From contig JAVJWO010000134.1 of the NCBI GenBank assembly GCA_040222015.1, positions 39,035 through 103,034 on the forward strand: 64,000 bases of DNA, in the 5' to 3' direction. Of the stretch, positions 1 through 64,000 are shown piece after piece; the stretch's first letter is position 1; each line of letters begins with the position of its first letter. The stretch is from Coleofasciculus chthonoplastes F2-STO-03 (GTDB lineage Bacteria > Cyanobacteriota > Cyanobacteriia > Cyanobacteriales > Coleofasciculaceae). The notes under the pieces are model-generated. The model made no database searches and was not told where the DNA came from. It saw nothing but the letters and a program-made list of their open reading frames with translations. The position numbers and the translations under genes are program-made.

Positions 1-26
1 GGATTTCCGATGAAATTATTGTCGTA

Positions 27-149
27 GTAGTGCGAGCATCTTGCTCGCTATCCAATCAGCATCTTGCTCGCTATCCAATCAGCATCTTGCTCGCTATCCA
101 ATCAGCATCTTGCTCGCTATCCAATCAGCATCTTGCTCGCTATCCAATC
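27..149 (+). repeat. REP hairpin (GTAGTGCGAGCATCTTGCTCGC, 27-48) followed by five identical 23-bp tandem units AGCATCTTGCTCGCTATCCAATC (35-149)
   Basis: Read directly from sequence; GCGAGC/GCTCGC stem preceded by GTAG. Confidence 0.92.
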
Positions 150-322
150 TGATCAAATTTCCGCAAAAACACGAATGCGAATCGCTGCGCCGATAGGTTA
201 GGCTCGATAAAGACCATCTGGGATGCTCTCTCACTCTACCCTAACCGAGTAGCGGGAGATGCGATCGCGGTTTGGATGGGACACTACCGGATTGTGTGGA
301 TTAGTGCTGAGGCAAAACTGAG

Positions 323-3300
323 ATGATGTTGCCATCTATATTTAACACCTGTAGTCCCAGAGGGGAAATACAAGCCGGGGAGCTTTCGGTAGACTTGTTT
401 GCCGCAAAAGTCCGTCCTGTGGTGGAAGGGAATGCTCCTTTAGTTTATCAAGATGCCAATGTCTTCTTTGCTAATACCTTCCCTACAGATGGGATTAAAA
501 CCCTGATTCGGGAAGTATTTGGGCGCTTAAGTGGTGCCGCAACGGGTTCTCCGGTGATTCGCTTGGAGACGAGCTTTGGCGGTGGTAAAACCCACGATGA
601 GATTGCGATTTGGCATATCTGTAAGCAAGGGCGGCGGATTGACGGATTAGACCGTTTTGCTGACTTGACATTAATCCCAGACTATGCAGTGCAGGTGGCG
701 GCGATTGATGGTAGAGACTTAGACCCAGAAAATGGGGTACATCATGGGAGTACGGGGATTACCACGTTTACCCTTTGGGGAGAAATCGCTTATCAAATCG
801 GCGGAATTGCAGGCTATCAGCTTTTGCGCGGTTCGGATACCAGTGGGATTAGTCCGGGGACATCGGTACTGGAACGGCTGACGGATGGGAAACCCACTGT
901 GATTATTTTGGATGAAATTGCCCGGTATCTGAGAGCGGCGCAAGGGAAAGTCGTGGGACAGAGTACCCTGTCTAAGCAGGTGGTGGCGTTTCTGTTCTCG
1001 TTGATGGATTTGGCGGCGTCGGTTAATCATTTAATTCTGGTCTATTCTCTAGCATCGGCGTCGGATACGTTTAGTGAAGAAACCACAGAACTGAACGAAG
1101 TGATTCGCGCCTCGGCAAGGCAAGAGCGGGTATTGAGTCCGAGTACGGATGTTGAGATTTATAATATCGTCAAGCAACGGTTATTTGAAAGCGTGAGTGC
1201 CAAAGCCTCAGAGGATGCTGCGTCTGAATATTTAAGTGCCTATCGTGCTAGTCGGATTAATTTGCCCGATGGCTGCCAAGATGCTCCCTATGCTAACGCG
1301 ATCGCATCGAGTTATCCGTTTCATCCTGAATTATTTAATTTACTCACTAAGAAGATTGCTTCAATCCCCGAATTTCAGCGCACTAGGGGCGCATTGCGGT
1401 TATTTGCTATGGTGGTGCGTTATCTGTGGCAAAATCCTACGGAATGGATACCGATGATTCATACTCACCATATCCCGGTGGGGGTGGAGGCGAAGGTGAC
1501 GGATGAGTTAACCTCTCGCTTGCAGCGTCCCCTGATGCGGAATCCGATTCAGGCGGATATTTATAATGCTTCTGGGAGAGAAGCTTATGCTCAAGTCCAG
1601 GATCAACAGTGGGTGGTTGCAGGGAAACCCCCATTCTCAACATGGGTAGCGCGGACTATATTTTTACATTCTCTCACCCAAGGGATTTCATCGGGGATTC
1701 GACGGGCGGAGTTAAATTTATCCTTACTGACGCCGGGACTGGAGATTGGGTTTGTAGACCAGGTATTGGATAAACTGACCGCTGTGGCGTGGTATTTAGA
1801 TAACGACCCGATTACCTCAATTGCTCGGTTTAAAGAAGAACCCTCAATTAATAAGATTATCACCGAAGAGAAAGAGCAGGTGGGCAAGATTCAGGCAAAA
1901 GAAGACTTGCGATCGCGCCGAGATAGCATTTTTGCCTCAAAAGCTTTTAAGCTAGTTATACCGGACTCCCCTGCCGATGTGGATGATGTCCCTGATCCGA
2001 TTGCCCTGTGTGTGATTGATTTCGACAATGTGATGGTATCCTCATCCCAAGACCCTGCACCCTATCTGATTGAACAGATTTTTGACAATACAGGAGAGTC
2101 GGGCAAATTCCGCACCTATCGCAATCGCCTCCTATTTTTAGTCGCCAATAAGCACGAACTCGAACGCACTGTTGACCTGGCTAGGGAACATAAGGGGATT
2201 AAGAATATTCTGGCAAGTCCCAATCGGTTAGAAGATATCTCCGAAAGTCAGCAGAAACAACTGCGCCAGAAAGATGGCGAGATTGACTTGAGGTTACGAA
2301 TCGCTATAACCAATACCTACCGCCATCTATTTTATCCGGCGAATGACCCAGTAAAAGCGCCCAAGGGGTTGATACATTACACCTTACCTGCCCAAGATTC
2401 CAGTACGGTAAAAGGGAAGAGTAATCAGCAGGAAGTAATCCTTAAAGCACTCCGGGACTGCGGTAAAGTGAGGGCGGAAGTAGAAGACCAGGCGAAACCC
2501 TTTGCCCCTGCTTATATTTTGCAGAAGGTTTGGCTTTCTGGCATCGACCATTGGACAACGAAAAGCCTACGAGAGGAATTTGCTAAGAATCTGGCGCTAA
2601 ATATGCCCATTGAAGCCGAAATTCCCAGGCTGCGGGAGACGGTAAAACGGGGATTAGTCGAGGGACAGTGGGATATGAAGGTGGGAGAGCGGTTATTTAT
2701 TAAAGCAGATGGAAATTTGACCCCACCCGAACCGATTGAGTTCTCGGAACGGATGGTACTCTATCGCCGAGGAATTTTACAACCCCCGAAACCCAAGGAA
2801 GTCGAACTCAGCGCCCAGGTAATGTCAAGTACGGAAGCGACGAAACCCGTGCGGGTGCGGTGGAAGGCGAGGGGGGCGTTAACGGTGTCTCTGTATCAAG
2901 ATGAAAGGGTGATAAGGGAAGACTTTCGTCCCTCGGATGAGTATGAGGGAAGTATTTCTCAGACGACAGTGTTTAAGATAGTCGCAGATTATGGCAATGG
3001 CGAGGTTGAACAGCGACAGACGCAGGTAATGTTAACCGGGGAGTTTACCTATGGTACAGGGGGTTCGAGGCGGAGTTCCACGGTTAGCGAACCGAAGGGG
3101 ATATTTCAGGTTAAACCCGAACAGATTGACCTAGAGGGTACACCCAATAGCGTATTTACCGCGTTGAGCGATCGCTGTAGTGATGATAAAGTACAGGGAA
3201 TTCAATGGCTAGAACTGTCCGTTGACCAAGTAATGGATTACCGCAAGCTAGGAACAGCGCTACCTTTGCTGAGTCGTTTTCCACTACAAATTGACCAGCG

Positions 3301-3550
3301 CGTGATGATTCAGACGGGGGACTTTACTCGGTTAGAATACCAGGGTTCAGTGCGAGGTTTCCAGAGTTTTTTCTCTACTATCAATACTTTACTTAACGCG
3401 CCCAGTGTGCAAGCAGATGTGAATTTGAAACTCACGTTTGAGTTTGATAACGCAGTGTCGCCAGGGGGTTCAGAAATCAATATAATCAAACAGGCGCTTT
3501 TACGTAATCCCGTAGAACGTCTCTATTTGAGTGCAAGGGTAAGGTATTAA
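323..3550 (+). CDS. DUF499-family AAA+ ATPase of a restriction-like defence system
   Basis: 1075 aa; Walker A TSFGGGKTH, Walker B IILDE, SYPFHPEL and FQRTRGALR motifs typical of DUF499; gene order with methylase and helicase. Confidence 0.88.
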   Translation: MMLPSIFNTCSPRGEIQAGELSVDLFAAKVRPVVEGNAPLVYQDANVFFANTFPTDGIKTLIREVFGRLSGAATGSPVIRLETSFGGGKTHDEIAIWHICKQGRRIDGLDRFADLTLIPDYAVQVAAIDGRDLDPENGVHHGSTGITTFTLWGEIAYQIGGIAGYQLLRGSDTSGISPGTSVLERLTDGKPTVIILDEIARYLRAAQGKVVGQSTLSKQVVAFLFSLMDLAASVNHLILVYSLASASDTFSEETTELNEVIRASARQERVLSPSTDVEIYNIVKQRLFESVSAKASEDAASEYLSAYRASRINLPDGCQDAPYANAIASSYPFHPELFNLLTKKIASIPEFQRTRGALRLFAMVVRYLWQNPTEWIPMIHTHHIPVGVEAKVTDELTSRLQRPLMRNPIQADIYNASGREAYAQVQDQQWVVAGKPPFSTWVARTIFLHSLTQGISSGIRRAELNLSLLTPGLEIGFVDQVLDKLTAVAWYLDNDPITSIARFKEEPSINKIITEEKEQVGKIQAKEDLRSRRDSIFASKAFKLVIPDSPADVDDVPDPIALCVIDFDNVMVSSSQDPAPYLIEQIFDNTGESGKFRTYRNRLLFLVANKHELERTVDLAREHKGIKNILASPNRLEDISESQQKQLRQKDGEIDLRLRIAITNTYRHLFYPANDPVKAPKGLIHYTLPAQDSSTVKGKSNQQEVILKALRDCGKVRAEVEDQAKPFAPAYILQKVWLSGIDHWTTKSLREEFAKNLALNMPIEAEIPRLRETVKRGLVEGQWDMKVGERLFIKADGNLTPPEPIEFSERMVLYRRGILQPPKPKEVELSAQVMSSTEATKPVRVRWKARGALTVSLYQDERVIREDFRPSDEYEGSISQTTVFKIVADYGNGEVEQRQTQVMLTGEFTYGTGGSRRSSTVSEPKGIFQVKPEQIDLEGTPNSVFTALSDRCSDDKVQGIQWLELSVDQVMDYRKLGTALPLLSRFPLQIDQRVMIQTGDFTRLEYQGSVRGFQSFFSTINTLLNAPSVQADVNLKLTFEFDNAVSPGGSEINIIKQALLRNPVERLYLSARVRY

Positions 3551-3978
3551 TGCAAGAATTTCAACTGCGGGTGGTTCCCACGGATAACAATAATTTCGCC
3601 TTGGAGTTGTATCAATGTGCCTATAAAAAGGCGGGGGAAAAAAAGCGACCAGCGGCTAAACGAATTGGGCGGTTGAAGGGTAAGGCGTTGGTGCAGGCGA
3701 GATCGGTGATTTATGAGGTTTTAAAAGCGAATAATTATGACCCGAAAACTCTATCACACAAGCGGCAATCTCCCTATATTTTAAGTGAGGAATCGGGGGT
3801 TAATTTGGCGCTGTTATTTCAAGCTTTGCAACCGCTATCAAAACCGGAACGCATTGCGAATATCAGTGCCGGAGTTACAGCGATGAGTAATGAAGAGGCA
3901 CATTATTGGTTCGCCAAAATTAATAATGGCAAGCGAAGTCCGGCGTTAAAGGCAATGCGAGTGTTATTAGGGGATTAG
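3550..3978 (+). CDS. small protein at the DUF3780 position of the restriction-like system
   Basis: 142 aa, coupled (TAATG) to the ATPase; C-terminal EEAHYWF...ALKAMRVLL resembles DUF3780-type ends; family call is mainly positional. Confidence 0.6.
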   Translation: MQEFQLRVVPTDNNNFALELYQCAYKKAGEKKRPAAKRIGRLKGKALVQARSVIYEVLKANNYDPKTLSHKRQSPYILSEESGVNLALLFQALQPLSKPERIANISAGVTAMSNEEAHYWFAKINNGKRSPALKAMRVLLGD

Positions 3979-4299
3979 GAGTGTGAGCATCCTGCTCACG
4001 TATATGCACAAGAGTCAATCTGCCAATGCCAATCTGCCAATGCCAATCTGCCAATGCCAATCTGCCAATGCCAATCTCCCAATGCCAATCTCCCAATGCC
4101 AATCTCCAACTATCAATCTCCCAATGCCAATCTCCCAATGCCAATCTCCCAATGCCAATCTCCAACTATCAATCTCCCAATGCCAATCTCCAACTATCAA
4201 TCTCCCAATACCAATCTCCCAATGCCAATCTCCCAATACCAATCTCCCAATGCCAATCTCCAACTATCAATTTCCAAGCGAGCAAGATGCTCGCACTAC
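3978..4299. repeat. REPIN-like pair: left REP GGAGTGTGAGCATCCTGCTCAC (3978-3999), heptamer array CAATCTC/CCAATGC/CAACTAT (~4016-4270), right REP GCGAGCAAGATGCTCGCACTAC (4278-4299)
   Basis: Inverted REP copies with a compensatory stem change (GTGAGC/GCTCAC) enclosing a tandem array. Confidence 0.88.
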
Positions 4300-4373
4300 A
4301 GACAGATATAAGCATTTTGTTTATTATAGAAGTTAAAAACTGAAAAATTAGAAAAATTCAAGGAATCTTAGTC

Positions 4374-5036
4374 ATGTTACAATATGATCCGAAATTACGC
4401 CTGCCAACAAGTGCTGAATTGCCTTGTTCTGATGATACGCCTGTGGATAACGAGAATCAAAATTTTATTCCAAACTTACTGTTATTTTTACTAAAGTTTA
4501 TTTGGGGGAAGCGAACAGATTGGTTTTTTGGGGTGGATATGGGAATTTATCACACCACAGGAGTTAGTCCGTTGGTTCCTGTAGTTCCCGATGGCTTTTT
4601 GAGTTTAGGGGTTGAACGTCATCGGCAAGGTAGACAGAGGAAAAGCTATGTAGTTTGGGAAGAAAATGGTGTTGTTCCAATTTTTGTGTTAGAGGTGGCA
4701 TCGCGAACACCGGGGGGAGAATACGATACGAAGATGGGAATTTATGCCAACTTGGGAGTTTTATATTATCTGGTTTATAACCCTGAATATTGGCAGCGAG
4801 ATAGGCATCAATCTTTTGAGGTTTACCGCTTAGTAAATGGAGAGTATCAACTGCAAATTGGTGAACCTTACTGGATGCCAGAAGTTGGCTTAGGGATTGG
4901 ACGTGCGCCTTACCAAGATGGTGAACTAGAGATTGAAGCATTGTATTGGTACAATCAGCAGGGTGTCCGTTATTTAACACCTGAAGAACAATTAGCCCGT
5001 TATCAAGAACGTTTTGGCGAATTACCGGAGGATTAA
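4374..5036 (+). CDS. Uma2 (DUF820) family PD-(D/E)xK endonuclease-fold protein
   Basis: LPCSDDTPVDNE, VVPDGFLSLG, VLEVAS, YDTKMGIY motifs of cyanobacterial Uma2 proteins. Confidence 0.88.
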   Translation: MLQYDPKLRLPTSAELPCSDDTPVDNENQNFIPNLLLFLLKFIWGKRTDWFFGVDMGIYHTTGVSPLVPVVPDGFLSLGVERHRQGRQRKSYVVWEENGVVPIFVLEVASRTPGGEYDTKMGIYANLGVLYYLVYNPEYWQRDRHQSFEVYRLVNGEYQLQIGEPYWMPEVGLGIGRAPYQDGELEIEALYWYNQQGVRYLTPEEQLARYQERFGELPED

Positions 5037-5089
5037 AATTTCTTCAAGTCGCAGATTCATAATTCGTAGTGCGTTCGCGTAGCGTGCGC

Positions 5090-5111
5090 GTAGTGCGAGC
5101 ATCTTGCTCGC
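5090..5111 (+). repeat. REP hairpin immediately upstream of RAYT
   Basis: GTAGTGCGAGCATCTTGCTCGC, 12 bp before the ATG. Confidence 0.9.
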
Positions 5112-5123
5112 GATGGGAGTAAG

Positions 5124-5573
5124 ATGAAATTCAAAAAACAACTTCCTCAATTAGAAATCCCTAAAGGCAGATACTTCGTTACCTTCGTGACGTGGGAAAG
5201 ACTAGAACTAACTCCAGAAGCTCGACAGGTTGTGCTAGATGCTTGCAGTTTTTTTCACAATCAACGATATCAGATATTTACTGGAGTTATCATGCCAGAT
5301 CACGTACATCTGTTGATTCAGCCTTTTCTCAAAACGGAGACAGAATTTTGGTCAATTGGGAGTATTTTGCATAGCATCAAAAGTTATAGCGCCAAACAAA
5401 TTCCTCAAGTGATGCGACATATTGGCAAGGTTTGGCAAGATGGAAGATATGATAAGCTGATGAGGGATGAGAAAGAATTCGAGCAGGCATGGGAGTATAT
5501 TAGACAAAATCCGGTTAAGGCTGGATTATCAAAGACTCCGGAAGATTATCCTTTCTTTTGGGAGATATTTTGA
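5124..5573 (+). CDS. REP-associated tyrosine transposase (RAYT / TnpA-REP, Y1 HUH family)
   Basis: YFVTFVT, HUH motif MPDHVHLL, VWQDGRYD, catalytic-Tyr motif EYIRQNPVKAGL; flanked on both sides by GTAG/GGAG hairpins. Confidence 0.9.
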   Translation: MKFKKQLPQLEIPKGRYFVTFVTWERLELTPEARQVVLDACSFFHNQRYQIFTGVIMPDHVHLLIQPFLKTETEFWSIGSILHSIKSYSAKQIPQVMRHIGKVWQDGRYDKLMRDEKEFEQAWEYIRQNPVKAGLSKTPEDYPFFWEIF

Positions 5574-5574
5574 A

Positions 5575-5993
5575 GGAGTGCGAGCATCTTGCTCGCTACC
5601 TATAATTTAATTAGAGCTCGCTACCTAATAATTAGAGCTCGCTACCTAATAATTAGAGCTCGCTACCTAATAACTAGAGTTCGTGACCTAATAATTAGAG
5701 CTTGCTGCATCTTGTACACTACCGATGATTTACAGCATCTTACTCAGAAGGGAGCATGTCACCTTTGTCGGTTAGACCCTTGGAACGTAGGCGTGACGCG
5801 CAGCGATAGCGACGTAAGGAGCGTCAACCTTCTCGTACTCCTTTGGAGTTCCCGAAGGGTAGAGTAACCCAACGAGAGCAGGCTAACTTGGACATTTTGT
5901 GCCAACCTGATAGGCTCCCTACTCAGAAAGCCAGCGTCCAAACCCTTATCGGTTAACAATCTTAGTCAATAGCGAGCGAGACGCTCGCACTAC
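5575..5993. repeat. REPIN-like pair: left REP 5575-5596, ~4 x 21-bp units GCTCGCTACCTAATAATTAGA (5616-5699), ~200-bp cargo, right REP GCGAGCGAGACGCTCGCACTAC (5972-5993)
   Basis: Read directly from sequence. Confidence 0.85.
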
Positions 5994-6033
5994 CATAAAA
6001 AATATACCCTTTAATTTCTGTACAATTTAACCC

Positions 6034-9000
6034 ATGACTACCCCTAACCGCCCCAAAGTGTTCATTGAAAAAATCATGCCTGTGGAGTTATTAAACAAGC
6101 AGGTATATTACGAGAATGGGGGAAATCCATTCAAGGGTTTACATCGTTGGTATTCGCGCAAACCTTTGTCATTTAGCCGCGCTAGTGTTTTGGCGTCGCT
6201 GTTACCTGCTGATATTTCCATGGATGAGTTTGAATATCTGTTGGGATTAGAGAGACGCCAGTACAGAAGTAAAGAGGTAAGGCTATACAAAACACCGCCA
6301 ACGTCAGAACGGATTCAGCAGGTACATGATTTGTGTGAGAAGGTTTGGGGAAAGCGGACTCCTACTGTGTTGGATGCGTTTGCAGGGGGTGGGAGTATTC
6401 CCTTTGAGGCGGCGCGGTATGGGTTGAATGTGCTGGCGTCGGATTTGAATCCGGTGGCGGTGGTGACGATGAAGGCGGCGATGGAATATCCTCTCAAGTT
6501 TGGTCCCGATTTGCAGCAGGATATTGATAAGTGGGTGAAGTGGGTAGGGGATGAGGCGAAGAAGCGATTGGCTGAGTTTTTTCCGTCTTTGGAAGGGGAA
6601 AGGGTACAGAATTATTTATGGGCGCATACGGTGGTTTGTCCAAGTTGTGAGTCGGTGGTGCCGTTGAGTCCAAATTGGTGGTTGAGTAAGACGAGTAATT
6701 ATGCAGGAAAAGGGAAAGAAAGGAAAGTTACCAGTGATTGGTATGCGGTGAAGCCAATTCCGAATCCTGAGAAGAAGCGGGTTGATTTTGAGTTGATTAA
6801 GGGAAGGAAGGGGAAGGGTAAAACGATTATTTATGAGGATAATTCGGATAATAACGTAGTGGGAGCGTCTCGCTCCCTTACCTCTCCCGGTAGCTCCCTT
6901 ACCTCTCCCGGTAGCTTCCTTACCTCTTCCGACAGCAAACAGGATGAAAGGATTAGCGAGCAAGATTTGGGGAGAGGATGTAGCGAGCAAGATGCTCGCA
7001 CTCCCCATATTAATCGCAAATTGGAATATGATCCAGATACTACAACAACCCTGAGCAGAGGTGTTGGTAAATGTCCCAATTGTGGAAGTGTCATTGAAGA
7101 TGAATCAATTAAAGCCTATTCATCTGTTAATAATTTGGGACATCAAATTTACGCTGTAGCTTATAAAAAGGGGAAATCAAATCTATATTTTCGGCTACCT
7201 GATCAAATTGATTTAGATGGACTTGAAAATGCTCAATTAGCACTTAAACAGAAGTATGCTGATTTGACTGTTGCGAATCTAATTCCTAGTGAACCAACGA
7301 GTACAGGTTTACATGATTCCCCTCGAAATTATGAATATGGTTTGCGACAATACGAAGACTGTTTTAATGCTCGTCAGCTTCTAACCCTTGTCACCTATGT
7401 AGAAATTATCAACGAGGCAAAGTCAAAGCTACAGGCTGAGTATGAGCCAGAGAAAGCAGAGGCGATTAGCACTTATTTAGCTTTGGTTTTAGATAGATGC
7501 ATTGATGCTAATTGTCGATTAGTTATTTATAATGCAGCCAGAGCTTGTATTCAAAAGGCTTCAACACAACACGCATTAAACTTAATGTGGAACTATCCAG
7601 AGGTAAATGGAGCAACAGAACTTTGGCAAGCGTGTCAAGAAGAAGCAGCTAGAGACTACACAAAACTTTGCTCTTTATTCGGAACCAAACCCCACTCAAT
7701 CGGCTTACCTGGAATCGAACACTACGACCCAAAATCCATCCAAATAGAAGCAGCATCAGCCGATAGCCTCTTCCACATCCCCGATAACTCCATAGACGCC
7801 ATTATCACAGATCCTCCCTACTATTCCACAATCCAATACGCCGAACTCTCAGACTTCTTCTACGTCTGGATGAAACGCACCCTCGGCGACATTTTCCCCG
7901 AAATCTTTCTAACCGAACTCACCGACAAAGACAGAGAAGCCGTCGCCAACCCCTCCCGCTTCCGCAACATGGGGATATCCGCCGACGAACTCGCCAACCA
8001 AGACTACGAAGCGAAAATGGCACTCGCCTTTAGCGAATATTACCGTGTCCTGCGAGATGACGGCGTAATGACGGTACAATTCAACCACAAAGACTCCGGC
8101 GCATGGGATGTCCTGGCAAAATCCCTCATCGATGCAGGCTTCGAGATTACCGCATCTTGGGCAGTCAGCACCGAAAACCCCCAAAACCTGCACCAAGCCA
8201 AGAAAAACTCCGTCTCCAGTACCGTCCTTTTAGTCTGCCGCAAACGTGACCCCAACGCCGAACAAGCTTGGTGGGATGACTTGCGCCCCGAAGTCGCTAA
8301 CCTCGTAGAACAACGCGCCCCCGAATTTGAAGCCAACGACATCACCGGAATTGACCTCTATTTAAGCGCCTTTGGTCCAGCCTTAAACGTCTTTTCCCGT
8401 TCTCACCCCATCCTCGACAGCAGCGGCGAAGAAGTGCGCCCAGAACAAGCCTTTGCTGAAGCCAGAAAAGCCATCGCCAACTACCGCTTCCGCAAACTCG
8501 TCCAAACCGACACCGCCGGGTTTGACCCCCTCACCCAATGGTATCTCCTAGCTTGGGATGCATTCAAAGCGCGAGAATTCCCCTTCGATGAAGCCCGACA
8601 ACTCGCACTTGCCATCGGTGGCTTCAATGTCACCGACTTAGCCAAAACCCACAAATTACTAGACTCTACCAGTGGCACTTGTAAACTATTATCCCCCCAA
8701 CAGCGCCTGAAAAAACGCGCTTTTTCCGTCAACGAACAAGAATTTTCCGCCCTTTATTTAGTAGACGGACTCCACGCCATCCTCGCTATCTACCAAGAAG
8801 AACAAAGTATCCAACTGGTGCGCCGCTTCATGAAAAATACCGGACTGGTGAGTAATGATATGTTTATGAAAACCATGGAAGTAGCCTTTAAAGTGATTCC
8901 CGATAGCGTTTCAGAACACAAAGCCTTGTTAGACTTGTGGTTAGCGATGGATGAAATTAAGGCAAAAGTGGTGGTGGAACAGATGGAACTGCCGTTAGAG

Positions 9001-9048
9001 GTTGGGCAATTGAGCTTAGATTTAGACAACAGTAGTAATTCCCAATAA
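6034..9048 (+). CDS. DUF1156-type amino-DNA methyltransferase with Zn-ribbon and in-frame REPIN insertion
   Basis: LHRWYSRKPL N-terminus, SAM motif LDAFAGGGSIP, catalytic ITDPPYY, CPSC/CPNC pairs. Confidence 0.9.
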   Translation: MTTPNRPKVFIEKIMPVELLNKQVYYENGGNPFKGLHRWYSRKPLSFSRASVLASLLPADISMDEFEYLLGLERRQYRSKEVRLYKTPPTSERIQQVHDLCEKVWGKRTPTVLDAFAGGGSIPFEAARYGLNVLASDLNPVAVVTMKAAMEYPLKFGPDLQQDIDKWVKWVGDEAKKRLAEFFPSLEGERVQNYLWAHTVVCPSCESVVPLSPNWWLSKTSNYAGKGKERKVTSDWYAVKPIPNPEKKRVDFELIKGRKGKGKTIIYEDNSDNNVVGASRSLTSPGSSLTSPGSFLTSSDSKQDERISEQDLGRGCSEQDARTPHINRKLEYDPDTTTTLSRGVGKCPNCGSVIEDESIKAYSSVNNLGHQIYAVAYKKGKSNLYFRLPDQIDLDGLENAQLALKQKYADLTVANLIPSEPTSTGLHDSPRNYEYGLRQYEDCFNARQLLTLVTYVEIINEAKSKLQAEYEPEKAEAISTYLALVLDRCIDANCRLVIYNAARACIQKASTQHALNLMWNYPEVNGATELWQACQEEAARDYTKLCSLFGTKPHSIGLPGIEHYDPKSIQIEAASADSLFHIPDNSIDAIITDPPYYSTIQYAELSDFFYVWMKRTLGDIFPEIFLTELTDKDREAVANPSRFRNMGISADELANQDYEAKMALAFSEYYRVLRDDGVMTVQFNHKDSGAWDVLAKSLIDAGFEITASWAVSTENPQNLHQAKKNSVSSTVLLVCRKRDPNAEQAWWDDLRPEVANLVEQRAPEFEANDITGIDLYLSAFGPALNVFSRSHPILDSSGEEVRPEQAFAEARKAIANYRFRKLVQTDTAGFDPLTQWYLLAWDAFKAREFPFDEARQLALAIGGFNVTDLAKTHKLLDSTSGTCKLLSPQQRLKKRAFSVNEQEFSALYLVDGLHAILAIYQEEQSIQLVRRFMKNTGLVSNDMFMKTMEVAFKVIPDSVSEHKALLDLWLAMDEIKAKVVVEQMELPLEVGQLSLDLDNSSNSQ
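6856..7004. repeat. in-frame REPIN inside methylase (left REP GTAGTGGGAGCGTCTCGCTCCC 6856-6877; ~3 x 21-bp GCTCCCTTACCTCTCCCGGTA; right REP 6983-7004)
   Basis: Encodes VVGASRSLTSPGSSLTSPGSFLTSS...CSEQDARTP; ORF stays open. Confidence 0.88.
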
Positions 9049-9397
9049 TTTATGAAATTCATTTGTAGTGCGAGCATCTTGCTCGCTACAAACCCTGCCG
9101 TTATAGGTTATTCATTTGTAGTGCGAGCATCTGGCTCGCTACAAACCCACATCAATACAGCCCACACCCTGAGCTTAGATTTAGACAACAGTAGTAATTT
9201 CCAATAATTTATGAAATTCATTTGTAGTGCGAGCATCTGGCTCGCTACAAACCCACATCTAATCCTCGATCCAAAAACCCTCCAATCAACCGAAGAACAA
9301 CGTATAATTATTGGTGTCATAACCTGGCAATAATATGTCAACTTCGCCGATATATTTGTCGATTTAATATAAGTAGCGACCAAGATGGTCGCACTAC
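9011..9397. repeat. REP cluster: three left REPs (9065, 9118, 9224), one right REP GCGACCAAGATGGTCGCACTAC (9376-9397), and an ~85-bp duplication of the methylase 3' end (9011-9095 / 9170-9254)
   Basis: Read directly from sequence. Confidence 0.88.
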
Positions 9398-9401
9398 AAA
9401 A

Positions 9402-12400
9402 ATGCAAAACTTACGCAATAAATCCTGGCGCATCAGTTACTCCAGCAACGAAAATAACCCTATTGCTGACTTCTACATCCCCGCCTTAGAATGCGCCGTT
9501 CAATACGATCGCAAATCCGGCTTCTTCAACAGTGCCATATTAAGCAAAGTCGCCCGTGGTTTAGGGGCAATGCTGCACAACGAGGGAAAAATACGGCTGA
9601 TTATGGGCTGTCAGTTTAGCCCCCAAGACTTGCAAGCCATCCAACAAGGTTACGAACTACGGGAAGCTTTACTCACTCGCCTGGATACCGAACTCAACCC
9701 TCCAGAAAACTTCGTCCAACTCAAACATTTTGAGATTCTCAGTTGGCTAGTTGCTAACGGCTACCTGGATATTAAAATTGCTGTCCCCCTCAAAAATAAC
9801 GGCATACCGGAAGAAAGCCAAACCCAACTTGACCCGTATCACATTTTCCATGAAAAAGTTGGTATTTTTATCGATTCTCAAGGCAACCAATTAGCCTTCA
9901 GCGGTTCTAATAACGAATCCCTCAGCGGTTGGGAACGCAATGTCGAATCCTTCCACGTTTACTCTAGCTGGGAAGGTGGGAGAGATTTAGAACGAGTTAA
10001 TGAGGAACTGTTCCGTTTTGAACAACTCTGGAATAATTTAGCCCCCAACGTCCGAATCTTTGAAGTCCCAGAAGCAGTTCGGCAAAAGCTGTTGCGCTAC
10101 ACCCCAGCCACTAAACCCACTTGGAGTAAACAAGCAGAATTCGACAGGAGAACCCTACCGAAAAATGGGGGAGGTGTAGAAAGTCGATCGCCTGAAGGAG
10201 TGCGAGCGTCTCGCTCGCTATATCTTAATAATGGTTCCTTAGACCCTAATAATAGTTCCTTAGACCCTAATAATAGTTCGCTAAACTTGAGAGAGCGCGG
10301 GCAAGATAATGATCGACAAAATAGCAATCACAGCAAAAATAGCGATCGCGGGCAAGATGCCCGCACTACAAATCCCGAACTAACACCTGACCCTGAAACT
10401 AACGGGCAAGATGCCCGCACGACAAATCCCGAACTAACACCTGACCCTGAAACTAACGGGCAAGATGCCCACACGACAAATCCCGAACTAACACCTGACC
10501 CTGAAACTAACGGGCAAGATGCCCACACGACAAATCCCGAACTAACACCTGACCCTGAAACTAACGGGCAAGATGCCCGCACTACAAATCCCAAACTAAC
10601 ACCTGACCCTGAAACTAACGGGCAAGATGCCCACACGACAAATCCCGAACTAACACCTGACGCTGAAACTAACGGGCAAGATGCCCGCACGACAAATCCC
10701 GAACTAACACCTGACGCTGAAACTAACGGGCAAGATGCCCACACGACAAATCCCGAACTAACACCTGACCCTGAAACTAACGGGCAAGATGCCCACACTC
10801 CTGAAGAAATTGAACGAGAACGCCAAGCTTTTTCCCAACTCGCCAACCTGCACAAACACCCCGGCTGCTTGGACTTTTGCCTCAAATCTATTCCGATTAC
10901 CCCCTGGCCACACCAAATAAAAATACTCCGTCAAGTTGCCCAGCAGTTCCCCCGCAGTTTCCTCATTGCTGATGAAGTTGGACTGGGAAAGACAATTGAA
11001 ACAGGTTTAATTCTGCGTTACTTGCTAGTCAGCCAAAAAGTGAAGCGCGTCTTAATCCTCGCCCCTGCCAGTGTGCAACCCCAGTGGCAGGAAGAACTGC
11101 GAGAAAAGTTTAACCTTCACTTCTGGAGTTACGCACAAGGGGGATTAACTGACCCCTATGGAAGCAGTGTATTCCCAAGCAAAAACGAAGGTAGTGGGAG
11201 CATCTTGCTCCCTGGAACTACAAGCGGGGAAATTACACCCAACCGGGAGACTATTCCCAACCGGGAAACTATACCTAGCGGGCAAGATGCCCGCACTACC
11301 AACCCCTGGAATACCAAAGATTTAGTTCTCGCCTCTAGTCATTTGGTGCGCCGTACTGAAAGAATGCAGGAACTTTTAGAGGCTGAAGTTTGGGATTTAG
11401 TGGTGTTAGATGAAGCCCACCATGCACGGCGCAAAAGCCCTCAAGCGCGTAAGGATACCCCAAATCGGCTGCTGGAGTTAATGGGGCAACTCAAAGAAAA
11501 GACACGCGCTTTAGTGCTGCTATCTGCTACCCCAATGCAGATTGACCCAATTGAAGTCTTTGACTTACTCTCCCTCGTAGGGCTTCAGGGGTATTGGTCT
11601 TATGGCGATAACTTCTGTAGTTATTTTTCGACTTTACCAGAACCACCAGACCGCTTCATCCTGGAATTCTGGCAGCAGATGTCGGTAGATTATTTTAAAC
11701 GTGGCGGTAAGTCCTGTTCTCGTTTACAGCAGTACTTGGAGAAACTGGATCGTTTCATCACTTACAAACTGCAAAATGTCTGGAAAGATGGGCAAAAAAT
11801 AGTAAATCCCAGACAATATCTAGCTGACGAACCCTTTATCGCCACATCTAGACAGTACCTCACCGTCAATACTCCCCTCAAAGATTTAATGTTCCGCCAC
11901 ACCCGCGATACTCTACGGCAATACTATCGCTTGGGTTTGCTAGACCGAGATATTCCCCAGCGGGATGTGCGAGACAACGCCATTTCCCTAGAACCGAACC
12001 GGGAAGTCCCCCTCTATCGCGCCGTCAGCGAGTACGTGCGAAACTTCTATCGCCTTGCCCAAAAGCAGGAACGTAAGGCGTTAGGCTTTTTGATGACGCT
12101 GTACCGCAAGCGATTAACTAGCTCATTTTATGCCATTCGCGAATCCTTGCAACGCCGCTTAGATTCTCTGCAGGAAGGGGCGGGTAGTAGTGTTACCAGC
12201 GATGATTTGAGTGATATTGACGAGGCAGATGATGCCGTAATTACTGGTTTGGAATCATTTTTAGAACCCGTAGACCCCAGAGAAATTGAATATCTCGAAG
12301 ACTTGCTGCGTCAGTTTGAAAATACGGGGGAAGATAGCAAATTATCTCATTTAATTGACACTCTGCGCCGGGAATTGATTGAGCGAGAAAGTGCAATTAT

Positions 12401-13262
12401 TTTCACTCAGTATACCGACACGATGGACTATCTGCGGGAGTCACTGCGGCAGCTTTATGGAAGTCAGGTGGCCTGTTACTCCGGACGTGGGGGAGAGTTG
12501 TACCGGGGAAACGACTGGTGCATTTTGCCCAAAGAACTCATCAAACGCCAGTTCCGAGAAGGTGAGATTAAAATTTTACTGTGTACGGAATCGGCATCTG
12601 AGGGCTTGAATCTGCAAACTTGTGGGGTGTTAATCAATTATGATCTGCCCTGGAACCCGATGCGAGTTGAGCAAAGAATTGGACGTTTAGACCGAATTGG
12701 ACAGATTTATCCCACAGTTAAGATTCACAACTTCTATTATGATGGCACAGTAGAGGCGAAGGTATATCGAAAATTGCGCGATCGCATCAATGCTTTTGCT
12801 ACAGTTGTCGGCAACCTGCAACCGATTCTAGCTCAAGTTCCCACGTTTATCGAGCAAGCTGTGATGAGTGCTGATCCCGAAGAAGAAGATGTGTTGATGT
12901 CAGAATTTGAGCAGGTACTCAACACCCCACCCCTGCGTCCGGCTTTAGAAGAAATGATCGCTATGGATGTTGAGGCTGACTTACACGACATCCGCCAACC
13001 CATCCCCCCAACACCTGTTACACCAGAAACCATTGAACAGTTATTCACCACTTCAGCCCGTCTCAAGTCCGATGGTGTCGAGTTTGAACCCTTACGCGAT
13101 CGCATCTGGCAGCTTACCTATCAAGGGCAGCAGTACAATGTTACTTTTTATCCCGAAGTCTTCGATGAAATGCCTTCCCTGCGGCTGATGAGCTTTGGGG
13201 AGCCATTATTTGAACAGTTGCTCAACACCGCTGTAACTGTGACTTGTGCGATCGCGCCTTAA
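9402..13262 (+). CDS. PLD-like nuclease / SNF2 helicase of the restriction-like system, with two in-frame REPIN insertions
   Basis: N-terminal FHEKVGIF...FSGSNNES (HKD-like), ADEVGLGKT, LDEAHH, SATP, SEGLNLQ, EQRIGRLDRIGQ. Confidence 0.9.
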   Translation: MQNLRNKSWRISYSSNENNPIADFYIPALECAVQYDRKSGFFNSAILSKVARGLGAMLHNEGKIRLIMGCQFSPQDLQAIQQGYELREALLTRLDTELNPPENFVQLKHFEILSWLVANGYLDIKIAVPLKNNGIPEESQTQLDPYHIFHEKVGIFIDSQGNQLAFSGSNNESLSGWERNVESFHVYSSWEGGRDLERVNEELFRFEQLWNNLAPNVRIFEVPEAVRQKLLRYTPATKPTWSKQAEFDRRTLPKNGGGVESRSPEGVRASRSLYLNNGSLDPNNSSLDPNNSSLNLRERGQDNDRQNSNHSKNSDRGQDARTTNPELTPDPETNGQDARTTNPELTPDPETNGQDAHTTNPELTPDPETNGQDAHTTNPELTPDPETNGQDARTTNPKLTPDPETNGQDAHTTNPELTPDAETNGQDARTTNPELTPDAETNGQDAHTTNPELTPDPETNGQDAHTPEEIERERQAFSQLANLHKHPGCLDFCLKSIPITPWPHQIKILRQVAQQFPRSFLIADEVGLGKTIETGLILRYLLVSQKVKRVLILAPASVQPQWQEELREKFNLHFWSYAQGGLTDPYGSSVFPSKNEGSGSILLPGTTSGEITPNRETIPNRETIPSGQDARTTNPWNTKDLVLASSHLVRRTERMQELLEAEVWDLVVLDEAHHARRKSPQARKDTPNRLLELMGQLKEKTRALVLLSATPMQIDPIEVFDLLSLVGLQGYWSYGDNFCSYFSTLPEPPDRFILEFWQQMSVDYFKRGGKSCSRLQQYLEKLDRFITYKLQNVWKDGQKIVNPRQYLADEPFIATSRQYLTVNTPLKDLMFRHTRDTLRQYYRLGLLDRDIPQRDVRDNAISLEPNREVPLYRAVSEYVRNFYRLAQKQERKALGFLMTLYRKRLTSSFYAIRESLQRRLDSLQEGAGSSVTSDDLSDIDEADDAVITGLESFLEPVDPREIEYLEDLLRQFENTGEDSKLSHLIDTLRRELIERESAIIFTQYTDTMDYLRESLRQLYGSQVACYSGRGGELYRGNDWCILPKELIKRQFREGEIKILLCTESASEGLNLQTCGVLINYDLPWNPMRVEQRIGRLDRIGQIYPTVKIHNFYYDGTVEAKVYRKLRDRINAFATVVGNLQPILAQVPTFIEQAVMSADPEEEDVLMSEFEQVLNTPPLRPALEEMIAMDVEADLHDIRQPIPPTPVTPETIEQLFTTSARLKSDGVEFEPLRDRIWQLTYQGQQYNVTFYPEVFDEMPSLRLMSFGEPLFEQLLNTAVTVTCAIAP
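10197..10801. repeat. in-frame REPIN plus 54-bp tandem array in the helicase linker (left REP 10197-10218; 21-bp units; right REP 10348-10369; 8 x 54-bp units 10349-10780 plus partial ninth)
   Basis: Encodes (GQDA[R/H]TTNPELTPDPETN)x8; each unit begins with a REP hairpin CGGGCAAGATGCCC. Confidence 0.92.
11191..11299. repeat. second in-frame REPIN in helicase (left REP GTAGTGGGAGCATCTTGCTCCC; 2 x 18-bp CCCAACCGGGARACTATW; right REP 11278-11299)
   Basis: Encodes GSGSILLPGTTSGEITPNRETIPNRETIPSGQDARTT between Walker A and DEAH motifs. Confidence 0.88.
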
Positions 13263-13299
13263 GCTATTCGGCATTTAAACTTTATTTCCACCAACCTAC

Positions 13300-14325
13300 T
13301 TACAAATGAGGGAATAACTTCAAAAAAGATTGCCGATAAAAATTTAAAACTCGTTGAGTATAAGCCGCCGTTGAACCCTGATTATATTGCTGGGGATCAC
13401 CCGTCATCCACCAAGCCGCAGCCCGCTGTACCGCCACTGTCTCATTATTACCACTCGCCTCATACTGTTTATTAAGCACATCTCCCATCACGCAAACTAA
13501 AATAGTACGGGCAGTCACCGGACTCGCGGCAAAATCGGCGGGTGTTAGTTCCTCTCCAATACATTGATTGGACCAACGGGGAATATTTTCTGGTTTAATT
13601 TGCCAATCACTGTAAAGTCCATCATTTTCTATTCCCGTTTGCGGTGCTGCCCGTCGTAGTGCTTCCACTAAAGCGGCGACTTTTGTATCAGAAATCGCGT
13701 TATTGGTTGAGGAACGGGCGGCAGCTTGAGGCTGAGAGGCGGCTGACGATTGACTTTCCGTCGGTTGAGAGGATGATGCTGGTTTTGCCGCCGAGGGAGT
13801 CGTGGTGGGTTGAGCGGGAGTTGCAGATTGTTGCGTCTGGGGATTACGGCGTTGCTGTTGGTAATTTTTCAGCACATTCTGAATGTAAGTGTAGGTGTAA
13901 GAGTTTTCAGGAATGCTATTATATTGACTCCCATCCCCAGTCATCCACCAAGCCGCTGCCCGTTGTATTGCCACCGACTCATTATTATTACTGGCACGAA
14001 ACTGCTCATTCAATACATCCCGCATCACGCACACCAAGATAGTCCGCGCCGTTACCGGACTGGCTTCAAAATCAGCAGGTGACAGTTCTCGTCCAATACA
14101 TTGCTTTGACCATCGGGGAATGTTACCCGGTTTAATTTGCCAGTCACTATAGAGTCCATCATCTGCCCTTCCCGTTTGCGGTGCGGCTAGTCGCAAAGCT
14201 TCCACCAGCGCTGAAACTTGAGCATCAGAGACTTGAGCGTATACCGGGGAACTCCAGAGTCCCAGAGAAAGTAACGCGGTACTCAGTAGGACTCGTTGAA
14301 CTGGTTTAATGAATTTGAAACCCAT
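13300..14325 (-). CDS. exported protein with two copies of a ~125-aa domain joined by a Q/S/P-rich linker
   Basis: Signal-peptide-like N-terminus (..SPVYA); duplicated ALVEALR.AAPQTG..DGLYSDWQIKP.NIPRWS.QCIG..AAAWWMTGD. Confidence 0.8.
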   Translation of the reverse strand: MGFKFIKPVQRVLLSTALLSLGLWSSPVYAQVSDAQVSALVEALRLAAPQTGRADDGLYSDWQIKPGNIPRWSKQCIGRELSPADFEASPVTARTILVCVMRDVLNEQFRASNNNESVAIQRAAAWWMTGDGSQYNSIPENSYTYTYIQNVLKNYQQQRRNPQTQQSATPAQPTTTPSAAKPASSSQPTESQSSAASQPQAAARSSTNNAISDTKVAALVEALRRAAPQTGIENDGLYSDWQIKPENIPRWSNQCIGEELTPADFAASPVTARTILVCVMGDVLNKQYEASGNNETVAVQRAAAWWMTGDPQQYNQGSTAAYTQRVLNFYRQSFLKLFPHL

Positions 14326-14576
14326 TGGCGATAACCCTTGTTTAGCTTTTGTAGAAACAATTCATGAATTACCCCTACAACTGGTAGTTTAACGGTAACG
14401 ATGAGGAATTTAAGTCGATAATTGGATTGCTGACTCGATGTTCTAGAGGAGCAGAGGCGAGAGTTGACTCGGTTTTTTGTATTCTGAGACACATTGAATC
14501 AAAAAATCCTGCTTCTGCTAAAGCGCTAATCTTATACTTAGAGACACCCAGACAGCCCGGTTGAAGGAGTAAAGCC

Positions 14577-15320
14577 ATGAATAATCCATTTGACAAATAT
14601 AGATATCAGATCAATCCCAATATATTCGGGATACTGAGAAACCTGATGATGATGACGACAGGCGCTACGGTGGTTGTCGCCCTGATTTTTGGCATTGGGT
14701 TATGGCGCACCGGGTCTCGTTTTTTGGGGCAAGTGACTAGCTTGTTCAGCACCCCTCAACCCGCACCCGAAGTTGACGTGCGCTCCTTGATTGTCCAGCA
14801 AGTGCGGGAGGTTAGCGATTTGACTACGGCTGTTTTTACGATGGAGGCGGTAGTTCCTACCCGTCAAGCTCGGACTTTGGCAGGGTATCCGATCGCGGAA
14901 ACCACACTCCTTTATATTGCTTATGGTGAGGTGCGGGCTGGTGTCGATTTGGCAGAACTTAAACCAGAAAATGTGCAAACTGTCAATGATACGCTTCAAC
15001 TTCAATTACCACCCCCCAAAATTTTAGATAGCAAAATTGACGTGAATCGGTCTCAGGTGTATGACTACGATCGCGGCTTCTTGGGATTAGGACCCGATAC
15101 AGCACCCCAGTTGCAGATGTTGGCGCAACAAGAGACATTGAAGAAAATTGTCTTCAATGCCTGTGAGCAAGGGGTCTTAAAAAAAGCCAACGAACGCGCC
15201 GAACTGGTTGTGGGTCAGTTGTTGACGACAGCCGGATATAAACAGGTAGAGGTAAATACTCAATCCCCTGTACCTGGCACTTGTCAGTCGGCGGCGTTAG
15301 CCTCTCAGCCTGGTAATTAA
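14577..15320 (+). CDS. DUF4230 domain protein
   Basis: N-terminal TM helix; GEVRAGVDL and LQLPPPKIL motifs. Confidence 0.8.
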   Translation: MNNPFDKYRYQINPNIFGILRNLMMMTTGATVVVALIFGIGLWRTGSRFLGQVTSLFSTPQPAPEVDVRSLIVQQVREVSDLTTAVFTMEAVVPTRQARTLAGYPIAETTLLYIAYGEVRAGVDLAELKPENVQTVNDTLQLQLPPPKILDSKIDVNRSQVYDYDRGFLGLGPDTAPQLQMLAQQETLKKIVFNACEQGVLKKANERAELVVGQLLTTAGYKQVEVNTQSPVPGTCQSAALASQPGN

Positions 15321-15377
15321 GGAGATAGGGAGCAATGTAGCACGTCTAGGAGATAGGTGTCAGATCAGGGAGATTCT

Positions 15378-15437
15378 GTAGGGGCGGGTTTCACTACTAT
15401 CTTTTTGGTTACACCCAGATGTAACTAAACCCGCCCC
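15378..15437. repeat. GTAGGGGCGGGTTT...AAACCCGCCCC REP-like long hairpin (family also near 22972, 23054, 34920, 39608, 45730, 52539, 56455)
   Basis: Recurrent inverted repeat with variable loop. Confidence 0.8.
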
Positions 15438-15693
15438 GACTTTACAAATGACCAATGACCAATGACCAATTTTTTGTCCCAGAAGTCCCTCAGGAGGATT
15501 ACCCTGGAATCAGAGGACTTGTAAAGTTACTAATGAAGATACGTCAGTGTAGTATAAAACCTTACCAAAGGGAAGATTCGCTAATCCAGTCCAGGCAACA
15601 TCAGTCTACGCCGTGCCATCAATTGGCGAATGCGGGTGAACCCTGGTGTTTACATCGGGTTACCAGTCGAATTGAAGAGGACGTAATTTGACG

Positions 15694-16467
15694 ATGACTT
15701 ACTGTCTGGGCATTATTAACCGTTTTGGTATAGTCTTAGCGGCGGACTCTCGCACCAATGCCGGGGTAGACTATATTTCTACTTACAATAAGCTTTTTGA
15801 TTTTTCCCTGCCAGGAGAGCGAGCGATTGTTATATGTACATCGGGAAACCTGTCGATTACCCAAGGGGTAATCAATCAGTTGCATCGGGATCTACATAGT
15901 CAGGAAGAACTGAATATCCACTCCCTCCCGAATATGTATGAGGTGACTCGTTACGTTGGCAGCAAACTGCGACAAATTCAAGATCAAGACCGTCCTTGGT
16001 TAGAACGCGATCGCATTGATTTTCACTGTAGCTTGCTAGTCGGGGGTCAAATTCGTGGCGAAGCACCACAACTCTATCTGATTTACACCCAAGGGAATTT
16101 TATTCAAGCCACGCTGGAAACGCCGTTTTTGCAAATTGGCGAAACCAAGTATGGCAAACCCATTCTCGACCGAACTCTCACTTATGATATGCCCCTAGAG
16201 GCTGTTGCCAAGTGCGCTTTGCTGTCTATCGATTCAACCATGAAATCGAATATTTCAGTCGGACCCCCAATTAACTTGGTCATGTATGAAGCTGGCACAT
16301 TTATGGCTCGCCAGAAACTGCAACTGCGCTTAGGTGATCCCTATCTGGCAAAGATTCGCAAATTGTGGGAAGATTCGTTACGGCGGGCATTTGAATCCAT
16401 GCCAAATATTGAATGGCAGCATCCTCCAGTAGAAGATAATCAACAAGAAGATATTCTGATTGATTAA
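15694..16467 (+). CDS. proteasome-type protease (Anbu)
   Basis: MTYCLG N-terminal Thr, DSRTNAGVD, QIGETKYGKPILDR, SNISVGPP. Confidence 0.9.
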   Translation: MTYCLGIINRFGIVLAADSRTNAGVDYISTYNKLFDFSLPGERAIVICTSGNLSITQGVINQLHRDLHSQEELNIHSLPNMYEVTRYVGSKLRQIQDQDRPWLERDRIDFHCSLLVGGQIRGEAPQLYLIYTQGNFIQATLETPFLQIGETKYGKPILDRTLTYDMPLEAVAKCALLSIDSTMKSNISVGPPINLVMYEAGTFMARQKLQLRLGDPYLAKIRKLWEDSLRRAFESMPNIEWQHPPVEDNQQEDILID

Positions 16468-16500
16468 ATTCCCTATTCCCCATTCCCTATTCCTTGACAA

Positions 16501-17394
16501 ATGACGAATGACACAGGACAAATAACAAACCGATATTGGATTGGAGCGATCGCGGTTTTGGGAATGCTGGAGACAGCATTCCTCACTGTGGTTGAATGGT
16601 TAGGAAAAGCGGCGGAGATTTGTCCCACTCATGGCTGTCAAGCGGTGCTAGAAAGTCCTTATGCCCAGGTTTTTGGACTCCCTCTCCCCCTATTGGGGTT
16701 TCTTGCCTACACCACGTTGGCAGGGGTTACTCTAGCACCTTTAGCTCTTAAATCCTTGTCATCTGAGTGGGTGGAATCCAGTTGGCTAGTCATGCTGGCA
16801 ATTACCACCTGTATGCTGGTGAGTAGCAGCTATCTGATGGTGGTGATGCTGTTTGTCGTCAAGGGAATTTGTCCCTACTGCATCACCTCGGCGCTGTTGT
16901 CCTTAACCCTATTCCTGTGGACGGCGATCGGTTATGATTGGCAAGATATTGGACAAGTCACGCTGACAGGATTGGCGGTTGGTTTGCTGACATTCACGGG
17001 GATAGTGGGAGTCTATACTCATGTTCCTAGCGCTAGCGCTACTACAGGAGAATCCGGTCCACCCATTACCCATATCTCCGGTGCGGCTGAACTCGCGTTG
17101 GCACGTCATTTGACCACTGTAGGAGCAAGAATGTATGGTTCATTTACTTGCCCTCATTGTCACGAACAAAAACAACTTTTTGGTCAAGCCGCCTTTAATC
17201 AAATTGATTATATTGAATGCCATCCGCTTGGCAGGAATGCCCAGCCTGAACGCTGTCAATCCGCCAATATTAAAGGGGTTCCTACCTGGGAAATTCAGGG
17301 ACAGTTTTATTCTGGGGTGCAACCCTTAGAACGATTAGCAGATATTTCGGGGTATCAGGGTTCAGAGGCGTTTAAGTATGAGTTTCCTTATTAA
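16501..17394 (+). CDS. vitamin K epoxide reductase family protein fused to thioredoxin-like domain
   Basis: CPTHGC..VLESPY, ICPYC in TM region, C-terminal CPHC. Confidence 0.88.
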   Translation: MTNDTGQITNRYWIGAIAVLGMLETAFLTVVEWLGKAAEICPTHGCQAVLESPYAQVFGLPLPLLGFLAYTTLAGVTLAPLALKSLSSEWVESSWLVMLAITTCMLVSSSYLMVVMLFVVKGICPYCITSALLSLTLFLWTAIGYDWQDIGQVTLTGLAVGLLTFTGIVGVYTHVPSASATTGESGPPITHISGAAELALARHLTTVGARMYGSFTCPHCHEQKQLFGQAAFNQIDYIECHPLGRNAQPERCQSANIKGVPTWEIQGQFYSGVQPLERLADISGYQGSEAFKYEFPY

Positions 17395-17512
17395 AGCCCC
17401 CCTTTTTCGATCCCCCTTCCGTCTCCCAACCCCCCTCGTTCCCCCTGCTTCCAGACATAGCATGCTACGTCTCTACATTGCTCTCCCTGCTCCCCCTCAC
17501 CTCTCCACTTAT

Positions 17513-19978
17513 TCAGCAGCCCCTATTTAATCGTCTCCAAAACACAGGTAAGGTGTAAATCCAAATTGTAACTGAGGGTAAAAAGAAAGGAATTAATAAA
17601 GCAGCAGAAATATAAACCTGTAAGCCAATGATTCCATAAATAGCGGTGGCACTGGTTAATAGTAGCAACCATTGTCCTGTCCAAATTTGTCGGCGTTCAC
17701 TGATGAGTAACACCATTCCTTTACCGAGAAATGCCGCAATACCAACCATCCACAAATCTGGTATTGGAATCACTAATCGCTGGCTTAATAAATGGTACAT
17801 GGTATAGGCATGAGATTCACCCCCTGTATATACAGGGGGATAATTCAGGTGCGGATTTTGCGAGCGCCAATAAGATACAGCCATAGGAATGGGAAAGTTA
17901 TCACTCCCTCCATCAGTTACCCCAGCTTGGTCATATCCGCCCGCCGCAATCAGGACAACTTGCTGGTTTAATTGTTCCGGTGTTGGTGCGTTATCAGTAT
18001 TTTCCAGTAACTCCCAAGCGGCAATTGTTTGATAAGCATAATCGGGGGGAATGGAAAAATCAAGAATTGGATATAACCAAAGTTGTTGGAAATTTCGCGA
18101 TAGGCTAGTCATTGCCGGAAGGCGCAACGGATGCAAAAAGTCGGTGAGGGGATTGGGTGCGGGATTGTTGTCTAAATAGTGAATGAATCGGGTGCGGAAA
18201 TTTGCCGATGAATCCGTCTCGGTTAATCGCTGCGGTTGGGGTAAATTCGGATTAGGGGCTTGATTAGCGGCGTAGGCAAGGGCTAATAAATAGGCAAAGG
18301 AACAACTATCCGCACAATTACTATTGGCGGAGAGAAGTTTGGCGTACCACAGTCGCGCATTGATATAAGCTTCTAAACTCCAATTGGGGTGAGCGAGACT
18401 ATCAATTATTCCCAATTCTTCGTTACCAGTTTTTACCGAAGCAAAGACTAACCAGGTTTGTTTTTTATCAATGGATTGCTGAATGGATTGCGCTAGAACG
18501 TCATCTTCATCGGTGGGACTATCCAGGAGATAATCTAACCCAATAACTTTGGCATCTAAGGCGGTAAGCTGATCAATAATACGGGCTAAATAGGTGCGAT
18601 CAATGGGATTAATGCGGCGTGCATCAATATTGGCATGAATGAGAGACTCGCGATCAATATGCACTAACAGAACAGGGGGAGATTTATCTGTAGGAAGCTG
18701 TTCAGTAATGTTCCGATAAACCGACTGCATCCAAACCCGCCGTTCTAGTAGAAAATCTTGCACCCCAGGGCGTAAACTAAGAAACATGAGAACCAAAAGT
18801 GCGATCGCTTCGGGTTTCGTCGGTAACCAACGCTTAACCTGTTGCTTCCAGCCTGTGGGTTCTAGGCGAAACGGGGGGGCGTCAGGATGGCGAAATAGGG
18901 AGGGAACCAGATAAGCGCTGGGATAGGTGAGATGCTTTTCTAATTTGAGATACCGACACGCTTCCCGCAGGGAGTCTTGCACATCATGAAACTGGGCTAA
19001 CCGTTGCAGAAACTGCACCAGGAATTCTTGGGCGACTTGGTTATGAATCGGTTCTCGCATCACCGCCACCTGAGGAAAGCCTAAATCAATCAGGGAATTG
19101 GCTAAACTGAGTCCATTACAGGAGTTAAACAGGGCAAACTGTAATCCCCGTTCCTTGGCGATTTTCAGAGGGGTAGCGATTTCACTGAAATTCAGAGACA
19201 CTCCTGGCGCGATCGCAAACTCTCCTCCGGTTAATATAGTTTCATTACTATGACCCGCAAAAAATAAGATATCCCAGCCCCGTTCATCGGTAATTTGCTT
19301 GACAATTTCCGTTTTTAATGATTCAGTTTCCTGTCCCGGTTGCCAACCGACAAACACAATCTCAGCAATTCCCGTGAGCGATCGCACCGCCTCTTGATCC
19401 GCCTTAAAATTTAATCCGGTATCATCTCCCCAAATCACCAAAACCCGCGCCCGTCGCCGCCGCCTCGGTGTCACGGTAGTGCCTTGAATTGTCAGAGGTG
19501 TCCGCAGGATATGAATTTGAGATGGTGCCGCAAACTCCGTCCCAATTTCCCAGGCTTCCCAGGGTAATCGGGCGAGTTCTAGGGGATTACAGGTGAGAAA
19601 GATTTCGATAATCGGGGTAATGTCTTTCATCCCCTGATCTCGAACCGCCTGAACGATACGAGAACGAAGTTCAAACAACTCCCCTCGCCGCAACCATTGA
19701 TGAAACTCGTAGAGTAACTTTGCCTCAGCTTGAACCAGTTTAGCGTGCCAATCGATGGGGGGTTTCCTCAAGTTCCCCATCTGAGACACCCGCCCTCGCA
19801 ACGCCTGCTTATAGAAACTCAGATAAACCTTACTCCACTCCTGATAGAGGGTAGTTAGAGTTTCCGGATAAGGTACAGTCACACCAATTAGTTGTCCTCG
19901 CCCCCAAGACAACTCAAATAGACAAGCCTGTTCGATGCGCTGAACTTTGAGATAGAACACAAAACGGTTGGGAGTCAT
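17513..19978 (-). CDS. CHAT + CHASE2 domain membrane protein
   Basis: LARLPWEAW, FFAGHS and LFNSC (His/Cys dyad), then VLLVHID, AKVIGLDYLLD, three C-terminal TM helices. Confidence 0.85.
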   Translation of the reverse strand: MTPNRFVFYLKVQRIEQACLFELSWGRGQLIGVTVPYPETLTTLYQEWSKVYLSFYKQALRGRVSQMGNLRKPPIDWHAKLVQAEAKLLYEFHQWLRRGELFELRSRIVQAVRDQGMKDITPIIEIFLTCNPLELARLPWEAWEIGTEFAAPSQIHILRTPLTIQGTTVTPRRRRRARVLVIWGDDTGLNFKADQEAVRSLTGIAEIVFVGWQPGQETESLKTEIVKQITDERGWDILFFAGHSNETILTGGEFAIAPGVSLNFSEIATPLKIAKERGLQFALFNSCNGLSLANSLIDLGFPQVAVMREPIHNQVAQEFLVQFLQRLAQFHDVQDSLREACRYLKLEKHLTYPSAYLVPSLFRHPDAPPFRLEPTGWKQQVKRWLPTKPEAIALLVLMFLSLRPGVQDFLLERRVWMQSVYRNITEQLPTDKSPPVLLVHIDRESLIHANIDARRINPIDRTYLARIIDQLTALDAKVIGLDYLLDSPTDEDDVLAQSIQQSIDKKQTWLVFASVKTGNEELGIIDSLAHPNWSLEAYINARLWYAKLLSANSNCADSCSFAYLLALAYAANQAPNPNLPQPQRLTETDSSANFRTRFIHYLDNNPAPNPLTDFLHPLRLPAMTSLSRNFQQLWLYPILDFSIPPDYAYQTIAAWELLENTDNAPTPEQLNQQVVLIAAGGYDQAGVTDGGSDNFPIPMAVSYWRSQNPHLNYPPVYTGGESHAYTMYHLLSQRLVIPIPDLWMVGIAAFLGKGMVLLISERRQIWTGQWLLLLTSATAIYGIIGLQVYISAALLIPFFLPSVTIWIYTLPVFWRRLNRGC

Positions 19979-20140
19979 AGTCGATAGAATCGCCGATTGG
20001 CAACCACGATGCCTCGTTTCTTGATTCTATCTCTCAGCCGTGAGGGGGATATGCAGTTTACCTTAGTCGGTGAACAGGAATCCAGCCATCATCTTTGACG
20101 CCAGTATGTGATGCATCGTCAGTAAGCGTAATAGCGGTTT

Positions 20141-20168
20141 GTAGAGACGTTGCATGCAACGTCTCTAC
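20141..20168. repeat. perfect 28-bp palindrome GTAGAGACGTTGCATGCAACGTCTCTAC (identical copy 30175-30202; variants near 17455, 21783, 39690, 44702)
   Basis: Read directly from sequence. Confidence 0.9.
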
Positions 20169-20741
20169 TTAAAGTCCCATCACATCTTCATACAACGCTT
20201 CAATAGGACAGTGAAAATCAACACTAGCCAAGTGAACTTCTTCCCCTTGACTATAGGGATGGAGAACCCAAAGTCCTTCAGAATTACGCCGAAAATACTC
20301 TACACTAATCCGTTCTTGATTAATTAGTACGTAGTCTTCTAAACTGTCTAAGGTTCTATAGTCAGCAAATTTATCTCCTCTATCAAAAGCGGCGGTTTTA
20401 GGAGATAGGACTTCAACGACTAAACAAGGATAGCGAATAAAGTCTTCGTCAGAGGAAGAATTATCCCGTTCATCACAAGTTACCGTGACATCGGGATAGT
20501 AATAAATACTAGCCGCTTCAATCTGGACTTTCATATCTGCCATGTAAGGGATACAACCTCTCCCCCGCAGATGGCTTCTTAGCATCGCAAATAGGTTGCC
20601 TGCAATAGTCACATGGGCTTTACTAGCACCTGCCATGGCATAAACTTCCCCACGAATATATTCATGCTTGATTGGGGACACTCTCTCTCCTTCTAAATAG
20701 TCTTCTGGAGAGATATAGGCGTAATTTGGACTCACTGTCAT
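20169..20741 (-). CDS. Uma2 (DUF820) family endonuclease-fold protein
   Basis: KHEYIRGEVYAMAGAS, YYYPDVTVTCD, VEVLSPKT..DRGDKF. Confidence 0.9.
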   Translation of the reverse strand: MTVSPNYAYISPEDYLEGERVSPIKHEYIRGEVYAMAGASKAHVTIAGNLFAMLRSHLRGRGCIPYMADMKVQIEAASIYYYPDVTVTCDERDNSSSDEDFIRYPCLVVEVLSPKTAAFDRGDKFADYRTLDSLEDYVLINQERISVEYFRRNSEGLWVLHPYSQGEEVHLASVDFHCPIEALYEDVMGL

Positions 20742-20886
20742 TTGAGCAACACTCCCTTTTTTATTATCACTTAGGTTTTACGCAATTTGAGGATTTAAAC
20801 TATAGAGGTAGGGTGGGCAATGCCCACCTAATAGCTTGGCAAGGTTAAAACAGTGGTCAAGTATTTTCGACTTTTTTATTGTCACT

Positions 20887-21077
20887 TAGGATTGATGCCA
20901 CTGACTGGTATGTTGGTGGGCAATGTCCACCCTACGGTATATCAAAGGTTTCGGTGATTCCCTAATGCTTATTTCAGACTACTAAGCTGTGATGCATTGA
21001 CAATAATTTTAAATGATGAACCGCTTATTGATAAGGTGGGCAATGCCCACCCTACATGAGACTATGCGTCAATCCTA
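20887..21077. mobile_element. nested MITE-like stretch (TAGGATTGATGC...GCGTCAATCCTA ends) containing GGTGGGCAATG(C/T)CCACCCTAC hairpins and a 45-bp mini element at 20983-21027
   Basis: Terminal inverted repeats read by eye. Confidence 0.55.
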
Positions 21078-21138
21078 TTACTGTTATTGTTGAAGTACAC
21101 TCTATCGTACCCCGACAAACAATAAACGGATCACATCC

Positions 21139-21588
21139 TTACTCGTAAATCCAAGGATTGATGGTTGGTTGCCAACTTACCAGTTCCTCTTCCTTAAACC
21201 AAAGCTTAATTTCCTCTTTAGCCGTGTCTGATCCATCGGAACCATGAATCAGGTTGCGACCAACCGTAACGCCAAAATCACCCCGAATCGTTCCCGGTTC
21301 AGCACTGAGGGGATTGGTTGCACCAATGATTTTCCGAGCAGAAGCGATAATCCCCTCCCCTTCCCAAACCATGGCGACAACAGGACCAGAGGTGATGAAT
21401 TTGATGAGTCCAGCAAAAAACCCCTTGTCTTTGTGAACCGCATAGTGTTGTTCAGCCAGTTCCCGGCTAACACTCATCAGCTTGAGTCCCACCAGGGTAA
21501 AGCCTTTGGTTTCCAGGCGTTGGATAATTTCACCCACCAGATTACGCTGGACGCCATCTGGCTTAATCATCAAAAATGTTCGCTCCAA
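21139..21588 (-). CDS. ndk: nucleoside diphosphate kinase
   Basis: [29 protein letters not shown]; probable TTG start at 21588 with GAGGAG RBS gives 149 aa. Confidence 0.96.
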
Positions 21589-21836
21589 ATTTCTCTCCTC
21601 AAGATTTTTCACAAATTACCAAACCCAGATTAGACCATATTCGTGTCCATCGCCCAATCAGACTAAATCTGGGTCAACTAAATAGATGGTAGGGACAAGG
21701 CAACAGGCAACAGGCAACAGGCAACAGGACTCAAGGTATAAAGGTTACAAAGGCGGATTGGGTATCATGTTTCAGCAAGGCGAGAGACGTTCCATGGAAC
21801 GTCTCTACAAATTCTAGTGTGGTATTATCTGTTTGT

Positions 21837-22916
21837 TTACTTCGTCTTGGTTTGCCCTTTAGCCTGTTCTAATGCAATTTCTTTCAGCGCCTGATAAGAA
21901 TTGGAATTTGAGGTTCCTTCAATTGCCTTAACTGCTAAATCTTGCACCTGTTTCAGCGCCGCATCCAGTTGTTTGGAGAGATTTTCAATGCGGGATTCCT
22001 GATTTTCAATGGTTTCTTGCAGCGATTCAATTCGTAGGTTATAGAAGCGTTTTTGCCCGTCGATTTCTAACTGTTGTAAATCTGCCTTAACTTTAACTTG
22101 ATTATTCGCGATCGCCTTTCCTTGTTCTTTGGCTTTCTTCACCGCCGCTTCCTTCTCTTGGTCAAAGGCGTCTACCTTAGATTTTAACTCATCAAACGTC
22201 TTCTCCTGTTGTGCGATCGCCTTTTCTCGCTCCTCCCATTGCTGTTGTTGCGCTTGATTGGCTTCTTCCAATTCCTTGTACAGGCTTTTCTGTTGCTGCT
22301 CGTAAGCATCCTGATCTAAATCACGGCGTAATTCCAAATCATACTTGTACTCTTGCTCCTCCCGTTGACGACTTCTTTGATCGTCTTCGTTCCGCTCCTT
22401 AATGGCTTGTTGATGTTCAGCTTGTTCTTTTTGCCAAGCTTGACGCAAGTCCTGAATTTCTTGTTCTAATGCCTCTCGCTGTTGACTGAGTTCGGCTTCA
22501 AAGGTTTTTGAGTTTTCTTCGTAAGTTTCAATTAACTCATCCAGCGTATCTTCTTCAATTTCATCTAAATCATATAAGGCTTCAAGCTGTTGTGTTTCTT
22601 CGGCAACCGCTTGGCGCAAGTCTTGTAAACTTGCGGCTTCAGTTGTGAGTTTTTCCGATAACTCACTCACCGCACCACCAAATCCAACGTGCAGCTCAAC
22701 CAGGCAATCCATGGTTGCTGTCATTTTATCAGAAGCGGTAGACAGCTTTTTACTCACGATTCCAGAGTGCTGACCATTTTGAGATGCGCCGTTATTTTTG
22801 ACCTCTTTCTGAAGTTGTTTTAGTTTACTTTCTAATTCTTTCCGTTCTTTCCATAATTCTTCATAAGATTCGAGGATTTCAGCTTTGGTGTTTTTGCTAT
22901 TGGGTTTACTTGCCAT
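21837..22916 (-). CDS. coiled-coil protein (paralog of upstream gene)
   Basis: E/Q/K-rich heptads, C-terminal LAVKAIEG; probable ATG at 22916 because the longer ORF start lies inside a REP-like repeat. Confidence 0.8.
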   Translation of the reverse strand: MASKPNSKNTKAEILESYEELWKERKELESKLKQLQKEVKNNGASQNGQHSGIVSKKLSTASDKMTATMDCLVELHVGFGGAVSELSEKLTTEAASLQDLRQAVAEETQQLEALYDLDEIEEDTLDELIETYEENSKTFEAELSQQREALEQEIQDLRQAWQKEQAEHQQAIKERNEDDQRSRQREEQEYKYDLELRRDLDQDAYEQQQKSLYKELEEANQAQQQQWEEREKAIAQQEKTFDELKSKVDAFDQEKEAAVKKAKEQGKAIANNQVKVKADLQQLEIDGQKRFYNLRIESLQETIENQESRIENLSKQLDAALKQVQDLAVKAIEGTSNSNSYQALKEIALEQAKGQTKTK

Positions 22917-23122
22917 AATTCTTACCTGGGATATTCTGAATCGTGATGGATGATCAGTTAATGGTTGGGTTAGGGCGGGTTTAGTTACGTTATCGGTTTT
23001 GTCCACAACGTTATTGGTGAAACCCGCCCCTACAACCCGGCTTACCCTAGATGGGCGGGTTTAGTTAAGTTATCGGTTTTGTCCACAACGTTATCGGTAA
23101 AACCCGCCCCTACAGAACGGAT

Positions 23123-24145
23123 CTAGGCTTTGCTTTTGGGAGCATTATTAACGTTTGTCGAACTATCAAAAGCCCTCATTGCCAACGCCTGAGACTGCTT
23201 GAGGCTATCCTGCAATTGAGCATAGAGTTGATTAATTTGTTCAGTCTGCTTTTGAATTGTTTCTTCTAGGGACTGAACTTTGAACTCATAACTTTGCTGG
23301 CTGGCTTCCCATTCTTTATCCAGTAACTCCGCTTTAACTTTGGCGTCTTGGTGAACCTCTTTAATCGCCTCTTCCCTGGCTTTTTTCACCGATTCATCTA
23401 AGTCTTTGGGGAAGTTATCAACTTTTTGCTGATATTCTTTAAATAGAGGCTGACGCTCTTGCAGGATTTTTTCCCGTTCTGACCAATGTTTTTCTTTTTC
23501 TTGATTGGCTTCGCGCAGTTCTCGTTCTTGGTTACGTTTTAAGGTTTCATATTCATCAGCCTCAATTTTGCGCTGACGTTCTATTTGGTAAGTATAGTCA
23601 GATTCTTGCTGTTGTCGCTCTTTGGCTAAGGATTCAGCGTCTTCCTGAACCTTTTGCTCAAATTCCGCCTGTTCTTTTAACCAGGATTTGTGCTTATCCG
23701 CTTTATCTTTCTCAATCGCCTGACGCTGTTCTGTGGTGGTTTGTTCAAGACGTTTCCGGTTTTCCTGGTGTTCTTGGGTGAGAATATGCAAAGCGTCAGC
23801 GACGACGCGAATTTGTTGTAAGTATTGTAGTTGCTGTGTTTCTACCTGAATGGCTAACTTGAGTTGATCGCTTTTTGCTGATTCAGTGGTTAATTTTTCG
23901 GAGAGTTGATTAATAATTGTGCCAAAGTCTAATTGTAAATCGGCTAATCCTTTGACAATACTATCGACGGTGTAGGTTGAGGCGACGTCTAGAACATGTT
24001 GATTTTTCTGTTTTTCAGCTTCTTCTTCCTTGGTAGCGATTTTGGAGTCAATGGTTTTGCGTTGGTTCAGGATTTGCTCAAAGGCTTGAAAAATTTGGTC
24101 TTTGCTGTCTTTGGTTGCAACCACAATTGGTCTCCTTATTCTCAA
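23123..24145 (-). CDS. coiled-coil protein
   Basis: E/Q/K-rich; shares LSEKLTTE and LA.(R/K)A.. motifs with downstream paralog; start uncertain. Confidence 0.8.
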   Translation of the reverse strand: MRIRRPIVVATKDSKDQIFQAFEQILNQRKTIDSKIATKEEEAEKQKNQHVLDVASTYTVDSIVKGLADLQLDFGTIINQLSEKLTTESAKSDQLKLAIQVETQQLQYLQQIRVVADALHILTQEHQENRKRLEQTTTEQRQAIEKDKADKHKSWLKEQAEFEQKVQEDAESLAKERQQQESDYTYQIERQRKIEADEYETLKRNQERELREANQEKEKHWSEREKILQERQPLFKEYQQKVDNFPKDLDESVKKAREEAIKEVHQDAKVKAELLDKEWEASQQSYEFKVQSLEETIQKQTEQINQLYAQLQDSLKQSQALAMRAFDSSTNVNNAPKSKA

Positions 24146-24262
24146 TAACTTACATCAATCCGCGATCGCATGTTCCCTAAGTTAGCCTCTCAGGATTGGG
24201 ATCGGGTGTGATCTGGGCGTCTCAGGTGGTTTACTCGACTCGCGATCACCTCGTTCTAAATT

Positions 24263-24278
24263 TAGTACATTTGTACTA
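24263..24278. promoter_or_regulatory. LexA-box-like palindrome TAGTACATTTGTACTA
   Basis: Matches cyanobacterial AGTAC-N4-GTACT consensus, ~120 bp upstream of the coiled-coil pair. Confidence 0.65.
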
Positions 24279-24715
24279 TAAATAGTATAGTCAGAGTGTC
24301 CGGCAACTGTCAAGTTAAGCAAACAGCCGTTAAACCGCGTAAAGTAAAGCTATAGAAAGAATTTGACGGAATTTAGTTGGTCAGCATTAATTTTGCTCGA
24401 TTCCTCATACAGTGCCTTTGGTAGTAATATTATGTCCGGTTGAATACTCACATTTAGGTGGAGACAAGGCAGAGGGCTCCAAGGGAAGAAGCTTTTGTTG
24501 CAAGGAAGAAGGATATTACGGTTATTTCGGCGGAAATGATATAAGTTATGCCAAAGATTTAAACCAAATTTTGCTTTCTTAATATTTACTTAATCTTTAT
24601 TTAATCTTTACATTTGGCGATTGGATTCTACCGTTGCCGATGCAGACAGACCCATCTATCGGGCGAGGGAGGTTGTTTCGTCAAATGTTAAGAATATAGA
24701 ACCAGGATGACTCAA

Positions 24716-24780
24716 GGTCAGGAACCCCACGCCTAAAGGCGGGGGCTTGGAATTGAGCCGCAACCTGACCAGCCTAAGAC
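24716..24780 (+). ncRNA. 5' fragment of an IscB omega-RNA (HEARO)-like / IS200-IS605 end, no associated ORF
   Basis: GGTCAGG..CCTGACC stem enclosing CCCCACGCCTAAAGGCGGGGGCTT hairpin, followed by AGCCTAAG. Confidence 0.6.
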
Positions 24781-24820
24781 TTACGCTTCTCCCCCTTACC
24801 AACCCCAATTTCCGATTCCG

Positions 24821-26068
24821 ATGAAAATCTTCATAACCATGGAAGCACAACAACGCAGGAATCTACTCGCTCTATTCGCGGCGGGTCTTCTGTTTTGGTC
24901 AAGTTTAGCTTCGATGCTACCAGCATTACCCCCTTACATTGAAGACATGGGGGGAACAACGCAGCAAGTCGGGATGGTGATGGGCGGCTTTGCGATCGGG
25001 TTGTTGATGTTTCGACAACGGTTGGGACATTTAGCCGATCAACATAGCCGTAAACTGGTGATCCTGATTGGTACGATTGTGATGGCGATCGCACCGTTAG
25101 GGTATTTGTTTGCGGATTCGATTGCCTGGTTAATGGCAATCCGGGTCTTTCATGGGATTGGTTTAGCGGCATTTACGACAGGCTATATCGCCTTGGTGAC
25201 CGATTTGTCACCCGTAGGTCAACGAGGAGAGTTAATTGGCTATATGAGTCTGGTAACGCCCTTGGGTATGGGATTAGGTCCAGCCTTGGGGGGATTGCTG
25301 GAGGCTCAAGCGGGTTACACCGTGTTTTTTCTATTTTCTGGGGGATTAGGTTTATTAGCGTTTGTTTGTGCCAGCCAGGTGAGGGAACCTGAGCGAATCC
25401 AGGGAGCAAAACTGAAAACAGCTAAACTGACGTTCAAAGGATTCTGGCAGCTATTGGGAAGTCCCCGGCTGCGAATTCCGGCTGTGGTGTTGCTTTTGGC
25501 TGGGTTGGCGTTTGGTGGGGTGAGTACATTTGCGGCGTTGTATATCCGAGCCACAAATGTCGATTTAAATCCGGGCTGGTTTTTCACGGCGGTGGCGATT
25601 GGGAGTTTCGGGATGCGTTTAATCGCGGGGCGGGCGTCTGATCGGTATGGGCGAGGCGTGTTTATTACCGGGAGTCTGATTGGCTATGGACTCGCCTTAA
25701 CCCTGTTTTCTCAAGCGAAAACCCCACAAGCCTTTTTGCTGATTGGTTTAATTCAAGGATCAGGGGCGGGGATTTTATTACCCTTGATGATCGCCTTAAT
25801 TTCCGATCGCTCCGGTGCCCATGAACGTGGGCGCGTGTTCTCGGCTTGTATTGCGGGGTTTGATTTAGGGATTGCGATCGCAGGACCTTTTTGGGGTACG
25901 ATGGCTGAATCTCTGGGCTATCCCAGCATTTTTCTGGGCGCAGCGGGTTTGATTGTCTTAGCTGTGATTATTTTCATCACCCAATCGAGCAAAACCTTAT
26001 CTCATTCCCTCAGATTTGCTGTAGGGCGGGAGCGAGATATTTATGTTTATCGGGATGTTGAGTCTTAG
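24821..26068 (+). CDS. MFS transporter
   Basis: ~12 hydrophobic segments; GHLADQHSRK and GRASDRYGR loop motifs. Confidence 0.92.
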   Translation: MKIFITMEAQQRRNLLALFAAGLLFWSSLASMLPALPPYIEDMGGTTQQVGMVMGGFAIGLLMFRQRLGHLADQHSRKLVILIGTIVMAIAPLGYLFADSIAWLMAIRVFHGIGLAAFTTGYIALVTDLSPVGQRGELIGYMSLVTPLGMGLGPALGGLLEAQAGYTVFFLFSGGLGLLAFVCASQVREPERIQGAKLKTAKLTFKGFWQLLGSPRLRIPAVVLLLAGLAFGGVSTFAALYIRATNVDLNPGWFFTAVAIGSFGMRLIAGRASDRYGRGVFITGSLIGYGLALTLFSQAKTPQAFLLIGLIQGSGAGILLPLMIALISDRSGAHERGRVFSACIAGFDLGIAIAGPFWGTMAESLGYPSIFLGAAGLIVLAVIIFITQSSKTLSHSLRFAVGRERDIYVYRDVES

Positions 26069-26175
26069 TGTAGAGGTGTTGAAAAGCTGGGCAAGATGGG
26101 GGAGATAGGGAAGATAGGGGAGCAAACATAAGACGAATGACGAATGACGAATGACGAATGACGAATGACAAGAAA

Positions 26176-26430
26176 GTGATGCGACTTAAATCAGAGTTGT
26201 CTGATGCTGAGGTTGAACAGCTTAATGCTGAGTTTAGCGATATCATCGTCAAGGGTCAGATTGACAAAATTAAGGCTTTGCCGGAAGAACTTCCGGATGA
26301 AACGGCAGATATGCCCCGCTTAATTTTTTACTTTAACCGCAAAGATTCTGGACGTCTCTATCAACTGATCGCTCGAATTAGTCAAATGGCGGCTGCATCC
26401 CCAGCAACAACCCATCCTGAACGTAAATAG
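26176..26430 (+). pseudogene. C-terminal remnant of a long LOG-family protein, preceded by TGACGAA heptamer repeats
   Basis: VMRLKSELSD..LNAEFSDII..PRLIFYFNRKDSGRLYQLI resembles the C-terminus of long LOG proteins; no N-terminal domain present. Confidence 0.5.
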
Positions 26431-26618
26431 GTAAGTAGATAAAAAAGAATGAACCCAAAAATAAATATATTTTTCAGAACAAAAAATATATTTATTTTTA
26501 TTTTTAAACCCAAATATTGCTTTTATTTTCCTTTTATCAATCTTTAATATAACTTTATCAAAAAATGATGACACTTCATATTATAATTGCCAGAATAGCT
26601 ATTAGTGGTACCTGCGAA

Positions 26619-26721
26619 TAAGCGGTTCGGCATTTAAACCATAATGTCAAGAATTGCAAAATCCTTGTAGTGCGAGCATCTTGCTCGCTACCCATTCCCA
26701 ATTTAAATGCGTGACAGCTTA
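26619..26721 (+). mobile_element. MITE (TAAGCGGTTCGGCATTTAAA...TTTAAATGCGTGACAGCTTA) carrying a REP at 26667-26688
   Basis: Imperfect TIR; homologous copy at 30036-30163. Confidence 0.75.
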
Positions 26722-26831
26722 GCACCACAAACAATGTCCGAGCAAACATTATTGTAGCCGCCAATTCCTGCTCTGAGAACAAATCACTGGTTTTGTTCTT
26801 GCTTAATGAACTAACTAATAGGAGTAAAAGA

Positions 26832-29800
26832 ATGCCTTTTGCTGTAGATTTTGATGTTGCCAACGATTGGGGAAGTGGCTTTACCGCGAATCTTTCAATT
26901 GCCAACAATAGTTCCAGCAATGTAAATGGTTGGACTCTGGAGTTTGACGCTCCCTTTCAAATTACTAATATCTGGGGTGCGGAAATTGTTAGTCAAGAGG
27001 GCAACCGTTATACAGTTCGCAACCTCAGTTATAACGGCACGCTAGCGGCTGACGGTACAGTCTCTATCGGTTTCAACGGTAGCGGCGAGAGTATTGAACC
27101 AACAGGTTATAGTCTCAATCAAGAATCCATTGGCACGTCTCCCTCCATACCGACGCTTTCTGTTGATAATGTAACGGTTACTGAAGGTGACAGTGGTACG
27201 GTTGCGGCTGAGTTTGTCGTCAACCTGTCCGAAGCCAGTGACCAAGAGGTGACCGTTGAGTATGGGACTGACAATGGTACAGCCACGGCGGGGTCTGACT
27301 ACACCGCTAAATCGGGTACGCTTACCTTTGCGGCGGGAGAAACCTCGAAAATCATCAGTGTACCTGTAACTGGGGACACGACAGTCGAGAGCAATGAAAC
27401 CTTCAAACTAAATCTCTCTAGTCCCAGCAACGCCACCATTGCAGATGCTCAGGGAGTGGGTACGATTCGCAATGATGACTCTAGCACTCCCCCAGCTAAT
27501 ACCCCCATCCGAGTTCAAGCGGAAAACTATGTCAATTTCTTCGATAAAAGCTCAGGCAATGCAGGGGGGACGTATCGCTCTGATAATGTTGATATCCAAG
27601 CCACCACAGATATAGGTGGCGGCTACAATGTGGGCTGGATTCAGCAAGGAGAATGGCTAACCTATAATGTCAACATTCCTGAAGCCGGAGCCTACGACAT
27701 TGTCGCTCGTGTTGCCTCAGCGCGGCAAGGTACGCGCAGCTTAAAGGTTTCGGTAGGAAATCAAAGCGAAACCTTGACCTTTGGCGAAACGGGTGGCTGG
27801 CAATCTTGGCAAAATGTGACAGCTCAAGGGGTAAACCTCTCCGCAGGGAGTCAGCAATTGCGTCTGGATATGCTCTCCGACTCGTTCAATGTTAACTACA
27901 TTGATATTGTCCCCAGTACCAGTTCACCCACACCACCAACCCTTTCGATTAATAATGTCAGCATCACCGAAGGTAATAGCGGCACTAAAAACGCGACATT
28001 TACCGTTGACCTCTCAGCCGCGAGTACTCAAACCGTCAGCGTTAATTATGCCACGGCGAATGACACCGCCATTGCTGGGTCTGACTATACCGCTAAATCC
28101 GGTACACTGAGTTTCACCCCTGGGCAGACCAGTAAAACGTTCACTGTACCGATTATCGGTGACACCCTGGATGAGGCAAATGAAACCTTTAAGGTGAACC
28201 TGTCCCAAGCCAATAACGCGACAATTAGCGATTCTCAAGGAGTTGGCACAATTATCGATAATGATGATTCTGCCCCAGTCCTGCCCCAGTTATCAATTAA
28301 TGATGTCAGCATCACCGAAGGGGATAGTGGCACTAAAAATGCGACGTTTACTGTCAACCTCTCAGCCGCGAGTACTCAGACTGTTGGTGTTAGCTACGCC
28401 ACGGCGAATGATACAGCTATTGCCGGGTCTGACTATACCGCTAAGTCCGGTACATTAAGTTTCAACCCTGGGCAAACCAATAAGACATTTAACGTACCCA
28501 TCTTGGGTGACACAACGGTAGAGGGTAATGAAACCTTTAAGGTCAACCTCACCCAAGCCACCAACGCCACGATTGGCGACTCTCAAGGGGTGGGAACGAT
28601 TCTTAACAACGATATTTCCCAACCCCCTCCTCAGCAAGGGGATTTTAATTATGGGGAAGCGCTGCAAAAGTCTATTCTCTTCTACTATGCTCAACGTTCT
28701 GGCGACTTACCCGACCACAATCCTCTCCCTTGGCGCGGTGATTCTGCTCTAAATGATGGCTCAGATGTGGGAGTTGACCTGAGGGGCGGTTACTACGACG
28801 CGGGAGACCACGTTAAGTTTGGCTTACCAGGCGCCGCTTCCCTAACGATGCTGGGTTGGGGTGCGGTTGAATACCAGGAGGCTTATCAGCAAAGTGGACA
28901 ATTTGAAGAGATTCTGGATTCGATTAAGTGGGGGACTGATTACATCCTCAAAGCTCATGTCACCGATGGTCAAAGCACCCAAGCGTTTTACGGACAGGTG
29001 GGAGACGGTAACATTGACCACGCTTTCTGGGGCGCTCCGGAAGACATGACCATGGAAAGACCCGCCTTTAAAATTGACCCTCAGAATCCTGGGTCTGATT
29101 TAGCTGGGGAAGCGGCGGCGTCTCTGGCGGCGGCTTCGATTGTCTTCCGAGGGGTAGACGAAGCCTACGCGGATACCCTGCTACAGAACGCCGAACAACT
29201 CTACGATTTTGCTGACCAATATCGCGGCACATATACCGACGCGATTCCAGATGCGGGTCAATTCTACAATTCCTTCAGCGGCTTCCAAGACGAGCTAGTT
29301 TGGGGCGCGACTTGGCTGCACAAAGCAACGGAGGCGGCGGGTAGTACGGATACGACGTATCTCAACAAAGCCGAAAGTTTATACCAAGGAATTGGTCCAG
29401 GGTGGACGCAATCGTGGGATGACAAGTCTTATGGCGCGGCTATCTTGTTAGCTCAGGAAACTGGGAAGTCTGAGTATAAGAGTGATGTGGAAGGCTGGTT
29501 AGATTCCTGGCTTCCCGGCGGTAGCACCCCAACCTATACCGATGGTGGACTTGCATGGCTGAGTCAGTGGGGTTCTCTGCGCTACAGCGCCAATACCTCA
29601 TTCCTGGCTGGCGTCTACGCGGATACGGTGAATGACCCCAATGGTCAATACTCGGAGTTTGCTGAAGGGCAAATTGACTACATCTTAGGCGATAATCCCC
29701 GCGACTTCAGCTATATGGTGGGTTTTGGTGAGGACTATGCACTCAATCCCCACCATCGTGCGGCTTCTGGAGTGACAAATATCAGTGATTCTCGCAATAA

Positions 29801-30038
29801 TCTACACACCCTCTACGGGGCACTTGTTGGAGGTCCAGCTTCAGCTAATGATTTTGATTATGTCGATGACCGCACTGACTTCATCCGCAATGAAGTGGCG
29901 ATGGACTACAATGCTGGCTTAACCGGGGCATTGGCTAGAATGTACGGTGAATTTGGCGGACAAACGCTTGATAGTATTTCGGGAATTAATCTCGATAACT
30001 TGAATGCGTTAACCGTTGCCGATGTAGTCGCGCCCTAA
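26832..30038 (+). CDS. modular endoglucanase: CBM2 - Calx-beta - CBM6 - 2x Calx-beta - GH9
   Basis: NDWGSGF/GWTLEF (CBM2), TATAGSDY..GTLTF (Calx-beta), NVGWIQQGEWLTY/TGGWQSW (CBM6), GGYYDAGDHVKF, HHR, NEVAMDYNA (GH9); AGGAG RBS before ATG 26832. Confidence 0.92.
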   Translation: MPFAVDFDVANDWGSGFTANLSIANNSSSNVNGWTLEFDAPFQITNIWGAEIVSQEGNRYTVRNLSYNGTLAADGTVSIGFNGSGESIEPTGYSLNQESIGTSPSIPTLSVDNVTVTEGDSGTVAAEFVVNLSEASDQEVTVEYGTDNGTATAGSDYTAKSGTLTFAAGETSKIISVPVTGDTTVESNETFKLNLSSPSNATIADAQGVGTIRNDDSSTPPANTPIRVQAENYVNFFDKSSGNAGGTYRSDNVDIQATTDIGGGYNVGWIQQGEWLTYNVNIPEAGAYDIVARVASARQGTRSLKVSVGNQSETLTFGETGGWQSWQNVTAQGVNLSAGSQQLRLDMLSDSFNVNYIDIVPSTSSPTPPTLSINNVSITEGNSGTKNATFTVDLSAASTQTVSVNYATANDTAIAGSDYTAKSGTLSFTPGQTSKTFTVPIIGDTLDEANETFKVNLSQANNATISDSQGVGTIIDNDDSAPVLPQLSINDVSITEGDSGTKNATFTVNLSAASTQTVGVSYATANDTAIAGSDYTAKSGTLSFNPGQTNKTFNVPILGDTTVEGNETFKVNLTQATNATIGDSQGVGTILNNDISQPPPQQGDFNYGEALQKSILFYYAQRSGDLPDHNPLPWRGDSALNDGSDVGVDLRGGYYDAGDHVKFGLPGAASLTMLGWGAVEYQEAYQQSGQFEEILDSIKWGTDYILKAHVTDGQSTQAFYGQVGDGNIDHAFWGAPEDMTMERPAFKIDPQNPGSDLAGEAAASLAAASIVFRGVDEAYADTLLQNAEQLYDFADQYRGTYTDAIPDAGQFYNSFSGFQDELVWGATWLHKATEAAGSTDTTYLNKAESLYQGIGPGWTQSWDDKSYGAAILLAQETGKSEYKSDVEGWLDSWLPGGSTPTYTDGGLAWLSQWGSLRYSANTSFLAGVYADTVNDPNGQYSEFAEGQIDYILGDNPRDFSYMVGFGEDYALNPHHRAASGVTNISDSRNNLHTLYGALVGGPASANDFDYVDDRTDFIRNEVAMDYNAGLTGALARMYGEFGGQTLDSISGINLDNLNALTVADVVAP

Positions 30039-30163
30039 GCTGTTCGGCATTTAAACCTTAATGTCAATAATGACGAAATCCTTGTAGTGCGTTAAGCGAA
30101 GCCATGCCGCAGGCTTTGCATCTTGCTCGCTACTAATACCCAATTTAAATGCATGACAGCTTA
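30036..30163 (+). mobile_element. second copy of REP-carrying MITE; REP interrupted by a 26-bp insert TTAAGCGAAGCCATGCCGCAGGCTTT
   Basis: Alignment by eye with 26619-26721; supplies the GH9 stop codon. Confidence 0.75.
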
Positions 30164-30649
30164 GAGAAGGGAAAGTAGAGACGTTGCATGCAACGTCTCT
30201 ACATAAATGATGTGTCCTAACAGCTATGGCAGTTGCTATATCTTGCTTGCCAATTTAGTTTGATTAGAACTAATTAGTAGGGGAATTCTACCGCACCGAG
30301 TCTTTAAAATCAATAGCTGCGTTTCTCAGGAGACGCGGCTTTTTCCCTTGTTTCGTTCTTGTGCCAGATGGAAAATTGATCAGACAGAAGTAGTCGAACT
30401 TTCATTAAAGTTGACAGTTGAGATGAGGAAACAGGCAACAGGCAACAGTAAGGATTTGAGGCTTGTTAACATTTCTGAGGATATATTTTCAAATAGACTG
30501 AACTATTCGCCAGGGCAAGGTGCAAATTTTGATTAATGCATCTGGTTACCCATTGTATCTGTGCAATTGGGTAGATATTTTATGGCATAATTAGGGATTA
30601 TTATACTGTTGTCTATAGAAAATTAAGCAAATAGACCCCACAACTGTCC

Positions 30650-30886
30650 TTGGTGAAGTTAGCGATGACAACAATTGGATTTAAACGCATGCGGCTGAAA
30701 TCCCATGCTCAGATTAAACGCTTGATTGATTTTCATGAGCAACGCATGAGGCAATTATCAAACACGGTCGATAAAAAGCATACCTGTCGATATTATGCAA
30801 ATTCAGCATTCTTGCTTTGTGCTGTAAACCCTCTCGGTTCCTGCGAAGGCTGTCACGAGTATGAACCGGAGGTAACGTCAGATTAA
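30650..30886 (+). CDS. small Cys-rich protein (DUF6464-like)
   Basis: CRYYANSAFLLCAVNPLGSCEGCHEYE motif; start uncertain. Confidence 0.7.
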   Translation: MVKLAMTTIGFKRMRLKSHAQIKRLIDFHEQRMRQLSNTVDKKHTCRYYANSAFLLCAVNPLGSCEGCHEYEPEVTSD

Positions 30887-31047
30887 CGCTGATACAATTA
30901 AACTTTGGACTTTGGACAAAATCAACAAGTTTGCGGATTATTTACGCAAATAAAGTAATAGACAATAGCTCCTCTATCTCAGCTCGAAGAAAAGCTCAGA
31001 AATACCGGATTTAGAAGGTTACAGACTAAAGCTTAGGAGACTTGGCT

Positions 31048-32481
31048 CTATTGATTTTTACAAAAGGGTTGTTTTTTGATAACTTTATGACGGGTTCTCG
31101 GCTCTTTTTTTTCACCTTTAATTCTTCCAGGTGAATAACCACGACGTTTGGGGGATTGAGCCGGAGTACCCAAAGACGAAATAATTCGGTAGAAGTCCCG
31201 TTGAACTAAGCTGGGTGTAACTTTGAGCGATTCAGTTTGAGTCAAATAACTCTCCCAAGGACGGGGTAAAACAGTCGCTAATTTCCTGGCTTGCCACAAA
31301 TTTACATAAGCTAACAAGGTCAGTTTAAACCAATTCTCTTCGTGATAAAGTTCAGGCGTAAAATAGGTAGTCATCAACAATTTTTGTTTACCAAAACGAA
31401 AAAAGTGTTCTAAATCATAACGTTGTCCATAAGCTTGATGACAGTCTTGAAGGCTTAACTCATGACGGCGAGAACCAATCACAATCAACCACATAGGTTT
31501 CCAAATAGATTTCCCCGTGTCATCACTCACCACAACTTGAAGTAATCGAAAAGGATGTTTGTGCATCTTGTAATTTTTAGTTCCTTTCATTAACAGTTGA
31601 TTCCAACCGGAAATTTTGAGATTCAGGCTCCGTCCTCTTTTAGTCGTCAAGGTTGATTGAAATACTTCATCGGGTTCGCCCCAAGTTGTCTCGTCTTTAA
31701 GGTCAAATCTGTCTCCATACCAACGAGGATGACCCAATGATTGTTTAGGAGAATCTGAGGGAATAAATTTCCGGTAGAATACTCGATTGCTTTTAACTCG
31801 AATAATGGAAACCAAATTATCTTCATTGACTTGTTGATTGAGAAAAGCTCGTTGACTGTAGAGACTATCCGCTACGAGAACGGATAACTTATCTTTCCAG
31901 GGAGCTGATTCATAATTCAGAATTTTTGTCAGTTGAGTTTGAGCCACATCAATATCTTTTTTGTCCGCAGAAACTCGTTGTCAAGACTTGGGAATTGCCC
32001 AAGAGACATTGAAGGCTTCACTGGCTTCTGGCAAAGCAGCAACGACCGAGTAAGAGTGACCAATATTTACAGGCTTATTTCCTTTAATAGCATTGGGTTG
32101 ATAGATATAGGTTTTGTCTGATAAAGTGGCTGAATAAGGTCTGGGACAAGGAGTTGCGTCTACTCCAAATAGGTAGAAATGCTGCTGAACTGGGTCAGGA
32201 ACTGTAGCCGAAATGACTGAAAATAAGTCATCAATAGCTTTTTGATAGTCGGGATGACTTGGAGTCGGCAAAAAGTCTTGAATACCTTTATATAAACTGT
32301 TATAATCTCGGCGGAACAAAGGATTCAATGACAGTTCAGCGACTGAAGAAGCTTGTAAGTTAGATGAAAGAGAATCGAGTAACTCCATGACTGAACAGCG
32401 TCGAGAACCAAGAGCTTGATAGAGATGGTTTCTCCATTGGAGAAAGTCTTGGACGTCGGCAGCCAATTTTTGCTTGGTCAT
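31048..32481 (-). pseudogene. frameshifted DDE transposase (IS701/IS4-like)
   Basis: Two consecutive ORFs (32481-31981, 31947-31048) with FGVDATPCPRP, VADSLYS, YGQRYDLEHFFRFGKQ; frame change near 31985. Confidence 0.85.
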
Positions 32482-32564
32482 TTGCTAAAACTCCCGGTAA
32501 ATTAATCAGCGTAATATATACGCAAACTTAATTATAATAGAAGAGTGGTTTAATCTGTAAGCTA

Positions 32565-32999
32565 ATGTCAAAATACAATTCCTTAAAGACCACTCAAGAA
32601 GTCTCGCTCAGAGTCAAACAAATCAAGGCGACTATTCGTAAGCTAAAGCGACAAATCCAAAAAATAGCTTCAGAAGGAGAAGTGGCTCCGCCTCATTGTC
32701 ATGTGATTCGTTATCAGACAAAGCAAAATCAAAAAATTTACTGGTAGTATAAACTACAAGCCATTGAGCCGATTTTTCCTAGGGCTAGTGACAAGAAGAA
32801 AAAAAGCAAATATTTATATTTAGGAAAAGCGGGAAGTGAGGCTCATATTGATGCTGTGGAGAAAGTAACAAGAAGGGGACTTATCGACGAATTGGAAAGA
32901 GTTATTAATTCTCTCCAGGAAAGTTATTTAGATGTTTGTTTTGGGGGAGAAACTGAGCCGGATATCTCTGGGGAAAATGAGGGAGTTAAAGACGAGTAA
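32565..32999 (+). pseudogene. IS passenger ORF (144 codons) with an in-frame TAG at 32745-32747
   Basis: Reading continues in frame after TAG: YKLQAIEPIFP...YLYLGKAGSEAH...GVKDE, TAA at 32997-32999. Confidence 0.7.
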
Positions 33000-33133
33000 A
33001 ACTTTTCAGTCATGGTCAAATTAATTCCTCTTAATTAAGTTAAAACTATATTTGCGTATAACTTACGCAAATGTAGTTTTTTTGTCCAAAGTCCAATTAA
33101 ACTACTATTTAAAAGTAAAATTTGCCAGAAATT

Positions 33134-33544
33134 TTATGACGGAGTATGAGTGACAGGAATATCAAACTCAGGATTTGATGTACCTGCTCTATAGTTGGGA
33201 GGTAAACCTATCCTCTGGAGCAAATCCGTCCATGTTATTTTGCAATCAGACAACGCATTCTTGGGTAAGGTTCTGATTAATACTTTGTGAGAGTTAATTG
33301 CAACTATAGGGTTAAGTTCCCCACGACTAAAGCTTCTTGTATTAGCCGGAGCAATGAGCACTCCAATTATTTTGTAGGAACTTGGATTTATATACACTGC
33401 TTCTAATGATGTAGAGTTACTAATAAAGATAACTTGATCATTCGTATTCAAAATCAAGCAAAAGTCATCCAAAGATTTGGGATTTTCTTGAGATTCAATT
33501 TCGGGAATATCCGGTAAGCTCTCACCTGTACAATCCAAAGGCAT
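33134..33544 (-). CDS. hypothetical protein, downstream partner of ABC/AAA ATPase
   Basis: 136-aa ORF starting 6 bp after the ATPase stop; AT-rich. Confidence 0.6.
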   Translation of the reverse strand: MPLDCTGESLPDIPEIESQENPKSLDDFCLILNTNDQVIFISNSTSLEAVYINPSSYKIIGVLIAPANTRSFSRGELNPIVAINSHKVLIRTLPKNALSDCKITWTDLLQRIGLPPNYRAGTSNPEFDIPVTHTPS

Positions 33545-33550
33545 TACACG

Positions 33551-34783
33551 CTATCTCCACAAAATGTCATAAGCTTGAATTTGGTTATACTGCATCTCAA
33601 GATTGCCCAATACACTGGACAGCTTACTTTCATCCAATTGCCCAGATTCTTGATCGCGAATTGAAACAGCAGTCCCCTCTGAAAATAAATAGGCTGACAA
33701 CTGATTGGATGGGAGCCTAAATGAAGAGTTGGGAATATTTTCAAAATTTTGTTCAGGCAAATTCTGAGCCGCTAAAATCAAATTATTTAAAACATATAAT
33801 ACAAATATTGAGTGAGTGGTAATGACAAGCCTAAATCCTTTATTACATAAGTAACTTAATAGTTTTGTAATAGCAACTTGAGCAGAAGGATGAAGGTGTG
33901 TTTCTGGTTCTTCAATATGTATGAATAATGGTCTTTGCCATGTTTCCCATCCAAACATTGCTTGAGCAATGGAAACCATGGGCCAAGTTTCCATTTGCCC
34001 CGAAGATGCCATTTCTATTTCAATTGGACGATTACTATTTTCAGGCATCCATTGCCATCTACGAGCATAAGGTCCCTTTCTAGAAAAAACGGCATACCCA
34101 CGTAATTCATGGGTAATTATTTTATCGATTTCGCTCACTTCTAATGGCTTTCCCTGAGAACTTTCTTGCCATTTTTGATGAGTATCTGCTGACTTGAAGA
34201 GAAACGTCGTAAATTCACGCATTGTAATAGGTAGTTCAGACCCTCCTAGAGACTGGGGATCTGAATTAATTAACCGTGAAAAAAACGATCGCTCTGCTGG
34301 AATAAATAGGGCATTTGATTGAATATCTCCTGATGATGAGGGATTCTCTGCTATTTTCATCAACCATGATTTAATTGCCTGATTAAACTCGCGCCTCGGT
34401 CGGATTTTCCGGTTTGACTCATAGCAGGTAATTGTCCAGTCATAGTCATCTTGATTACTGTCTTGTGTTTTGTACTGAATATCGACATTGTTTCCCATTA
34501 CAAAAGAAGAAAATGATCGGGCACTCTTTTCTCCTGAACGAATACCTTCTATTACTTTTCGGACACTAATTTCTGGACTTTCTTGCTTTGAATGAGTAGA
34601 AATTAAGTATTGTGCATCACGAAAGAAATATAACAATTGACTTACTAGAGATTTACCTGTTCCTTGTGGTCCAATAAAAACGGTGAGAGGAGATATTTCT
34701 AAGGTAAGAGGAGCATCTATAGCCTTAATCGGACCTAAATGCCCACGGATTTCAATACTCTCTTGATTTTTTTCGTTTATCAT
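33551..34783 (-). CDS. ABC-type (AAA_15/AAA_21-like) ATPase
   Basis: Walker A GPQGTGKS, FIPAER, signature ASSGQ, Walker B/D-loop IEEPETHLHP, H-loop ITTHS; probable ATG 34783. Confidence 0.85.
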   Translation of the reverse strand: MINEKNQESIEIRGHLGPIKAIDAPLTLEISPLTVFIGPQGTGKSLVSQLLYFFRDAQYLISTHSKQESPEISVRKVIEGIRSGEKSARSFSSFVMGNNVDIQYKTQDSNQDDYDWTITCYESNRKIRPRREFNQAIKSWLMKIAENPSSSGDIQSNALFIPAERSFFSRLINSDPQSLGGSELPITMREFTTFLFKSADTHQKWQESSQGKPLEVSEIDKIITHELRGYAVFSRKGPYARRWQWMPENSNRPIEIEMASSGQMETWPMVSIAQAMFGWETWQRPLFIHIEEPETHLHPSAQVAITKLLSYLCNKGFRLVITTHSIFVLYVLNNLILAAQNLPEQNFENIPNSSFRLPSNQLSAYLFSEGTAVSIRDQESGQLDESKLSSVLGNLEMQYNQIQAYDILWR

Positions 34784-34839
34784 TATGTACTCCCCATTTT
34801 GTGGGTTAACTAAAGCTAGGTTATCAGGGCGCAAGCATT

Positions 34840-35024
34840 CATCCGTGTCAACTTAAGCCATAACCCTTACCAATTCTAATTTTCAGCTATGGGGTTTCTG
34901 CTCCCCCGGTTCTTTTAAAGGGCGGGTTTATTCAAGTTATCAGTTTGGTGCTCCCATGTTATCTGTAAAACCCGCCCATACCCCCCCCGCTCTAAGAGCT
35001 ATTTACCTTAAGTTGACACCAATG
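34840..35024. mobile_element. MITE with 18-bp TIR CAT(CC/TG)GTGTCAACTTAAG and 9-bp TSD GCAAGCATT, inserted into a REP hairpin
   Basis: TSD 34831-34839 and 35025-35033; removal restores GGGCGCAAGCATTGCGCCCCTAC. Confidence 0.88.
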
Positions 35025-35093
35025 GCAAGCATTGCGCCCCTACAAATCCATCCAATTTAGTTAACAGATTGCCGCTTTGATTGCAACTTGGTA

Positions 35094-36566
35094 TTATGCC
35101 AAAACCCAGTGAACCAGCGTGCGAACCGGAAAACCTGTCGCTCCAGCATTACTGCATCCGTCTTCTTTATCTGCCCAAACCGGACCTGCGATGTCTAAAT
35201 GCGCCCAGGATGTCTCTTTCACAAACTGCTTTAAAAATAGGGCGGCTGTGATTGAACCCCCTGCACGAGGACCGGTGTTTTTCATGTCAGCAATGGGTGA
35301 TTTCATTCCCTCAAAGTATTTCTCTTCCATCGGCATCTGCCAGAATTTTTCGCCTGCTTTTTCTGATGCGGTTTTGAATTGAGCCGCGAGGGTGTCATCG
35401 GTTGTCCAAAGTCCACCAATATTATTGCCGAGAGCCACAACACAAGCCCCGGTGAGGGTGGCTAAATCCACGATCGCGTCTACCTCCAACTTTTCGGCAA
35501 ACACCAACGCATCAGCCAGAGTCAGCCGCCCTTCAGCGTCGGTGTTATTCACTTCTATGGTTTTGCCATTGGATGCGGTGATGATATCACCGGGATGCAA
35601 TGCATGACCACTGATCATATTCTCTGTTGCCGCACTAATAAAGTGAACCTCGACATCTGGCTTTAATTGACCAATCGCCTTAGCTGCACCAAAGGTAGCA
35701 CCCGCCCCTCCCATATCCATTTTCATGGTTTCGATACCGCTACCTGAGACTTTCAGGTTCAAGCCACCGGAATCAAAGGTTAATCCCTTCCCCACAATCG
35801 CCACTTTCCGACGTGGTGTTCCTTCGGGTTTATAGGTGAGATGAATAAACTTGGGTGGCATTTCTGAGGCTTGGGCTACACCCAAAAACGCGCCCATGCC
35901 TAATTTTTCACATTCGTCTTTTTCTAATACTTCTAGCGTCATCCCATAAGCCGAGGCAATATCCTGGGCTGTCTGTGCCAAGGTTAGGGGAGTGACAGAA
36001 TTCGGCGGGGCGGCGACTAACTCTCGTGCTAAGATTACCCCTTGACAAATGGCATTCCCTTGGTTAATGGCGGCTTGCACATCACCAAGTCCGAGTAATT
36101 CAACCTGTTCTAATTTTGCTCCCTTATCTTCGGGTTCTGACTTAAAGCGATTATCCAGATGCAATGCTAGAGTAATCCCTTCTGCGATCGCCTGAGCGCT
36201 GAGTGCGGTATCATTATTCGCCGCCGGGAGACTAACACCCAGAGTTTTACTCTTTTGCTGCTTTGCCATCCGCGCGATCGCAGCCGCTACTCGACGTAAA
36301 CTATCTACGGTTAGGGTATCGGATTTCCCCAACCCGACTAAAATAACCTTACGAACTGAGCTACCGGCACCCACACGAGTTACAGCACTACTGCCAACGC
36401 TTCCTTTAAACTCGGTTTCCTCAATCAGTTCCTTCAGCGTACCGGAGAGTTTCTGATCAAGCTGGGCTAAATCGCCCGTTAACTCTACAGCATCTTCAAA
36501 GAATCCCAGTGCTAGGGCATCACCAGTCCAATCTACCCGTGGTGTATCCGTGGCTCGAATTTCCAT
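35094..36566 (-). CDS. pepA: leucyl aminopeptidase (M17)
   Basis: [35 protein letters not shown]; probable ATG 36566. Confidence 0.96.
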
Positions 36567-36917
36567 TCCTTGGTTCTGTCTCTTATCGTTTACCTCATCT
36601 TTTAGTATTGCACTCGTCATTGGTTCTTTGTCTTCTGGATAAAAGCATTCTACTATAAGGCAAGGCTATAATCTAGCTATATCAAGGTTTTTATCCTTTA
36701 TCCATGAGGCTTGTTGTCTAACTAGCTACACTTCCCCCCAGCATCGGGAAGAACCAAAATGTCCAAGTTGTCGGCTAGCCAAACAGCACTCCCAGCATTG
36801 AACACACCAATGTCAATGATTCACAATTGAGCAAGTGAGTTCAATCATGATGAGTTTACCTTTGACTAAGAGGATAAAGCATAACTTGAAAGCTTGTGAT
36901 AAACTTCTAGTGCTTGC

Positions 36918-37643
36918 CTAACTTGTTTTTTGACAAATTAAGACTCTCCGCCAAGACTCATTTTCATCAAACGGATTTCCCAACAAATCGCCGTATGTTT
37001 CCCGGATTTCAAATCCAGTTTGCTGGAGAGCCTCTACCAATAAACTAGGAGAATAAAGAAATTCGTCACAGACGATATCGTATTTTTGAAACCCTTCTGA
37101 ACCGTTTCTAAAAATAGACCAATACTCTCGCCAATACTTCTCCTCTTTTAAGCTTTGAATCACGACAATAATGGAGTGATCCTCATTACTGTGGACTTCC
37201 TGGGTGCCATTGATCTTCCTAATTTCCACGGGATGATTAGGTAATTCGAGGAAGAATAATCCTCCGGGTTTTAAGTGTTCATAGCTACGTTGTAAACACT
37301 GATTGATCTCCTCATGGTTTTGCAGCAGCACCAAAGTAGAACTTAAAATCAGAATAGCATCAAAACTTTTTTGGAGATGGTACGATCGCATATCTCCTTG
37401 ATGTAGCTTCAACTCCGGTTCTTTCTTCTGAGTTACCTTAATCATCTCTGGGCTAATTTCTAGCCCTTCGATACTCAATCCCTGTTGTTTTAAAGGAATG
37501 GTAAATAAACCCGATCCACAGCCCAGTTCTAAAACATCCTGTGCTTGATATTTACCTAAAATATCAACAACAAAAGGAACCTTTTTGTGGACATCGGTAT
37601 AAACCAAGTCATAAGCCTCATTGATGCTATCGTAGACAGCCAT
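36918..37643 (-). CDS. class I SAM-dependent methyltransferase
   Basis: VLELGCGSG, QGDMR, HLKPGGLF. Confidence 0.88.
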   Translation of the reverse strand: MAVYDSINEAYDLVYTDVHKKVPFVVDILGKYQAQDVLELGCGSGLFTIPLKQQGLSIEGLEISPEMIKVTQKKEPELKLHQGDMRSYHLQKSFDAILILSSTLVLLQNHEEINQCLQRSYEHLKPGGLFFLELPNHPVEIRKINGTQEVHSNEDHSIIVVIQSLKEEKYWREYWSIFRNGSEGFQKYDIVCDEFLYSPSLLVEALQQTGFEIRETYGDLLGNPFDENESWRRVLICQKTS

Positions 37644-37654
37644 TACTATTCCTC

Positions 37655-38430
37655 CTAGCTGGTAAAATAATCACGCAAACGATCGATTCCTTCCTTATAT
37701 CGGTCATTACAGAAACTCAGCCTTAACCCATTAGGAATGCCAAAATCTGTTCCTGGTACTGTCGCCACATAAACTTTCCTAGCGATATCAATTGCCAGTT
37801 CTTTAGAATCTTCCATGCCTTTTGCTTTCACCCAGCGATCGCAATCCAAGACAATATAAAATCCACCTTCAGATTTAATCGGATCGCAACCTGTATCTTT
37901 AAGAGTAAAATATGAGTACTCGGCTCGTTCTTTATAAATATGGGTTAACTCTTTCGGCGCATCTAAATCTTGTAACGCCGCGATCGCGCCATACTGATTA
38001 ACCGGATCATGAGTCAACAGGGTATGTTGTTGGACAATCCGCATCGGCATCACTAAGCTATCGGGTAACAGGGCATATCCCACCCGTTTAGTATACATAC
38101 GAAATCCCTTGGAAAAGGCATTGGTGACAATATTGACATCTCTATATTTATCATCCAGATAAGTCAGAGGGCATTTATAGTCGTCGTAAAACAGGGTGTT
38201 GTTGTATATTTCATCATTCATAATATACGAACGCCCGTCAATGATTTGATTGATTTCAGTAATTTCCCCTTGGCTGATAATATTCCCCAAAGGATTGCCG
38301 GGATTATTTAAGACAACGACAGCGGTTTTGTCGGGATTATAGTTTTCCCGGAAGGAATCAAAATTGATTTTTCGAGTTTGGTAATCAATATCGTAATAGG
38401 TGATTTTCGCCCCAGCTAAAATGGCACTCC
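37655..38430 (-). pseudogene. 5'-truncated class I/II PLP aminotransferase
   Basis: NNPGNPLG, DEIY, AFSK..RVGY present; N-terminal third missing and overlapped by upstream ORF. Confidence 0.75.
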
Positions 38431-39512
38431 AACATTTCTGAAGACAGATCAATGGCTGTGATATTTTTATACCCGAGTTCGACTAAAGCTTCACCCACCA
38501 TTCCTGTACCGGCACCAGCATCAAGGATGGAAATATCCTTCTGAGGCATGAATTTTTCCAACATACGCGCCGCATTCATAGGCATAACCTGCCAAGATTT
38601 GCCGATATCCGATTCATAGAGACGAGACCAAGCATTATATTTATGCTGAAGCTGCTCTGTATCCTGATTATCGTGAATCCAGTTCAGGCGATCGCTAACT
38701 TTTTCACAGCGATAAAAACTCCATCCTAGCTCCTGCTTCTGGATGGCTTCAGCCATTTTTTGATAAGCGGCACTGAGTTCAGGCTGTTTTTCGTTTTCTT
38801 GAGCAATTTGAGATAACAATTCATAACTTTTTTGCAAATGTTCACTCCAGTCATTGACTGGGAAAACCATAAATCCAATCTGACTTAGTTTATCGACGTA
38901 TGACTCTGAGCTAAAGGTTGGTGCAAACGACAAACGCTGATAAACATAGTTTTTCGCCTCTTGACTAATATCTGGCTTGGGTGTGATCAAATCATCTAAC
39001 AACAAGATGCCAGTTTCGCTGAGAACACGATTAATTTCCCGAAGCGCTAGTTCTCGCTGCTCAACCTGATAGAGCGTTCCTTGACTCCAAACATGGGTAA
39101 ACGACTGATTAGGAAACGGCAAGTTAGTGACTGAGACGTTCTGAAAAGATAGATGCAGGGATGGATAGTCTTGAGCTTTCTGTTTGGCATTATCAATCAG
39201 AGTTTCACTCCAATCGACTCCAATCACTTCACATCCGGTTTGCTGGGCTAACCAAATCGAACTGTTCCCGTTACCACAACCAAGATCCAATACTTTTGAG
39301 GATGCCGTAATACCGCTTTTCTCCAGCATATAGTCGTTGCGCCGCTGGCAAGCCGGGATAAAGTCGGAGCGACTGGCGTTGGCTAAGTTGTCGAAATACC
39401 CCCAGTGAAGACGTTCCTCGTTTTCCCAGAAACTTTGGTAAGGGCTATCATCATTGTTAAATACTTCAGTATCAGGTTGGGTAGATTTTGGTGTCATGGT
39501 AATCTTTCTCAC
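38385..39512 (-). CDS. two-domain SAM methyltransferase, second domain truncated
   Basis: First domain LHWGYF..VLDLGCGNG..FTHVWSQ; second domain ILDAGAGTG..AIDLSSEML then out-of-frame tail. Confidence 0.75.
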   Translation of the reverse strand: MRKITMTPKSTQPDTEVFNNDDSPYQSFWENEERLHWGYFDNLANASRSDFIPACQRRNDYMLEKSGITASSKVLDLGCGNGNSSIWLAQQTGCEVIGVDWSETLIDNAKQKAQDYPSLHLSFQNVSVTNLPFPNQSFTHVWSQGTLYQVEQRELALREINRVLSETGILLLDDLITPKPDISQEAKNYVYQRLSFAPTFSSESYVDKLSQIGFMVFPVNDWSEHLQKSYELLSQIAQENEKQPELSAAYQKMAEAIQKQELGWSFYRCEKVSDRLNWIHDNQDTEQLQHKYNAWSRLYESDIGKSWQVMPMNAARMLEKFMPQKDISILDAGAGTGMVGEALVELGYKNITAIDLSSEMLECHFSWGENHLLRY

Positions 39513-39807
39513 CTACATTCCGCATTTCAAAACGCGATCGCCTACTTGATATATAATACCTGTCATTGGTCATTGGTCATTGGTCTTTTGTCCTTTGCTA
39601 CCCAAGAGGGGCGGGTTTAGTTAAGTTATCAGTTTTTGCCATAAGTTATCTGTAAAACCCGCCCCTACAAATTGGCTCCCCCATCTTGCAGACGTTCCAG
39701 CGGAACGTCTCTACAACCCCATCTTCCCCTGAATGCCACCAATTTGCTGAATCGTTCGTCACAATGGGAGACAGTAGATTTTATCAGTATTGGGCGAAAG
39801 AGGTTTC

Positions 39808-42003
39808 ATGCTAAAGGTACAAAAATACAAAGTTCCTGTAGCAGTCGGGGCGGGATTGCTATTTATTGCCGTATGTGGTTCGTCTTGGTTCGTTCTCCGA
39901 CAGACTGGTATTCTGGAAAACTGGATCGGTGAATCCCCGCAAAGTCAACTGAGTTTGACCCAAAAGGATACTCAATCCCTAGTATTACCCTTGGTATCCT
40001 TATCCCCCGAAGCTAGGGCACAACAACTGATGGACATTGCCTCAGGGCGTCAATCCCTGGATCAATATCGTGCCCGCTATTTGTTGGCGTCGGATTTAAT
40101 TACCCAACAGCAGCCAGAGGCGGCACTTCAATGGTTGGAAGGATTGGACGCGAAGTATCCCCAGTTAGCCTCTCACATTGCCCTCAAACGCGCTCAAGCC
40201 TACATCGCGATGGGGGGGGATACAGCTAACGCCGAACAAGCTTGGCAAGGGATTATAGAGACTTATCCCAGTGATCCCGTCGCCGCCCACGCCCTGTATG
40301 CGTTAGGTGAATCGAATCCAGACTATTGGAAAGTGGCGATCGCACAATTTCCGACTCATCCCCGTACCCTAGATATTGTCCGCCAAAAGCTGCAAGAGAA
40401 TCCCAAGCAACTGGATTTACTGTTACTTCTAGCCAAAGCAGCACCGGATGATCCGAGTAATGGAGTAATCCGCGATCGCTTGGTGGATGAGTATGCGTCT
40501 GGGTTACAGCCCGAAGACTGGCAGGCTATTGCTTTTGGCTATTGGCAAACCCGAGACTATGCTAAAGCTGCCAAAGCCTACACCAAAGCCCCACCCACAC
40601 CCGAAAATGCTTATCGAGTGGGGCGCGGGTATCACCTGAAAGGAAAACGCACGGAAGCCAAAGCCGCCTATCAACAACTGATTCAGAACTTTCCCGATGC
40701 TAAGGAAACGGGGTTAGGATTGCGACGTTTGGCGAGTCTTCTCCCCTCTAAAGAGGCAATCCCCTATCTGGATCAAGTGGTGGCGAAGTTCCCCGATGAA
40801 GCCCCCGAAGCCTTACTCAGCAAAGCCAACATCCTAGACGCCTTAGGGAGTTCTCAATCCGCCACCCAAGCCCGTCAGTCGGTGTTAACCCAATATCCAA
40901 GTTCTAATGCAGCCGCAGACTATCGTTGGCAGATGGCAAACCAGAAAGCCCAAGCGGGGAATTTAGCAGAAGCATGGCAATGGGCGCAACCGATTACCAC
41001 AGATAGTCCCGATAGTGCCATCGCCCCGGAAGCGGCGTTTTGGGTGGGCAGATGGGCAATGCAACTGGGACGCCAAGATGAAGCTACATCCGCGTTTGAG
41101 CATATTTTGACACAGTATCCCGAATCTTATTATGCGTGGCGGTCTGCCCGATTTTTAGGCTGGGATGTGGGGGATTTTACCACGGTGCGGGATGTGAATC
41201 CGACGGTGGTGCTACCGAAAACGCGATCGCGACTCCCGGCTGGATCGGATACCTTAAAAGAATTGCATCTATTGGGACAAAATCAGGATAGTTGGGTACT
41301 TTGGCAAGCCGAGTTTCAGAATCGCCAAGAACCCACGGTTGCTGAACAATTTACCGATGGCGTTATGCGCTTAGGCATTGGTGATAACATCAATGGAATT
41401 AATCAAGTTTGGTTTTTGAGTCAGCGCGAAACCCCGGAAGAACGTCGCCAATGGCAAGCTTTGCGGGCTGAACCAGCTTACTGGTATACACTGTTTCCTC
41501 TACCATTTTTTGATTCGGTTGTCAATTGGTCGGGTCAACGTCAACTGAATCCTTTATTGGTGATTGGTTTAATTCGCCAAGAATCGCGGTTTGAACCGGA
41601 AATCGGTTCTATAGCAGGAGCCAGGGGGTTAATGCAAGTGATGCCGGGAACGGGTCAATGGATTGCTGATAAAATTCAGCTTCAGGAGTATGATTTAACT
41701 GATCCCAATGATAATGTCAAATTGGGGACATGGTATTTAGATCACACTCACCAAGAATACAATAACCATTCTCTATTCGCCGTCGCGAGTTACAATGCTG
41801 GTCCAGGGAATGTGGCGAAGTGGATCAGGAAGTACGATACGACTGACCCTGATGCGTTCATTGAGCAGATTCCCTTTGGGGAAACCAAGGGATATGTGGA
41901 GGCAGTTTTTGAGAATTATTGGAATTATTTGCGGTTGTATAATCCAGAGGTTAATCAGTTGTTACGGAAGTATTCTACGAGTCAGCCTGTAATTTCTCCT
42001 TAG
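39808..42003 (+). CDS. slt: soluble lytic transglycosylase with TPR-like repeats
   Basis: IRQESRF, GARGLMQVMP, ASYNAGPGNV, ETKGYV; N-terminal TM anchor. Confidence 0.9.
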   Translation: MLKVQKYKVPVAVGAGLLFIAVCGSSWFVLRQTGILENWIGESPQSQLSLTQKDTQSLVLPLVSLSPEARAQQLMDIASGRQSLDQYRARYLLASDLITQQQPEAALQWLEGLDAKYPQLASHIALKRAQAYIAMGGDTANAEQAWQGIIETYPSDPVAAHALYALGESNPDYWKVAIAQFPTHPRTLDIVRQKLQENPKQLDLLLLLAKAAPDDPSNGVIRDRLVDEYASGLQPEDWQAIAFGYWQTRDYAKAAKAYTKAPPTPENAYRVGRGYHLKGKRTEAKAAYQQLIQNFPDAKETGLGLRRLASLLPSKEAIPYLDQVVAKFPDEAPEALLSKANILDALGSSQSATQARQSVLTQYPSSNAAADYRWQMANQKAQAGNLAEAWQWAQPITTDSPDSAIAPEAAFWVGRWAMQLGRQDEATSAFEHILTQYPESYYAWRSARFLGWDVGDFTTVRDVNPTVVLPKTRSRLPAGSDTLKELHLLGQNQDSWVLWQAEFQNRQEPTVAEQFTDGVMRLGIGDNINGINQVWFLSQRETPEERRQWQALRAEPAYWYTLFPLPFFDSVVNWSGQRQLNPLLVIGLIRQESRFEPEIGSIAGARGLMQVMPGTGQWIADKIQLQEYDLTDPNDNVKLGTWYLDHTHQEYNNHSLFAVASYNAGPGNVAKWIRKYDTTDPDAFIEQIPFGETKGYVEAVFENYWNYLRLYNPEVNQLLRKYSTSQPVISP

Positions 42004-42055
42004 CATCGAAATGGTGCGTTACGCTGCGCTAACGCACCCTACATAACTATAACTA

Positions 42056-45000
42056 TTGAGCATGAATAGTTTAATGCAGGAACACTTGATCAGACTATTA
42101 ATTGTCGATGATTCTGACCAAAGATATCACTGTATTACCCAATCTTTATCCCCCTCGAACTATAGTCTGATTCACACCGACAACCTTGAACAGTATCTAT
42201 CTAGTCTTAATTATGAGCCGGATTCTATACCTAACTTAATTATCATTGCGATTAATCATCCAGTGATTAACAGTTGTGAGCCAATCCCCACCCTGAAAAG
42301 AACGCCACAGCTAAATGATGTGCCGATTATTGCCGCCATTTCTGACAACGATATCCAGGCATTACCCTCACTCCGAGAAGCCGGGGCGAATGATTATTTA
42401 ATTGCCCCCTTTACCCAAGCCGAACTTTTAGCCCGAATCCAGACTCAGTTACATATTTATAAACTTAAAGCCGAAAATGTACGCCTCCAGCAAGAAAATA
42501 CTGATTTAAAAATAGTACTAGAGACATCTACGGAACACGGTGATCTGGTTTTCGAGCAGTTGCATGATCAAGCTGAAGAAGCGGTGCGTGAAAGCGAACG
42601 TCGGCTGGCGCAATTTTTGGAAGCGGTTCCGGTTGGCGTGTTGGTGGTGGAGGCTAGCGGTAAGCTTTATTTTATGAATCAAAAAGCCAAGCAGATTTTG
42701 GCACAGGATTTAGATCCGACTATCCACACGAATCAGCTTTGTGATACCTATCAGATCTATTTAGCGGGTACTGATCAATTGTACCCCTTAGACCGCTTCC
42801 CGATCGCGCGATCGCTCGCCTGTGAAACCGTAACCGTTGACGACTTAGAAGTGCGTCACCCGAATCAACGAATTCCCCTAGAAATGCAGGCAATGCCCAT
42901 CTATGATGAACAGGGAACTCTACTCTATGGCATTAGTGTATTCAAAGATATTACCGCCCGCAAACGTACCGAGAAAATTTTAACCGAGTATAACCAAACC
43001 CTAGAACAAGAAGTCTGCGATCGCACCCAAGAATTAGAAACCAAAAATCAGCAACTCCACCAAGAAATTGAGGAACGCAAGTTACTGGAGCAAAAATTGC
43101 GAACCTCTGAGGGCAAAATGCGGGCAGTATTTGAGGCAATGCCTGATATTATCCTAATTATTGATCCTCAAACTCATGATATTCAAATTGCACCAACTCG
43201 ACCCACTCGTGATGTTGAAGAATCGATCCACTTGACTAACCAAACTATTGCACAGTTTCTCAATGGTGACAATACCAAAAGCTGGTTCCAGCAAATTAAT
43301 CAGGTTATCAAAATCCAAGAACCGATTCATTTTGATTACAGTTTAGAGAGTGCAAATCAAACGGTTTGGTTTACCGCCAGTATCGCCCCATTACCGAACA
43401 ACTCCGTCATCTGGGTTGCCCGCAATATTACCGATCGCAAAAGCACCCAATTTGCATTGTATCAATCAGAAGAAAAGTTTTCCCGTGCCTTCCGTTCTAG
43501 TCCCAGTGCCATGACAATCACGCGATTGAGTGATGGCTGTCATATTGATGTGAATGATAGCTTTTGCCAGTTTACCGGCTATTCTGCCCCAGAAATTCTC
43601 GGTCGCACTGCCCTTGATTTGAATCTCTGGGTGAATCAAAAAGACCGAAACCGGATGTTAAAAGCAATATCAAACAAAGGGATTATTCGCAACTACGAAT
43701 TTGAATTTCGTACCAAATCGGGGCATATTCGCACCGCCTTACTCTCAGCCGAACAAATTACCCTAGATAACCAACCCTGTCTGATCGCCGTCAGCCAAGA
43801 TATTAGCGATCGCAAACGAGTCGAGAAAGCCTTAAAATCCTCAGAGACTGAACTACGGGGTCTTTTTGCGGCGATGAGTGACTTAATATTTGTCTTAGAC
43901 GCCGAAGGACGCTATCTAAAAGTGAGTTCAGCTAATCATAACCTACTTTACCAACCCACAGATGTTTTAATCGGCAAAACCTTACATGACATTTTTCCGT
44001 CTCCTCAAGCCGACACCTTTTTGGATTGCATTTACCAAACCCTAAATACTCAGCAAACCCAGGATCTAGAGTACAGTTTAACCCTTAACGGCACATCAAC
44101 ATGGTTTAGTGCTAAATTTTCACCCCTTTCGGAGATCTCCGTGATCGTTGTAGCGCGAGATATTAGCGATCGCAAGCAGGCGGAATTTGCTTTACAACGC
44201 GCCAAAGAAACGGCTGAACAGGCGAATCGTGCCAAAAGTCAATTTCTGTCCAATATGAGTCATGAATTACGCACTCCTCTGAATGCCATTATTGGATTTG
44301 CTCAGTTGTTGGGGCGCGACTCTTCCCTCACCCAAGAACAACGCAATCATATTGGCATTATTTGTCGCTCTGGCGAACATTTACTCAGCCTAATTAACAA
44401 TGTGCTGCAATTGTCCAAAATAGAAGCAGGTCAGCTTAAACTAAACGGCTATAGTTTTGACCTCTATGGGTTACTCCGCACCGTCAAAGAAATGTTTAAC
44501 TTGCCGACTCAAACTAAAGGGTTGCAGTTAGTCTTTGACTATGAGCAAACCCTGCCCCGTTATGTAGAAACCGATGAAGGGAAGCTGCGCCAAGTCTTAA
44601 TTAATTTACTGAGCAACGCGATTAAATTTACCAGCCAGGGAGGGGTTACCTTGCGCGTTAAAGAGGTGCAATGGGAGCCAAGGGGCACAGGTGCGGAGAA
44701 TGTAGAGACGTGCCACGGCACGTCTGGGAGCCAGGAAGCGCAACTCCGATTTGAAATTGAAGATACGGGACCCGGTATTGCCCCAGAGGAACTTGAATCA
44801 TTATTTGAAGCATTTGTGCAAACTGAAACGGGGCGCAAATCCCTAGAAGGCACAGGATTAGGATTGCCGATTAGTCAACAATTTGTACGACTCATGGGCG
44901 GAGAGATTCAGGTCAATAGTCGCTTGAACAAAGGCACTATTTTTACCTTTGATATTGACGTTAACCGGGTGGAGGGAATTGAGCCAGAAACCCAGTCAGC

Positions 45001-45682
45001 GACTCCTCGCGTAGTCGGCTTGGTACCTGGACAACCCAATTACCGTATCCTAGTCGTGGATGATCGCCTAGAAAGTCGCTTATTATTGGTAAAACTGCTA
45101 ACCGCCGTGGGATTTTCCGTGCGAGAAGCGGTGAATGGGCAAGACGCGATCGCAATCTGGACAAGCTGGGAACCTCACCTGATTTGGATGGATATGCGAA
45201 TGCCTGTGATGGATGGATATGAAGCCACCAAACACATCAAAGGGCATCTCAAAGGTCAAGCTACCGTGGTTTTAGCCCTCACCGCCAGCGCGTTTGAAGA
45301 AGAGCGATCGCTGGTTCTCTCAGCCGGTTGTGACGATTTTGTTCGCAAACCCTTCCGAGAAGACGTAATCTTTAATAAGATAGCCCACTATTTAGGGGTG
45401 CAGTATGTCTACGAACAGCCAATTACATCAACAGCGTTAGAGCGTGATAGCCCAGCATCCGATCAACCCCTAACGGCTCAAGCCCTGACAATTATGTCCA
45501 AGGAGTGGATTCATGAATTATACCAAGCCGCAGATTCGATTGATAACGAACGGATTTTCCAACTTATCGAGCAAATTCCCCCAACCCACGCCTCGATCGC
45601 CCAAGCTATCACAGATATGGTGAATAACTTCCGTTGTGATCAAATTATCGATTTAATTGAAGAAGAGATGAAGGGGTTTTAA
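42056..45682 (+). CDS. hybrid sensor kinase: pseudo-REC, 4 PAS, HisKA/HATPase, REC
   Basis: MSHELRTPLN, NLLSNAIKFT, DTGPGI, GTGLGL, IWMDMRMP. Confidence 0.92.
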   Translation: MSMNSLMQEHLIRLLIVDDSDQRYHCITQSLSPSNYSLIHTDNLEQYLSSLNYEPDSIPNLIIIAINHPVINSCEPIPTLKRTPQLNDVPIIAAISDNDIQALPSLREAGANDYLIAPFTQAELLARIQTQLHIYKLKAENVRLQQENTDLKIVLETSTEHGDLVFEQLHDQAEEAVRESERRLAQFLEAVPVGVLVVEASGKLYFMNQKAKQILAQDLDPTIHTNQLCDTYQIYLAGTDQLYPLDRFPIARSLACETVTVDDLEVRHPNQRIPLEMQAMPIYDEQGTLLYGISVFKDITARKRTEKILTEYNQTLEQEVCDRTQELETKNQQLHQEIEERKLLEQKLRTSEGKMRAVFEAMPDIILIIDPQTHDIQIAPTRPTRDVEESIHLTNQTIAQFLNGDNTKSWFQQINQVIKIQEPIHFDYSLESANQTVWFTASIAPLPNNSVIWVARNITDRKSTQFALYQSEEKFSRAFRSSPSAMTITRLSDGCHIDVNDSFCQFTGYSAPEILGRTALDLNLWVNQKDRNRMLKAISNKGIIRNYEFEFRTKSGHIRTALLSAEQITLDNQPCLIAVSQDISDRKRVEKALKSSETELRGLFAAMSDLIFVLDAEGRYLKVSSANHNLLYQPTDVLIGKTLHDIFPSPQADTFLDCIYQTLNTQQTQDLEYSLTLNGTSTWFSAKFSPLSEISVIVVARDISDRKQAEFALQRAKETAEQANRAKSQFLSNMSHELRTPLNAIIGFAQLLGRDSSLTQEQRNHIGIICRSGEHLLSLINNVLQLSKIEAGQLKLNGYSFDLYGLLRTVKEMFNLPTQTKGLQLVFDYEQTLPRYVETDEGKLRQVLINLLSNAIKFTSQGGVTLRVKEVQWEPRGTGAENVETCHGTSGSQEAQLRFEIEDTGPGIAPEELESLFEAFVQTETGRKSLEGTGLGLPISQQFVRLMGGEIQVNSRLNKGTIFTFDIDVNRVEGIEPETQSATPRVVGLVPGQPNYRILVVDDRLESRLLLVKLLTAVGFSVREAVNGQDAIAIWTSWEPHLIWMDMRMPVMDGYEATKHIKGHLKGQATVVLALTASAFEEERSLVLSAGCDDFVRKPFREDVIFNKIAHYLGVQYVYEQPITSTALERDSPASDQPLTAQALTIMSKEWIHELYQAADSIDNERIFQLIEQIPPTHASIAQAITDMVNNFRCDQIIDLIEEEMKGF

Positions 45683-45748
45683 GTGTTGACCCTTCACTTT
45701 GTTCAAGGAAACCGGGTTTTTAATTTTGAGTAGGGGCGGGTTTAGGGA

Positions 45749-45944
45749 CATTGGTGTCAACTTAAGCTCAACCCCTCACCCCCAGCCCCTCTCCCACGCA
45801 GGGGAGAGGGGAGCGGGGTGAGGGTTCCCCTTCTCCCCATGGAGGGAGAAGGGGTTAGGGGATGAGGGGGAAAATGTCAAGGAGTAGACAGAAACAGCGT
45901 AAAACCTTGTCAGTATTAGTTTTCACCTTAAGTTGACGCGGATG
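45749..45944. mobile_element. second copy of the 18-bp-TIR MITE with 9-bp TSD GTTTAGGGA, inserted into a GTAGGGGCGGGTTT hairpin
   Basis: TSD 45740-45748 and 45945-45953; interior carries CCCCTCACCCCCAGCCCCTCTCCC-type hairpins. Confidence 0.88.
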
Positions 45945-46033
45945 GTTTAGGGACTAACCCTAATTAAAAACTAATAACTGAGCCACAAAACCCCCCCTGA
46001 TTCAAATACCGAATAACATAAGACCAATAACAA

Positions 46034-47974
46034 ATGACTAAAGGCAACCTATTAATTGTTGACGACACCCCAGAAAACTTACAAGTTTTATCCGCCACCT
46101 TGTCAGATCAAGGCTATCAAGTGCGAGGTGTGGTCAAAGGAAAAATGGCAATTCGCGCCGCTAAATCCGCTCAACCTGATCTGATTTTACTGGATGTCCG
46201 CATGCCAGAAATGGATGGGTATCAAGTCTGTGAACACCTCAAAGCTGATCCAGAGACTCATGACATTCCCGTTATTTTCATTAGCGCAATTGATGATGTT
46301 TTGGATAAAGTCAAAGCCTTTCGCGTGGGAGGCGTTGATTACATTACCAAACCCTTTCAGGTAGAAGAAGTCTTAGCGCGGGTAGAGAATCAACTGATGA
46401 TTCGGCGGCTATCCCAAGAAGTACGCGATCGCAATCAAAAATTAGAGCAGGAAATACAAGAGCGCCGCAAAGCCGAGAAAGCCGCCGCCGCCGCCTCGAA
46501 AGCGAAAAGTGAATTTTTAGCCAATATGAGTCACGAACTTCGCACGCCCTTGAATGCTATTTTAGGGTTTACCCAGGTGATGAGTCGTGATGTGAAACTG
46601 ACGCCGGAACAACGGGAATATCTGGGTATTATTAATCGCAGTGGTGAACATTTACTGGACTTAATTAATGATGTCTTAGATTTATCGAAAATTGAAGCCG
46701 GTATTATTTCCATCTATGAAAGCAGCTTTGATCTATATCGCTTGTTAGATAATTTGGAAGAAATGTTCCAAATTAAAGCAGAACAGAAAAACTTAAATCT
46801 AGTTTTCATCGTTGCACCCAATGTTCCGCAAATTATAAAAACCGATGCGAAAAAATTACGGGTTTGTTTGATTAATCTTTTAGGTAACGCGATTAAATTT
46901 ACCGAACAGGGGACTATTACCTTACGAGTACATTTGGCAACTGAGGCGTTAACCGATCAAAACCCTTCATCATCCTTGTCAGCATTTACCCCCCGACTCC
47001 AGTTTGAAGTCGAAGATACGGGATCGGGTATTTCTCCGGCTGAAATTGACCACTTATTTGATGCCTTTGTCCAAACCGAAACCGGACAAAAAATGGCGGA
47101 AGGGACAGGTTTAGGGTTAACCATTACCCGCAAATTTGTGCAACTGATGGGGGGAACCATTACCGTCAGTAGTGTTGTCGGCAAGGGGACAATTTTTGAA
47201 TTTGGTATTAAAATTAGTCCGGCAGATGTCTACCCCGTCACCCCCCAACCCCGTCAGCGTGTTATTGGCTTAGAACCCAATCAACCGATCTATCGTATCC
47301 TAGTGGCTGATGATACCCCAGAAAATCGTCTGTTGCTGATTAAATTACTCGAACCAATTGGCTTTGAGGTGCGGGAGGCGGCAAATGGAATGGAATGCTT
47401 AGCGTTATGGGAAAGTTGGCAACCCCACTTGATTTTTATGGATACACGGATGCCAATGATGGATGGGTTAGAAGCAACACGACAGCTTAAAAGCAAAGAA
47501 AAAGAACGGTTATCTCAATCCAACTCAGTCCTAGATTTATCTAGAACTATTATTATCGCCTTAACCGCTAGCGCCTTTGAGGAAAGGCGAGAGGAGATTT
47601 TAGCCGTCGGCTCTGAGGATTTTGTCCGGAAACCGTTTACAGAGGAGCAAATTTTTGACACAATTGCCCACCATTTAGGAGTGCGCTATCGTTATCAAGA
47701 GTTATCGGAGGGCTTGCCTCTGCATCAATCCCGTTATGGCATAAGTCAGAGATCAGACTCGTTTTTCTGTTCAGAATTAGCCAGTCTCCCTTTAGCCTGG
47801 GTGACGGAATTAGCTCAGGCAGCTAATCAGTTAGATGAAGCAATGATTGCTCAGTTGATTCAAGAACTGCAGCCAGAAAAGGTAGATTTAGCCAAGGCAT
47901 TAACGGATTTACTTCATAATTTTAGACTGGATGTTATTGTGCGAGTAACTCAGACTACCATCAATCATTCATAA
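46034..47974 (+). CDS. hybrid sensor kinase REC-HisKA-HATPase-REC
   Basis: LILLDVRMP, MSHELRTPLN, GTGLGL, IFMDTRMP. Confidence 0.92.
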   Translation: MTKGNLLIVDDTPENLQVLSATLSDQGYQVRGVVKGKMAIRAAKSAQPDLILLDVRMPEMDGYQVCEHLKADPETHDIPVIFISAIDDVLDKVKAFRVGGVDYITKPFQVEEVLARVENQLMIRRLSQEVRDRNQKLEQEIQERRKAEKAAAAASKAKSEFLANMSHELRTPLNAILGFTQVMSRDVKLTPEQREYLGIINRSGEHLLDLINDVLDLSKIEAGIISIYESSFDLYRLLDNLEEMFQIKAEQKNLNLVFIVAPNVPQIIKTDAKKLRVCLINLLGNAIKFTEQGTITLRVHLATEALTDQNPSSSLSAFTPRLQFEVEDTGSGISPAEIDHLFDAFVQTETGQKMAEGTGLGLTITRKFVQLMGGTITVSSVVGKGTIFEFGIKISPADVYPVTPQPRQRVIGLEPNQPIYRILVADDTPENRLLLIKLLEPIGFEVREAANGMECLALWESWQPHLIFMDTRMPMMDGLEATRQLKSKEKERLSQSNSVLDLSRTIIIALTASAFEERREEILAVGSEDFVRKPFTEEQIFDTIAHHLGVRYRYQELSEGLPLHQSRYGISQRSDSFFCSELASLPLAWVTELAQAANQLDEAMIAQLIQELQPEKVDLAKALTDLLHNFRLDVIVRVTQTTINHS

Positions 47975-47985
47975 GGACTAGAGCG

Positions 47986-50709
47986 ATGCTAAGTCAACAA
48001 GTATCAACTGTATTGAATAAACCTAAAATAACGATATTAGTGGTTGACGATAACCCCAATAATTTACGCTTTTTATCGAATGTATTGGAGAAAGAACATT
48101 ACAATATTCAACGAGCTATTTGTGGTAAACTCGCCATCAATGCGGCAATAACGTCGCCTCCTGATTTGATTTTACTGGATATTGTCATGGCGGATATGGA
48201 TGGGTATAGTGTTTGTCAATGTCTGAAGTCAAATCCAAAAACCCAAGACATTCCGATCATTTTTTTAAGTGCGTTGACGGAAGCGGCTGATAAAGTAAAA
48301 GCCTTGAAAATTGGGGGGGCTGACTATATTACTAAACCGTTCCAACCGGAAGAAATTCTAGTTCGCATCGAAAATCAACTACTCCTGCAACGATTACAGA
48401 ACCAGTTAAAAGAACAAAATAGTCTACTCCAACAAGAAATTCGCGATCGCCAGCAAGCTGATAACCAACTTCGAGAACAGGCAAGACAGCTTAGTCATCA
48501 AAATAATTTACTGCTAAAACTGGCTAAAAATCAAGTCTTATATAAGGGCAATTTAGAATTAGCGTTTCAGGAAATTACCGAAGTTACGGCTCGTACTCTT
48601 GAAGTTGAACGAGTCAGTATTTGGCTCTATAATATCCAAAAAACTCATATTGAATGTCTGGATTTATTTCAGCAAAGTACCTGCCAACATAGTGCTGGAT
48701 TAAATCTAGCCCTAGCGAACTATCCTATTTATTTCAACGCTTTAATTGAAACCTCCTTGGTTGTAGCAGATGATGCGATGCGCGATTTCAGAACCCGTGA
48801 GTTGATTGAGCCTTACCTACAGGAATTAAACATTACATCAATGCTAGACGCTCCGCTACGATTAGGGGGAGAAACTGTCGGGTTGTTATGCATCGAACAG
48901 ATAGAAACCAGCCGACATTGGACAGCAGAAGAACAAAACTTTGCCCGTTCTATTGCCGATATTATTTCATTACGCTTAGAATCCCAAGAACGTCAACGAG
49001 CCGAAGTTGCCCGTCAAATTTCAGAAGAAAAATTTGCCAAAGCATTTAGTTGTAGCCCTGATCCGATTACGATTACCACCTACCCAGACGGACGTTATAT
49101 TGATGTAAATCATAGCTTTCTTGAGCTATTGGGATATGAGTGGCAAGCCGTAATTAATCATACGATGTTTGAGCTGAACGTGATAGTAAAACCAGAGAAT
49201 ATGGTTCAATTTGAACAGCGTTTACATCACCAAGGATCACTGGATAATTGGGAAACAGAATGGCAGACTAAATCAGGAGAGATTATTACCTTGTTATTGT
49301 CGGCTGAGTTTATTGAGTTGCATGGAAAACGCTGTGTAATCACCGTTGGTAAAGACATTACCGAACGCAAGCAAATTGAAGAAGATTTACGCCAAAGTAA
49401 AGAACGCTGGCAATTAGTGTTAAAAGGGAATAATGATGGAATTTGGGATTGGAATTTGCAGACAGGTGAAGTGTTTACATCGGAGCGGTTTCAGGAAATT
49501 ATCGGTAATCAAAATTGCCACGATGACAAATGCAAAATTGTACATCGTTTCGATGAATGGCTCAGTCGTATCCATCCCGATGATGTGGATGAAATCATTG
49601 AAACTACCCAAAAGTATTTAGAGCAAAAAATTTCGTATTATGAAATCGAATATCGCCTGAAATGCCAAGATGATACCTATAAATGGGTATTATGCCGGGG
49701 ACAAGCCCTGTGGGATGAGGACGGAAAACCTCAGCGGATGGTGGGTTCACTCAAAGATATCTGCCAACGCAAACAAGCCGAGGAAGCCTTACATCAATCG
49801 ATTCAACGAGAACAGGAAAAATCGACCCAACTGGAGACAGCATTGGCTGAAATCAAACGTGTCCAAACTCAACTGATTCATAATGAAAAAATGTCCAGCT
49901 TAGGGCAAATGGTGGCAGGTGTAGCTCACGAAATTAATAATCCTGTCAACTTTATTGGCGGGAATCTCATGTATGCTAAAAATTATTTTGTCGATCTCAC
50001 TCGCTTAATTAATGCCTATAGTGAAGCTTATCCCCATCCCCCAGACGCCATTCAAGAGATTATTGAGGATATTGATTGGGAGTTCGTCAGTGAGGATTGG
50101 CAGAATGTAATCAAATCGATGGAGATAGGTGCTGAGCGCATTCAGCAAATTGTTCAATCCTTACGCATTTTTTCACGACATCATGAATCCGAACGCAAAG
50201 CCATTGATATTCATGAGAGTATCGATAATACCTTAATCATTTTACGGCATCGGCTGAAAGCATCAGGCGAGCGCCCGAAAATCGAAGTCAGTAAACATTA
50301 CGGAAACCTACCGCAAATTACCTGCTATGCTAGTCAACTAAATCAAGTGTTTATGAACTTACTCAGTAATGGAATTGATGCCTTAGACAATAAACCTGTC
50401 CCCCGACACATTAAAATTAGTACCGAAGTGGTTCAAAAGCATCAGAGTTCCGACGAGAATGGAGATGAACCACCAGCAACGGAATTCGCGGTGATTCGGA
50501 TTGCGGATAATGGTGAAGGAATTAATGCCGATATTATTCCCCAAATCTTTGATCCATTCTTTACTACAAAACCAGTCGGACGCGGTACAGGATTAGGCTT
50601 ATCAATTAGCCACGAAATTATTGTCGAAAAACACCAAGGTCAACTTTACTGTGTTTCTAGTCCGGATCAAGGAACGGAGTTTATTGTGGAAATTCCTATT
50701 GTAAAATGA
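47986..50709 (+). CDS. sensor kinase REC-GAF-PAS-PAS-HisKA-HATPase
   Basis: LILLDIVM, SMLDAPLR (GAF), GIWDWN/IHPDD (PAS), VAHEINNP, FDPFFTTKPVGRGTGLGL. Confidence 0.92.
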   Translation: MLSQQVSTVLNKPKITILVVDDNPNNLRFLSNVLEKEHYNIQRAICGKLAINAAITSPPDLILLDIVMADMDGYSVCQCLKSNPKTQDIPIIFLSALTEAADKVKALKIGGADYITKPFQPEEILVRIENQLLLQRLQNQLKEQNSLLQQEIRDRQQADNQLREQARQLSHQNNLLLKLAKNQVLYKGNLELAFQEITEVTARTLEVERVSIWLYNIQKTHIECLDLFQQSTCQHSAGLNLALANYPIYFNALIETSLVVADDAMRDFRTRELIEPYLQELNITSMLDAPLRLGGETVGLLCIEQIETSRHWTAEEQNFARSIADIISLRLESQERQRAEVARQISEEKFAKAFSCSPDPITITTYPDGRYIDVNHSFLELLGYEWQAVINHTMFELNVIVKPENMVQFEQRLHHQGSLDNWETEWQTKSGEIITLLLSAEFIELHGKRCVITVGKDITERKQIEEDLRQSKERWQLVLKGNNDGIWDWNLQTGEVFTSERFQEIIGNQNCHDDKCKIVHRFDEWLSRIHPDDVDEIIETTQKYLEQKISYYEIEYRLKCQDDTYKWVLCRGQALWDEDGKPQRMVGSLKDICQRKQAEEALHQSIQREQEKSTQLETALAEIKRVQTQLIHNEKMSSLGQMVAGVAHEINNPVNFIGGNLMYAKNYFVDLTRLINAYSEAYPHPPDAIQEIIEDIDWEFVSEDWQNVIKSMEIGAERIQQIVQSLRIFSRHHESERKAIDIHESIDNTLIILRHRLKASGERPKIEVSKHYGNLPQITCYASQLNQVFMNLLSNGIDALDNKPVPRHIKISTEVVQKHQSSDENGDEPPATEFAVIRIADNGEGINADIIPQIFDPFFTTKPVGRGTGLGLSISHEIIVEKHQGQLYCVSSPDQGTEFIVEIPIVK

Positions 50710-50723
50710 AAATAATAAATTCT

Positions 50724-50781
50724 TGTTCCCTGTTCCCTGTTCCCTGTTCCCTGTTCCCTGTTCCCTGTTCCCTGTTCCCTG
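50724..50781 (+). repeat. heptamer tandem repeat (TGTTCCC)x8, STRR type
   Basis: Read directly from sequence. Confidence 0.9.
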
Positions 50782-50785
50782 ACAA

Positions 50786-52390
50786 ATGACAAACTACGCA
50801 ATTGATTTTGGCACAAGCAATACTGTCGTAACTCGCTGGAACGCCGCCACGGGAGAAGCGGAAACCGTCAACCTACCCGGATTATCAATACAACTTGCCC
50901 AAAATCCGCCCCTGATTCCCAGTTTGGTCTATGTTGAGGATGCCCAAAAGGGTAATGTTATTATCGGTAAAACCGTGCGCGATCGCGGCTTAGATCTTAC
51001 CACCGATCCTCGCTTTTTCTCCAGTTTTAAACGGGGGATAGGCTCACAGATTCAGGGATTTTTGCCGGAATTGGATGAACAAACTATCAGTTTTGAGCAA
51101 ATTGGACAATGGTTCCTCAGCCAAATTATCGCCAAACTCTCCCCCTCCCCCACAGACACGATTGAATCCTTAATTCTTACCGTACCCGTCGATAGTTTTG
51201 AGGCGTATCGCCACTGGTTAACAGGGGTTTGCCAATCCTTACCCGTGGAACAACTGCGGATACTGGATGAACCAACCGCCGCCGCTTTGGGGTATGGTGT
51301 AGCAGAAGGTGAAACCCTCCTCGTGGTGGATTTTGGTGGGGGGACTTTAGATTTATCCCTGGTGCAGTTAAATCAAGAGGTACAAACGGGAACAAAGCCC
51401 CTGGGGTTTATCCTTAAATGGGGGGAAAAAGTCTTAGGTGAACGTTCGGGACAAAAGCCCAAAATAGCGCGGGTACTCGCCAAAGCAGGGCAAAACTTAG
51501 GCGGTTCAGATATTGATAACTGGCTGGTGGATTATTTTGCCCAAACCCAGGGAATTTCGCGATCGCCCTTAACCACGCGATTGGCGGAACGACTGAAAAT
51601 TAAGCTATCTGCAGAACCGACAGCAACAGAAGTTTACTTTAATGATGAAACACTAGAGAGTTATGAACTGAATCTGGATCGGCAAACCTTTGAAACCATT
51701 TTAACGGATCACCAATTCTTTGATAACCTGAATCAGAGAATGACCCAACTCCTGCAACAAGCACGGCGTAGTGGCATCGAAGTCGCAGACATTGATGCGG
51801 TATTATTAGTGGGGGGAACCGTAAAAATTCCCGCCGTACAAAGTTGGGTGAAGCAATATTTTAACGCCGAAAAGATTCGTTCCCGCAAACCCTTTGAAGC
51901 CATCGCCCAAGGCGCATTACAATTAGCTCAAGGCATAGAAGTCCAAGACTTCCTCTACCATAGCTATGGGATTCGCTACTGGGATCGACGGAATAACTGT
52001 CACAATTGGCATTCCATTATTAAAGCCGGACAACCCTATCCGATGAGTAATCCCGTGGAATTAGTATTAGGGGCGTCTGTAGAGAATCAACCGAGTATTG
52101 AGTTAATTGTCGGAGAATTAGGCGCAGAAACCGGAGCAACCGAGGTATACTTTGAAGGCGATCGCTTAATCACGCGCCAACTCGGTGGCGGCAAAACCGC
52201 AGTACAACCCTTAAATGATCGCGACGGTGCCAGAACCATTGCCCAGCTTACACCCCCAGCAAATCCGGGGCGCGATCGGATTAAACTCAAGTTTTCAGTG
52301 GATCGCGATCGCGCTTTACGATTAACAGTAGACGACTTACTCACCGAGCAAACCGTCTTACAAAACCAGATAGTCGCTCAATTAAGTTAA
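50786..52390 (+). CDS. Hsp70-family (DnaK-like) protein
   Basis: AIDFGTSNT, DEPTAAALGY, VDFGGGTLD, LVGGTVKIP. Confidence 0.9.
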   Translation: MTNYAIDFGTSNTVVTRWNAATGEAETVNLPGLSIQLAQNPPLIPSLVYVEDAQKGNVIIGKTVRDRGLDLTTDPRFFSSFKRGIGSQIQGFLPELDEQTISFEQIGQWFLSQIIAKLSPSPTDTIESLILTVPVDSFEAYRHWLTGVCQSLPVEQLRILDEPTAAALGYGVAEGETLLVVDFGGGTLDLSLVQLNQEVQTGTKPLGFILKWGEKVLGERSGQKPKIARVLAKAGQNLGGSDIDNWLVDYFAQTQGISRSPLTTRLAERLKIKLSAEPTATEVYFNDETLESYELNLDRQTFETILTDHQFFDNLNQRMTQLLQQARRSGIEVADIDAVLLVGGTVKIPAVQSWVKQYFNAEKIRSRKPFEAIAQGALQLAQGIEVQDFLYHSYGIRYWDRRNNCHNWHSIIKAGQPYPMSNPVELVLGASVENQPSIELIVGELGAETGATEVYFEGDRLITRQLGGGKTAVQPLNDRDGARTIAQLTPPANPGRDRIKLKFSVDRDRALRLTVDDLLTEQTVLQNQIVAQLS

Positions 52391-52646
52391 ATGTTCGTAA
52401 GTGGGTGGACACAATTAAAGTTAACGAACGGTTGAGATTAGGGAACTCTTAACAGGGAACAGGGAGACATCCAGTTACTAAGACTAATGAAGTGGACTTT
52501 ATTTTCCGATAACCATTACTTCCCCTGCTTTCCTTGAAGGGCGGGTTTAGCTAAGTTATCAGACATCGACAGAACGCTATTAGTAAAACCCGCCCCTACA
52601 CCCTTACTCCCAGACGTAGCTACCTTCTGCCTTCTAGCTTTTTGTC

Positions 52647-52895
52647 CTAGGATTCCTGTTCCTTGTGCAATAATTCCTGTTTAGAATCACTCCAGTAGGC
52701 GCTATACGTCCAGACTTCACGACTTCCTTTATTTTCTACTGACCAACGATAAATAGCAGATTTTGGATTAACCCCAACCTCAATCAGCTTCGCTCCCATA
52801 TAATATTCCATCTGGCGCTTAGTCATGTCCTTCGCACCACTGGGTTGACTCTTAGAGATTGTGCGAGACATGTGGGCTTGAGTCGGTTTTGGCAT
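52647..52895 (-). CDS. small hypothetical protein
   Basis: 82-aa ORF, divergent from GT2 gene, plausible composition. Confidence 0.7.
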   Translation of the reverse strand: MPKPTQAHMSRTISKSQPSGAKDMTKRQMEYYMGAKLIEVGVNPKSAIYRWSVENKGSREVWTYSAYWSDSKQELLHKEQES

Positions 52896-52970
52896 CGTTT
52901 TCTAGTATTAATGGTAAATCAACATATCTTATTGTTTCATGTTTGACTGTCACTAAAGAGGGAATTAAGT

Positions 52971-54158
52971 ATGGATCTCAGTCTATGTATGATTGTGAAA
53001 AACGAGGAAGCCAGTTTACCCCAAGTTTTGGAGAGTGTGCAGCCAGTTGTGGATGAAATGGTGATCCTAGATACTGGATCGAGCGATCGCACGGTTGATA
53101 TTGCTACAGATTATGGGGCAAGGGTTTATCATTTTCAATGGTGCAATGACTTCTCTGCTGCCCGCAACCATGCGCTGCAATATGTGCGAGGGAAGTGGGT
53201 GCTGGTGCTGGATGCGGATGAGGTGTTAACGCCGAAAATTGTACCCGAAATCCAACAGGCGATAAAAAACGATCGCAACTTGGTGATTAATCTGATCCGT
53301 CAAGAAGTGGGTGCGACTCAATCGCCCTATTCCCTGGTATCCCGTTTATTCCGCCATCACCCCGATCTCTATTTTTCTCGCCCCTACCATTCTCTGGTGG
53401 ATGATAGTGTCAGTCAATTGGTGCAGCGAGAACCGGATTGGCAGGTGATTTCCCTGTCTACGGTGGCTATTTTACATTATGGCTATCAACCGAGTGCGAT
53501 CGCGTCGTTGGATAAATATACTCGCGCCAAGAAAGCAATGGAAGGATTTCTGGCTGATCATCCGAATGATCCCTACTTGTGCAGTAAATTGGGAGCGCTT
53601 TATGTGCGAATCGGTAAAGTGGAGAAGGGGATTAGCCTGCTGAAGCGTGGATTCACGGATTCACAGGTAGATGCTGCTGTATTATTTGAATTACATTACC
53701 ATTTAGGCAATGCTTACAGGAAACAGAATCAACTCCAACTAGCGGCAGATCACTATCAAGACGCCATCCAGCAACCGATTCTCTCCCAACTTAAACTGGG
53801 AGCCTATAATAATTTAGGCAATTTGTTATTCAGCGTGGGCGATTTAACCACAGCGAAACGGGCATACCAAACCACGGTGAACATTGATCCGAGTTTTGCC
53901 ATGGGATACAATCACCTGGGGATGACCTTAAAAGCCTTGGGACAGTGGGAAGCCGCGATAACTGCTTATCAAAAAGCGATTCAACTGAATCCCGACTATG
54001 CCGACGCTTACCAAAACTTAGGGGTTGTATTATTTAAACTGGGACGAATACCTGAAAGTTCAGTAGCATTTGAGAGTGCGATCGCCCGTCATCAAGTCAG
54101 CAATCCCCAGGAAGCGCGACGGTTACGTCAAGAGTTGCAAGGGATGGGGCTGCGATAA
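52971..54158 (+). CDS. glycosyltransferase family 2 with TPR repeats
   Basis: LSLCMIVKNEE, DTGSSD, DFSAARN, LDADE; C-terminal AYNNLG TPRs. Confidence 0.92.
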   Translation: MDLSLCMIVKNEEASLPQVLESVQPVVDEMVILDTGSSDRTVDIATDYGARVYHFQWCNDFSAARNHALQYVRGKWVLVLDADEVLTPKIVPEIQQAIKNDRNLVINLIRQEVGATQSPYSLVSRLFRHHPDLYFSRPYHSLVDDSVSQLVQREPDWQVISLSTVAILHYGYQPSAIASLDKYTRAKKAMEGFLADHPNDPYLCSKLGALYVRIGKVEKGISLLKRGFTDSQVDAAVLFELHYHLGNAYRKQNQLQLAADHYQDAIQQPILSQLKLGAYNNLGNLLFSVGDLTTAKRAYQTTVNIDPSFAMGYNHLGMTLKALGQWEAAITAYQKAIQLNPDYADAYQNLGVVLFKLGRIPESSVAFESAIARHQVSNPQEARRLRQELQGMGLR

Positions 54159-54292
54159 GGGGAAGCTGGGGGAGCGGAGGGAGCAGGGGGAGCGGAGGAA
54201 GCTGGGGGAGCGGAGGGAGCAGGGGAAGCTGGGGGAGCGGAGGGAGCAGGGGAAGCTGGGGGAGCGGAGGGAGCAGGGGAAGCTGGGGGAGA
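54158..54292 (+). repeat. purine-rich 9/27-bp tandem repeat (GGGGAAGCT GGGGGAGCG GAGGGAGCA)
   Basis: Read directly from sequence. Confidence 0.85.
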
Positions 54293-54334
54293 GAATTTAC
54301 AAATGACGAATGACGATCCACAATGTCCACCTAC

Positions 54335-55288
54335 TTACCCTCTGCGTTTGTGTCGATCGCGCATCCATTGGATTATACAACCGATGGGCAGGGCAATGAG
54401 CAAGGCAATAATAATATGAATAAAGACATTGACACCATTGTAGGTGGTACATTTCACCACACCTGCACCGGGACAAATCGGTGTATCGGAGTTGGTTTGA
54501 TTCTGGATAAAGGTTTGGATGGGTTGGGAATCGACTTGGGAGGATATCCCACTCACGGCTAATCCGGTTCCCACCACAGCTATCCACAGTTCTAGGTTTT
54601 GCAGCTTTTCATCTAAAGTGCGTTGGCGAAGCCTGTTCCTTCGGAACGTATCGCGTTCTGCCTGATCTAAGTCTACGATACCCCGCACGGTTTCTAGCAT
54701 TTGTCCGAATAACTCTTGTCCGGGTGACAGATAATTAATATCGGTTTGGATTTGCTGTTTCCAGACGTGACTCTGGCGCAGGAATTCGTCCCAGAATTGG
54801 GGTATAGTGCCAATTTGGGCGATATTGCCTTTTTTGGTGTCAAAGTTGGTAAGATTGGTTTCCATCGCCGTCTGGTGGGCGCGTAAGTCACGTAAGCATC
54901 GGGCGTATTTGAGGGCGGTGTGGGGGATAGTGATGTCGAGGTGGGGAGAATCGGGGGAGAGGGTGAGATCAATGGCGTAGGTGTCATTGAGGCGAAAGGG
55001 TTGGAGATTGGCGGTGATTTTGAAGCCATCGGCGGTGGAGATAGCGCCTAAATCGATATCTTGGGCGTGGGTAAGCCAGTACGTTTTTTGTCCGGGTTCG
55101 TTTTCGGGAATGTATTCGGTGTTGGTGTAGCAGATCAGGTGAGATTTCAGGGTATTGAGTCCAGGGAAATGTCCCAGATTAGTCAGATTATCCCATAATA
55201 GGGCGGCATCATCCGCCACGCGATCGGGGGCGTCGGTGAGGGTTTGACGCAGGTGGAAGGCGTAGAGGGTGAGGCTGAGGTTTTTCAT
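54335..55288 (-). CDS. hypothetical membrane protein
   Basis: 317-aa ORF with coiled region and two C-terminal TM segments. Confidence 0.65.
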   Translation of the reverse strand: MKNLSLTLYAFHLRQTLTDAPDRVADDAALLWDNLTNLGHFPGLNTLKSHLICYTNTEYIPENEPGQKTYWLTHAQDIDLGAISTADGFKITANLQPFRLNDTYAIDLTLSPDSPHLDITIPHTALKYARCLRDLRAHQTAMETNLTNFDTKKGNIAQIGTIPQFWDEFLRQSHVWKQQIQTDINYLSPGQELFGQMLETVRGIVDLDQAERDTFRRNRLRQRTLDEKLQNLELWIAVVGTGLAVSGISSQVDSQPIQTFIQNQTNSDTPICPGAGVVKCTTYNGVNVFIHIIIALLIALPIGCIIQWMRDRHKRRG

Positions 55289-55451
55289 TTATTGGTTATG
55301 GGTCTTATGTCCTTTGTCATTGGTCATTTGTTGATGGAAATTGCCGACATTTTCATTAGCCTATAATACAGAATATCTGTAGGGGTACGGCACTGCCGTA
55401 CCCTGTTTAGCAGGTTTAATTGGAGATATCGCCCCTCACCCCCAGGTTGAG

Positions 55452-55469
55452 CTTAAGTTGACACCAATG
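55452..55469. mobile_element. isolated end of the 18-bp-TIR MITE (CTTAAGTTGACACCAATG) abutting a half REP (CACGTCGGTGCGCCCCTAC)
   Basis: Identical to TIR at 35007-35024. Confidence 0.75.
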
Positions 55470-55569
55470 CACGTCGGTGCGCCCCTACGGATATATTGAA
55501 AATTGTTGTTGGCAATATCCATCCGAAAACTATGATACTGTTGGCAATTCGTGTAATTTGTAGTTCTGT

Positions 55570-56229
55570 ATGACGAGCAATACCCCAACGACAGACACAA
55601 CTCCTAGTTTTATTTCCCCAGCAGTTACTCCCAAACCAGCCCAAGATACGCCTCCTATCAAACTTGGAATTATGGTATCGGGGAGTGGTACAAACTTTGA
55701 AGCCATCGCCCAAGCGATCGCAGATAGGCAACTCCATGCCCAAATTCAAGTGATGATCTACAATAATCCTGGCATAAAAGCCCTCGCCAGAGCCGAAAAA
55801 TTTGGTATTCCCACCATTCTCCATAATCACCGAGATTACAAAAAACGGGAAGCCCTCGATGCTCAAATCGCCCAGACATTGAAGCAATACCAAGTTGAAC
55901 TTGTGGTTATGGCGGGTTGGATGAGAATTGTTACCCCAGTCTTGATTGATGCATTTCGCGATCGCATTCTCAACCTTCATCCTAGTCTCTTACCCAGTTT
56001 TAAAGGGATTCGCGCCGAAGCAGAAGCCTTAGCCGCTGGGGTCAAAATTACAGGTTGCACGGTTCACTTAGTTAGCCCAGAAGTCGATAGTGGACCCATT
56101 TTAATCCAAGCCGCCGTTCCCGTGCTTCCCAACGATACGCCAGAGACACTACACGCCCGGATTCAAGTCCAGGAACATCGCATTTTACCCCAAGCGATCG
56201 CCCAGCTTGTAGTTGCGCTTGGGCGCTAA
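55570..56229 (+). CDS. purN: phosphoribosylglycinamide formyltransferase
   Basis: SGSGTNFEAI, MAGWMRI, LNLHPSLLPSFKG, GCTVHLV..VDSGPI. Confidence 0.96.
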   Translation: MTSNTPTTDTTPSFISPAVTPKPAQDTPPIKLGIMVSGSGTNFEAIAQAIADRQLHAQIQVMIYNNPGIKALARAEKFGIPTILHNHRDYKKREALDAQIAQTLKQYQVELVVMAGWMRIVTPVLIDAFRDRILNLHPSLLPSFKGIRAEAEALAAGVKITGCTVHLVSPEVDSGPILIQAAVPVLPNDTPETLHARIQVQEHRILPQAIAQLVVALGR

Positions 56230-56341
56230 AAATCCCAGCATCGCCGACTATAAACCCAGGACTTACGCAGCCACTATATATTGGTTAAGGTGCGTTACGC
56301 TACGCTAACACACCCTACATATAGAGCTTTTGCGTAAGTCC

Positions 56342-56443
56342 TATAGCACTGAGCGCTTGTGTGTTTACACATTAGAAATGGAGGCTTTATCAGGAGGCTT
56401 TTAGAACACTTGTACTGTAATTATGCTAGAGCGCACTGCGATA
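56342..56443 (-). mobile_element. ~102-bp MITE-like repeat (TATAGC ends), reverse-complement homologue of 62581-62683
   Basis: Shared core TTTACACATTAGAAAT.GAGGCTTTATCAGGAG..TTAGAACA.TTGTACTGTAA. Confidence 0.75.
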
Positions 56444-56520
56444 AAACCTTGATCGGAGCGGGTTTATTGCCATCGTATTGGCTCCGATTATTCGGTAAAC
56501 CCGCCCCTACTAGCTAACAG

Positions 56521-57324
56521 CTAGTTCTTTTGCCGTTTTGACAGTTGTCGTTTGAACAAACCGCCAAATCCTAGAGCTAGAGTAGACCCTAAAATAGTCA
56601 TAGGTTCTGGAACAGGTTCAATCCCAGCGATATGGACAACCATGTCATTGAAATCTTTGTCAGAACTATTGAAAGGCTTATCCTCAAAAGCAATGATGAA
56701 CTCAGTATCCACGAATGTTCCGGCTTGAAAATCGCCAATTTGGAGAACAGTGTCATTATCACCTTGGTAAACTAACGCTTGGGGATCTCCATTTTTATTA
56801 TGAATATCCTCAGTGTAGAAAATGTCATTGGGAGTATCTAGATAAAAACCAAATGCTCCATTAAACCCCGCACCAATTATGTCATCACCAATTTTGACGT
56901 TGCCATTATTAAAGAAGTCAATTGATACTCGTCCAAAGGGTTTATCACCTCCCGTAAAAATCTGAGCTTTGTTGTTTTTATCATCGGCGCTATACAAACC
57001 AAATAGGTTGAGGTCATCATAACCAGCTATTTCAGCGACCAGAGTTCCTTTTAATCCACTGCCTGAAGTGCTTTTAAACAGTGCGAACGGTTTCTGATCG
57101 TTGACAGCATCAATTTGACCTGGTTCGCCGTCGGTAATACTATCTAAAACTTCCTGAAGTGTATCTTCTGTACCATTATCACCCAGAGGGTTAACAGGTC
57201 GGTCGTTGAGGGGATCGGCTAACGCCCCATTGCTGCAAACCATTACGGTTCCTAAAGCAACAAGAGTTGTTCCTACTGTAGCGATTGAAGAAAAGCATTT
57301 CATGACGATAAACCTCGTGATCAT
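56521..57324 (-). CDS. PEP-CTERM sorting domain exoprotein (DUF4114-like)
   Basis: Signal peptide, IAFED..DKDFNDMVV, PVPEP + TM + basic tail. Confidence 0.9.
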   Translation of the reverse strand: MITRFIVMKCFSSIATVGTTLVALGTVMVCSNGALADPLNDRPVNPLGDNGTEDTLQEVLDSITDGEPGQIDAVNDQKPFALFKSTSGSGLKGTLVAEIAGYDDLNLFGLYSADDKNNKAQIFTGGDKPFGRVSIDFFNNGNVKIGDDIIGAGFNGAFGFYLDTPNDIFYTEDIHNKNGDPQALVYQGDNDTVLQIGDFQAGTFVDTEFIIAFEDKPFNSSDKDFNDMVVHIAGIEPVPEPMTILGSTLALGFGGLFKRQLSKRQKN

Positions 57325-58141
57325 TGTTGGGTGAACATCAGACTTGCAAGGGGTTGTCTAGGATTTCCCTTTTTTCCCCGCTTTGAAGCAAGTCCGTTGA
57401 GGGTGAAAACTCAACCACAACAAAGATCCGAAAAGCCCACGAAAAGCCGATCGCCAATTAGTGAATTTAGTGTTACACTAATAATCAGGAAAAATTGAAA
57501 TTACCGATCAGCTAGACATCTCCATTCTTGTCGTTAGTCAAGCAAGATGAGAATTGTCTGGCTTTCTACTGGCTTTCTATCAGATGGCTGAATTCGATTT
57601 ATACCCTCGTTGGAGAAGACAGTCAGCGATAGGTGGCTCGGTTAGGACAAAAAAGATTTTAGGGGATAAAAATTAAATTTTCTGTCTTGAGTGAGCAGAT
57701 ACCTTTGGCTTACCTGTTTTTCCCTTACATGAGTAATAATACCGAACTTCTCCGAAGAAAAGTGCAAAAAAGTCAAGTCTTCATCAATACTTTATCGAGT
57801 TAATGTATGTAAAATTTTATGGATGTAAACACTCGTTTACATTTAATTAATCTTTAATCGGACACAGGATCGTCCACCTCACTGACTTGCCAGTCATTAG
57901 TGTTTCATTACTTCCCTGTGAATTGCTAAAGTTTCTTGTCGGATTCCCTCGAATATATTTCTATATGTTTCGCGATGTAAAACATTTGTGACTAAAGTAG
58001 CGGTTTTCTATAAGGTAAATTTATATCAAAGTCATTAATGGAATTCCCCATTAGCTTCATCGACGCTTTATATTTGAGTTCAATAGAGCGCTCTAGAAAG
58101 CAAAAACCCCGACTTTTTCAAGAAGCCAGGGTTCTAAGGCT

Positions 58142-58735
58142 CTACGCTTCAACTTCTCGATGTCCCAACTTCCAAAAGAAACTAGACAGCCAATTAGTCG
58201 CCACATGAGCCACAATCGGAACCAGCAAATTCCCCGTACCGACAGCACTAACCCCTAGTAACACTCCCACAATCGTTGCCCAAACTACATAGGGCCACTG
58301 TTGGGAACCACTCAAATGTAAAATGCCAAACACCAAGCTAGAAATAATCACACCCAGGGCGTTCAAACCAATGGCGGGTAACATCACTCCCCGAAATAGC
58401 AACTCTTCACTCATACCCGGAAGTAACCCCAACCAAATCAGATCCGGTAATACCAACGGCTTTAAAACCAAGTTGAGGTAAACATCAGCACTTTTACGGT
58501 AAGCTGACCACAAACGATAGACCACACTACTCATCGCAGTAATTCCTACGCCCATACCTAATCCAATGAGTAATCCTTCTACAGTAAAGTCTAGGGATAA
58601 GAGTATCACCGACCCAAATTTCAGCCAGAGTTTAGCCACGACGAGCAAAACAACCGCCGTTATCCCCATAGCAACTAACACTTGGGTGCGGGTGAGGGGT
58701 TCAAAGTCAGGGTTATCAGGAAGCTGTTTAGTCAC
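58142..58735 (-). CDS. CPBP (Abi/CAAX) intramembrane metalloprotease
   Basis: EELLFRG, FGILH, AHVATN. Confidence 0.92.
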   Translation of the reverse strand: MTKQLPDNPDFEPLTRTQVLVAMGITAVVLLVVAKLWLKFGSVILLSLDFTVEGLLIGLGMGVGITAMSSVVYRLWSAYRKSADVYLNLVLKPLVLPDLIWLGLLPGMSEELLFRGVMLPAIGLNALGVIISSLVFGILHLSGSQQWPYVVWATIVGVLLGVSAVGTGNLLVPIVAHVATNWLSSFFWKLGHREVEA

Positions 58736-59787
58736 TAATATATAGATAAGCTACGCATAGACGACAGGCAGGGACTCAGAGCATCGGCACTAATTCCAGC
58801 GCGATGGATCACTAACATACCCAGTGCCTCTACATACGAGTGTACTCGCACCGCTTTAATTGCTAAAGGTTCTGGAGGCACTTGCATGGAGGTTTGGTTA
58901 TCCTCAACGGCAATAATTTGAGTCCGTAACTGACTTAAGCTTAACAAGGCACTACCGCCACAGGCATTAGCGGGAATCACCACCGCATCCACATCCTCTG
59001 CCCAAATTGCTCCCGGTTGACGCCGCCTCACCTGAAATTGCGGGGCGCGACTTAATCCCACCAGCACACAGGGTAAAAACGTATAGCCTAATTCCTCGGC
59101 TGCCGATCGCGGCGACAAGTTCGGTTCTAGGGGAAGGGGCATTAATGCCGGGGCGTGGGCGCAAGGGATTTGGAAGGTTCGCACGATTAGGTGACTAATC
59201 ACGGCTTCTGCACCTGCGAGAGGATCAACCCCTTGTCCCTGTCGGTATGCTTCTAGGGCTTCGCTTCCCAGATCATCAGGGAAACGAGCCACTACTGCGA
59301 TCGCGTCTGCCTTTGCCTGTTGAATCAGTACCTCTGCCGATCGCAACAAACTATCCGGATTGCCTATTGTACCCCAACTCGCACCCGATGGTGCTGTCCG
59401 CAGTTCCACATTTAAGGGGGCGTCGGTGATCACGTAATCAGTCAGATTCAGTCCTAACGTGGCTCTGGTGGCATCAGCCGCTTGCAGGTGGCGCAAACGC
59501 AGATCCGGTTCAATTCCCTGGTCAAGAATTAATCCCACCCGATTTTGATGCACGGGTTGTAATCCCCAGCATCCAGCGGCAAATTTGTCAAGTCCATAGC
59601 CTTCGACATAGAGGGCGTTGGGCAAATTCCAATAGAGTTGGGCACCATTGAGGACATTGGGATGAGTAATTAGGCGATCGCAGATTTGCGCGATCGCTCT
59701 GGCGACGGGTAAAGCGTCTCCCGCATAGCCACCAATGGATGCGCCAATTCCTGTGGGAACGATTAAAACAACGGTGTAAGGACGCAC
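58735..59787 (-). CDS. DUF3326 family protein
   Basis: IVPTGIGASIGGYAGDA, ITHPNVLNGA, GAEAVISH. Confidence 0.85.
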   Translation of the reverse strand: MRPYTVVLIVPTGIGASIGGYAGDALPVARAIAQICDRLITHPNVLNGAQLYWNLPNALYVEGYGLDKFAAGCWGLQPVHQNRVGLILDQGIEPDLRLRHLQAADATRATLGLNLTDYVITDAPLNVELRTAPSGASWGTIGNPDSLLRSAEVLIQQAKADAIAVVARFPDDLGSEALEAYRQGQGVDPLAGAEAVISHLIVRTFQIPCAHAPALMPLPLEPNLSPRSAAEELGYTFLPCVLVGLSRAPQFQVRRRQPGAIWAEDVDAVVIPANACGGSALLSLSQLRTQIIAVEDNQTSMQVPPEPLAIKAVRVHSYVEALGMLVIHRAGISADALSPCLSSMRSLSIY

Positions 59788-59792
59788 AATAA

Positions 59793-59987
59793 TTAAGGGG
59801 TGGACGGTTGAGGATTAGTCTTGGTGACAATCGCTTCAACCTGAGCCTTTTGCTCCTGAGTATCCACAGATGTAACCGCCCAACGCAGGGGTTCTCCCTG
59901 TTTTTGCAGTTGTGTCTCAATCGCTTGATGGAGTTGTTTGGGTGACTCTTGGAGGTCAATTTCAGCAGTAATGAAGTGAGTTGTCAT
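59793..59987 (-). CDS. small hypothetical protein
   Basis: 64 aa, GEPLRWAVT motif, in operon between ferredoxin and DUF3326. Confidence 0.75.
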   Translation of the reverse strand: MTTHFITAEIDLQESPKQLHQAIETQLQKQGEPLRWAVTSVDTQEQKAQVEAIVTKTNPQPSTP

Positions 59988-60111
59988 TTTCTTAGTGGGG
60001 TAAATTACAATAAATGATCAATTGTCAAGGGGTACAAATGCTGGGTGCATGTCAACACAAGTAGGTTGGGTTGAGCGAAGTCGAAACCCAACGCCCCAAC
60101 ACCATGCTGAC

Positions 60112-60432
60112 TCAAGACGGTTGACCGAATTGGCGATCATAAACCTCGTCTTCCTTACCGGATTCAACTTTCAGGTTAGAGCGAGGTAAGGCGATACAAA
60201 GCAAGACATACCCTTCCTCTTGCAATTCGGGTCCAAGTCCCATCCCTTCGCTTTGATCAACAGAACCCTCAATGATTTTAGCGGCACAGGTTGTACAAAC
60301 GCCAGCATTACAGGCATTGGGTAAGTCCATACCTTGGTCTTCAGCAGCCCGAAGAATTTGTTTATCCTCTGGGACTTCTATCGTGTAGGTTGTTCCTTCG
60401 TGATTAATTTCGACGGTGTAAGTCTTAGGCAT
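60112..60432 (-). CDS. 2Fe-2S plant-type ferredoxin
   Basis: CNAGVCTTC...LLC. Confidence 0.93.
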   Translation of the reverse strand: MPKTYTVEINHEGTTYTIEVPEDKQILRAAEDQGMDLPNACNAGVCTTCAAKIIEGSVDQSEGMGLGPELQEEGYVLLCIALPRSNLKVESGKEDEVYDRQFGQPS

Positions 60433-60564
60433 TGTACCTCTTAGCGGCTTTCCAGGTTGACTTTCCCTGTTCGGGAAAAAATATTGACCGGGATTATTTT
60501 AACGTTTGGTGCCGGATTCCAGGCTATCCTTAAGTTTATTACGAGACTGATACTCTATATTCTC

Positions 60565-60828
60565 ATGGTTGATCCGATCGCATCCTCTCGTACCCACCAG
60601 GCTGAACCCTCCTTCCCCCCCTCTTGGAACTATGAGGCGACAGTGGCTCAGGTGGAGACGATTATCGAGCAAATCGAGCGGGGGGAACTGGAATTAGCCG
60701 AGGTATTTGACCAATTTGCCTCAGCGGTAGAGTATTTGCGTCAATGTGAAGGCTTTCTGCAACAGCGACAACAGCAAATGGATTTGTTGATTGAGACATT
60801 AACAGATGAGTCAGATTCCCAGACTTAA
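60565..60828 (+). CDS. xseB: exodeoxyribonuclease VII small subunit
   Basis: [30 protein letters not shown]; probable ATG 60565. Confidence 0.85.
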
Positions 60829-61072
60829 TCTCTACAGTTTTGCTTATTTATTCGATAACTAATTACCTTGTTCAATCTAGCGTTTTTCGGTTGGGTGAGG
60901 TACATGACTAAGGGCGCAAGCCTTGCGCCCCTACAGATTTTATGTAGGGTGGGCAAGAGTCATAAACCTTGAAGCTTATTATATCTTGCATCTGGCGATT
61001 ATAAATTCCCGCTTTTCATTGTATTAATTATTAAGGTTTATTTCTGATTGTTTGATGCAAAAGAATGTCTAA

Positions 61073-61729
61073 TCACCCCCAAGGGAGAGAAGGGCTTGAT
61101 GCATCAGGATGTTGTTCTGGGACTTGAATTCCAGGAACCCAAATTCGTAATCTGTCCCATATATGGCGCAGTGTCATATACACTTCTGTAATATCAGTAA
61201 TCTCAGTTTGAGCATCAATTTGATCGACCTGAGCTTCTGCTTGCTCACACATCTGCTTAAGCTGCTCAATCACCCTCTGCCTATCTTGTGAAGATGTTGC
61301 TCTCTGAAAATTATCTCGAATGAAAATAAAAATTTCAGTAAAAATTGGAATCACGGAAGATGAATCAATAGCACATGAAATTGTGTCCGAATATCCCCAC
61401 CAAATAGCTCCTATATCTGCCGCTGATCTACCGAGTTCAGTTGCCGTATGACAAGCAAAAGCATAAACGGTACGTTGACTGAGCAGTTGCAAATCATGTA
61501 TATTATCACAGGACAAAGCTACCTCCCCCTTGTGACCTTTCAAGGCATTACGAACACCGTGACACATAGCAAATACAGGCAATAAATTCGCTTTAGATAA
61601 TACGGCGATAAGTTCTTGGCGTGTTGCTTTCTTTTCAAAAAATGTGACACAATCCTCTGTTATAATTAGCTTTGCAATAGCGATATTTGCCTCAGTAGAT
61701 GGATCATAAGCCGGAACAAATACAATCAT
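61073..61729 (-). CDS. hypothetical protein, possible caspase-like (His-Gly / Ala-Cys) fold
   Basis: VFAMCHG and VYAFACHTA motifs; coupled (ATGA) to upstream gene. Confidence 0.6.
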   Translation of the reverse strand: MIVFVPAYDPSTEANIAIAKLIITEDCVTFFEKKATRQELIAVLSKANLLPVFAMCHGVRNALKGHKGEVALSCDNIHDLQLLSQRTVYAFACHTATELGRSAADIGAIWWGYSDTISCAIDSSSVIPIFTEIFIFIRDNFQRATSSQDRQRVIEQLKQMCEQAEAQVDQIDAQTEITDITEVYMTLRHIWDRLRIWVPGIQVPEQHPDASSPSLPWG

Positions 61730-62502
61730 TCAGATTCTCTCCGATTCGCTTTTCGCTTCATAAAATCTCGTGCTACTCTAAGTACATCTGATGCATATTG
61801 CTGACCAATATCTGTACCTTCTTCAATTTGCTTTCGGAGTTCTTCTGCTGTAAAAAGCTCTCCTGTTGCCGTTTTCCAAATGACCGTAGTTGCCGGAATT
61901 ATTTCCCGAATAAGCCCAGCAAAAACATCCCGACTAATATTACGGGAAACACTTTCAAAATGAGGTGTTGGTTGGTCAGCTAATAAGCGATCAAGACCTT
62001 GTAAAAAGTTCCGCAGTGAAGGTGCTCTTGCCTCCGCTCTATCAATATTTATATTTTTCACAAATTGCCAAGAACTAATAGTCTTGCCAAAAGCTAGTTC
62101 TGCATGACTTTTTGGACTTTTAATGTCTTCGGGTAACGGCAGTGCAGGTGATACTTCAATTCCCCATTGAGTTTTGGCGTTTTCTATAGCTGTAATCTCA
62201 TCGGCAAAAATCCAAGTCTCAACTTCTGGAATAGCACAAAAGACTCGTACAGAAGGATATCCTAACCGTCTGCGAGCCTTGTCTAAAGCCTCTGGAACGC
62301 TTGCTGCATCACAGTTAACTAAAACAGCACAACTTCTTGTGATACCAGGAGGTAATCCTTGTAAGAAAATTTTTAGATTACTTTTAGCAACTGCATTTAT
62401 TTTAATCTTCTCTAGAGGGTAATTAGCCGCTTCCAGAATCCAAGATACGATCTGAATGTGATTTTTATTCTCAACAATAAGTTGAATTGATCCATCTTTC
62501 AT
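61726..62502 (-). CDS. hypothetical protein, DUF4276/TOPRIM-like
   Basis: IQLIVE, VLVNCD, AIPEVETWIFADE, APSLRNF motifs; probable ATG 62502. Confidence 0.6.
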   Translation of the reverse strand: MKDGSIQLIVENKNHIQIVSWILEAANYPLEKIKINAVAKSNLKIFLQGLPPGITRSCAVLVNCDAASVPEALDKARRRLGYPSVRVFCAIPEVETWIFADEITAIENAKTQWGIEVSPALPLPEDIKSPKSHAELAFGKTISSWQFVKNINIDRAEARAPSLRNFLQGLDRLLADQPTPHFESVSRNISRDVFAGLIREIIPATTVIWKTATGELFTAEELRKQIEEGTDIGQQYASDVLRVARDFMKRKANRRESE

Positions 62503-62580
62503 GGTTAAGCCTAGCAAGATTAATAGATCCTGATCAATTGCCCATCTACCCATTCTTTATGGTCAGGGGGATTCAGCAAA

Positions 62581-62683
62581 TATAGCAGTACGCTCTCGCG
62601 TAGTTACAGTACAAATGTTCTAATATACTCCTGATAAAGCCTCAATTTCTAATGTGTAAATACACGCCTAGCGTAGCGCTATA
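62581..62683 (+). mobile_element. ~103-bp MITE-like repeat containing LexA-box-like AGTACAAATGTTCT (62608-62621)
   Basis: TATAGC...GCTATA ends; homologue at 56342-56443. Confidence 0.75.
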
Positions 62684-62850
62684 GTCTTCGACAGAGAAAA
62701 CAGGAGACTCAACCTAAGACTCCTGGGAATTCGCGATCGCGTATGCCATAATCATCCATTATCCTTTGCCACAATTATCCCCATTATCCATATTGTGAGG
62801 AGTAATCAGTCACCCCCAACAAATGACAAATGACAAAGGACAAATGACCA

Positions 62851-63819
62851 TTAAGCCAACATTTCCTGCGCCCGCTTAATATTTTTACGAACCGATTCTG
62901 CTGACGTATGCAGGGCGGCGCGTTCGGTATCCGTGAGGTTAATTTCCACAACTTTTTCGACACCACGACACCCTAACCGTATGGGGACACCAATGAAAAT
63001 ATCCTTTAAACCATACTCCCCATCTAGGTAGGATGACACGGGCAAAAGTCGCGACTGATTATGTAAAATGGCTTCCACCATCGCGCAAGTCGAGGATGCA
63101 GGCGCTGAATACGCCCCCCCAGTTTTCATCAGATTCACAATTTCTGCGCCACCATGACGAGTCCGATCAACTAAACGATCAACTGTTTCCTCATCCATCA
63201 GTTCAGTAATCGGAATTCCTCGCACCGTCGAGTAGCGGGGTAAAGGTACCATTAAATCCCCATGACCCCCTAAGACTAACCCACTGACATCCGCAATCGA
63301 TACCCCTAATTCCATCGCAATGAAGGTTTGGAAACGGGCAGAATCCAGCATTCCTGCCATTCCCATCACCCGTGACGTGGGTAATCCTAATGTCTGCCAG
63401 ACCAAATAGGTCATCACATCTAGGGGATTGGTGACAATAATGTACAAGGCATCAGGCGATCGCGCGATCGCTTTTTCTGCCACCTCAACCGCAATCTTGG
63501 CATTAATTTTGAGTAAATCATCTCGATTCATCCCCGGTTTACGGGGTAAACCCGCCGTGATGATCACCACATCAGACCCCGTGGTATCCATATAATCATT
63601 GGTGCCAGTAATCTCGCGATTGTGACAATCCATTCCCTGTGCCTCCATTAAATCTAGGGCAATACCTTGGGGAATACCGGGAACAATGTCTAAAAGTACC
63701 ACATTTGCCAAATTGCGTTGGGCAATCCGGTGCGCCAACGTGCTACCGACATGACCCGCGCCAATCACGGTGACGCGGTGATCATTGCAGGCGATAGGTA
63801 AATTCGAGGAAAATGCCAT
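62851..63819 (-). CDS. mdh: malate dehydrogenase (LDH-like)
   Basis: VIGAGHVG, TAGLPRKPGMNRDDL, VTNPLD, LDSARF, LGGHGD. Confidence 0.95.
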   Translation of the reverse strand: MAFSSNLPIACNDHRVTVIGAGHVGSTLAHRIAQRNLANVVLLDIVPGIPQGIALDLMEAQGMDCHNREITGTNDYMDTTGSDVVIITAGLPRKPGMNRDDLLKINAKIAVEVAEKAIARSPDALYIIVTNPLDVMTYLVWQTLGLPTSRVMGMAGMLDSARFQTFIAMELGVSIADVSGLVLGGHGDLMVPLPRYSTVRGIPITELMDEETVDRLVDRTRHGGAEIVNLMKTGGAYSAPASSTCAMVEAILHNQSRLLPVSSYLDGEYGLKDIFIGVPIRLGCRGVEKVVEINLTDTERAALHTSAESVRKNIKRAQEMLA

Positions 63820-63859
63820 GGCTATAGATCGATTCTGCGATCGCGACTAAACTACAGGC

Positions 63860-64000
63860 ATAAACTACCCAGACCTGCTAAGAGCTGAGGTCTGGGTTTT
63901 TAGTAGCCCTAAAGTCATCGAACAAGCTAAGCTGAACATACTTAATAGTTCGGCTTAGCTTGCACGATAACCCCGTGCCTCCAGGCTGGTTTATAGACAG
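63860..64000 (+). ncRNA. structured element resembling the 5' end of an omega-RNA/HEARO, cut by the window edge
   Basis: ATAAAC..GTTTAT outer stem, ACCCAGACCT/AGGTCTGGGT and CAAGCTAAGCTGAAC/GTTCGGCTTAGCTTG hairpins. Confidence 0.4.

Follow-up and report, generated by a model that had tools for sequence, protein, structure and literature searches.

The window, by which we mean the whole 64,000-nucleotide stretch analysed from the genome of Coleofasciculus chthonoplastes F2-STO-03 (G000), begins with six intact open reading frames on the + strand. In order, they encode a HmaC-like DUF499 AAA+ ATPase (323..3550, 1075 aa; PADLOC HmaC, 331 bits), a small DUF7680 protein (3550..3978, 142 aa; 161 bits), a Uma2-family accessory protein (PD-(D/E)XK-like; 4374..5036, 220 aa), a RAYT (5124..5573, 149 aa; NCBIfam REP_Tyr_transpos, NF047646, 108.6 bits against a cut-off of 80), a HmaB-like DUF1156 N6-adenine methylase (6034..9048, 1004 aa; HmaB, 261 bits) and a PLD(HKD)-SNF2 helicase (9402..13262, 1286 aa; PLD_Helicase, 249 bits). 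The initial annotation had listed the same components on one strand, and the PADLOC and NCBIfam profile matches uphold its assignment of the locus to the 'restriction-like' DUF499 / DUF1156 / PLD-helicase kind. It had also called the small gene DUF3780, which profile search overturned: DUF7680 matches instead, and there is no DUF3780 match at E≤10.

The operon is predicted to be an anti-phage system of the Hma, 'restriction-like' or Type-2 BR kind. It shares with the DUF499-centred, Hma-related Type-2 BR systems (PADLOC DUF499 / DUF1156_MTase / PLD_Helicase; PMC12839542; PMC11232893) an ATPase, a small standalone protein, an N6-methylase and an HKD-helicase fusion, in the same order and on a single strand, a methylase with a DUF1156 N-terminus and a DPPY motif, and the insertion of accessory genes within the operon. 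It differs from them in that DUF7680 occupies the place of DUF3780, in that its three large proteins score far under the NCBIfam equivalog cut-offs (210 against 1200, 244 against 1000 and 360 against 1100 bits), and in carrying a RAYT and REPs; the main text of a survey of these systems contains no mention of transposase, HUH, IS200 or TnpA (PMC12839542).

The RAYT aligns to E. coli TnpAREP (PDB 4ER8) with the HUH and Y-I-x-x-N-P-V-K motifs in register, both the HUH and the tyrosine being present, and its DHVH, WQ and YIRQNP motifs fit the printed consensus of RAYT subclass 2.7 (Quentin et al. 2018, PMC6006769). No other close copy is present in the genome, whose four further RAYT-like genes reach only 26-34% identity. 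Between lineages its dN/dS is 0.04-0.13, with synonymous sites saturated (pS 0.74). Its NCBIfam score and the TnpAREP alignment confirm the earlier view of a true REP-associated transposase with its own REPs on both flanks. The surrounding module (5037..6033, +) comprises a REP at 5090-5111, the gene at 5124-5573, a REP at 5575-5596, a 21-nt × 4.7 array at 5608-5706, a fragment of a different dispersed repeat at about 5750-5920 and a minus-strand REP at 5972-5993. Judged by its sequence, the operon holds a complete REPtron, that is, a RAYT gene together with its GTAG-tagged hairpin repeats.

Searching the window for G[TG]AGT followed by complementary 6-nt stem arms separated by a loop of 3-7 nt returned 17 matches, 16 of them in the island (starts at 27, 3978, 4278, 5090, 5575, 5972, 6856, 6983, 9065, 9118, 9224, 9376, 10197, 10348, 11191 and 11278) and a lone one outside it (26667..26688, +). 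All 16 island positions had been named in the initial annotation, as had eight derived copies, which we find at 10402-10801 with 54-nt spacing; of its two outside copies, 26667 stands and 30084 does so only in part, being a REP split by an insert of about 25 nt. The left island edge is formed by a REP (27-48) and five copies of a 23-nt unit made from the REP 3' half (27..149, +), and homology to the flank in the same genus stops about 5-10 nt ahead of window position 1. An inverted pair (3978+, 4278−) encloses a 14-nt × 17.6 tandem array (3978..4299), and a cluster between methylase and helicase (9065+, 9118+, 9224+ and 9376−; 9011..9397) includes an 85-nt segment, the methylase 3' tail plus REP, in two copies (9011-9095 and 9170-9254). 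Every intergenic gap of the operon holds REPs.

The REP hairpin has a 7-bp stem, a 3-nt loop and a DNA folding energy of −8.2 kcal/mol, a stability reached by none of 200 shuffles. Among 156 copies collected at up to four mismatches with no hairpin required, altered stem cells were compensatory in 45 cases, G-T in 26 and unpaired in 18, and the TCT loop was near-invariant. The genome, a 7.72 Mb draft in 219 contigs in which repeats at contig ends may be under-counted, yields 275 generic hairpin matches, of which 107 belong strictly to the family of the locus (130 at ≤2 mismatches). An even spread of these 107 would place about 0.18 in 13.3 kb; in 5385 sliding windows of that length, the locus holds 16, partly non-independent since some stem from tandem duplication, against at most 5 on other contigs and a median of 0. 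The local enrichment proposed earlier is thus found in the genome-wide map. ORFs of ≥200 aa cover 71% of random sites; outside the locus, 88 of 91 REPs escape such coverage, and the three exceptions sit at ORF extremes. Genomes across the genus carry 45-160 copies.

Six of the 16 locus REPs are gene-internal and in frame, at three stop-free insertion sites in the methylase and helicase. The first is a 60-aa methylase insertion (6844..7023, +) in which a 21-nt × 2.9 array separates REPs 6856+ and 6983−. This insertion is missing in 23 of 26 aligned methylases and common to G000, L095 and L102, where it has identical frame and identical unique flanks, with hairpins 20-21/22 nt identical and an unalignable spacer. 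It lies at the 5' edge of a hypervariable region (about aa 335-575), and the 50 aa downstream of it are nearer to L102 than to the otherwise closest methylase. The second adds about 217 aa to the PLD-SNF2 linker (10167..10817, +) and contains REPs 10197+ and 10348− and the eight half-decayed derived copies, which make up a 54-nt (18-aa) × 8.3 array; elsewhere this site has a single decayed REP (G016, G019 and L107) or an intact one (L095). The third, a REP pair (11191+, 11278−; 11191..11299, +), adds about 38 aa in the SNF2 N-lobe, where G016 has a different insert. Palindromic repeats in frame with ORFs remaining open resemble the Rickettsia RPEs and intragenic REPs, whose clusters are reported, in the sections cited, to encode 43-82 aa (Di Nocera et al. 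2013, PMC3733652). Set against what those sections describe, the insertions here differ in lying in genes adjoining their cognate transposase, in reaching about 217 aa by way of an 18-aa repeat, and in that one is common by descent to distant loci, with its hairpins conserved and its spacer not.

The initial annotation called for a test of whether RAYT and such defence loci co-occur, and a tree of 33 RAYT rows shows that the pairing recurs. A 13-row clade (support 89/89) includes eight members beside restriction-like (RL) genes, four at RL deletion scars and one whose only context is a 2-kb contig, so that 12 of the 13 are tied to the defence system; among the 20 remaining rows, no RAYT adjoins RL genes. 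The RAYT lies between DUF7680 and the methylase in L078, L088, L094, L095, L102 and L103, behind DUF7680 and Uma2 in L035, where the methylase is missing, and upstream of DUF7680 in L051. REP density is 52 matches in 110 kb of RAYT-bearing loci versus 36 in 1137 kb of other loci. G000 shares with Nostocales defence loci its RAYT subclade, its REP sequence and several REP positions (post-RAYT, post-methylase, methylase loop and helicase linker). The RAYT and ATPase trees agree in topology and both roughly track taxonomy, and no RAYT of the clade was found among 72,556 plasmid records. Because REPs are kept at fixed sites, including coding loops, despite saturated synonymous sites, the hairpins are under constraint, which may benefit the operon and not the RAYT alone. 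On this comparative evidence from genomes, the link between RAYT and defence system is real and old.

It is very improbable that the repeats reflect a recent event specific to G000, in which REPs hopped locally beside the transposase gene into a decaying, unselected island. REPIN clusters beside RAYT genes are known, from the part of the literature cited (PMC3116915), and the four closest orthologous loci (G024, G019, G025 and G035) have no strict REP match. However, Nostocales loci carry the same REPs at the same sites, REP fossils remain in G016, G019, L037 and L107, all six ORFs are intact with 3/3 intragenic insertions in frame, flanks at similar distance from the RAYT are REP-free, and the insertion common to G000, L095 and L102 contradicts a recent origin.

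The same conservation could be read as a working accessory role for the REPtron in the defence operon, either with hairpins between and inside genes tuning the 13-kb operon by way of transcript stability, termination or DNA topology, or with the HUH nuclease as an auxiliary effector or sensor acting on single-stranded hairpin DNA; the RAYT/REP pair would then be conserved with the system because of that role. The fidelity of the RAYT clade fits this, as do REPs after the RAYT and after the methylase in 6/6 full RAYT-bearing loci, the conservation of hairpins but not of spacers or synonymous sites, and the near-restriction of the REP family to the island in two Nostocales genomes (11 of 16 copies in G431, 4 of 7 in G434). 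Auxiliary nucleases within such operons are also described (PMC12839542). We nevertheless consider an accessory role unlikely: only 8 of 80 related loci have a RAYT and 53 of 59 evaluable ones work without it, the REPs have spread across the genus, terminator-like and promoter-like sites in the locus do not exceed shuffled expectation, and the survey's main text is silent on HUH, IS200 and transposases. Moreover, four genomes of the same genus (G001, G002, G005 and G007) have lost the defence genes and kept an intact RAYT, under purifying selection and 91-92% identical in amino acids, at the same site. Their scar reads flank, 39 nt from the ATPase 5' part (37/39 nt matching window 378-416), REPs, RAYT, 39-nt helicase 3' end, flank, and they carry 123-160 REPs dispersed genome-wide.

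Other comparisons show REPs taking part in rearrangement, as the initial annotation had expected. In G016 the methylase is deleted and one deletion breakpoint coincides precisely with the 3' foot of the REP that follows the RAYT, and tandem arrays seeded by half-REPs differ in copy number among relatives. In one metagenome contig, position 5036 is followed by one base and then directly by 6034; this allele lacks the REPtron module, and the RAYT-bearing form is present in the same run.

The initial annotation went further and suggested that the RAYT/REP module may be a dedicated local device for diversifying or recombining the defence genes, by which specificity-region exchange, linker-length change and accessory-gene capture would yield adaptive variation. 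Its association, enrichment and REP-linked rearrangement components stand; 'dedicated rather than passenger' does not, and we regard this reading as improbable. Speaking for it are the in-frame insertion at the hypervariable 5' edge with a mosaic signal adjoining, the expanded 18-aa × 8.3 linker repeat, the duplicated methylase tail plus REP, the bracketing of both the Uma2 gene and the RAYT by REPs, the G016 deletion and, weakly, since the strains are mixed, alternative joints in the methylase variable region among metagenome contigs. Yet the methylase region is equally variable in REP-free loci, at about 50% identity between otherwise 90-96% identical pairs (N-terminal, variable and C-terminal identities of 90/50/96% and 91/52/95%), Uma2 and other cargo also occur in REP-free loci, and no silent cassettes were found within the locus. 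The RAYT is rare among related loci, it outlives the defence genes, with repeats genome-wide, and the rearrangements seen removed genes (the methylase in G016, the entire defence system in four genomes) rather than creating new functional variants. A likeness to specificity-switching restriction-modification systems (shufflons, phase-variable methylases) lies in a recombinase-type gene within a defence locus that includes a methylase and has repeats close to its variable region; here, however, the enzyme is an HUH single-strand transposase rather than a site-specific recombinase of the tyrosine or serine type, alternative silent cassettes are absent and the region varies equally where REPs are missing. 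A pure passenger, for its part, need not be so faithful as 12 of 13 clade members, and the near-confinement of REPs to the island in G431 and G434 and the position of the methylase insertion, with its neighbouring 50 aa closer to L102, also argue against that reading.

We therefore favour, with some reservation, a REPtron of long standing in the island, one that occupies permissive DNA, brings about deletions and tandem expansions and is probably not a dedicated diversifier. It resembles the REPtron/RAYT-REPIN systems of E. coli (TnpAREP, PDB 4ER8) and Pseudomonas fluorescens SBW25 in having a single-copy HUH-Y1 gene with GT[AG]G-tagged hairpins of its own on either side, inverted REP pairs, REP clusters and tandem arrays beside the RAYT, and dispersed copies that are mostly extragenic with compensatory stem changes. 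It departs from them in lying within a defence operon to which its clade is tied across cyanobacterial orders, in REPs at fixed positions, three in frame inside large genes, and in the confinement, in some genomes, of nearly all copies to the island. RAYTs have been described, in the sections cited, as mainly vertically inherited and with no fixed neighbourhood (PMC5581495), and our search of the literature found no published description of a RAYT/REP pair resident in a defence operon.

As a long-term resident, the RAYT would bind REP hairpins in single-stranded DNA and nick them, keeping and multiplying copies, with copying biased toward DNA near its own gene, although the decayed linker REPs of G016, which has a RAYT, show that the gene does not guarantee hairpin upkeep. 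Selection for working defence genes would spare only in-frame insertions in loops and linkers, and breakage or recombination at REPs would produce deletions as well as tandem expansions of half-REPs. The island may also ferry the RAYT and an initial stock of REPs to new genomes, with the repeats spreading there afterwards, although the plasmid records yielded no RAYT of this clade and vertical descent with losses would also give such RAYT and ATPase trees. Since distant cyanobacteria show the same layout, the REPtron is probably a resident that slowly remodels the defence island.

We found that a REP-associated transposase (RAYT) and its 22-nt hairpin repeats (REPs) are embedded in a co-directional set of six genes occupying the first 13.3 kb of the window. 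All on the same strand, these encode a DUF499 AAA+ ATPase (323-3550), a DUF7680 protein (3550-3978), a Uma2-family protein (4374-5036), the RAYT of 149 aa (5124-5573), a DUF1156 N6-methylase (6034-9048) and a PLD/HKD-SNF2 helicase (9402-13262). The initial annotation had read this operon as the restriction-like defense system made of DUF499, DUF3780, DUF1156 and PLD-helicase proteins, and PADLOC bore out the three large proteins. The ATPase matched HmaC (331 bits) and DUF499 (152 bits), along with Pfam PF04465 (106 bits); the methylase matched the model named HmaB/DUF1156_MTase (HmaB 261 bits), with Pfam DUF1156 at its N-terminus (34.7 bits), N6_N4_Mtase (29.7 bits) and a DPPY motif read directly at about nt 7807-7818; and the helicase matched PLD_Helicase (249 bits) and PbeA (244 bits over aa 4-245), with Pfam domains SNF2-rel_dom and Helicase_C. 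The fourth component did not stand: the small protein is DUF7680 (161 bits) with no PADLOC match, and DUF3780 had no match in the locus even at E≤10.

On the NCBIfam anti-phage equivalog models NF042962, NF042963 and NF042964, whose cut-offs are 1200, 1000 and 1100 bits, the scores were 210, 244 and 360 bits, so that the system is a distant variant outside these named equivalogs. It shares the ATPase, the DUF1156 N6-methylase and the HKD-SNF2 fusion with the Type-2 BR, Gao restriction-like and Hma systems, but has DUF7680 where these have a standalone DUF3780; by the scheme of a 2026 survey (PMC12839542), it would work like a Type-2 BR system, of which it is a variant. For Hma, the protein whose HmaA activity has been demonstrated comes from Halomonas and carries another nuclease domain, and the insertion of other genes into Hma operons is already described (PMC11232893). 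The same Coleofasciculus genome carries a second, Hma-like helicase-methylase-ATPase system outside the window (contig C41, about 50183-60026), 23-31% identical to that of the window and with no REPs of the window family listed on its contig.

The transposase is a single-domain HUH-Y1 protein of the REP-associated class (NCBIfam NF047646, 108.6 bits against a cut-off of 80; Pfam Y1_Tnp, 30.7 bits against 23). In a phmmer alignment its HUH motif and its Y-I-x-x-N-P-V-K motif are in register with E. coli TnpAREP (4ER8), PDHVHLL facing PEHMHCI and EYIRQNPVKAG facing DYIYINPVKHG. We take the aligned tyrosine as the catalytic one. The gene is flanked by its own GT[AG]G-tagged hairpins (REPs at 5090 and 5575) and is single in the genome (tblastn: one copy 100% identical, next best 34% over 94 aa); no match was found among PLSDB plasmids at E≤1e-20. 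Its motifs DHVH, WQ and YIRQNP fit subclass 2.7 in the table of Quentin et al. (PMC6006769). RAYTs have been described as single-copy, mostly vertically inherited and "domesticated", with horizontal transfer only suspected and over long times (PMC5581495).

A hairpin pattern search recovered 17 REPs in the window, 16 within 27-11299 and one at 26667. All 16 coordinates that the initial annotation had placed in the locus were among them; its eight derived copies are half-decayed and lie in a 54-nt helicase array (TRF), and of the two copies it placed outside, the one at 26667 is a REP and the one at 30084 is a divided REP. This split copy (30084-30130) is interrupted by an insert of about 25 nt (GTAGTGCG ... 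GCATCTTGCTCGC), and the same composite recurs in a relative (locus L029 of G002, a same-genus genome, about 11360-11410), suggesting that a second small element may target REPs.

In the REP hairpin a 7-bp stem closes a 3-nt loop, and folding as DNA yields -8.2 kcal/mol. Among 156 copies collected without requiring a hairpin, changed stem positions were compensatory in 45 cases, G-T in 26 and unpaired in 18. Of 107 strict copies in the genome, the locus has 16 in a 13.3-kb span, against a maximum of five on any other contig and a median of zero. The initial observation is confirmed. Outside the locus, 88 of 91 copies avoid ORFs of at least 200 aa, whereas 71% of random sites fall inside such ORFs. 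The three exceptions, on contigs C22, C125 and C52, sit at ORF ends, and we rejected them as intragenic REPs because they are at ORF extremes rather than internal. Within the locus, by contrast, six REPs fall in the interior of the methylase and helicase ORFs; earlier work has described REPs and RPEs within ORFs (PMC3733652).

Each REP group of the locus also has tandem arrays seeded on a half-REP, with periods of 23, 14, 21, 21, 21, 54 and 18 nt. A REPIN is an inverted REP doublet, closely and constantly spaced, that can form one long hairpin and serves as the replicating unit. In the locus, inverted pairs lie 87-400 nt apart (3978/4278, 5575/5972, 6856/6983, 10197/10348 and 11191/11278); they are array-filled, have unlike stem sequences and fold as two separate hairpins. 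Tight back-to-back REP doublets are present in another genome, G432. REPIN clusters and tandem REP arrays beside RAYT genes have been described before (PMC3116915). Two further observations concern the surroundings of the repeats: the last 38 nt of the methylase, its stop codon and the next REP are duplicated in tandem (9011-9095 and 9170-9254, 85 nt each, 98% identical), leaving an orphan gene tail, and the interval between the REPs behind the RAYT (5700-5975) contains fragments of a different dispersed repeat that partially match at least eight other contigs. Rfam found no families over 1-13400, and scans for promoters and terminators gave no excess over shuffled sequence (24 against 18.4±4.6 and 18 against 15.2±4.2).

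A scan for DUF7680 relatives confirmed 179 loci, of which the best 80 were compared. Eight of these 80 carry a RAYT that is 70-89% identical to the one in the window. It lies between DUF7680 and the methylase in six Nostocales loci (L078, L088, L094, L095, L102 and L103), after the DUF7680 and Uma2 genes in L035, a locus without the methylase, and upstream of DUF7680 in L051. In a separate sample of 401 genomes of the phylum, with 1.5-kb flanks, RAYT relatives at least 74% identical were adjacent to the restriction-like system in four of five loci, against none of 20 for relatives 55-69% identical. An IQ-TREE phylogeny of 33 RAYTs gathered eight adjacent copies, four copies from sites where the operon has been reduced to remnants and one on a 2-kb contig into a single clade (support 89/89), with none of the 20 sequences outside it adjacent to the system. 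Within this tree, the split between the window family and Nostocales mirrors that of the ATPase tree. On the ATPase tree itself, the RAYT is present in six rows, absent in 53 and unknown in six, and at least five changes are needed, so it has been lost or exchanged often. The RAYT-defense association is real and old. One Calothrix genome has a RAYT borne by the restriction-like locus with an in-frame TAA stop (L094, identical to L137, 10130-10576) and a second copy on a 2-kb contig (L114), 76% identical to the window RAYT.

The repeats follow the transposase. The REP family of the window, in its three stem variants, is found in every RAYT-bearing locus among the best 80 of 179, and across these 80 there are 52 REPs in 110 kb of RAYT-bearing loci against 36 in 1137 kb of other loci. 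Most of the latter come from three Floridaenema loci and one short contig. The Floridaenema loci (L036, L038 and L039) have three tandem REPs between the ATPase and DUF7680 genes and more downstream, with no RAYT found within the 17-20 kb fetched. In the full RAYT-bearing loci, a REP stands after the RAYT and after the methylase in six of six and after DUF7680 in four of six. Five Nostocales genomes have 16, 7, 33, 59 and 61 REPs in total, with 11, 4, 9, 10 and about 6 in the restriction-like locus, and in the two with 16 and 7 copies the family is nearly confined to the island. The island might conceivably act as a carrier of the RAYT and starter repeats between genomes.

Four genomes of the same genus (G001, G002, G005 and G007) lack the defense genes and retain, at the same chromosomal site and between the same flanks, a RAYT 91-92% identical to that of the window. 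The upstream flank runs directly into 39 nt of ATPase-coding DNA (about codons 19-31, 37/39 nt identical), and before the downstream flank come 39 nt spanning the helicase stop codon. Since ATPase and helicase scars surround the RAYT, these four genomes once had the operon and lost it by deletions, with the RAYT left intact, and the RAYT predates the locus in its current form. Its dN/dS against the window copy is 0.08-0.11, and at up to two mismatches the four genomes hold 123-160 REPs, compared with 130 in the genome of the window. Four other same-genus genomes (G003, G004, G006 and G008) hold 45-136 REPs with no close RAYT ortholog found, GTAATG-type variants being frequent in G008; this fits either repeats decaying once the RAYT had gone or a RAYT gene overlooked because the assemblies are drafts.

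G016, from another genus, has the order ATPase, DUF7680, Uma2, RAYT, helicase, its methylase deleted from the 3' foot of the REP behind the RAYT to about 10 nt before the methylase stop. G024, G019, G035 and G021 have no REPs at up to two mismatches, and G019 has a REP fossil in its helicase and no REP anywhere else, either because the island came from a REP-bearing genome or because only a coding-embedded copy survived decay. The G025 genome has 51 copies, mostly of a GGGAGC stem variant, and a restriction-like locus with no strict REP matches; no RAYT relative was found in it at E≤0.001 with the window RAYT as query.

Comparison with these REP-poor operons shows where repeats have entered coding sequence. 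Orthologous operons in G024, G019, G025 and G035, with no strict REP matches (ATPase identity 59-89% in G024, G019 and G035; ATPase not found in G025), do not have methylase residues 271-330, helicase residues 256-472 or about 38 helicase residues near 597-633. Of 26 aligned methylases, 23 have the loop concerned at a constant length of 28-29 residues. An AlphaFold2 methylase model from the 26-row alignment (mean pLDDT 45.7, pTM 0.33) is too poor for fold arguments, so that the low confidence (about 24-26) and lack of secondary structure of inserted residues 270-328 have no evidential weight. REPs lie inside the methylase loop in the window and in L095 and L102 (decayed in L037), and in the helicase linker in the window and L095 (decayed in G016, G019 and L107). 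At the helicase site equal to window 11191-11299, G016 (L032/L035) carries another, unlike in-frame insert that contains short tandem repeats of its own, so this loop accepts insertions repeatedly.

The methylase insertion shares its frame and flanks (TIIYxDNS ... EYDPDTT, unique in the genome) between the window and L095/L102. Its hairpins are 20-21/22 nt identical and have in common a rare stem-closing G-C pair, while the spacer between them is unalignable and RAYT synonymous sites are saturated (pS 0.74); the hairpins themselves are therefore under constraint. That the RAYT and its REPs have a working role in the operon seems unlikely to us. We lean, with somewhat better than even confidence, toward a resident REPtron, that is, a RAYT gene plus its REPs: the RAYT would keep and multiply its own hairpins, these would settle in the gaps, loops and linkers of an operon that is non-essential yet selected, the settled repeats would cause expansions and deletions, and the RAYT would outlive the operon.

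The initial annotation had instead proposed a dedicated local diversifier or recombination device for the defense genes. Methylase residues of about 335-575, probably the target-recognition part, are hypervariable, about 50% identical between proteins 90-96% identical elsewhere, in REP-bearing and REP-free loci alike; two REP-free pairs give the same pattern (90/50/96% for G024/G019 and 91/52/95% for L097/L096). What lies between DUF7680 and the methylase varies from locus to locus: this slot measures about 300 bp in G025 and G035 and is filled in G024 by a protein with HTH and Peptidase_M78 domains and one unannotated ORF, and in G019 by two unannotated ORFs. A PIN-like label for this cargo was dropped, as Pfam found HTH and Peptidase_M78 in the one G024 protein and nothing in the other three. 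Capture of cargo by REPs found no support, since Uma2, like other cargo, is present in REP-free loci. Unlike a cassette-shuffling or diversity-generating defense locus, this locus has no spare copies of the variable segment: between positions 1 and 13400, every repeat of at least 30 nt belongs to a REP-linked array or to the 85-nt duplication of methylase tail and REP, with no silent cassettes among them. The rearrangements actually seen are losses.

Two observations do point toward recombination. The 5' edge of the variable part is where the methylase insertion sits, and the 50 residues that follow resemble L102 more closely than G024. Among public sequencing runs, all of them assembled contigs of mixed communities and none with more than 34% of the sampled words, most joints were short-sided (21-54 nt) or on REPs, and we used only the 5036-6034 joint; stretches of the locus that the runs leave uncovered are uninformative. 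In one metagenome contig (side 48) just one base separates the stop of Uma2 from the start of the methylase, hinting at an allele without the REPtron, and the same run also has the RAYT-bearing form. Weighed against equally variable REP-free methylases, cargo in REP-free loci, the absence of cassettes and rearrangements that are losses, a recombination device or diversifier is improbable. A broader form of the idea, in which the RAYT would nick REPs in single-stranded form, these enclosing every gene and lying at the border of the methylase specificity region, making RAYT and hairpins a built-in organ of the island for integron- or shufflon-like exchange of gene segments and accessory genes, strikes us as improbable too. 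If true, it would account for the persistence of a single RAYT clade and a single 22-base hairpin in this operon across cyanobacterial orders, even within coding sequence.

Within the papers that could be searched on RAYTs or REPINs and defense, none placed a RAYT in a defense operon, and in that scope the association is undescribed. For work on defense systems, it is of practical note that the methylase and helicase tolerate sizeable repeat insertions in frame (60, about 217 and about 38 aa) and that REPs are a source of deletions eroding such islands. For RAYT biology, the locus addresses the host benefit of RAYTs and the route by which RAYT-REP systems enter new genomes. It offers a natural case: one RAYT clade with a fixed address inside a defense operon, a countable repeat set (7-16 copies in two genomes, more than 100 in others), hairpins kept in coding loops, and related genomes that lost the operon and kept the RAYT. 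This makes testable the activity of the RAYT, a possible bias toward DNA near its own gene and a possible effect on a restriction-like system.

What the first reader, a model, noticed from the sequence alone, without database searches (positions are those of the whole stretch)
27..11299. Tandem repeats are anchored on REP arms and have codon-multiple lengths inside genes
Seen: most arrays start in or include a REP arm. These are 23 bp x5 (35-149, intergenic), 21 bp starting GCTCGCTA/GCTCCCTT (5616, 6872, ~10213), partial right-arm duplications at 27-bp (6956/6983) and 51-bp (10297/10348) spacing, 54 bp x8 (10349) and a 159-bp-offset duplication (9011/9170). The 18 bp x2 (~11238) and heptamer (4016-4270) arrays lie between REP pairs. 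All coding units (18, 21, 27, 51, 54) are multiples of 3; intergenic ones include 7 and 23. Inference: nicking or hairpin stalling at REPs generates local duplications that are then filtered for reading frame, giving a REP-seeded repeat-expansion mechanism.
Basis: partly seen in the sequence, partly recalled or inferred. Interest (0 to 1): 0.8.

Follow-up and report, generated by a model that had tools for sequence, protein, structure and literature searches.

The report
One-sided repeat seeding at transposase hairpins
In this cyanobacterium and its relatives, small DNA hairpins that flank a tyrosine-transposase gene carry duplications of about 20 bases on one side only, which vary in copy number between species and likely mark where the transposase nicks one strand in living cells.

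Summary
The repeats are real and sit around a RAYT transposase gene (5124-5573) and its 24-nt GTAG-type REP hairpin, in a cyanobacterial defence locus. Duplications begin inside the hairpin and run 3', away from the GTAG foot: 23 of 110 copies versus 0 on the other side. A second REP family gives 26 of 238 versus 0; 61 related genomes give 188 versus 5 matches. Units are 15-27 nt, mostly without microhomology, and one orthologous array holds 1-20 units across five species. Both strands fold equally, and REP orientation is unrelated to neighbours or transcription, so plain hairpin stalling is unlikely. A strand-specific RAYT nick followed by faulty repair synthesis is my best reading (about 0.55, untested). 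Limits: three other REP families show no such polarity; two genomes with arrays lack a detectable RAYT orthologue; only 22 of 1,925 genome-wide arrays touch this REP; heptamer arrays are not REP-linked; codon-multiple lengths are ordinary selection.

The parts
27..50 (+). REP family A copy (GTAG foot + 7-bp stem, 3-nt loop)
35..149 (+). 23-bp x5 array; unit starts at REP position 8 and runs 9 nt past the stem; intergenic
323..3550 (+). DUF499 ATPase (best PADLOC model HmaC); context gene
3978..4299 (.). Inverted REP pair (3978-4001 +, degenerate; 4276-4299 -) enclosing a heptamer array (4016-4270) that holds no REP sequence
5090..5113 (+). REP directly upstream of the RAYT start
5124..5573 (+). 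RAYT / TnpA-REP Y1 transposase, 149 aa, DHVH-WQ-YIRQNP motifs, intact, dN/dS 0.08-0.11
5575..5706 (+). REP (5575-5598) with 21-bp right-arm array; intergenic; 1-20 units at the orthologous site in five species
5970..5993 (-). REP closing the pair downstream of RAYT
6034..9048 (+). DUF1156 adenine methylase (best PADLOC model HmaB) with a 60-aa in-frame REP-pair insertion absent from two orthologues
6856..7004 (.). In-gene inverted REP pair (6856-6879 +, 6981-7004 -); each REP has its own inward duplication (21-bp x2.9 at 6872; 27-bp partial at 6956/6983)
9011..9397 (.). Whole-REP tandem block: REPs at 9065, 9118, 9224 (+), 9374 (-); 85-nt duplication at 159-nt offset
9402..13262 (+). PLD-SNF2 helicase with two REP-derived in-frame insertions
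10197..10369 (.). In-gene inverted REP pair (10197-10220 +, 10346-10369 -) with decayed 21-bp array (10213-10283) and 51-bp partial arm copy (10297)
10349..10798 (-). 54-bp x8.3 array = whole REP plus 30-nt 3' flank, encoding an 18-aa repeat; single decayed copy in two orthologues
11191..11299 (.). In-gene inverted REP pair enclosing 18-bp x2.6 (11227-11272); part of a 39-aa insertion absent from close orthologues

Best explanation
GTAG-type REP hairpins in these cyanobacteria carry roughly 20-nt tandem duplications that start inside the hairpin and run 3' away from the GTAG foot, and these likely arise when the REP's own RAYT transposase nicks the GTAG-bearing strand and host repair synthesis rejoins it out of register. 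Shown: the REP family, its intact RAYT, the one-sided duplications, their narrow length, their lack of long microhomology, and copy-number differences between species. Inferred step 1: RAYT binds only the folded GTAG strand and cuts it, which would set the direction. Inferred step 2: a host polymerase extends the free 3' end past the hairpin, and about two helical turns are written twice before the strand is sealed; whether the nick lies at the foot, in the hairpin or just 3' of it is unresolved. Inferred step 3: the first direct repeat then grows and shrinks by ordinary slippage or unequal exchange. Step 4 (established principle, pattern shown): inside genes only in-frame units in tolerant linkers survive.
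For: Polarity: family A 23 of 110 versus 0; family C 26 of 238 versus 0; E 8 versus 1; D 4 versus 0; I 2 versus 0. Relatives: 188 3' matches in 12 of 61 genomes versus 5 mirror matches, 2 of them true left-arm copies. Family C outside this genome: 27 matches in 7 of 140 genomes from four families versus 10 mirror matches, all whole or decayed whole-REP tandems. Both strands fold alike. Neighbouring REPs are co-oriented 154 versus 172 times and array-bearing REPs show no transcription bias; opposite-strand REPs 125 nt apart both duplicate inward (6856/6981). Among 22 events scored as local, 13 had no microhomology. Unit length 15-27, SD 2.7 versus 4.8 if the two breakpoints were independent. 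RAYT passes the NF047646 cut-off (108.6 versus 80 bits) and is under purifying selection. TnpA-REP binds and cuts REP but not iREP and leaves a 3'-OH (PMC8266576 passages); a nick-and-extend amplification model was proposed for BIMEs (PMC3333891 passages).
Against: Families B (8 versus 12 of 500), G (1 versus 6 of 220) and F (0 versus 1 of 74) show no 3' bias; F and G flank RAYT genes too, and several B events with one decayed end run the other way. No close RAYT orthologue was found in G004 or G006, which have 18 and 17 arrays (drafts of 620 and 1,440 contigs). Breakpoints share no dinucleotide, unlike the C|T cut of studied TnpA-REP. 36 of 63 events were scored as having a spacer that does not match the local flank, although the walker misscored some. 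By the same test the rate near RAYT (4 of 15) is not above the rest of the genome (19 of 95). Many counts in relatives are one junction spread by a MITE. No activity data.
Confidence: 0.55

Rival explanations
1. Nested self-insertion: a mobile single REP with a short 3' tail inserts into the left arm of a resident REP, leaving a 5' stub and a duplicated right part, which then expands by slippage. RAYT would still be the likely mover, but the seed is an insertion, not local repair.
For: A 3-4 nt stub just 5' of GTAG goes with arrays: 11 of 23 with stub versus 14 of 87 without, p = 0.004. Some spacers differ from the local flank. REPs of one family sit inside REPs of another, and an unrelated 26-nt element sits at position 8 of this REP, the commonest left breakpoint.
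Against: Many units carry exactly the local 3' flank (22 of 63 scored local; MITE flank in several), and 14 of 25 array-bearing copies have no stub. The stub test was defined after seeing the data, and the foreign element is probably one event copied by the MITE.
Confidence: 0.2
2. RAYT-independent host process: hairpin-induced slippage or flap mis-ligation by a host polymerase, made one-sided by local sequence or by a host protein that reads the GTAG hairpin.
For: This genome makes tandem repeats freely (1,925 arrays). Other, non-GTAG hairpins also carry duplications (18 and 15 of 337). Arrays occur in two genomes without a detected RAYT orthologue. E. coli REPs are reported to interact with DNA polymerase I (PMC2817692 passage). 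No cut-site consensus.
Against: Equal folding on both strands and random orientation predict two-sided events; the same side is used by families A, C, D, E and I, which share the GTAG foot but differ in stem and flank sequence.
Confidence: 0.17
3. The duplications are debris of processing long REP-pair (REPIN) or MITE hairpins, whose inner side is the 3' side of each REP.
For: In the window nearly all duplications lie inside inverted REP pairs, and many dispersed copies lie in a MITE with terminal inverted repeats. Family C pairs carry arrays more often (7 of 22) than unpaired copies (19 of 216).
Against: 20 of 23 family A, 19 of 26 family C and 8 of 8 family E array-bearing copies have no inverted partner within 500 nt.
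Confidence: 0.06
4. Assembly artefact.
For: Several arrays end at contig ends, so copy numbers are uncertain; no reads of this strain were found.
Against: The same junction sits at the orthologous site in independently assembled species with different copy numbers; contigs from two soil metagenome runs of one study cover 5521-5660; units carry ordered internal mutations.
Confidence: 0.02

Closest known systems
REP/BIME-2 arrays and TnpA-REP (RAYT) of E. coli (Ton-Hoang et al., PMC3333891; Nunvar et al., PMC2817692; passages read)
   Same: GTAG-footed hairpins beside a single Y1 transposase; tandem copies that vary in number between strains; a proposed nick, extend and rejoin route to amplification. 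The 54-bp array and the 9065-9224 block are of this whole-REP type.
   Different: BIME units hold whole REP pairs of tens to hundreds of nt. Here the typical unit is half a hairpin plus a few nt of 3' flank, about 20 nt, on one side of single REPs, with no C|T breakpoint consensus.
REPINs and tandem REP/REPIN clusters of Pseudomonas fluorescens SBW25 (Bertels and Rainey, PMC3116915; passages read)
   Same: Inverted REP pairs, clusters next to RAYT genes, tandem arrays including flanking DNA, and an unexplained 'second mechanism' for cluster formation.
   Different: Only 12 of 110 family A copies are in inverted pairs within 500 nt; partial-arm polar arrays do not appear in the passages read.
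GTAG REP families incl. cyanobacterial and intragenic REPs (Di Nocera et al., PMC3733652; passages read); TnpA-Y1 subclass 2.7 (Quentin et al., PMC6006769; passages read)
   Same: [quoted passage not shown] The DHVH, WQ and YIRQNP motifs match the subclass 2.7 table entry.
   Different: One-sided partial duplication and its length rule do not appear in the passages read. Subclass assignment rests on motifs only, and this protein is shorter (149 aa) than the subclass median of 213.
Small dispersed repeats (SDRs) of cyanobacteria (Elhai et al. 2008, PMC2527708; not readable here; described second-hand in PMC2884548, rest recalled)
   Same: [quoted passage not shown] I recall that nested copies and copies inside genes and larger mobile elements were reported.
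   Different: Cannot be judged without the paper. It may already describe the nested or partial copies, which would lower novelty; it predates the RAYT papers read here.

Membership tests
RAYT (TnpA-REP) | Y1 HUH transposase scoring in the RAYT family rather than IS200 | tested here: met
   NF047646 108.6 bits, cut-off 80; IS200 model 25 bits, cut-off 55
RAYT (TnpA-REP) | Single copy, intact, conserved like a housekeeping gene | tested here: met
   Next best copies in the genome at 24-39% identity; 89-92% identical, no stops, dN/dS 0.08-0.11 in five relatives
RAYT (TnpA-REP) | Flanked by its own REP family | tested here: met
   15 of 110 copies lie in window 27-11299; F, E, G and H families flank other RAYT genes
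RAYT (TnpA-REP) | Strand-specific binding, cleavage and strand transfer on the REP | not testable with these tools
   Needs biochemistry
GTAG-type REP | 5' GTAG followed by a short stable hairpin | tested here: met
   7-bp stem, -8.2 kcal/mol, z = -4.8
GTAG-type REP | High copy number, dispersed, mostly extragenic | tested here: met
   151 hits at up to 4 mismatches on 79 contigs; 8 of 110 inside ORFs
REPIN | Most REPs occur as inverted doublets at a characteristic spacing | tested here: not met
   12 of 110 in inverted pairs within 500 nt; pairs dominate only near RAYT
BIME-2-type array | Tandem unit contains whole REPs | tested here: not met
   Met by the 54-bp and 9065-9224 blocks, but the dominant 15-27 nt unit holds only part of one hairpin
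BIME-2-type array | Copy number varies at one locus between relatives | tested here: met
   1, 2, 5, 9 and 20 motif copies at the site after the RAYT stop
TnpA-REP C|T strand-transfer product | Both breakpoints at one dinucleotide | tested here: not met
   Left breakpoints at many dinucleotides; 13 of 22 local events without microhomology
SDR families of Elhai et al. 2008 | Sequence identity to a published SDR consensus | not testable with these tools
   Paper not held
Cyanobacterial heptamer repeats (STRR; name recalled) | Heptamer arrays spread through intergenic DNA regardless of REPs | tested here: met
   625 arrays of period 7 or 14; not enriched near REPs. Applies to 4016-4270 only

The most novel reading that the evidence does not exclude
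The one-sided 20-nt duplication is the in vivo scar of RAYT activity: a strand-specific nickase that turns REP hairpins into seeds of minisatellites across filamentous cyanobacteria, supplies variable in-frame linkers to proteins such as these defence enzymes, and gives the first countable genomic read-out of where and how recently each RAYT has cut.
Probability: 0.4. Interest if true: 0.72.

Novelty: new variant of a known kind. Interest (0 to 1): 0.52.

Why it matters
[quoted passage not shown] A frequent, directional, easily scored product at 10-20% of REP copies gives a direct assay: count new 3' duplications with and without the transposase. It also offers a route to a hard step in repeat biology, the birth of a first minisatellite unit without pre-existing direct repeats, and shows such units entering protein linkers in frame. 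The codon-multiple pattern and the heptamer arrays are ordinary.

Tried and rejected
Heptamer arrays as REP products: rejected, not enriched near REPs. Codon-aware seeding: rejected, 26 of 66 junction types are multiples of 3. Replication or transcription bias as the source of polarity: not supported (fork direction itself is unknown in this draft). Unequal hairpin stability: rejected. C|T cut-and-rejoin at both ends: not supported. Extra duplications in the 3' flank without REP sequence: 11 versus 4 over five families, p = 0.12, and four of the six family A cases are in this window; the larger excess is confounded by later array copies. Short 3-11 nt duplications at the two ends: no clear reading, because the family A 3' tail holds a 3-nt repeat by consensus. 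Higher seeding near the RAYT gene: not seen (4 of 15 versus 19 of 95). Unit length scaling with hairpin length across families: not clear. RAYT presence versus array rate: suggestive only. With a close orthologue: G000 16/103, G001 51/109, G002 39/141, G005 9/101, G007 28/119; none found: G003 2/75, G008 0/30, G013 1/35, G015 1/35, G039 0/14, G055 0/23, but also G004 18/55 and G006 17/109 (numerators and denominators come from slightly different patterns; kin are not independent). Reads of this strain: none found; best runs held 26% of words and are contigs. Literature: searches found no paper on one-sided partial-REP arrays; one search found no paper holding the REP core motif. Elhai 2008 was not available, and no supplements were read.
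Full report
Setting. The window lies on contig C134 of a 7.7-Mb, 219-contig draft with 6,037 copies of the octamer GCGATCGC, which I recall as the cyanobacterial HIP1 signature. The first 13 kb hold a DUF499 ATPase, DUF7680, a Uma2 nuclease, a Y1 transposase, a DUF1156 methylase and a PLD-SNF2 helicase. The best defence models are HmaC, HmaB and PLD_Helicase; the NCBIfam anti-phage models are hit below their cut-offs. The transposase at 5124-5573 passes the RAYT cut-off, is single-copy and is under purifying selection (dN/dS 0.08-0.11 against five relatives).

The REP. The element is GTAG, one base, a 7-bp stem and a 3-nt loop. It has 151 hits at up to four mismatches on 79 contigs; a stricter pattern gives 110 copies (family A), 15 of them in window 27-11299. 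The genome has 23 matches to the RAYT model, 7 over the cut-off, and at least eight other GTAG families, several flanking their own RAYT gene. Many dispersed family A copies ride inside a 103- or 128-bp element with terminal inverted repeats: 93 full elements, 79 with the REP core.

Observation check. The generalisation is too wide. Of 1,925 TRF arrays (score 50 or more), 22 overlap family A and 176 overlap any REP family. The link is specific to periods 15-30: 18 of 327 non-coding arrays overlap family A against 1.7 expected from genome-wide placement (10.9 if re-placed within the same intergenic block, a null that contains the REP by construction). Heptamer arrays are if anything depleted near REPs.

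The real pattern is polarity. I scored head-to-tail duplications of 12-40 nt with at least 10 exact bases that start inside the REP, on each side in mirror fashion. Family A: 23 of 110 run 3', none 5'. Family C: 26 of 238 versus 0. E: 8 versus 1 of 163. D: 4 versus 0 of 142. I: 2 versus 0 of 23. Random non-coding, non-low-complexity sites: 28 and 43 of 4,000. Non-GTAG hairpins: 18 and 15 of 337, mostly one other repeated element with arbitrary orientation. Against the pattern: B 8 versus 12 of 500, G 1 versus 6 of 220, F 0 versus 1 of 74. B is often a perfect palindrome with GTAG on both strands, but several B events with one decayed end do run the other way. Family H was left out of this test because its pattern covers one arm only.

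Relatives. In 61 genomes the REP-anchored 3' pattern gives 188 matches in 12 genomes, a few REPs counted twice; the mirror gives 5, of which 2 are true left-arm copies. Unanchored unit counts in the nine same-genus genomes are 588 versus 7. For family C, 140 genomes across the phylum give 27 matches in 7 genomes of four families; the mirror gives 10 matches in 2 genomes, 8 whole-REP tandems and 2 decayed whole copies. One junction type recurs at many loci and was probably spread by the MITE, so raw counts overstate independent events. I read 66 distinct family A junction types by hand, collapsing that type and its variants, leaving out secondary duplications within arrays and the matches that were not listed.

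Anatomy of the seed. Left breakpoints lie at REP positions 1-18 (mostly 6-11), right breakpoints 0-18 nt past the stem. They move together (rho 0.74), so units stay at 15-27 nt, median 21, SD 2.7 against 4.8 under permutation; no permutation of 20,000 was as tight (positions are uncertain by one or two bases where microhomology exists). Of 63 events in five families, 22 were scored as copying the local flank, 36 as not, 5 at contig ends; the walker misscored some decayed arrays. Of the 22, 13 have no microhomology and 6 have 1-2 nt. No shared dinucleotide marks the breakpoints.

What sets the side. Both strands fold equally. Adjacent REPs 2-40 kb apart are on the same strand 154 times and opposite 172 times; array-bearing copies are split between sense, antisense and convergent contexts and between signs of local GC skew. 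In the window, REPs at 6856 (+) and 6981 (-) both duplicate inward, and G138, whose matches all lie on one contig of over 5 Mb, has opposite-strand cases under 0.5 kb apart. The side is therefore tied to the GTAG foot and not to fork or transcription. The known reader of that foot is RAYT: TnpA-REP binds and cuts the REP strand but not its complement, at C|T 5' or 3' of the hairpin, leaving a 3'-OH (PMC8266576, passages). A nick-extend-rejoin model for BIME amplification is in PMC3333891 (passages) and a rolling-circle one in PMC2817692 (passages). My inference is a smaller, error-type version of this: nick on the GTAG strand, 5'-to-3' repair synthesis across the hairpin, rejoining about 20 nt out of register. 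The lack of a cut-site consensus means the ends must be trimmed or realigned, or that RAYT only holds the hairpin.

Expansion and frame. The array after the RAYT stop has 5 motif copies here and 1, 2, 9 and 20 in four congeners; a second array before the start has 2, 4, 5 and 8 (counts include the REP's own arm). The helicase linker is 250 aa here, 188 aa in a congener with different REP-derived units, 82 aa with one decayed REP pair in two other genera and 44-54 aa in three more. The methylase insertion (60 aa against two orthologues) and the second helicase insertion (39 aa against its closest orthologues) are recent in-frame gains. One orthologue expanded that second site with non-REP repeats, so these are tolerant sites. 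Genome-wide, 222 of 253 arrays deep in crudely called ORFs have periods divisible by 3 against 428 of 1,135 non-coding ones. The filter is ordinary selection.

Against RAYT as cause. Besides families B, F and G: no close orthologue was found in G004 and G006, which have many arrays, though both are fragmented and recent loss is possible. Seeding near the gene is not above the genome rate. A stub 5' of GTAG accompanies arrays more than chance, which fits nested self-insertion for a subset.

Artefact check. No run from this strain was found. Contigs of two soil runs from one study cover 5521-5660 with one mismatch and four gap bases, and also show an allele joining 5036 to 6034 without the RAYT block. 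Cross-species conservation of junctions rules out a pure artefact; exact copy numbers remain unverified, and arrays at contig ends are truncated.

Known versus new. Tandem whole-REP arrays, strain-variable copy number and intragenic REPs are known (PMC3333891, PMC3116915, PMC3733652; passages). Cyanobacterial small dispersed repeats were described as about 20 bp and tandemly repeated (second-hand, PMC2884548 passage); the original paper could not be read and may cover nested or partial copies. Seven searches found no description of GTAG-anchored, one-sided partial duplications with a length rule. An unchecked note of this scan reports one-sided half-copy arrays behind an unrelated hairpin in gut bacteria. 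Verdict: real, a new variant of REP/RAYT-associated amplification; seeding and polarity about 0.9, RAYT nicking as the cause about 0.55; interest 0.52.

Noticed in passing
window 323-13262; L021, L022, L024, L025: The RAYT sits inside an Hma-like DUF499/DUF1156/PLD-helicase defence locus here and in G016. In four congeners the RAYT is kept next to the gene found at window 13300-14325 while the helicase was not found; in three of them a 48-nt piece of the helicase gene follows the 3' end of the REP array directly, suggesting a deletion that began at the REP's 3' side.
   Followed up: partly
window about 26618-26720 and 30035-30163; genome-wide: A 103-bp element with terminal inverted repeats carries the REP; 93 full copies. 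A 128-bp form (31 copies of that length) mostly has a 26-nt element inserted at REP position 8; 46 of 47 genome copies of that insert are in this context and one is in a HIP1-like site.
   Followed up: partly
window 5037-6033: Soil metagenome contigs join 5036 to 6034, an allele lacking the RAYT and its REPs, so the block is gained or lost as a unit.
   Followed up: no
G000 contigs C69, C130, C178, C213: Family E REPs sit inside the left arm of family H REPs, a sign that single REPs move and target other REPs.
   Followed up: no
window 22973-23114, 34902-34981, 39591-39670, 52521-52600; 20140-20173, 30174-30207: Other REP families in the window: long-loop family H elements and palindromic family B elements.
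   Followed up: partly
window 54164-54291 and many 7-bp arrays from 15447 to 62848: Nine-base G-rich array and heptamer arrays unrelated to REPs, typical of this genome (625 heptamer-type and 180 nine-base arrays).
   Followed up: partly
L029 (G036), L030 (G034), L026 (G059): More distant RAYT homologues (59-69% identity) are flanked by related but different hairpins, one with a long whole-REP tandem array, consistent with RAYT-REP co-divergence.
   Followed up: no
window 13381-13680 and 13918-14217; 27159-28592; 43407-44702: Internal gene repeats: a two-domain duplication in the 341-aa ORF at 13300-14325 and longer imperfect repeats further on.
   Followed up: no
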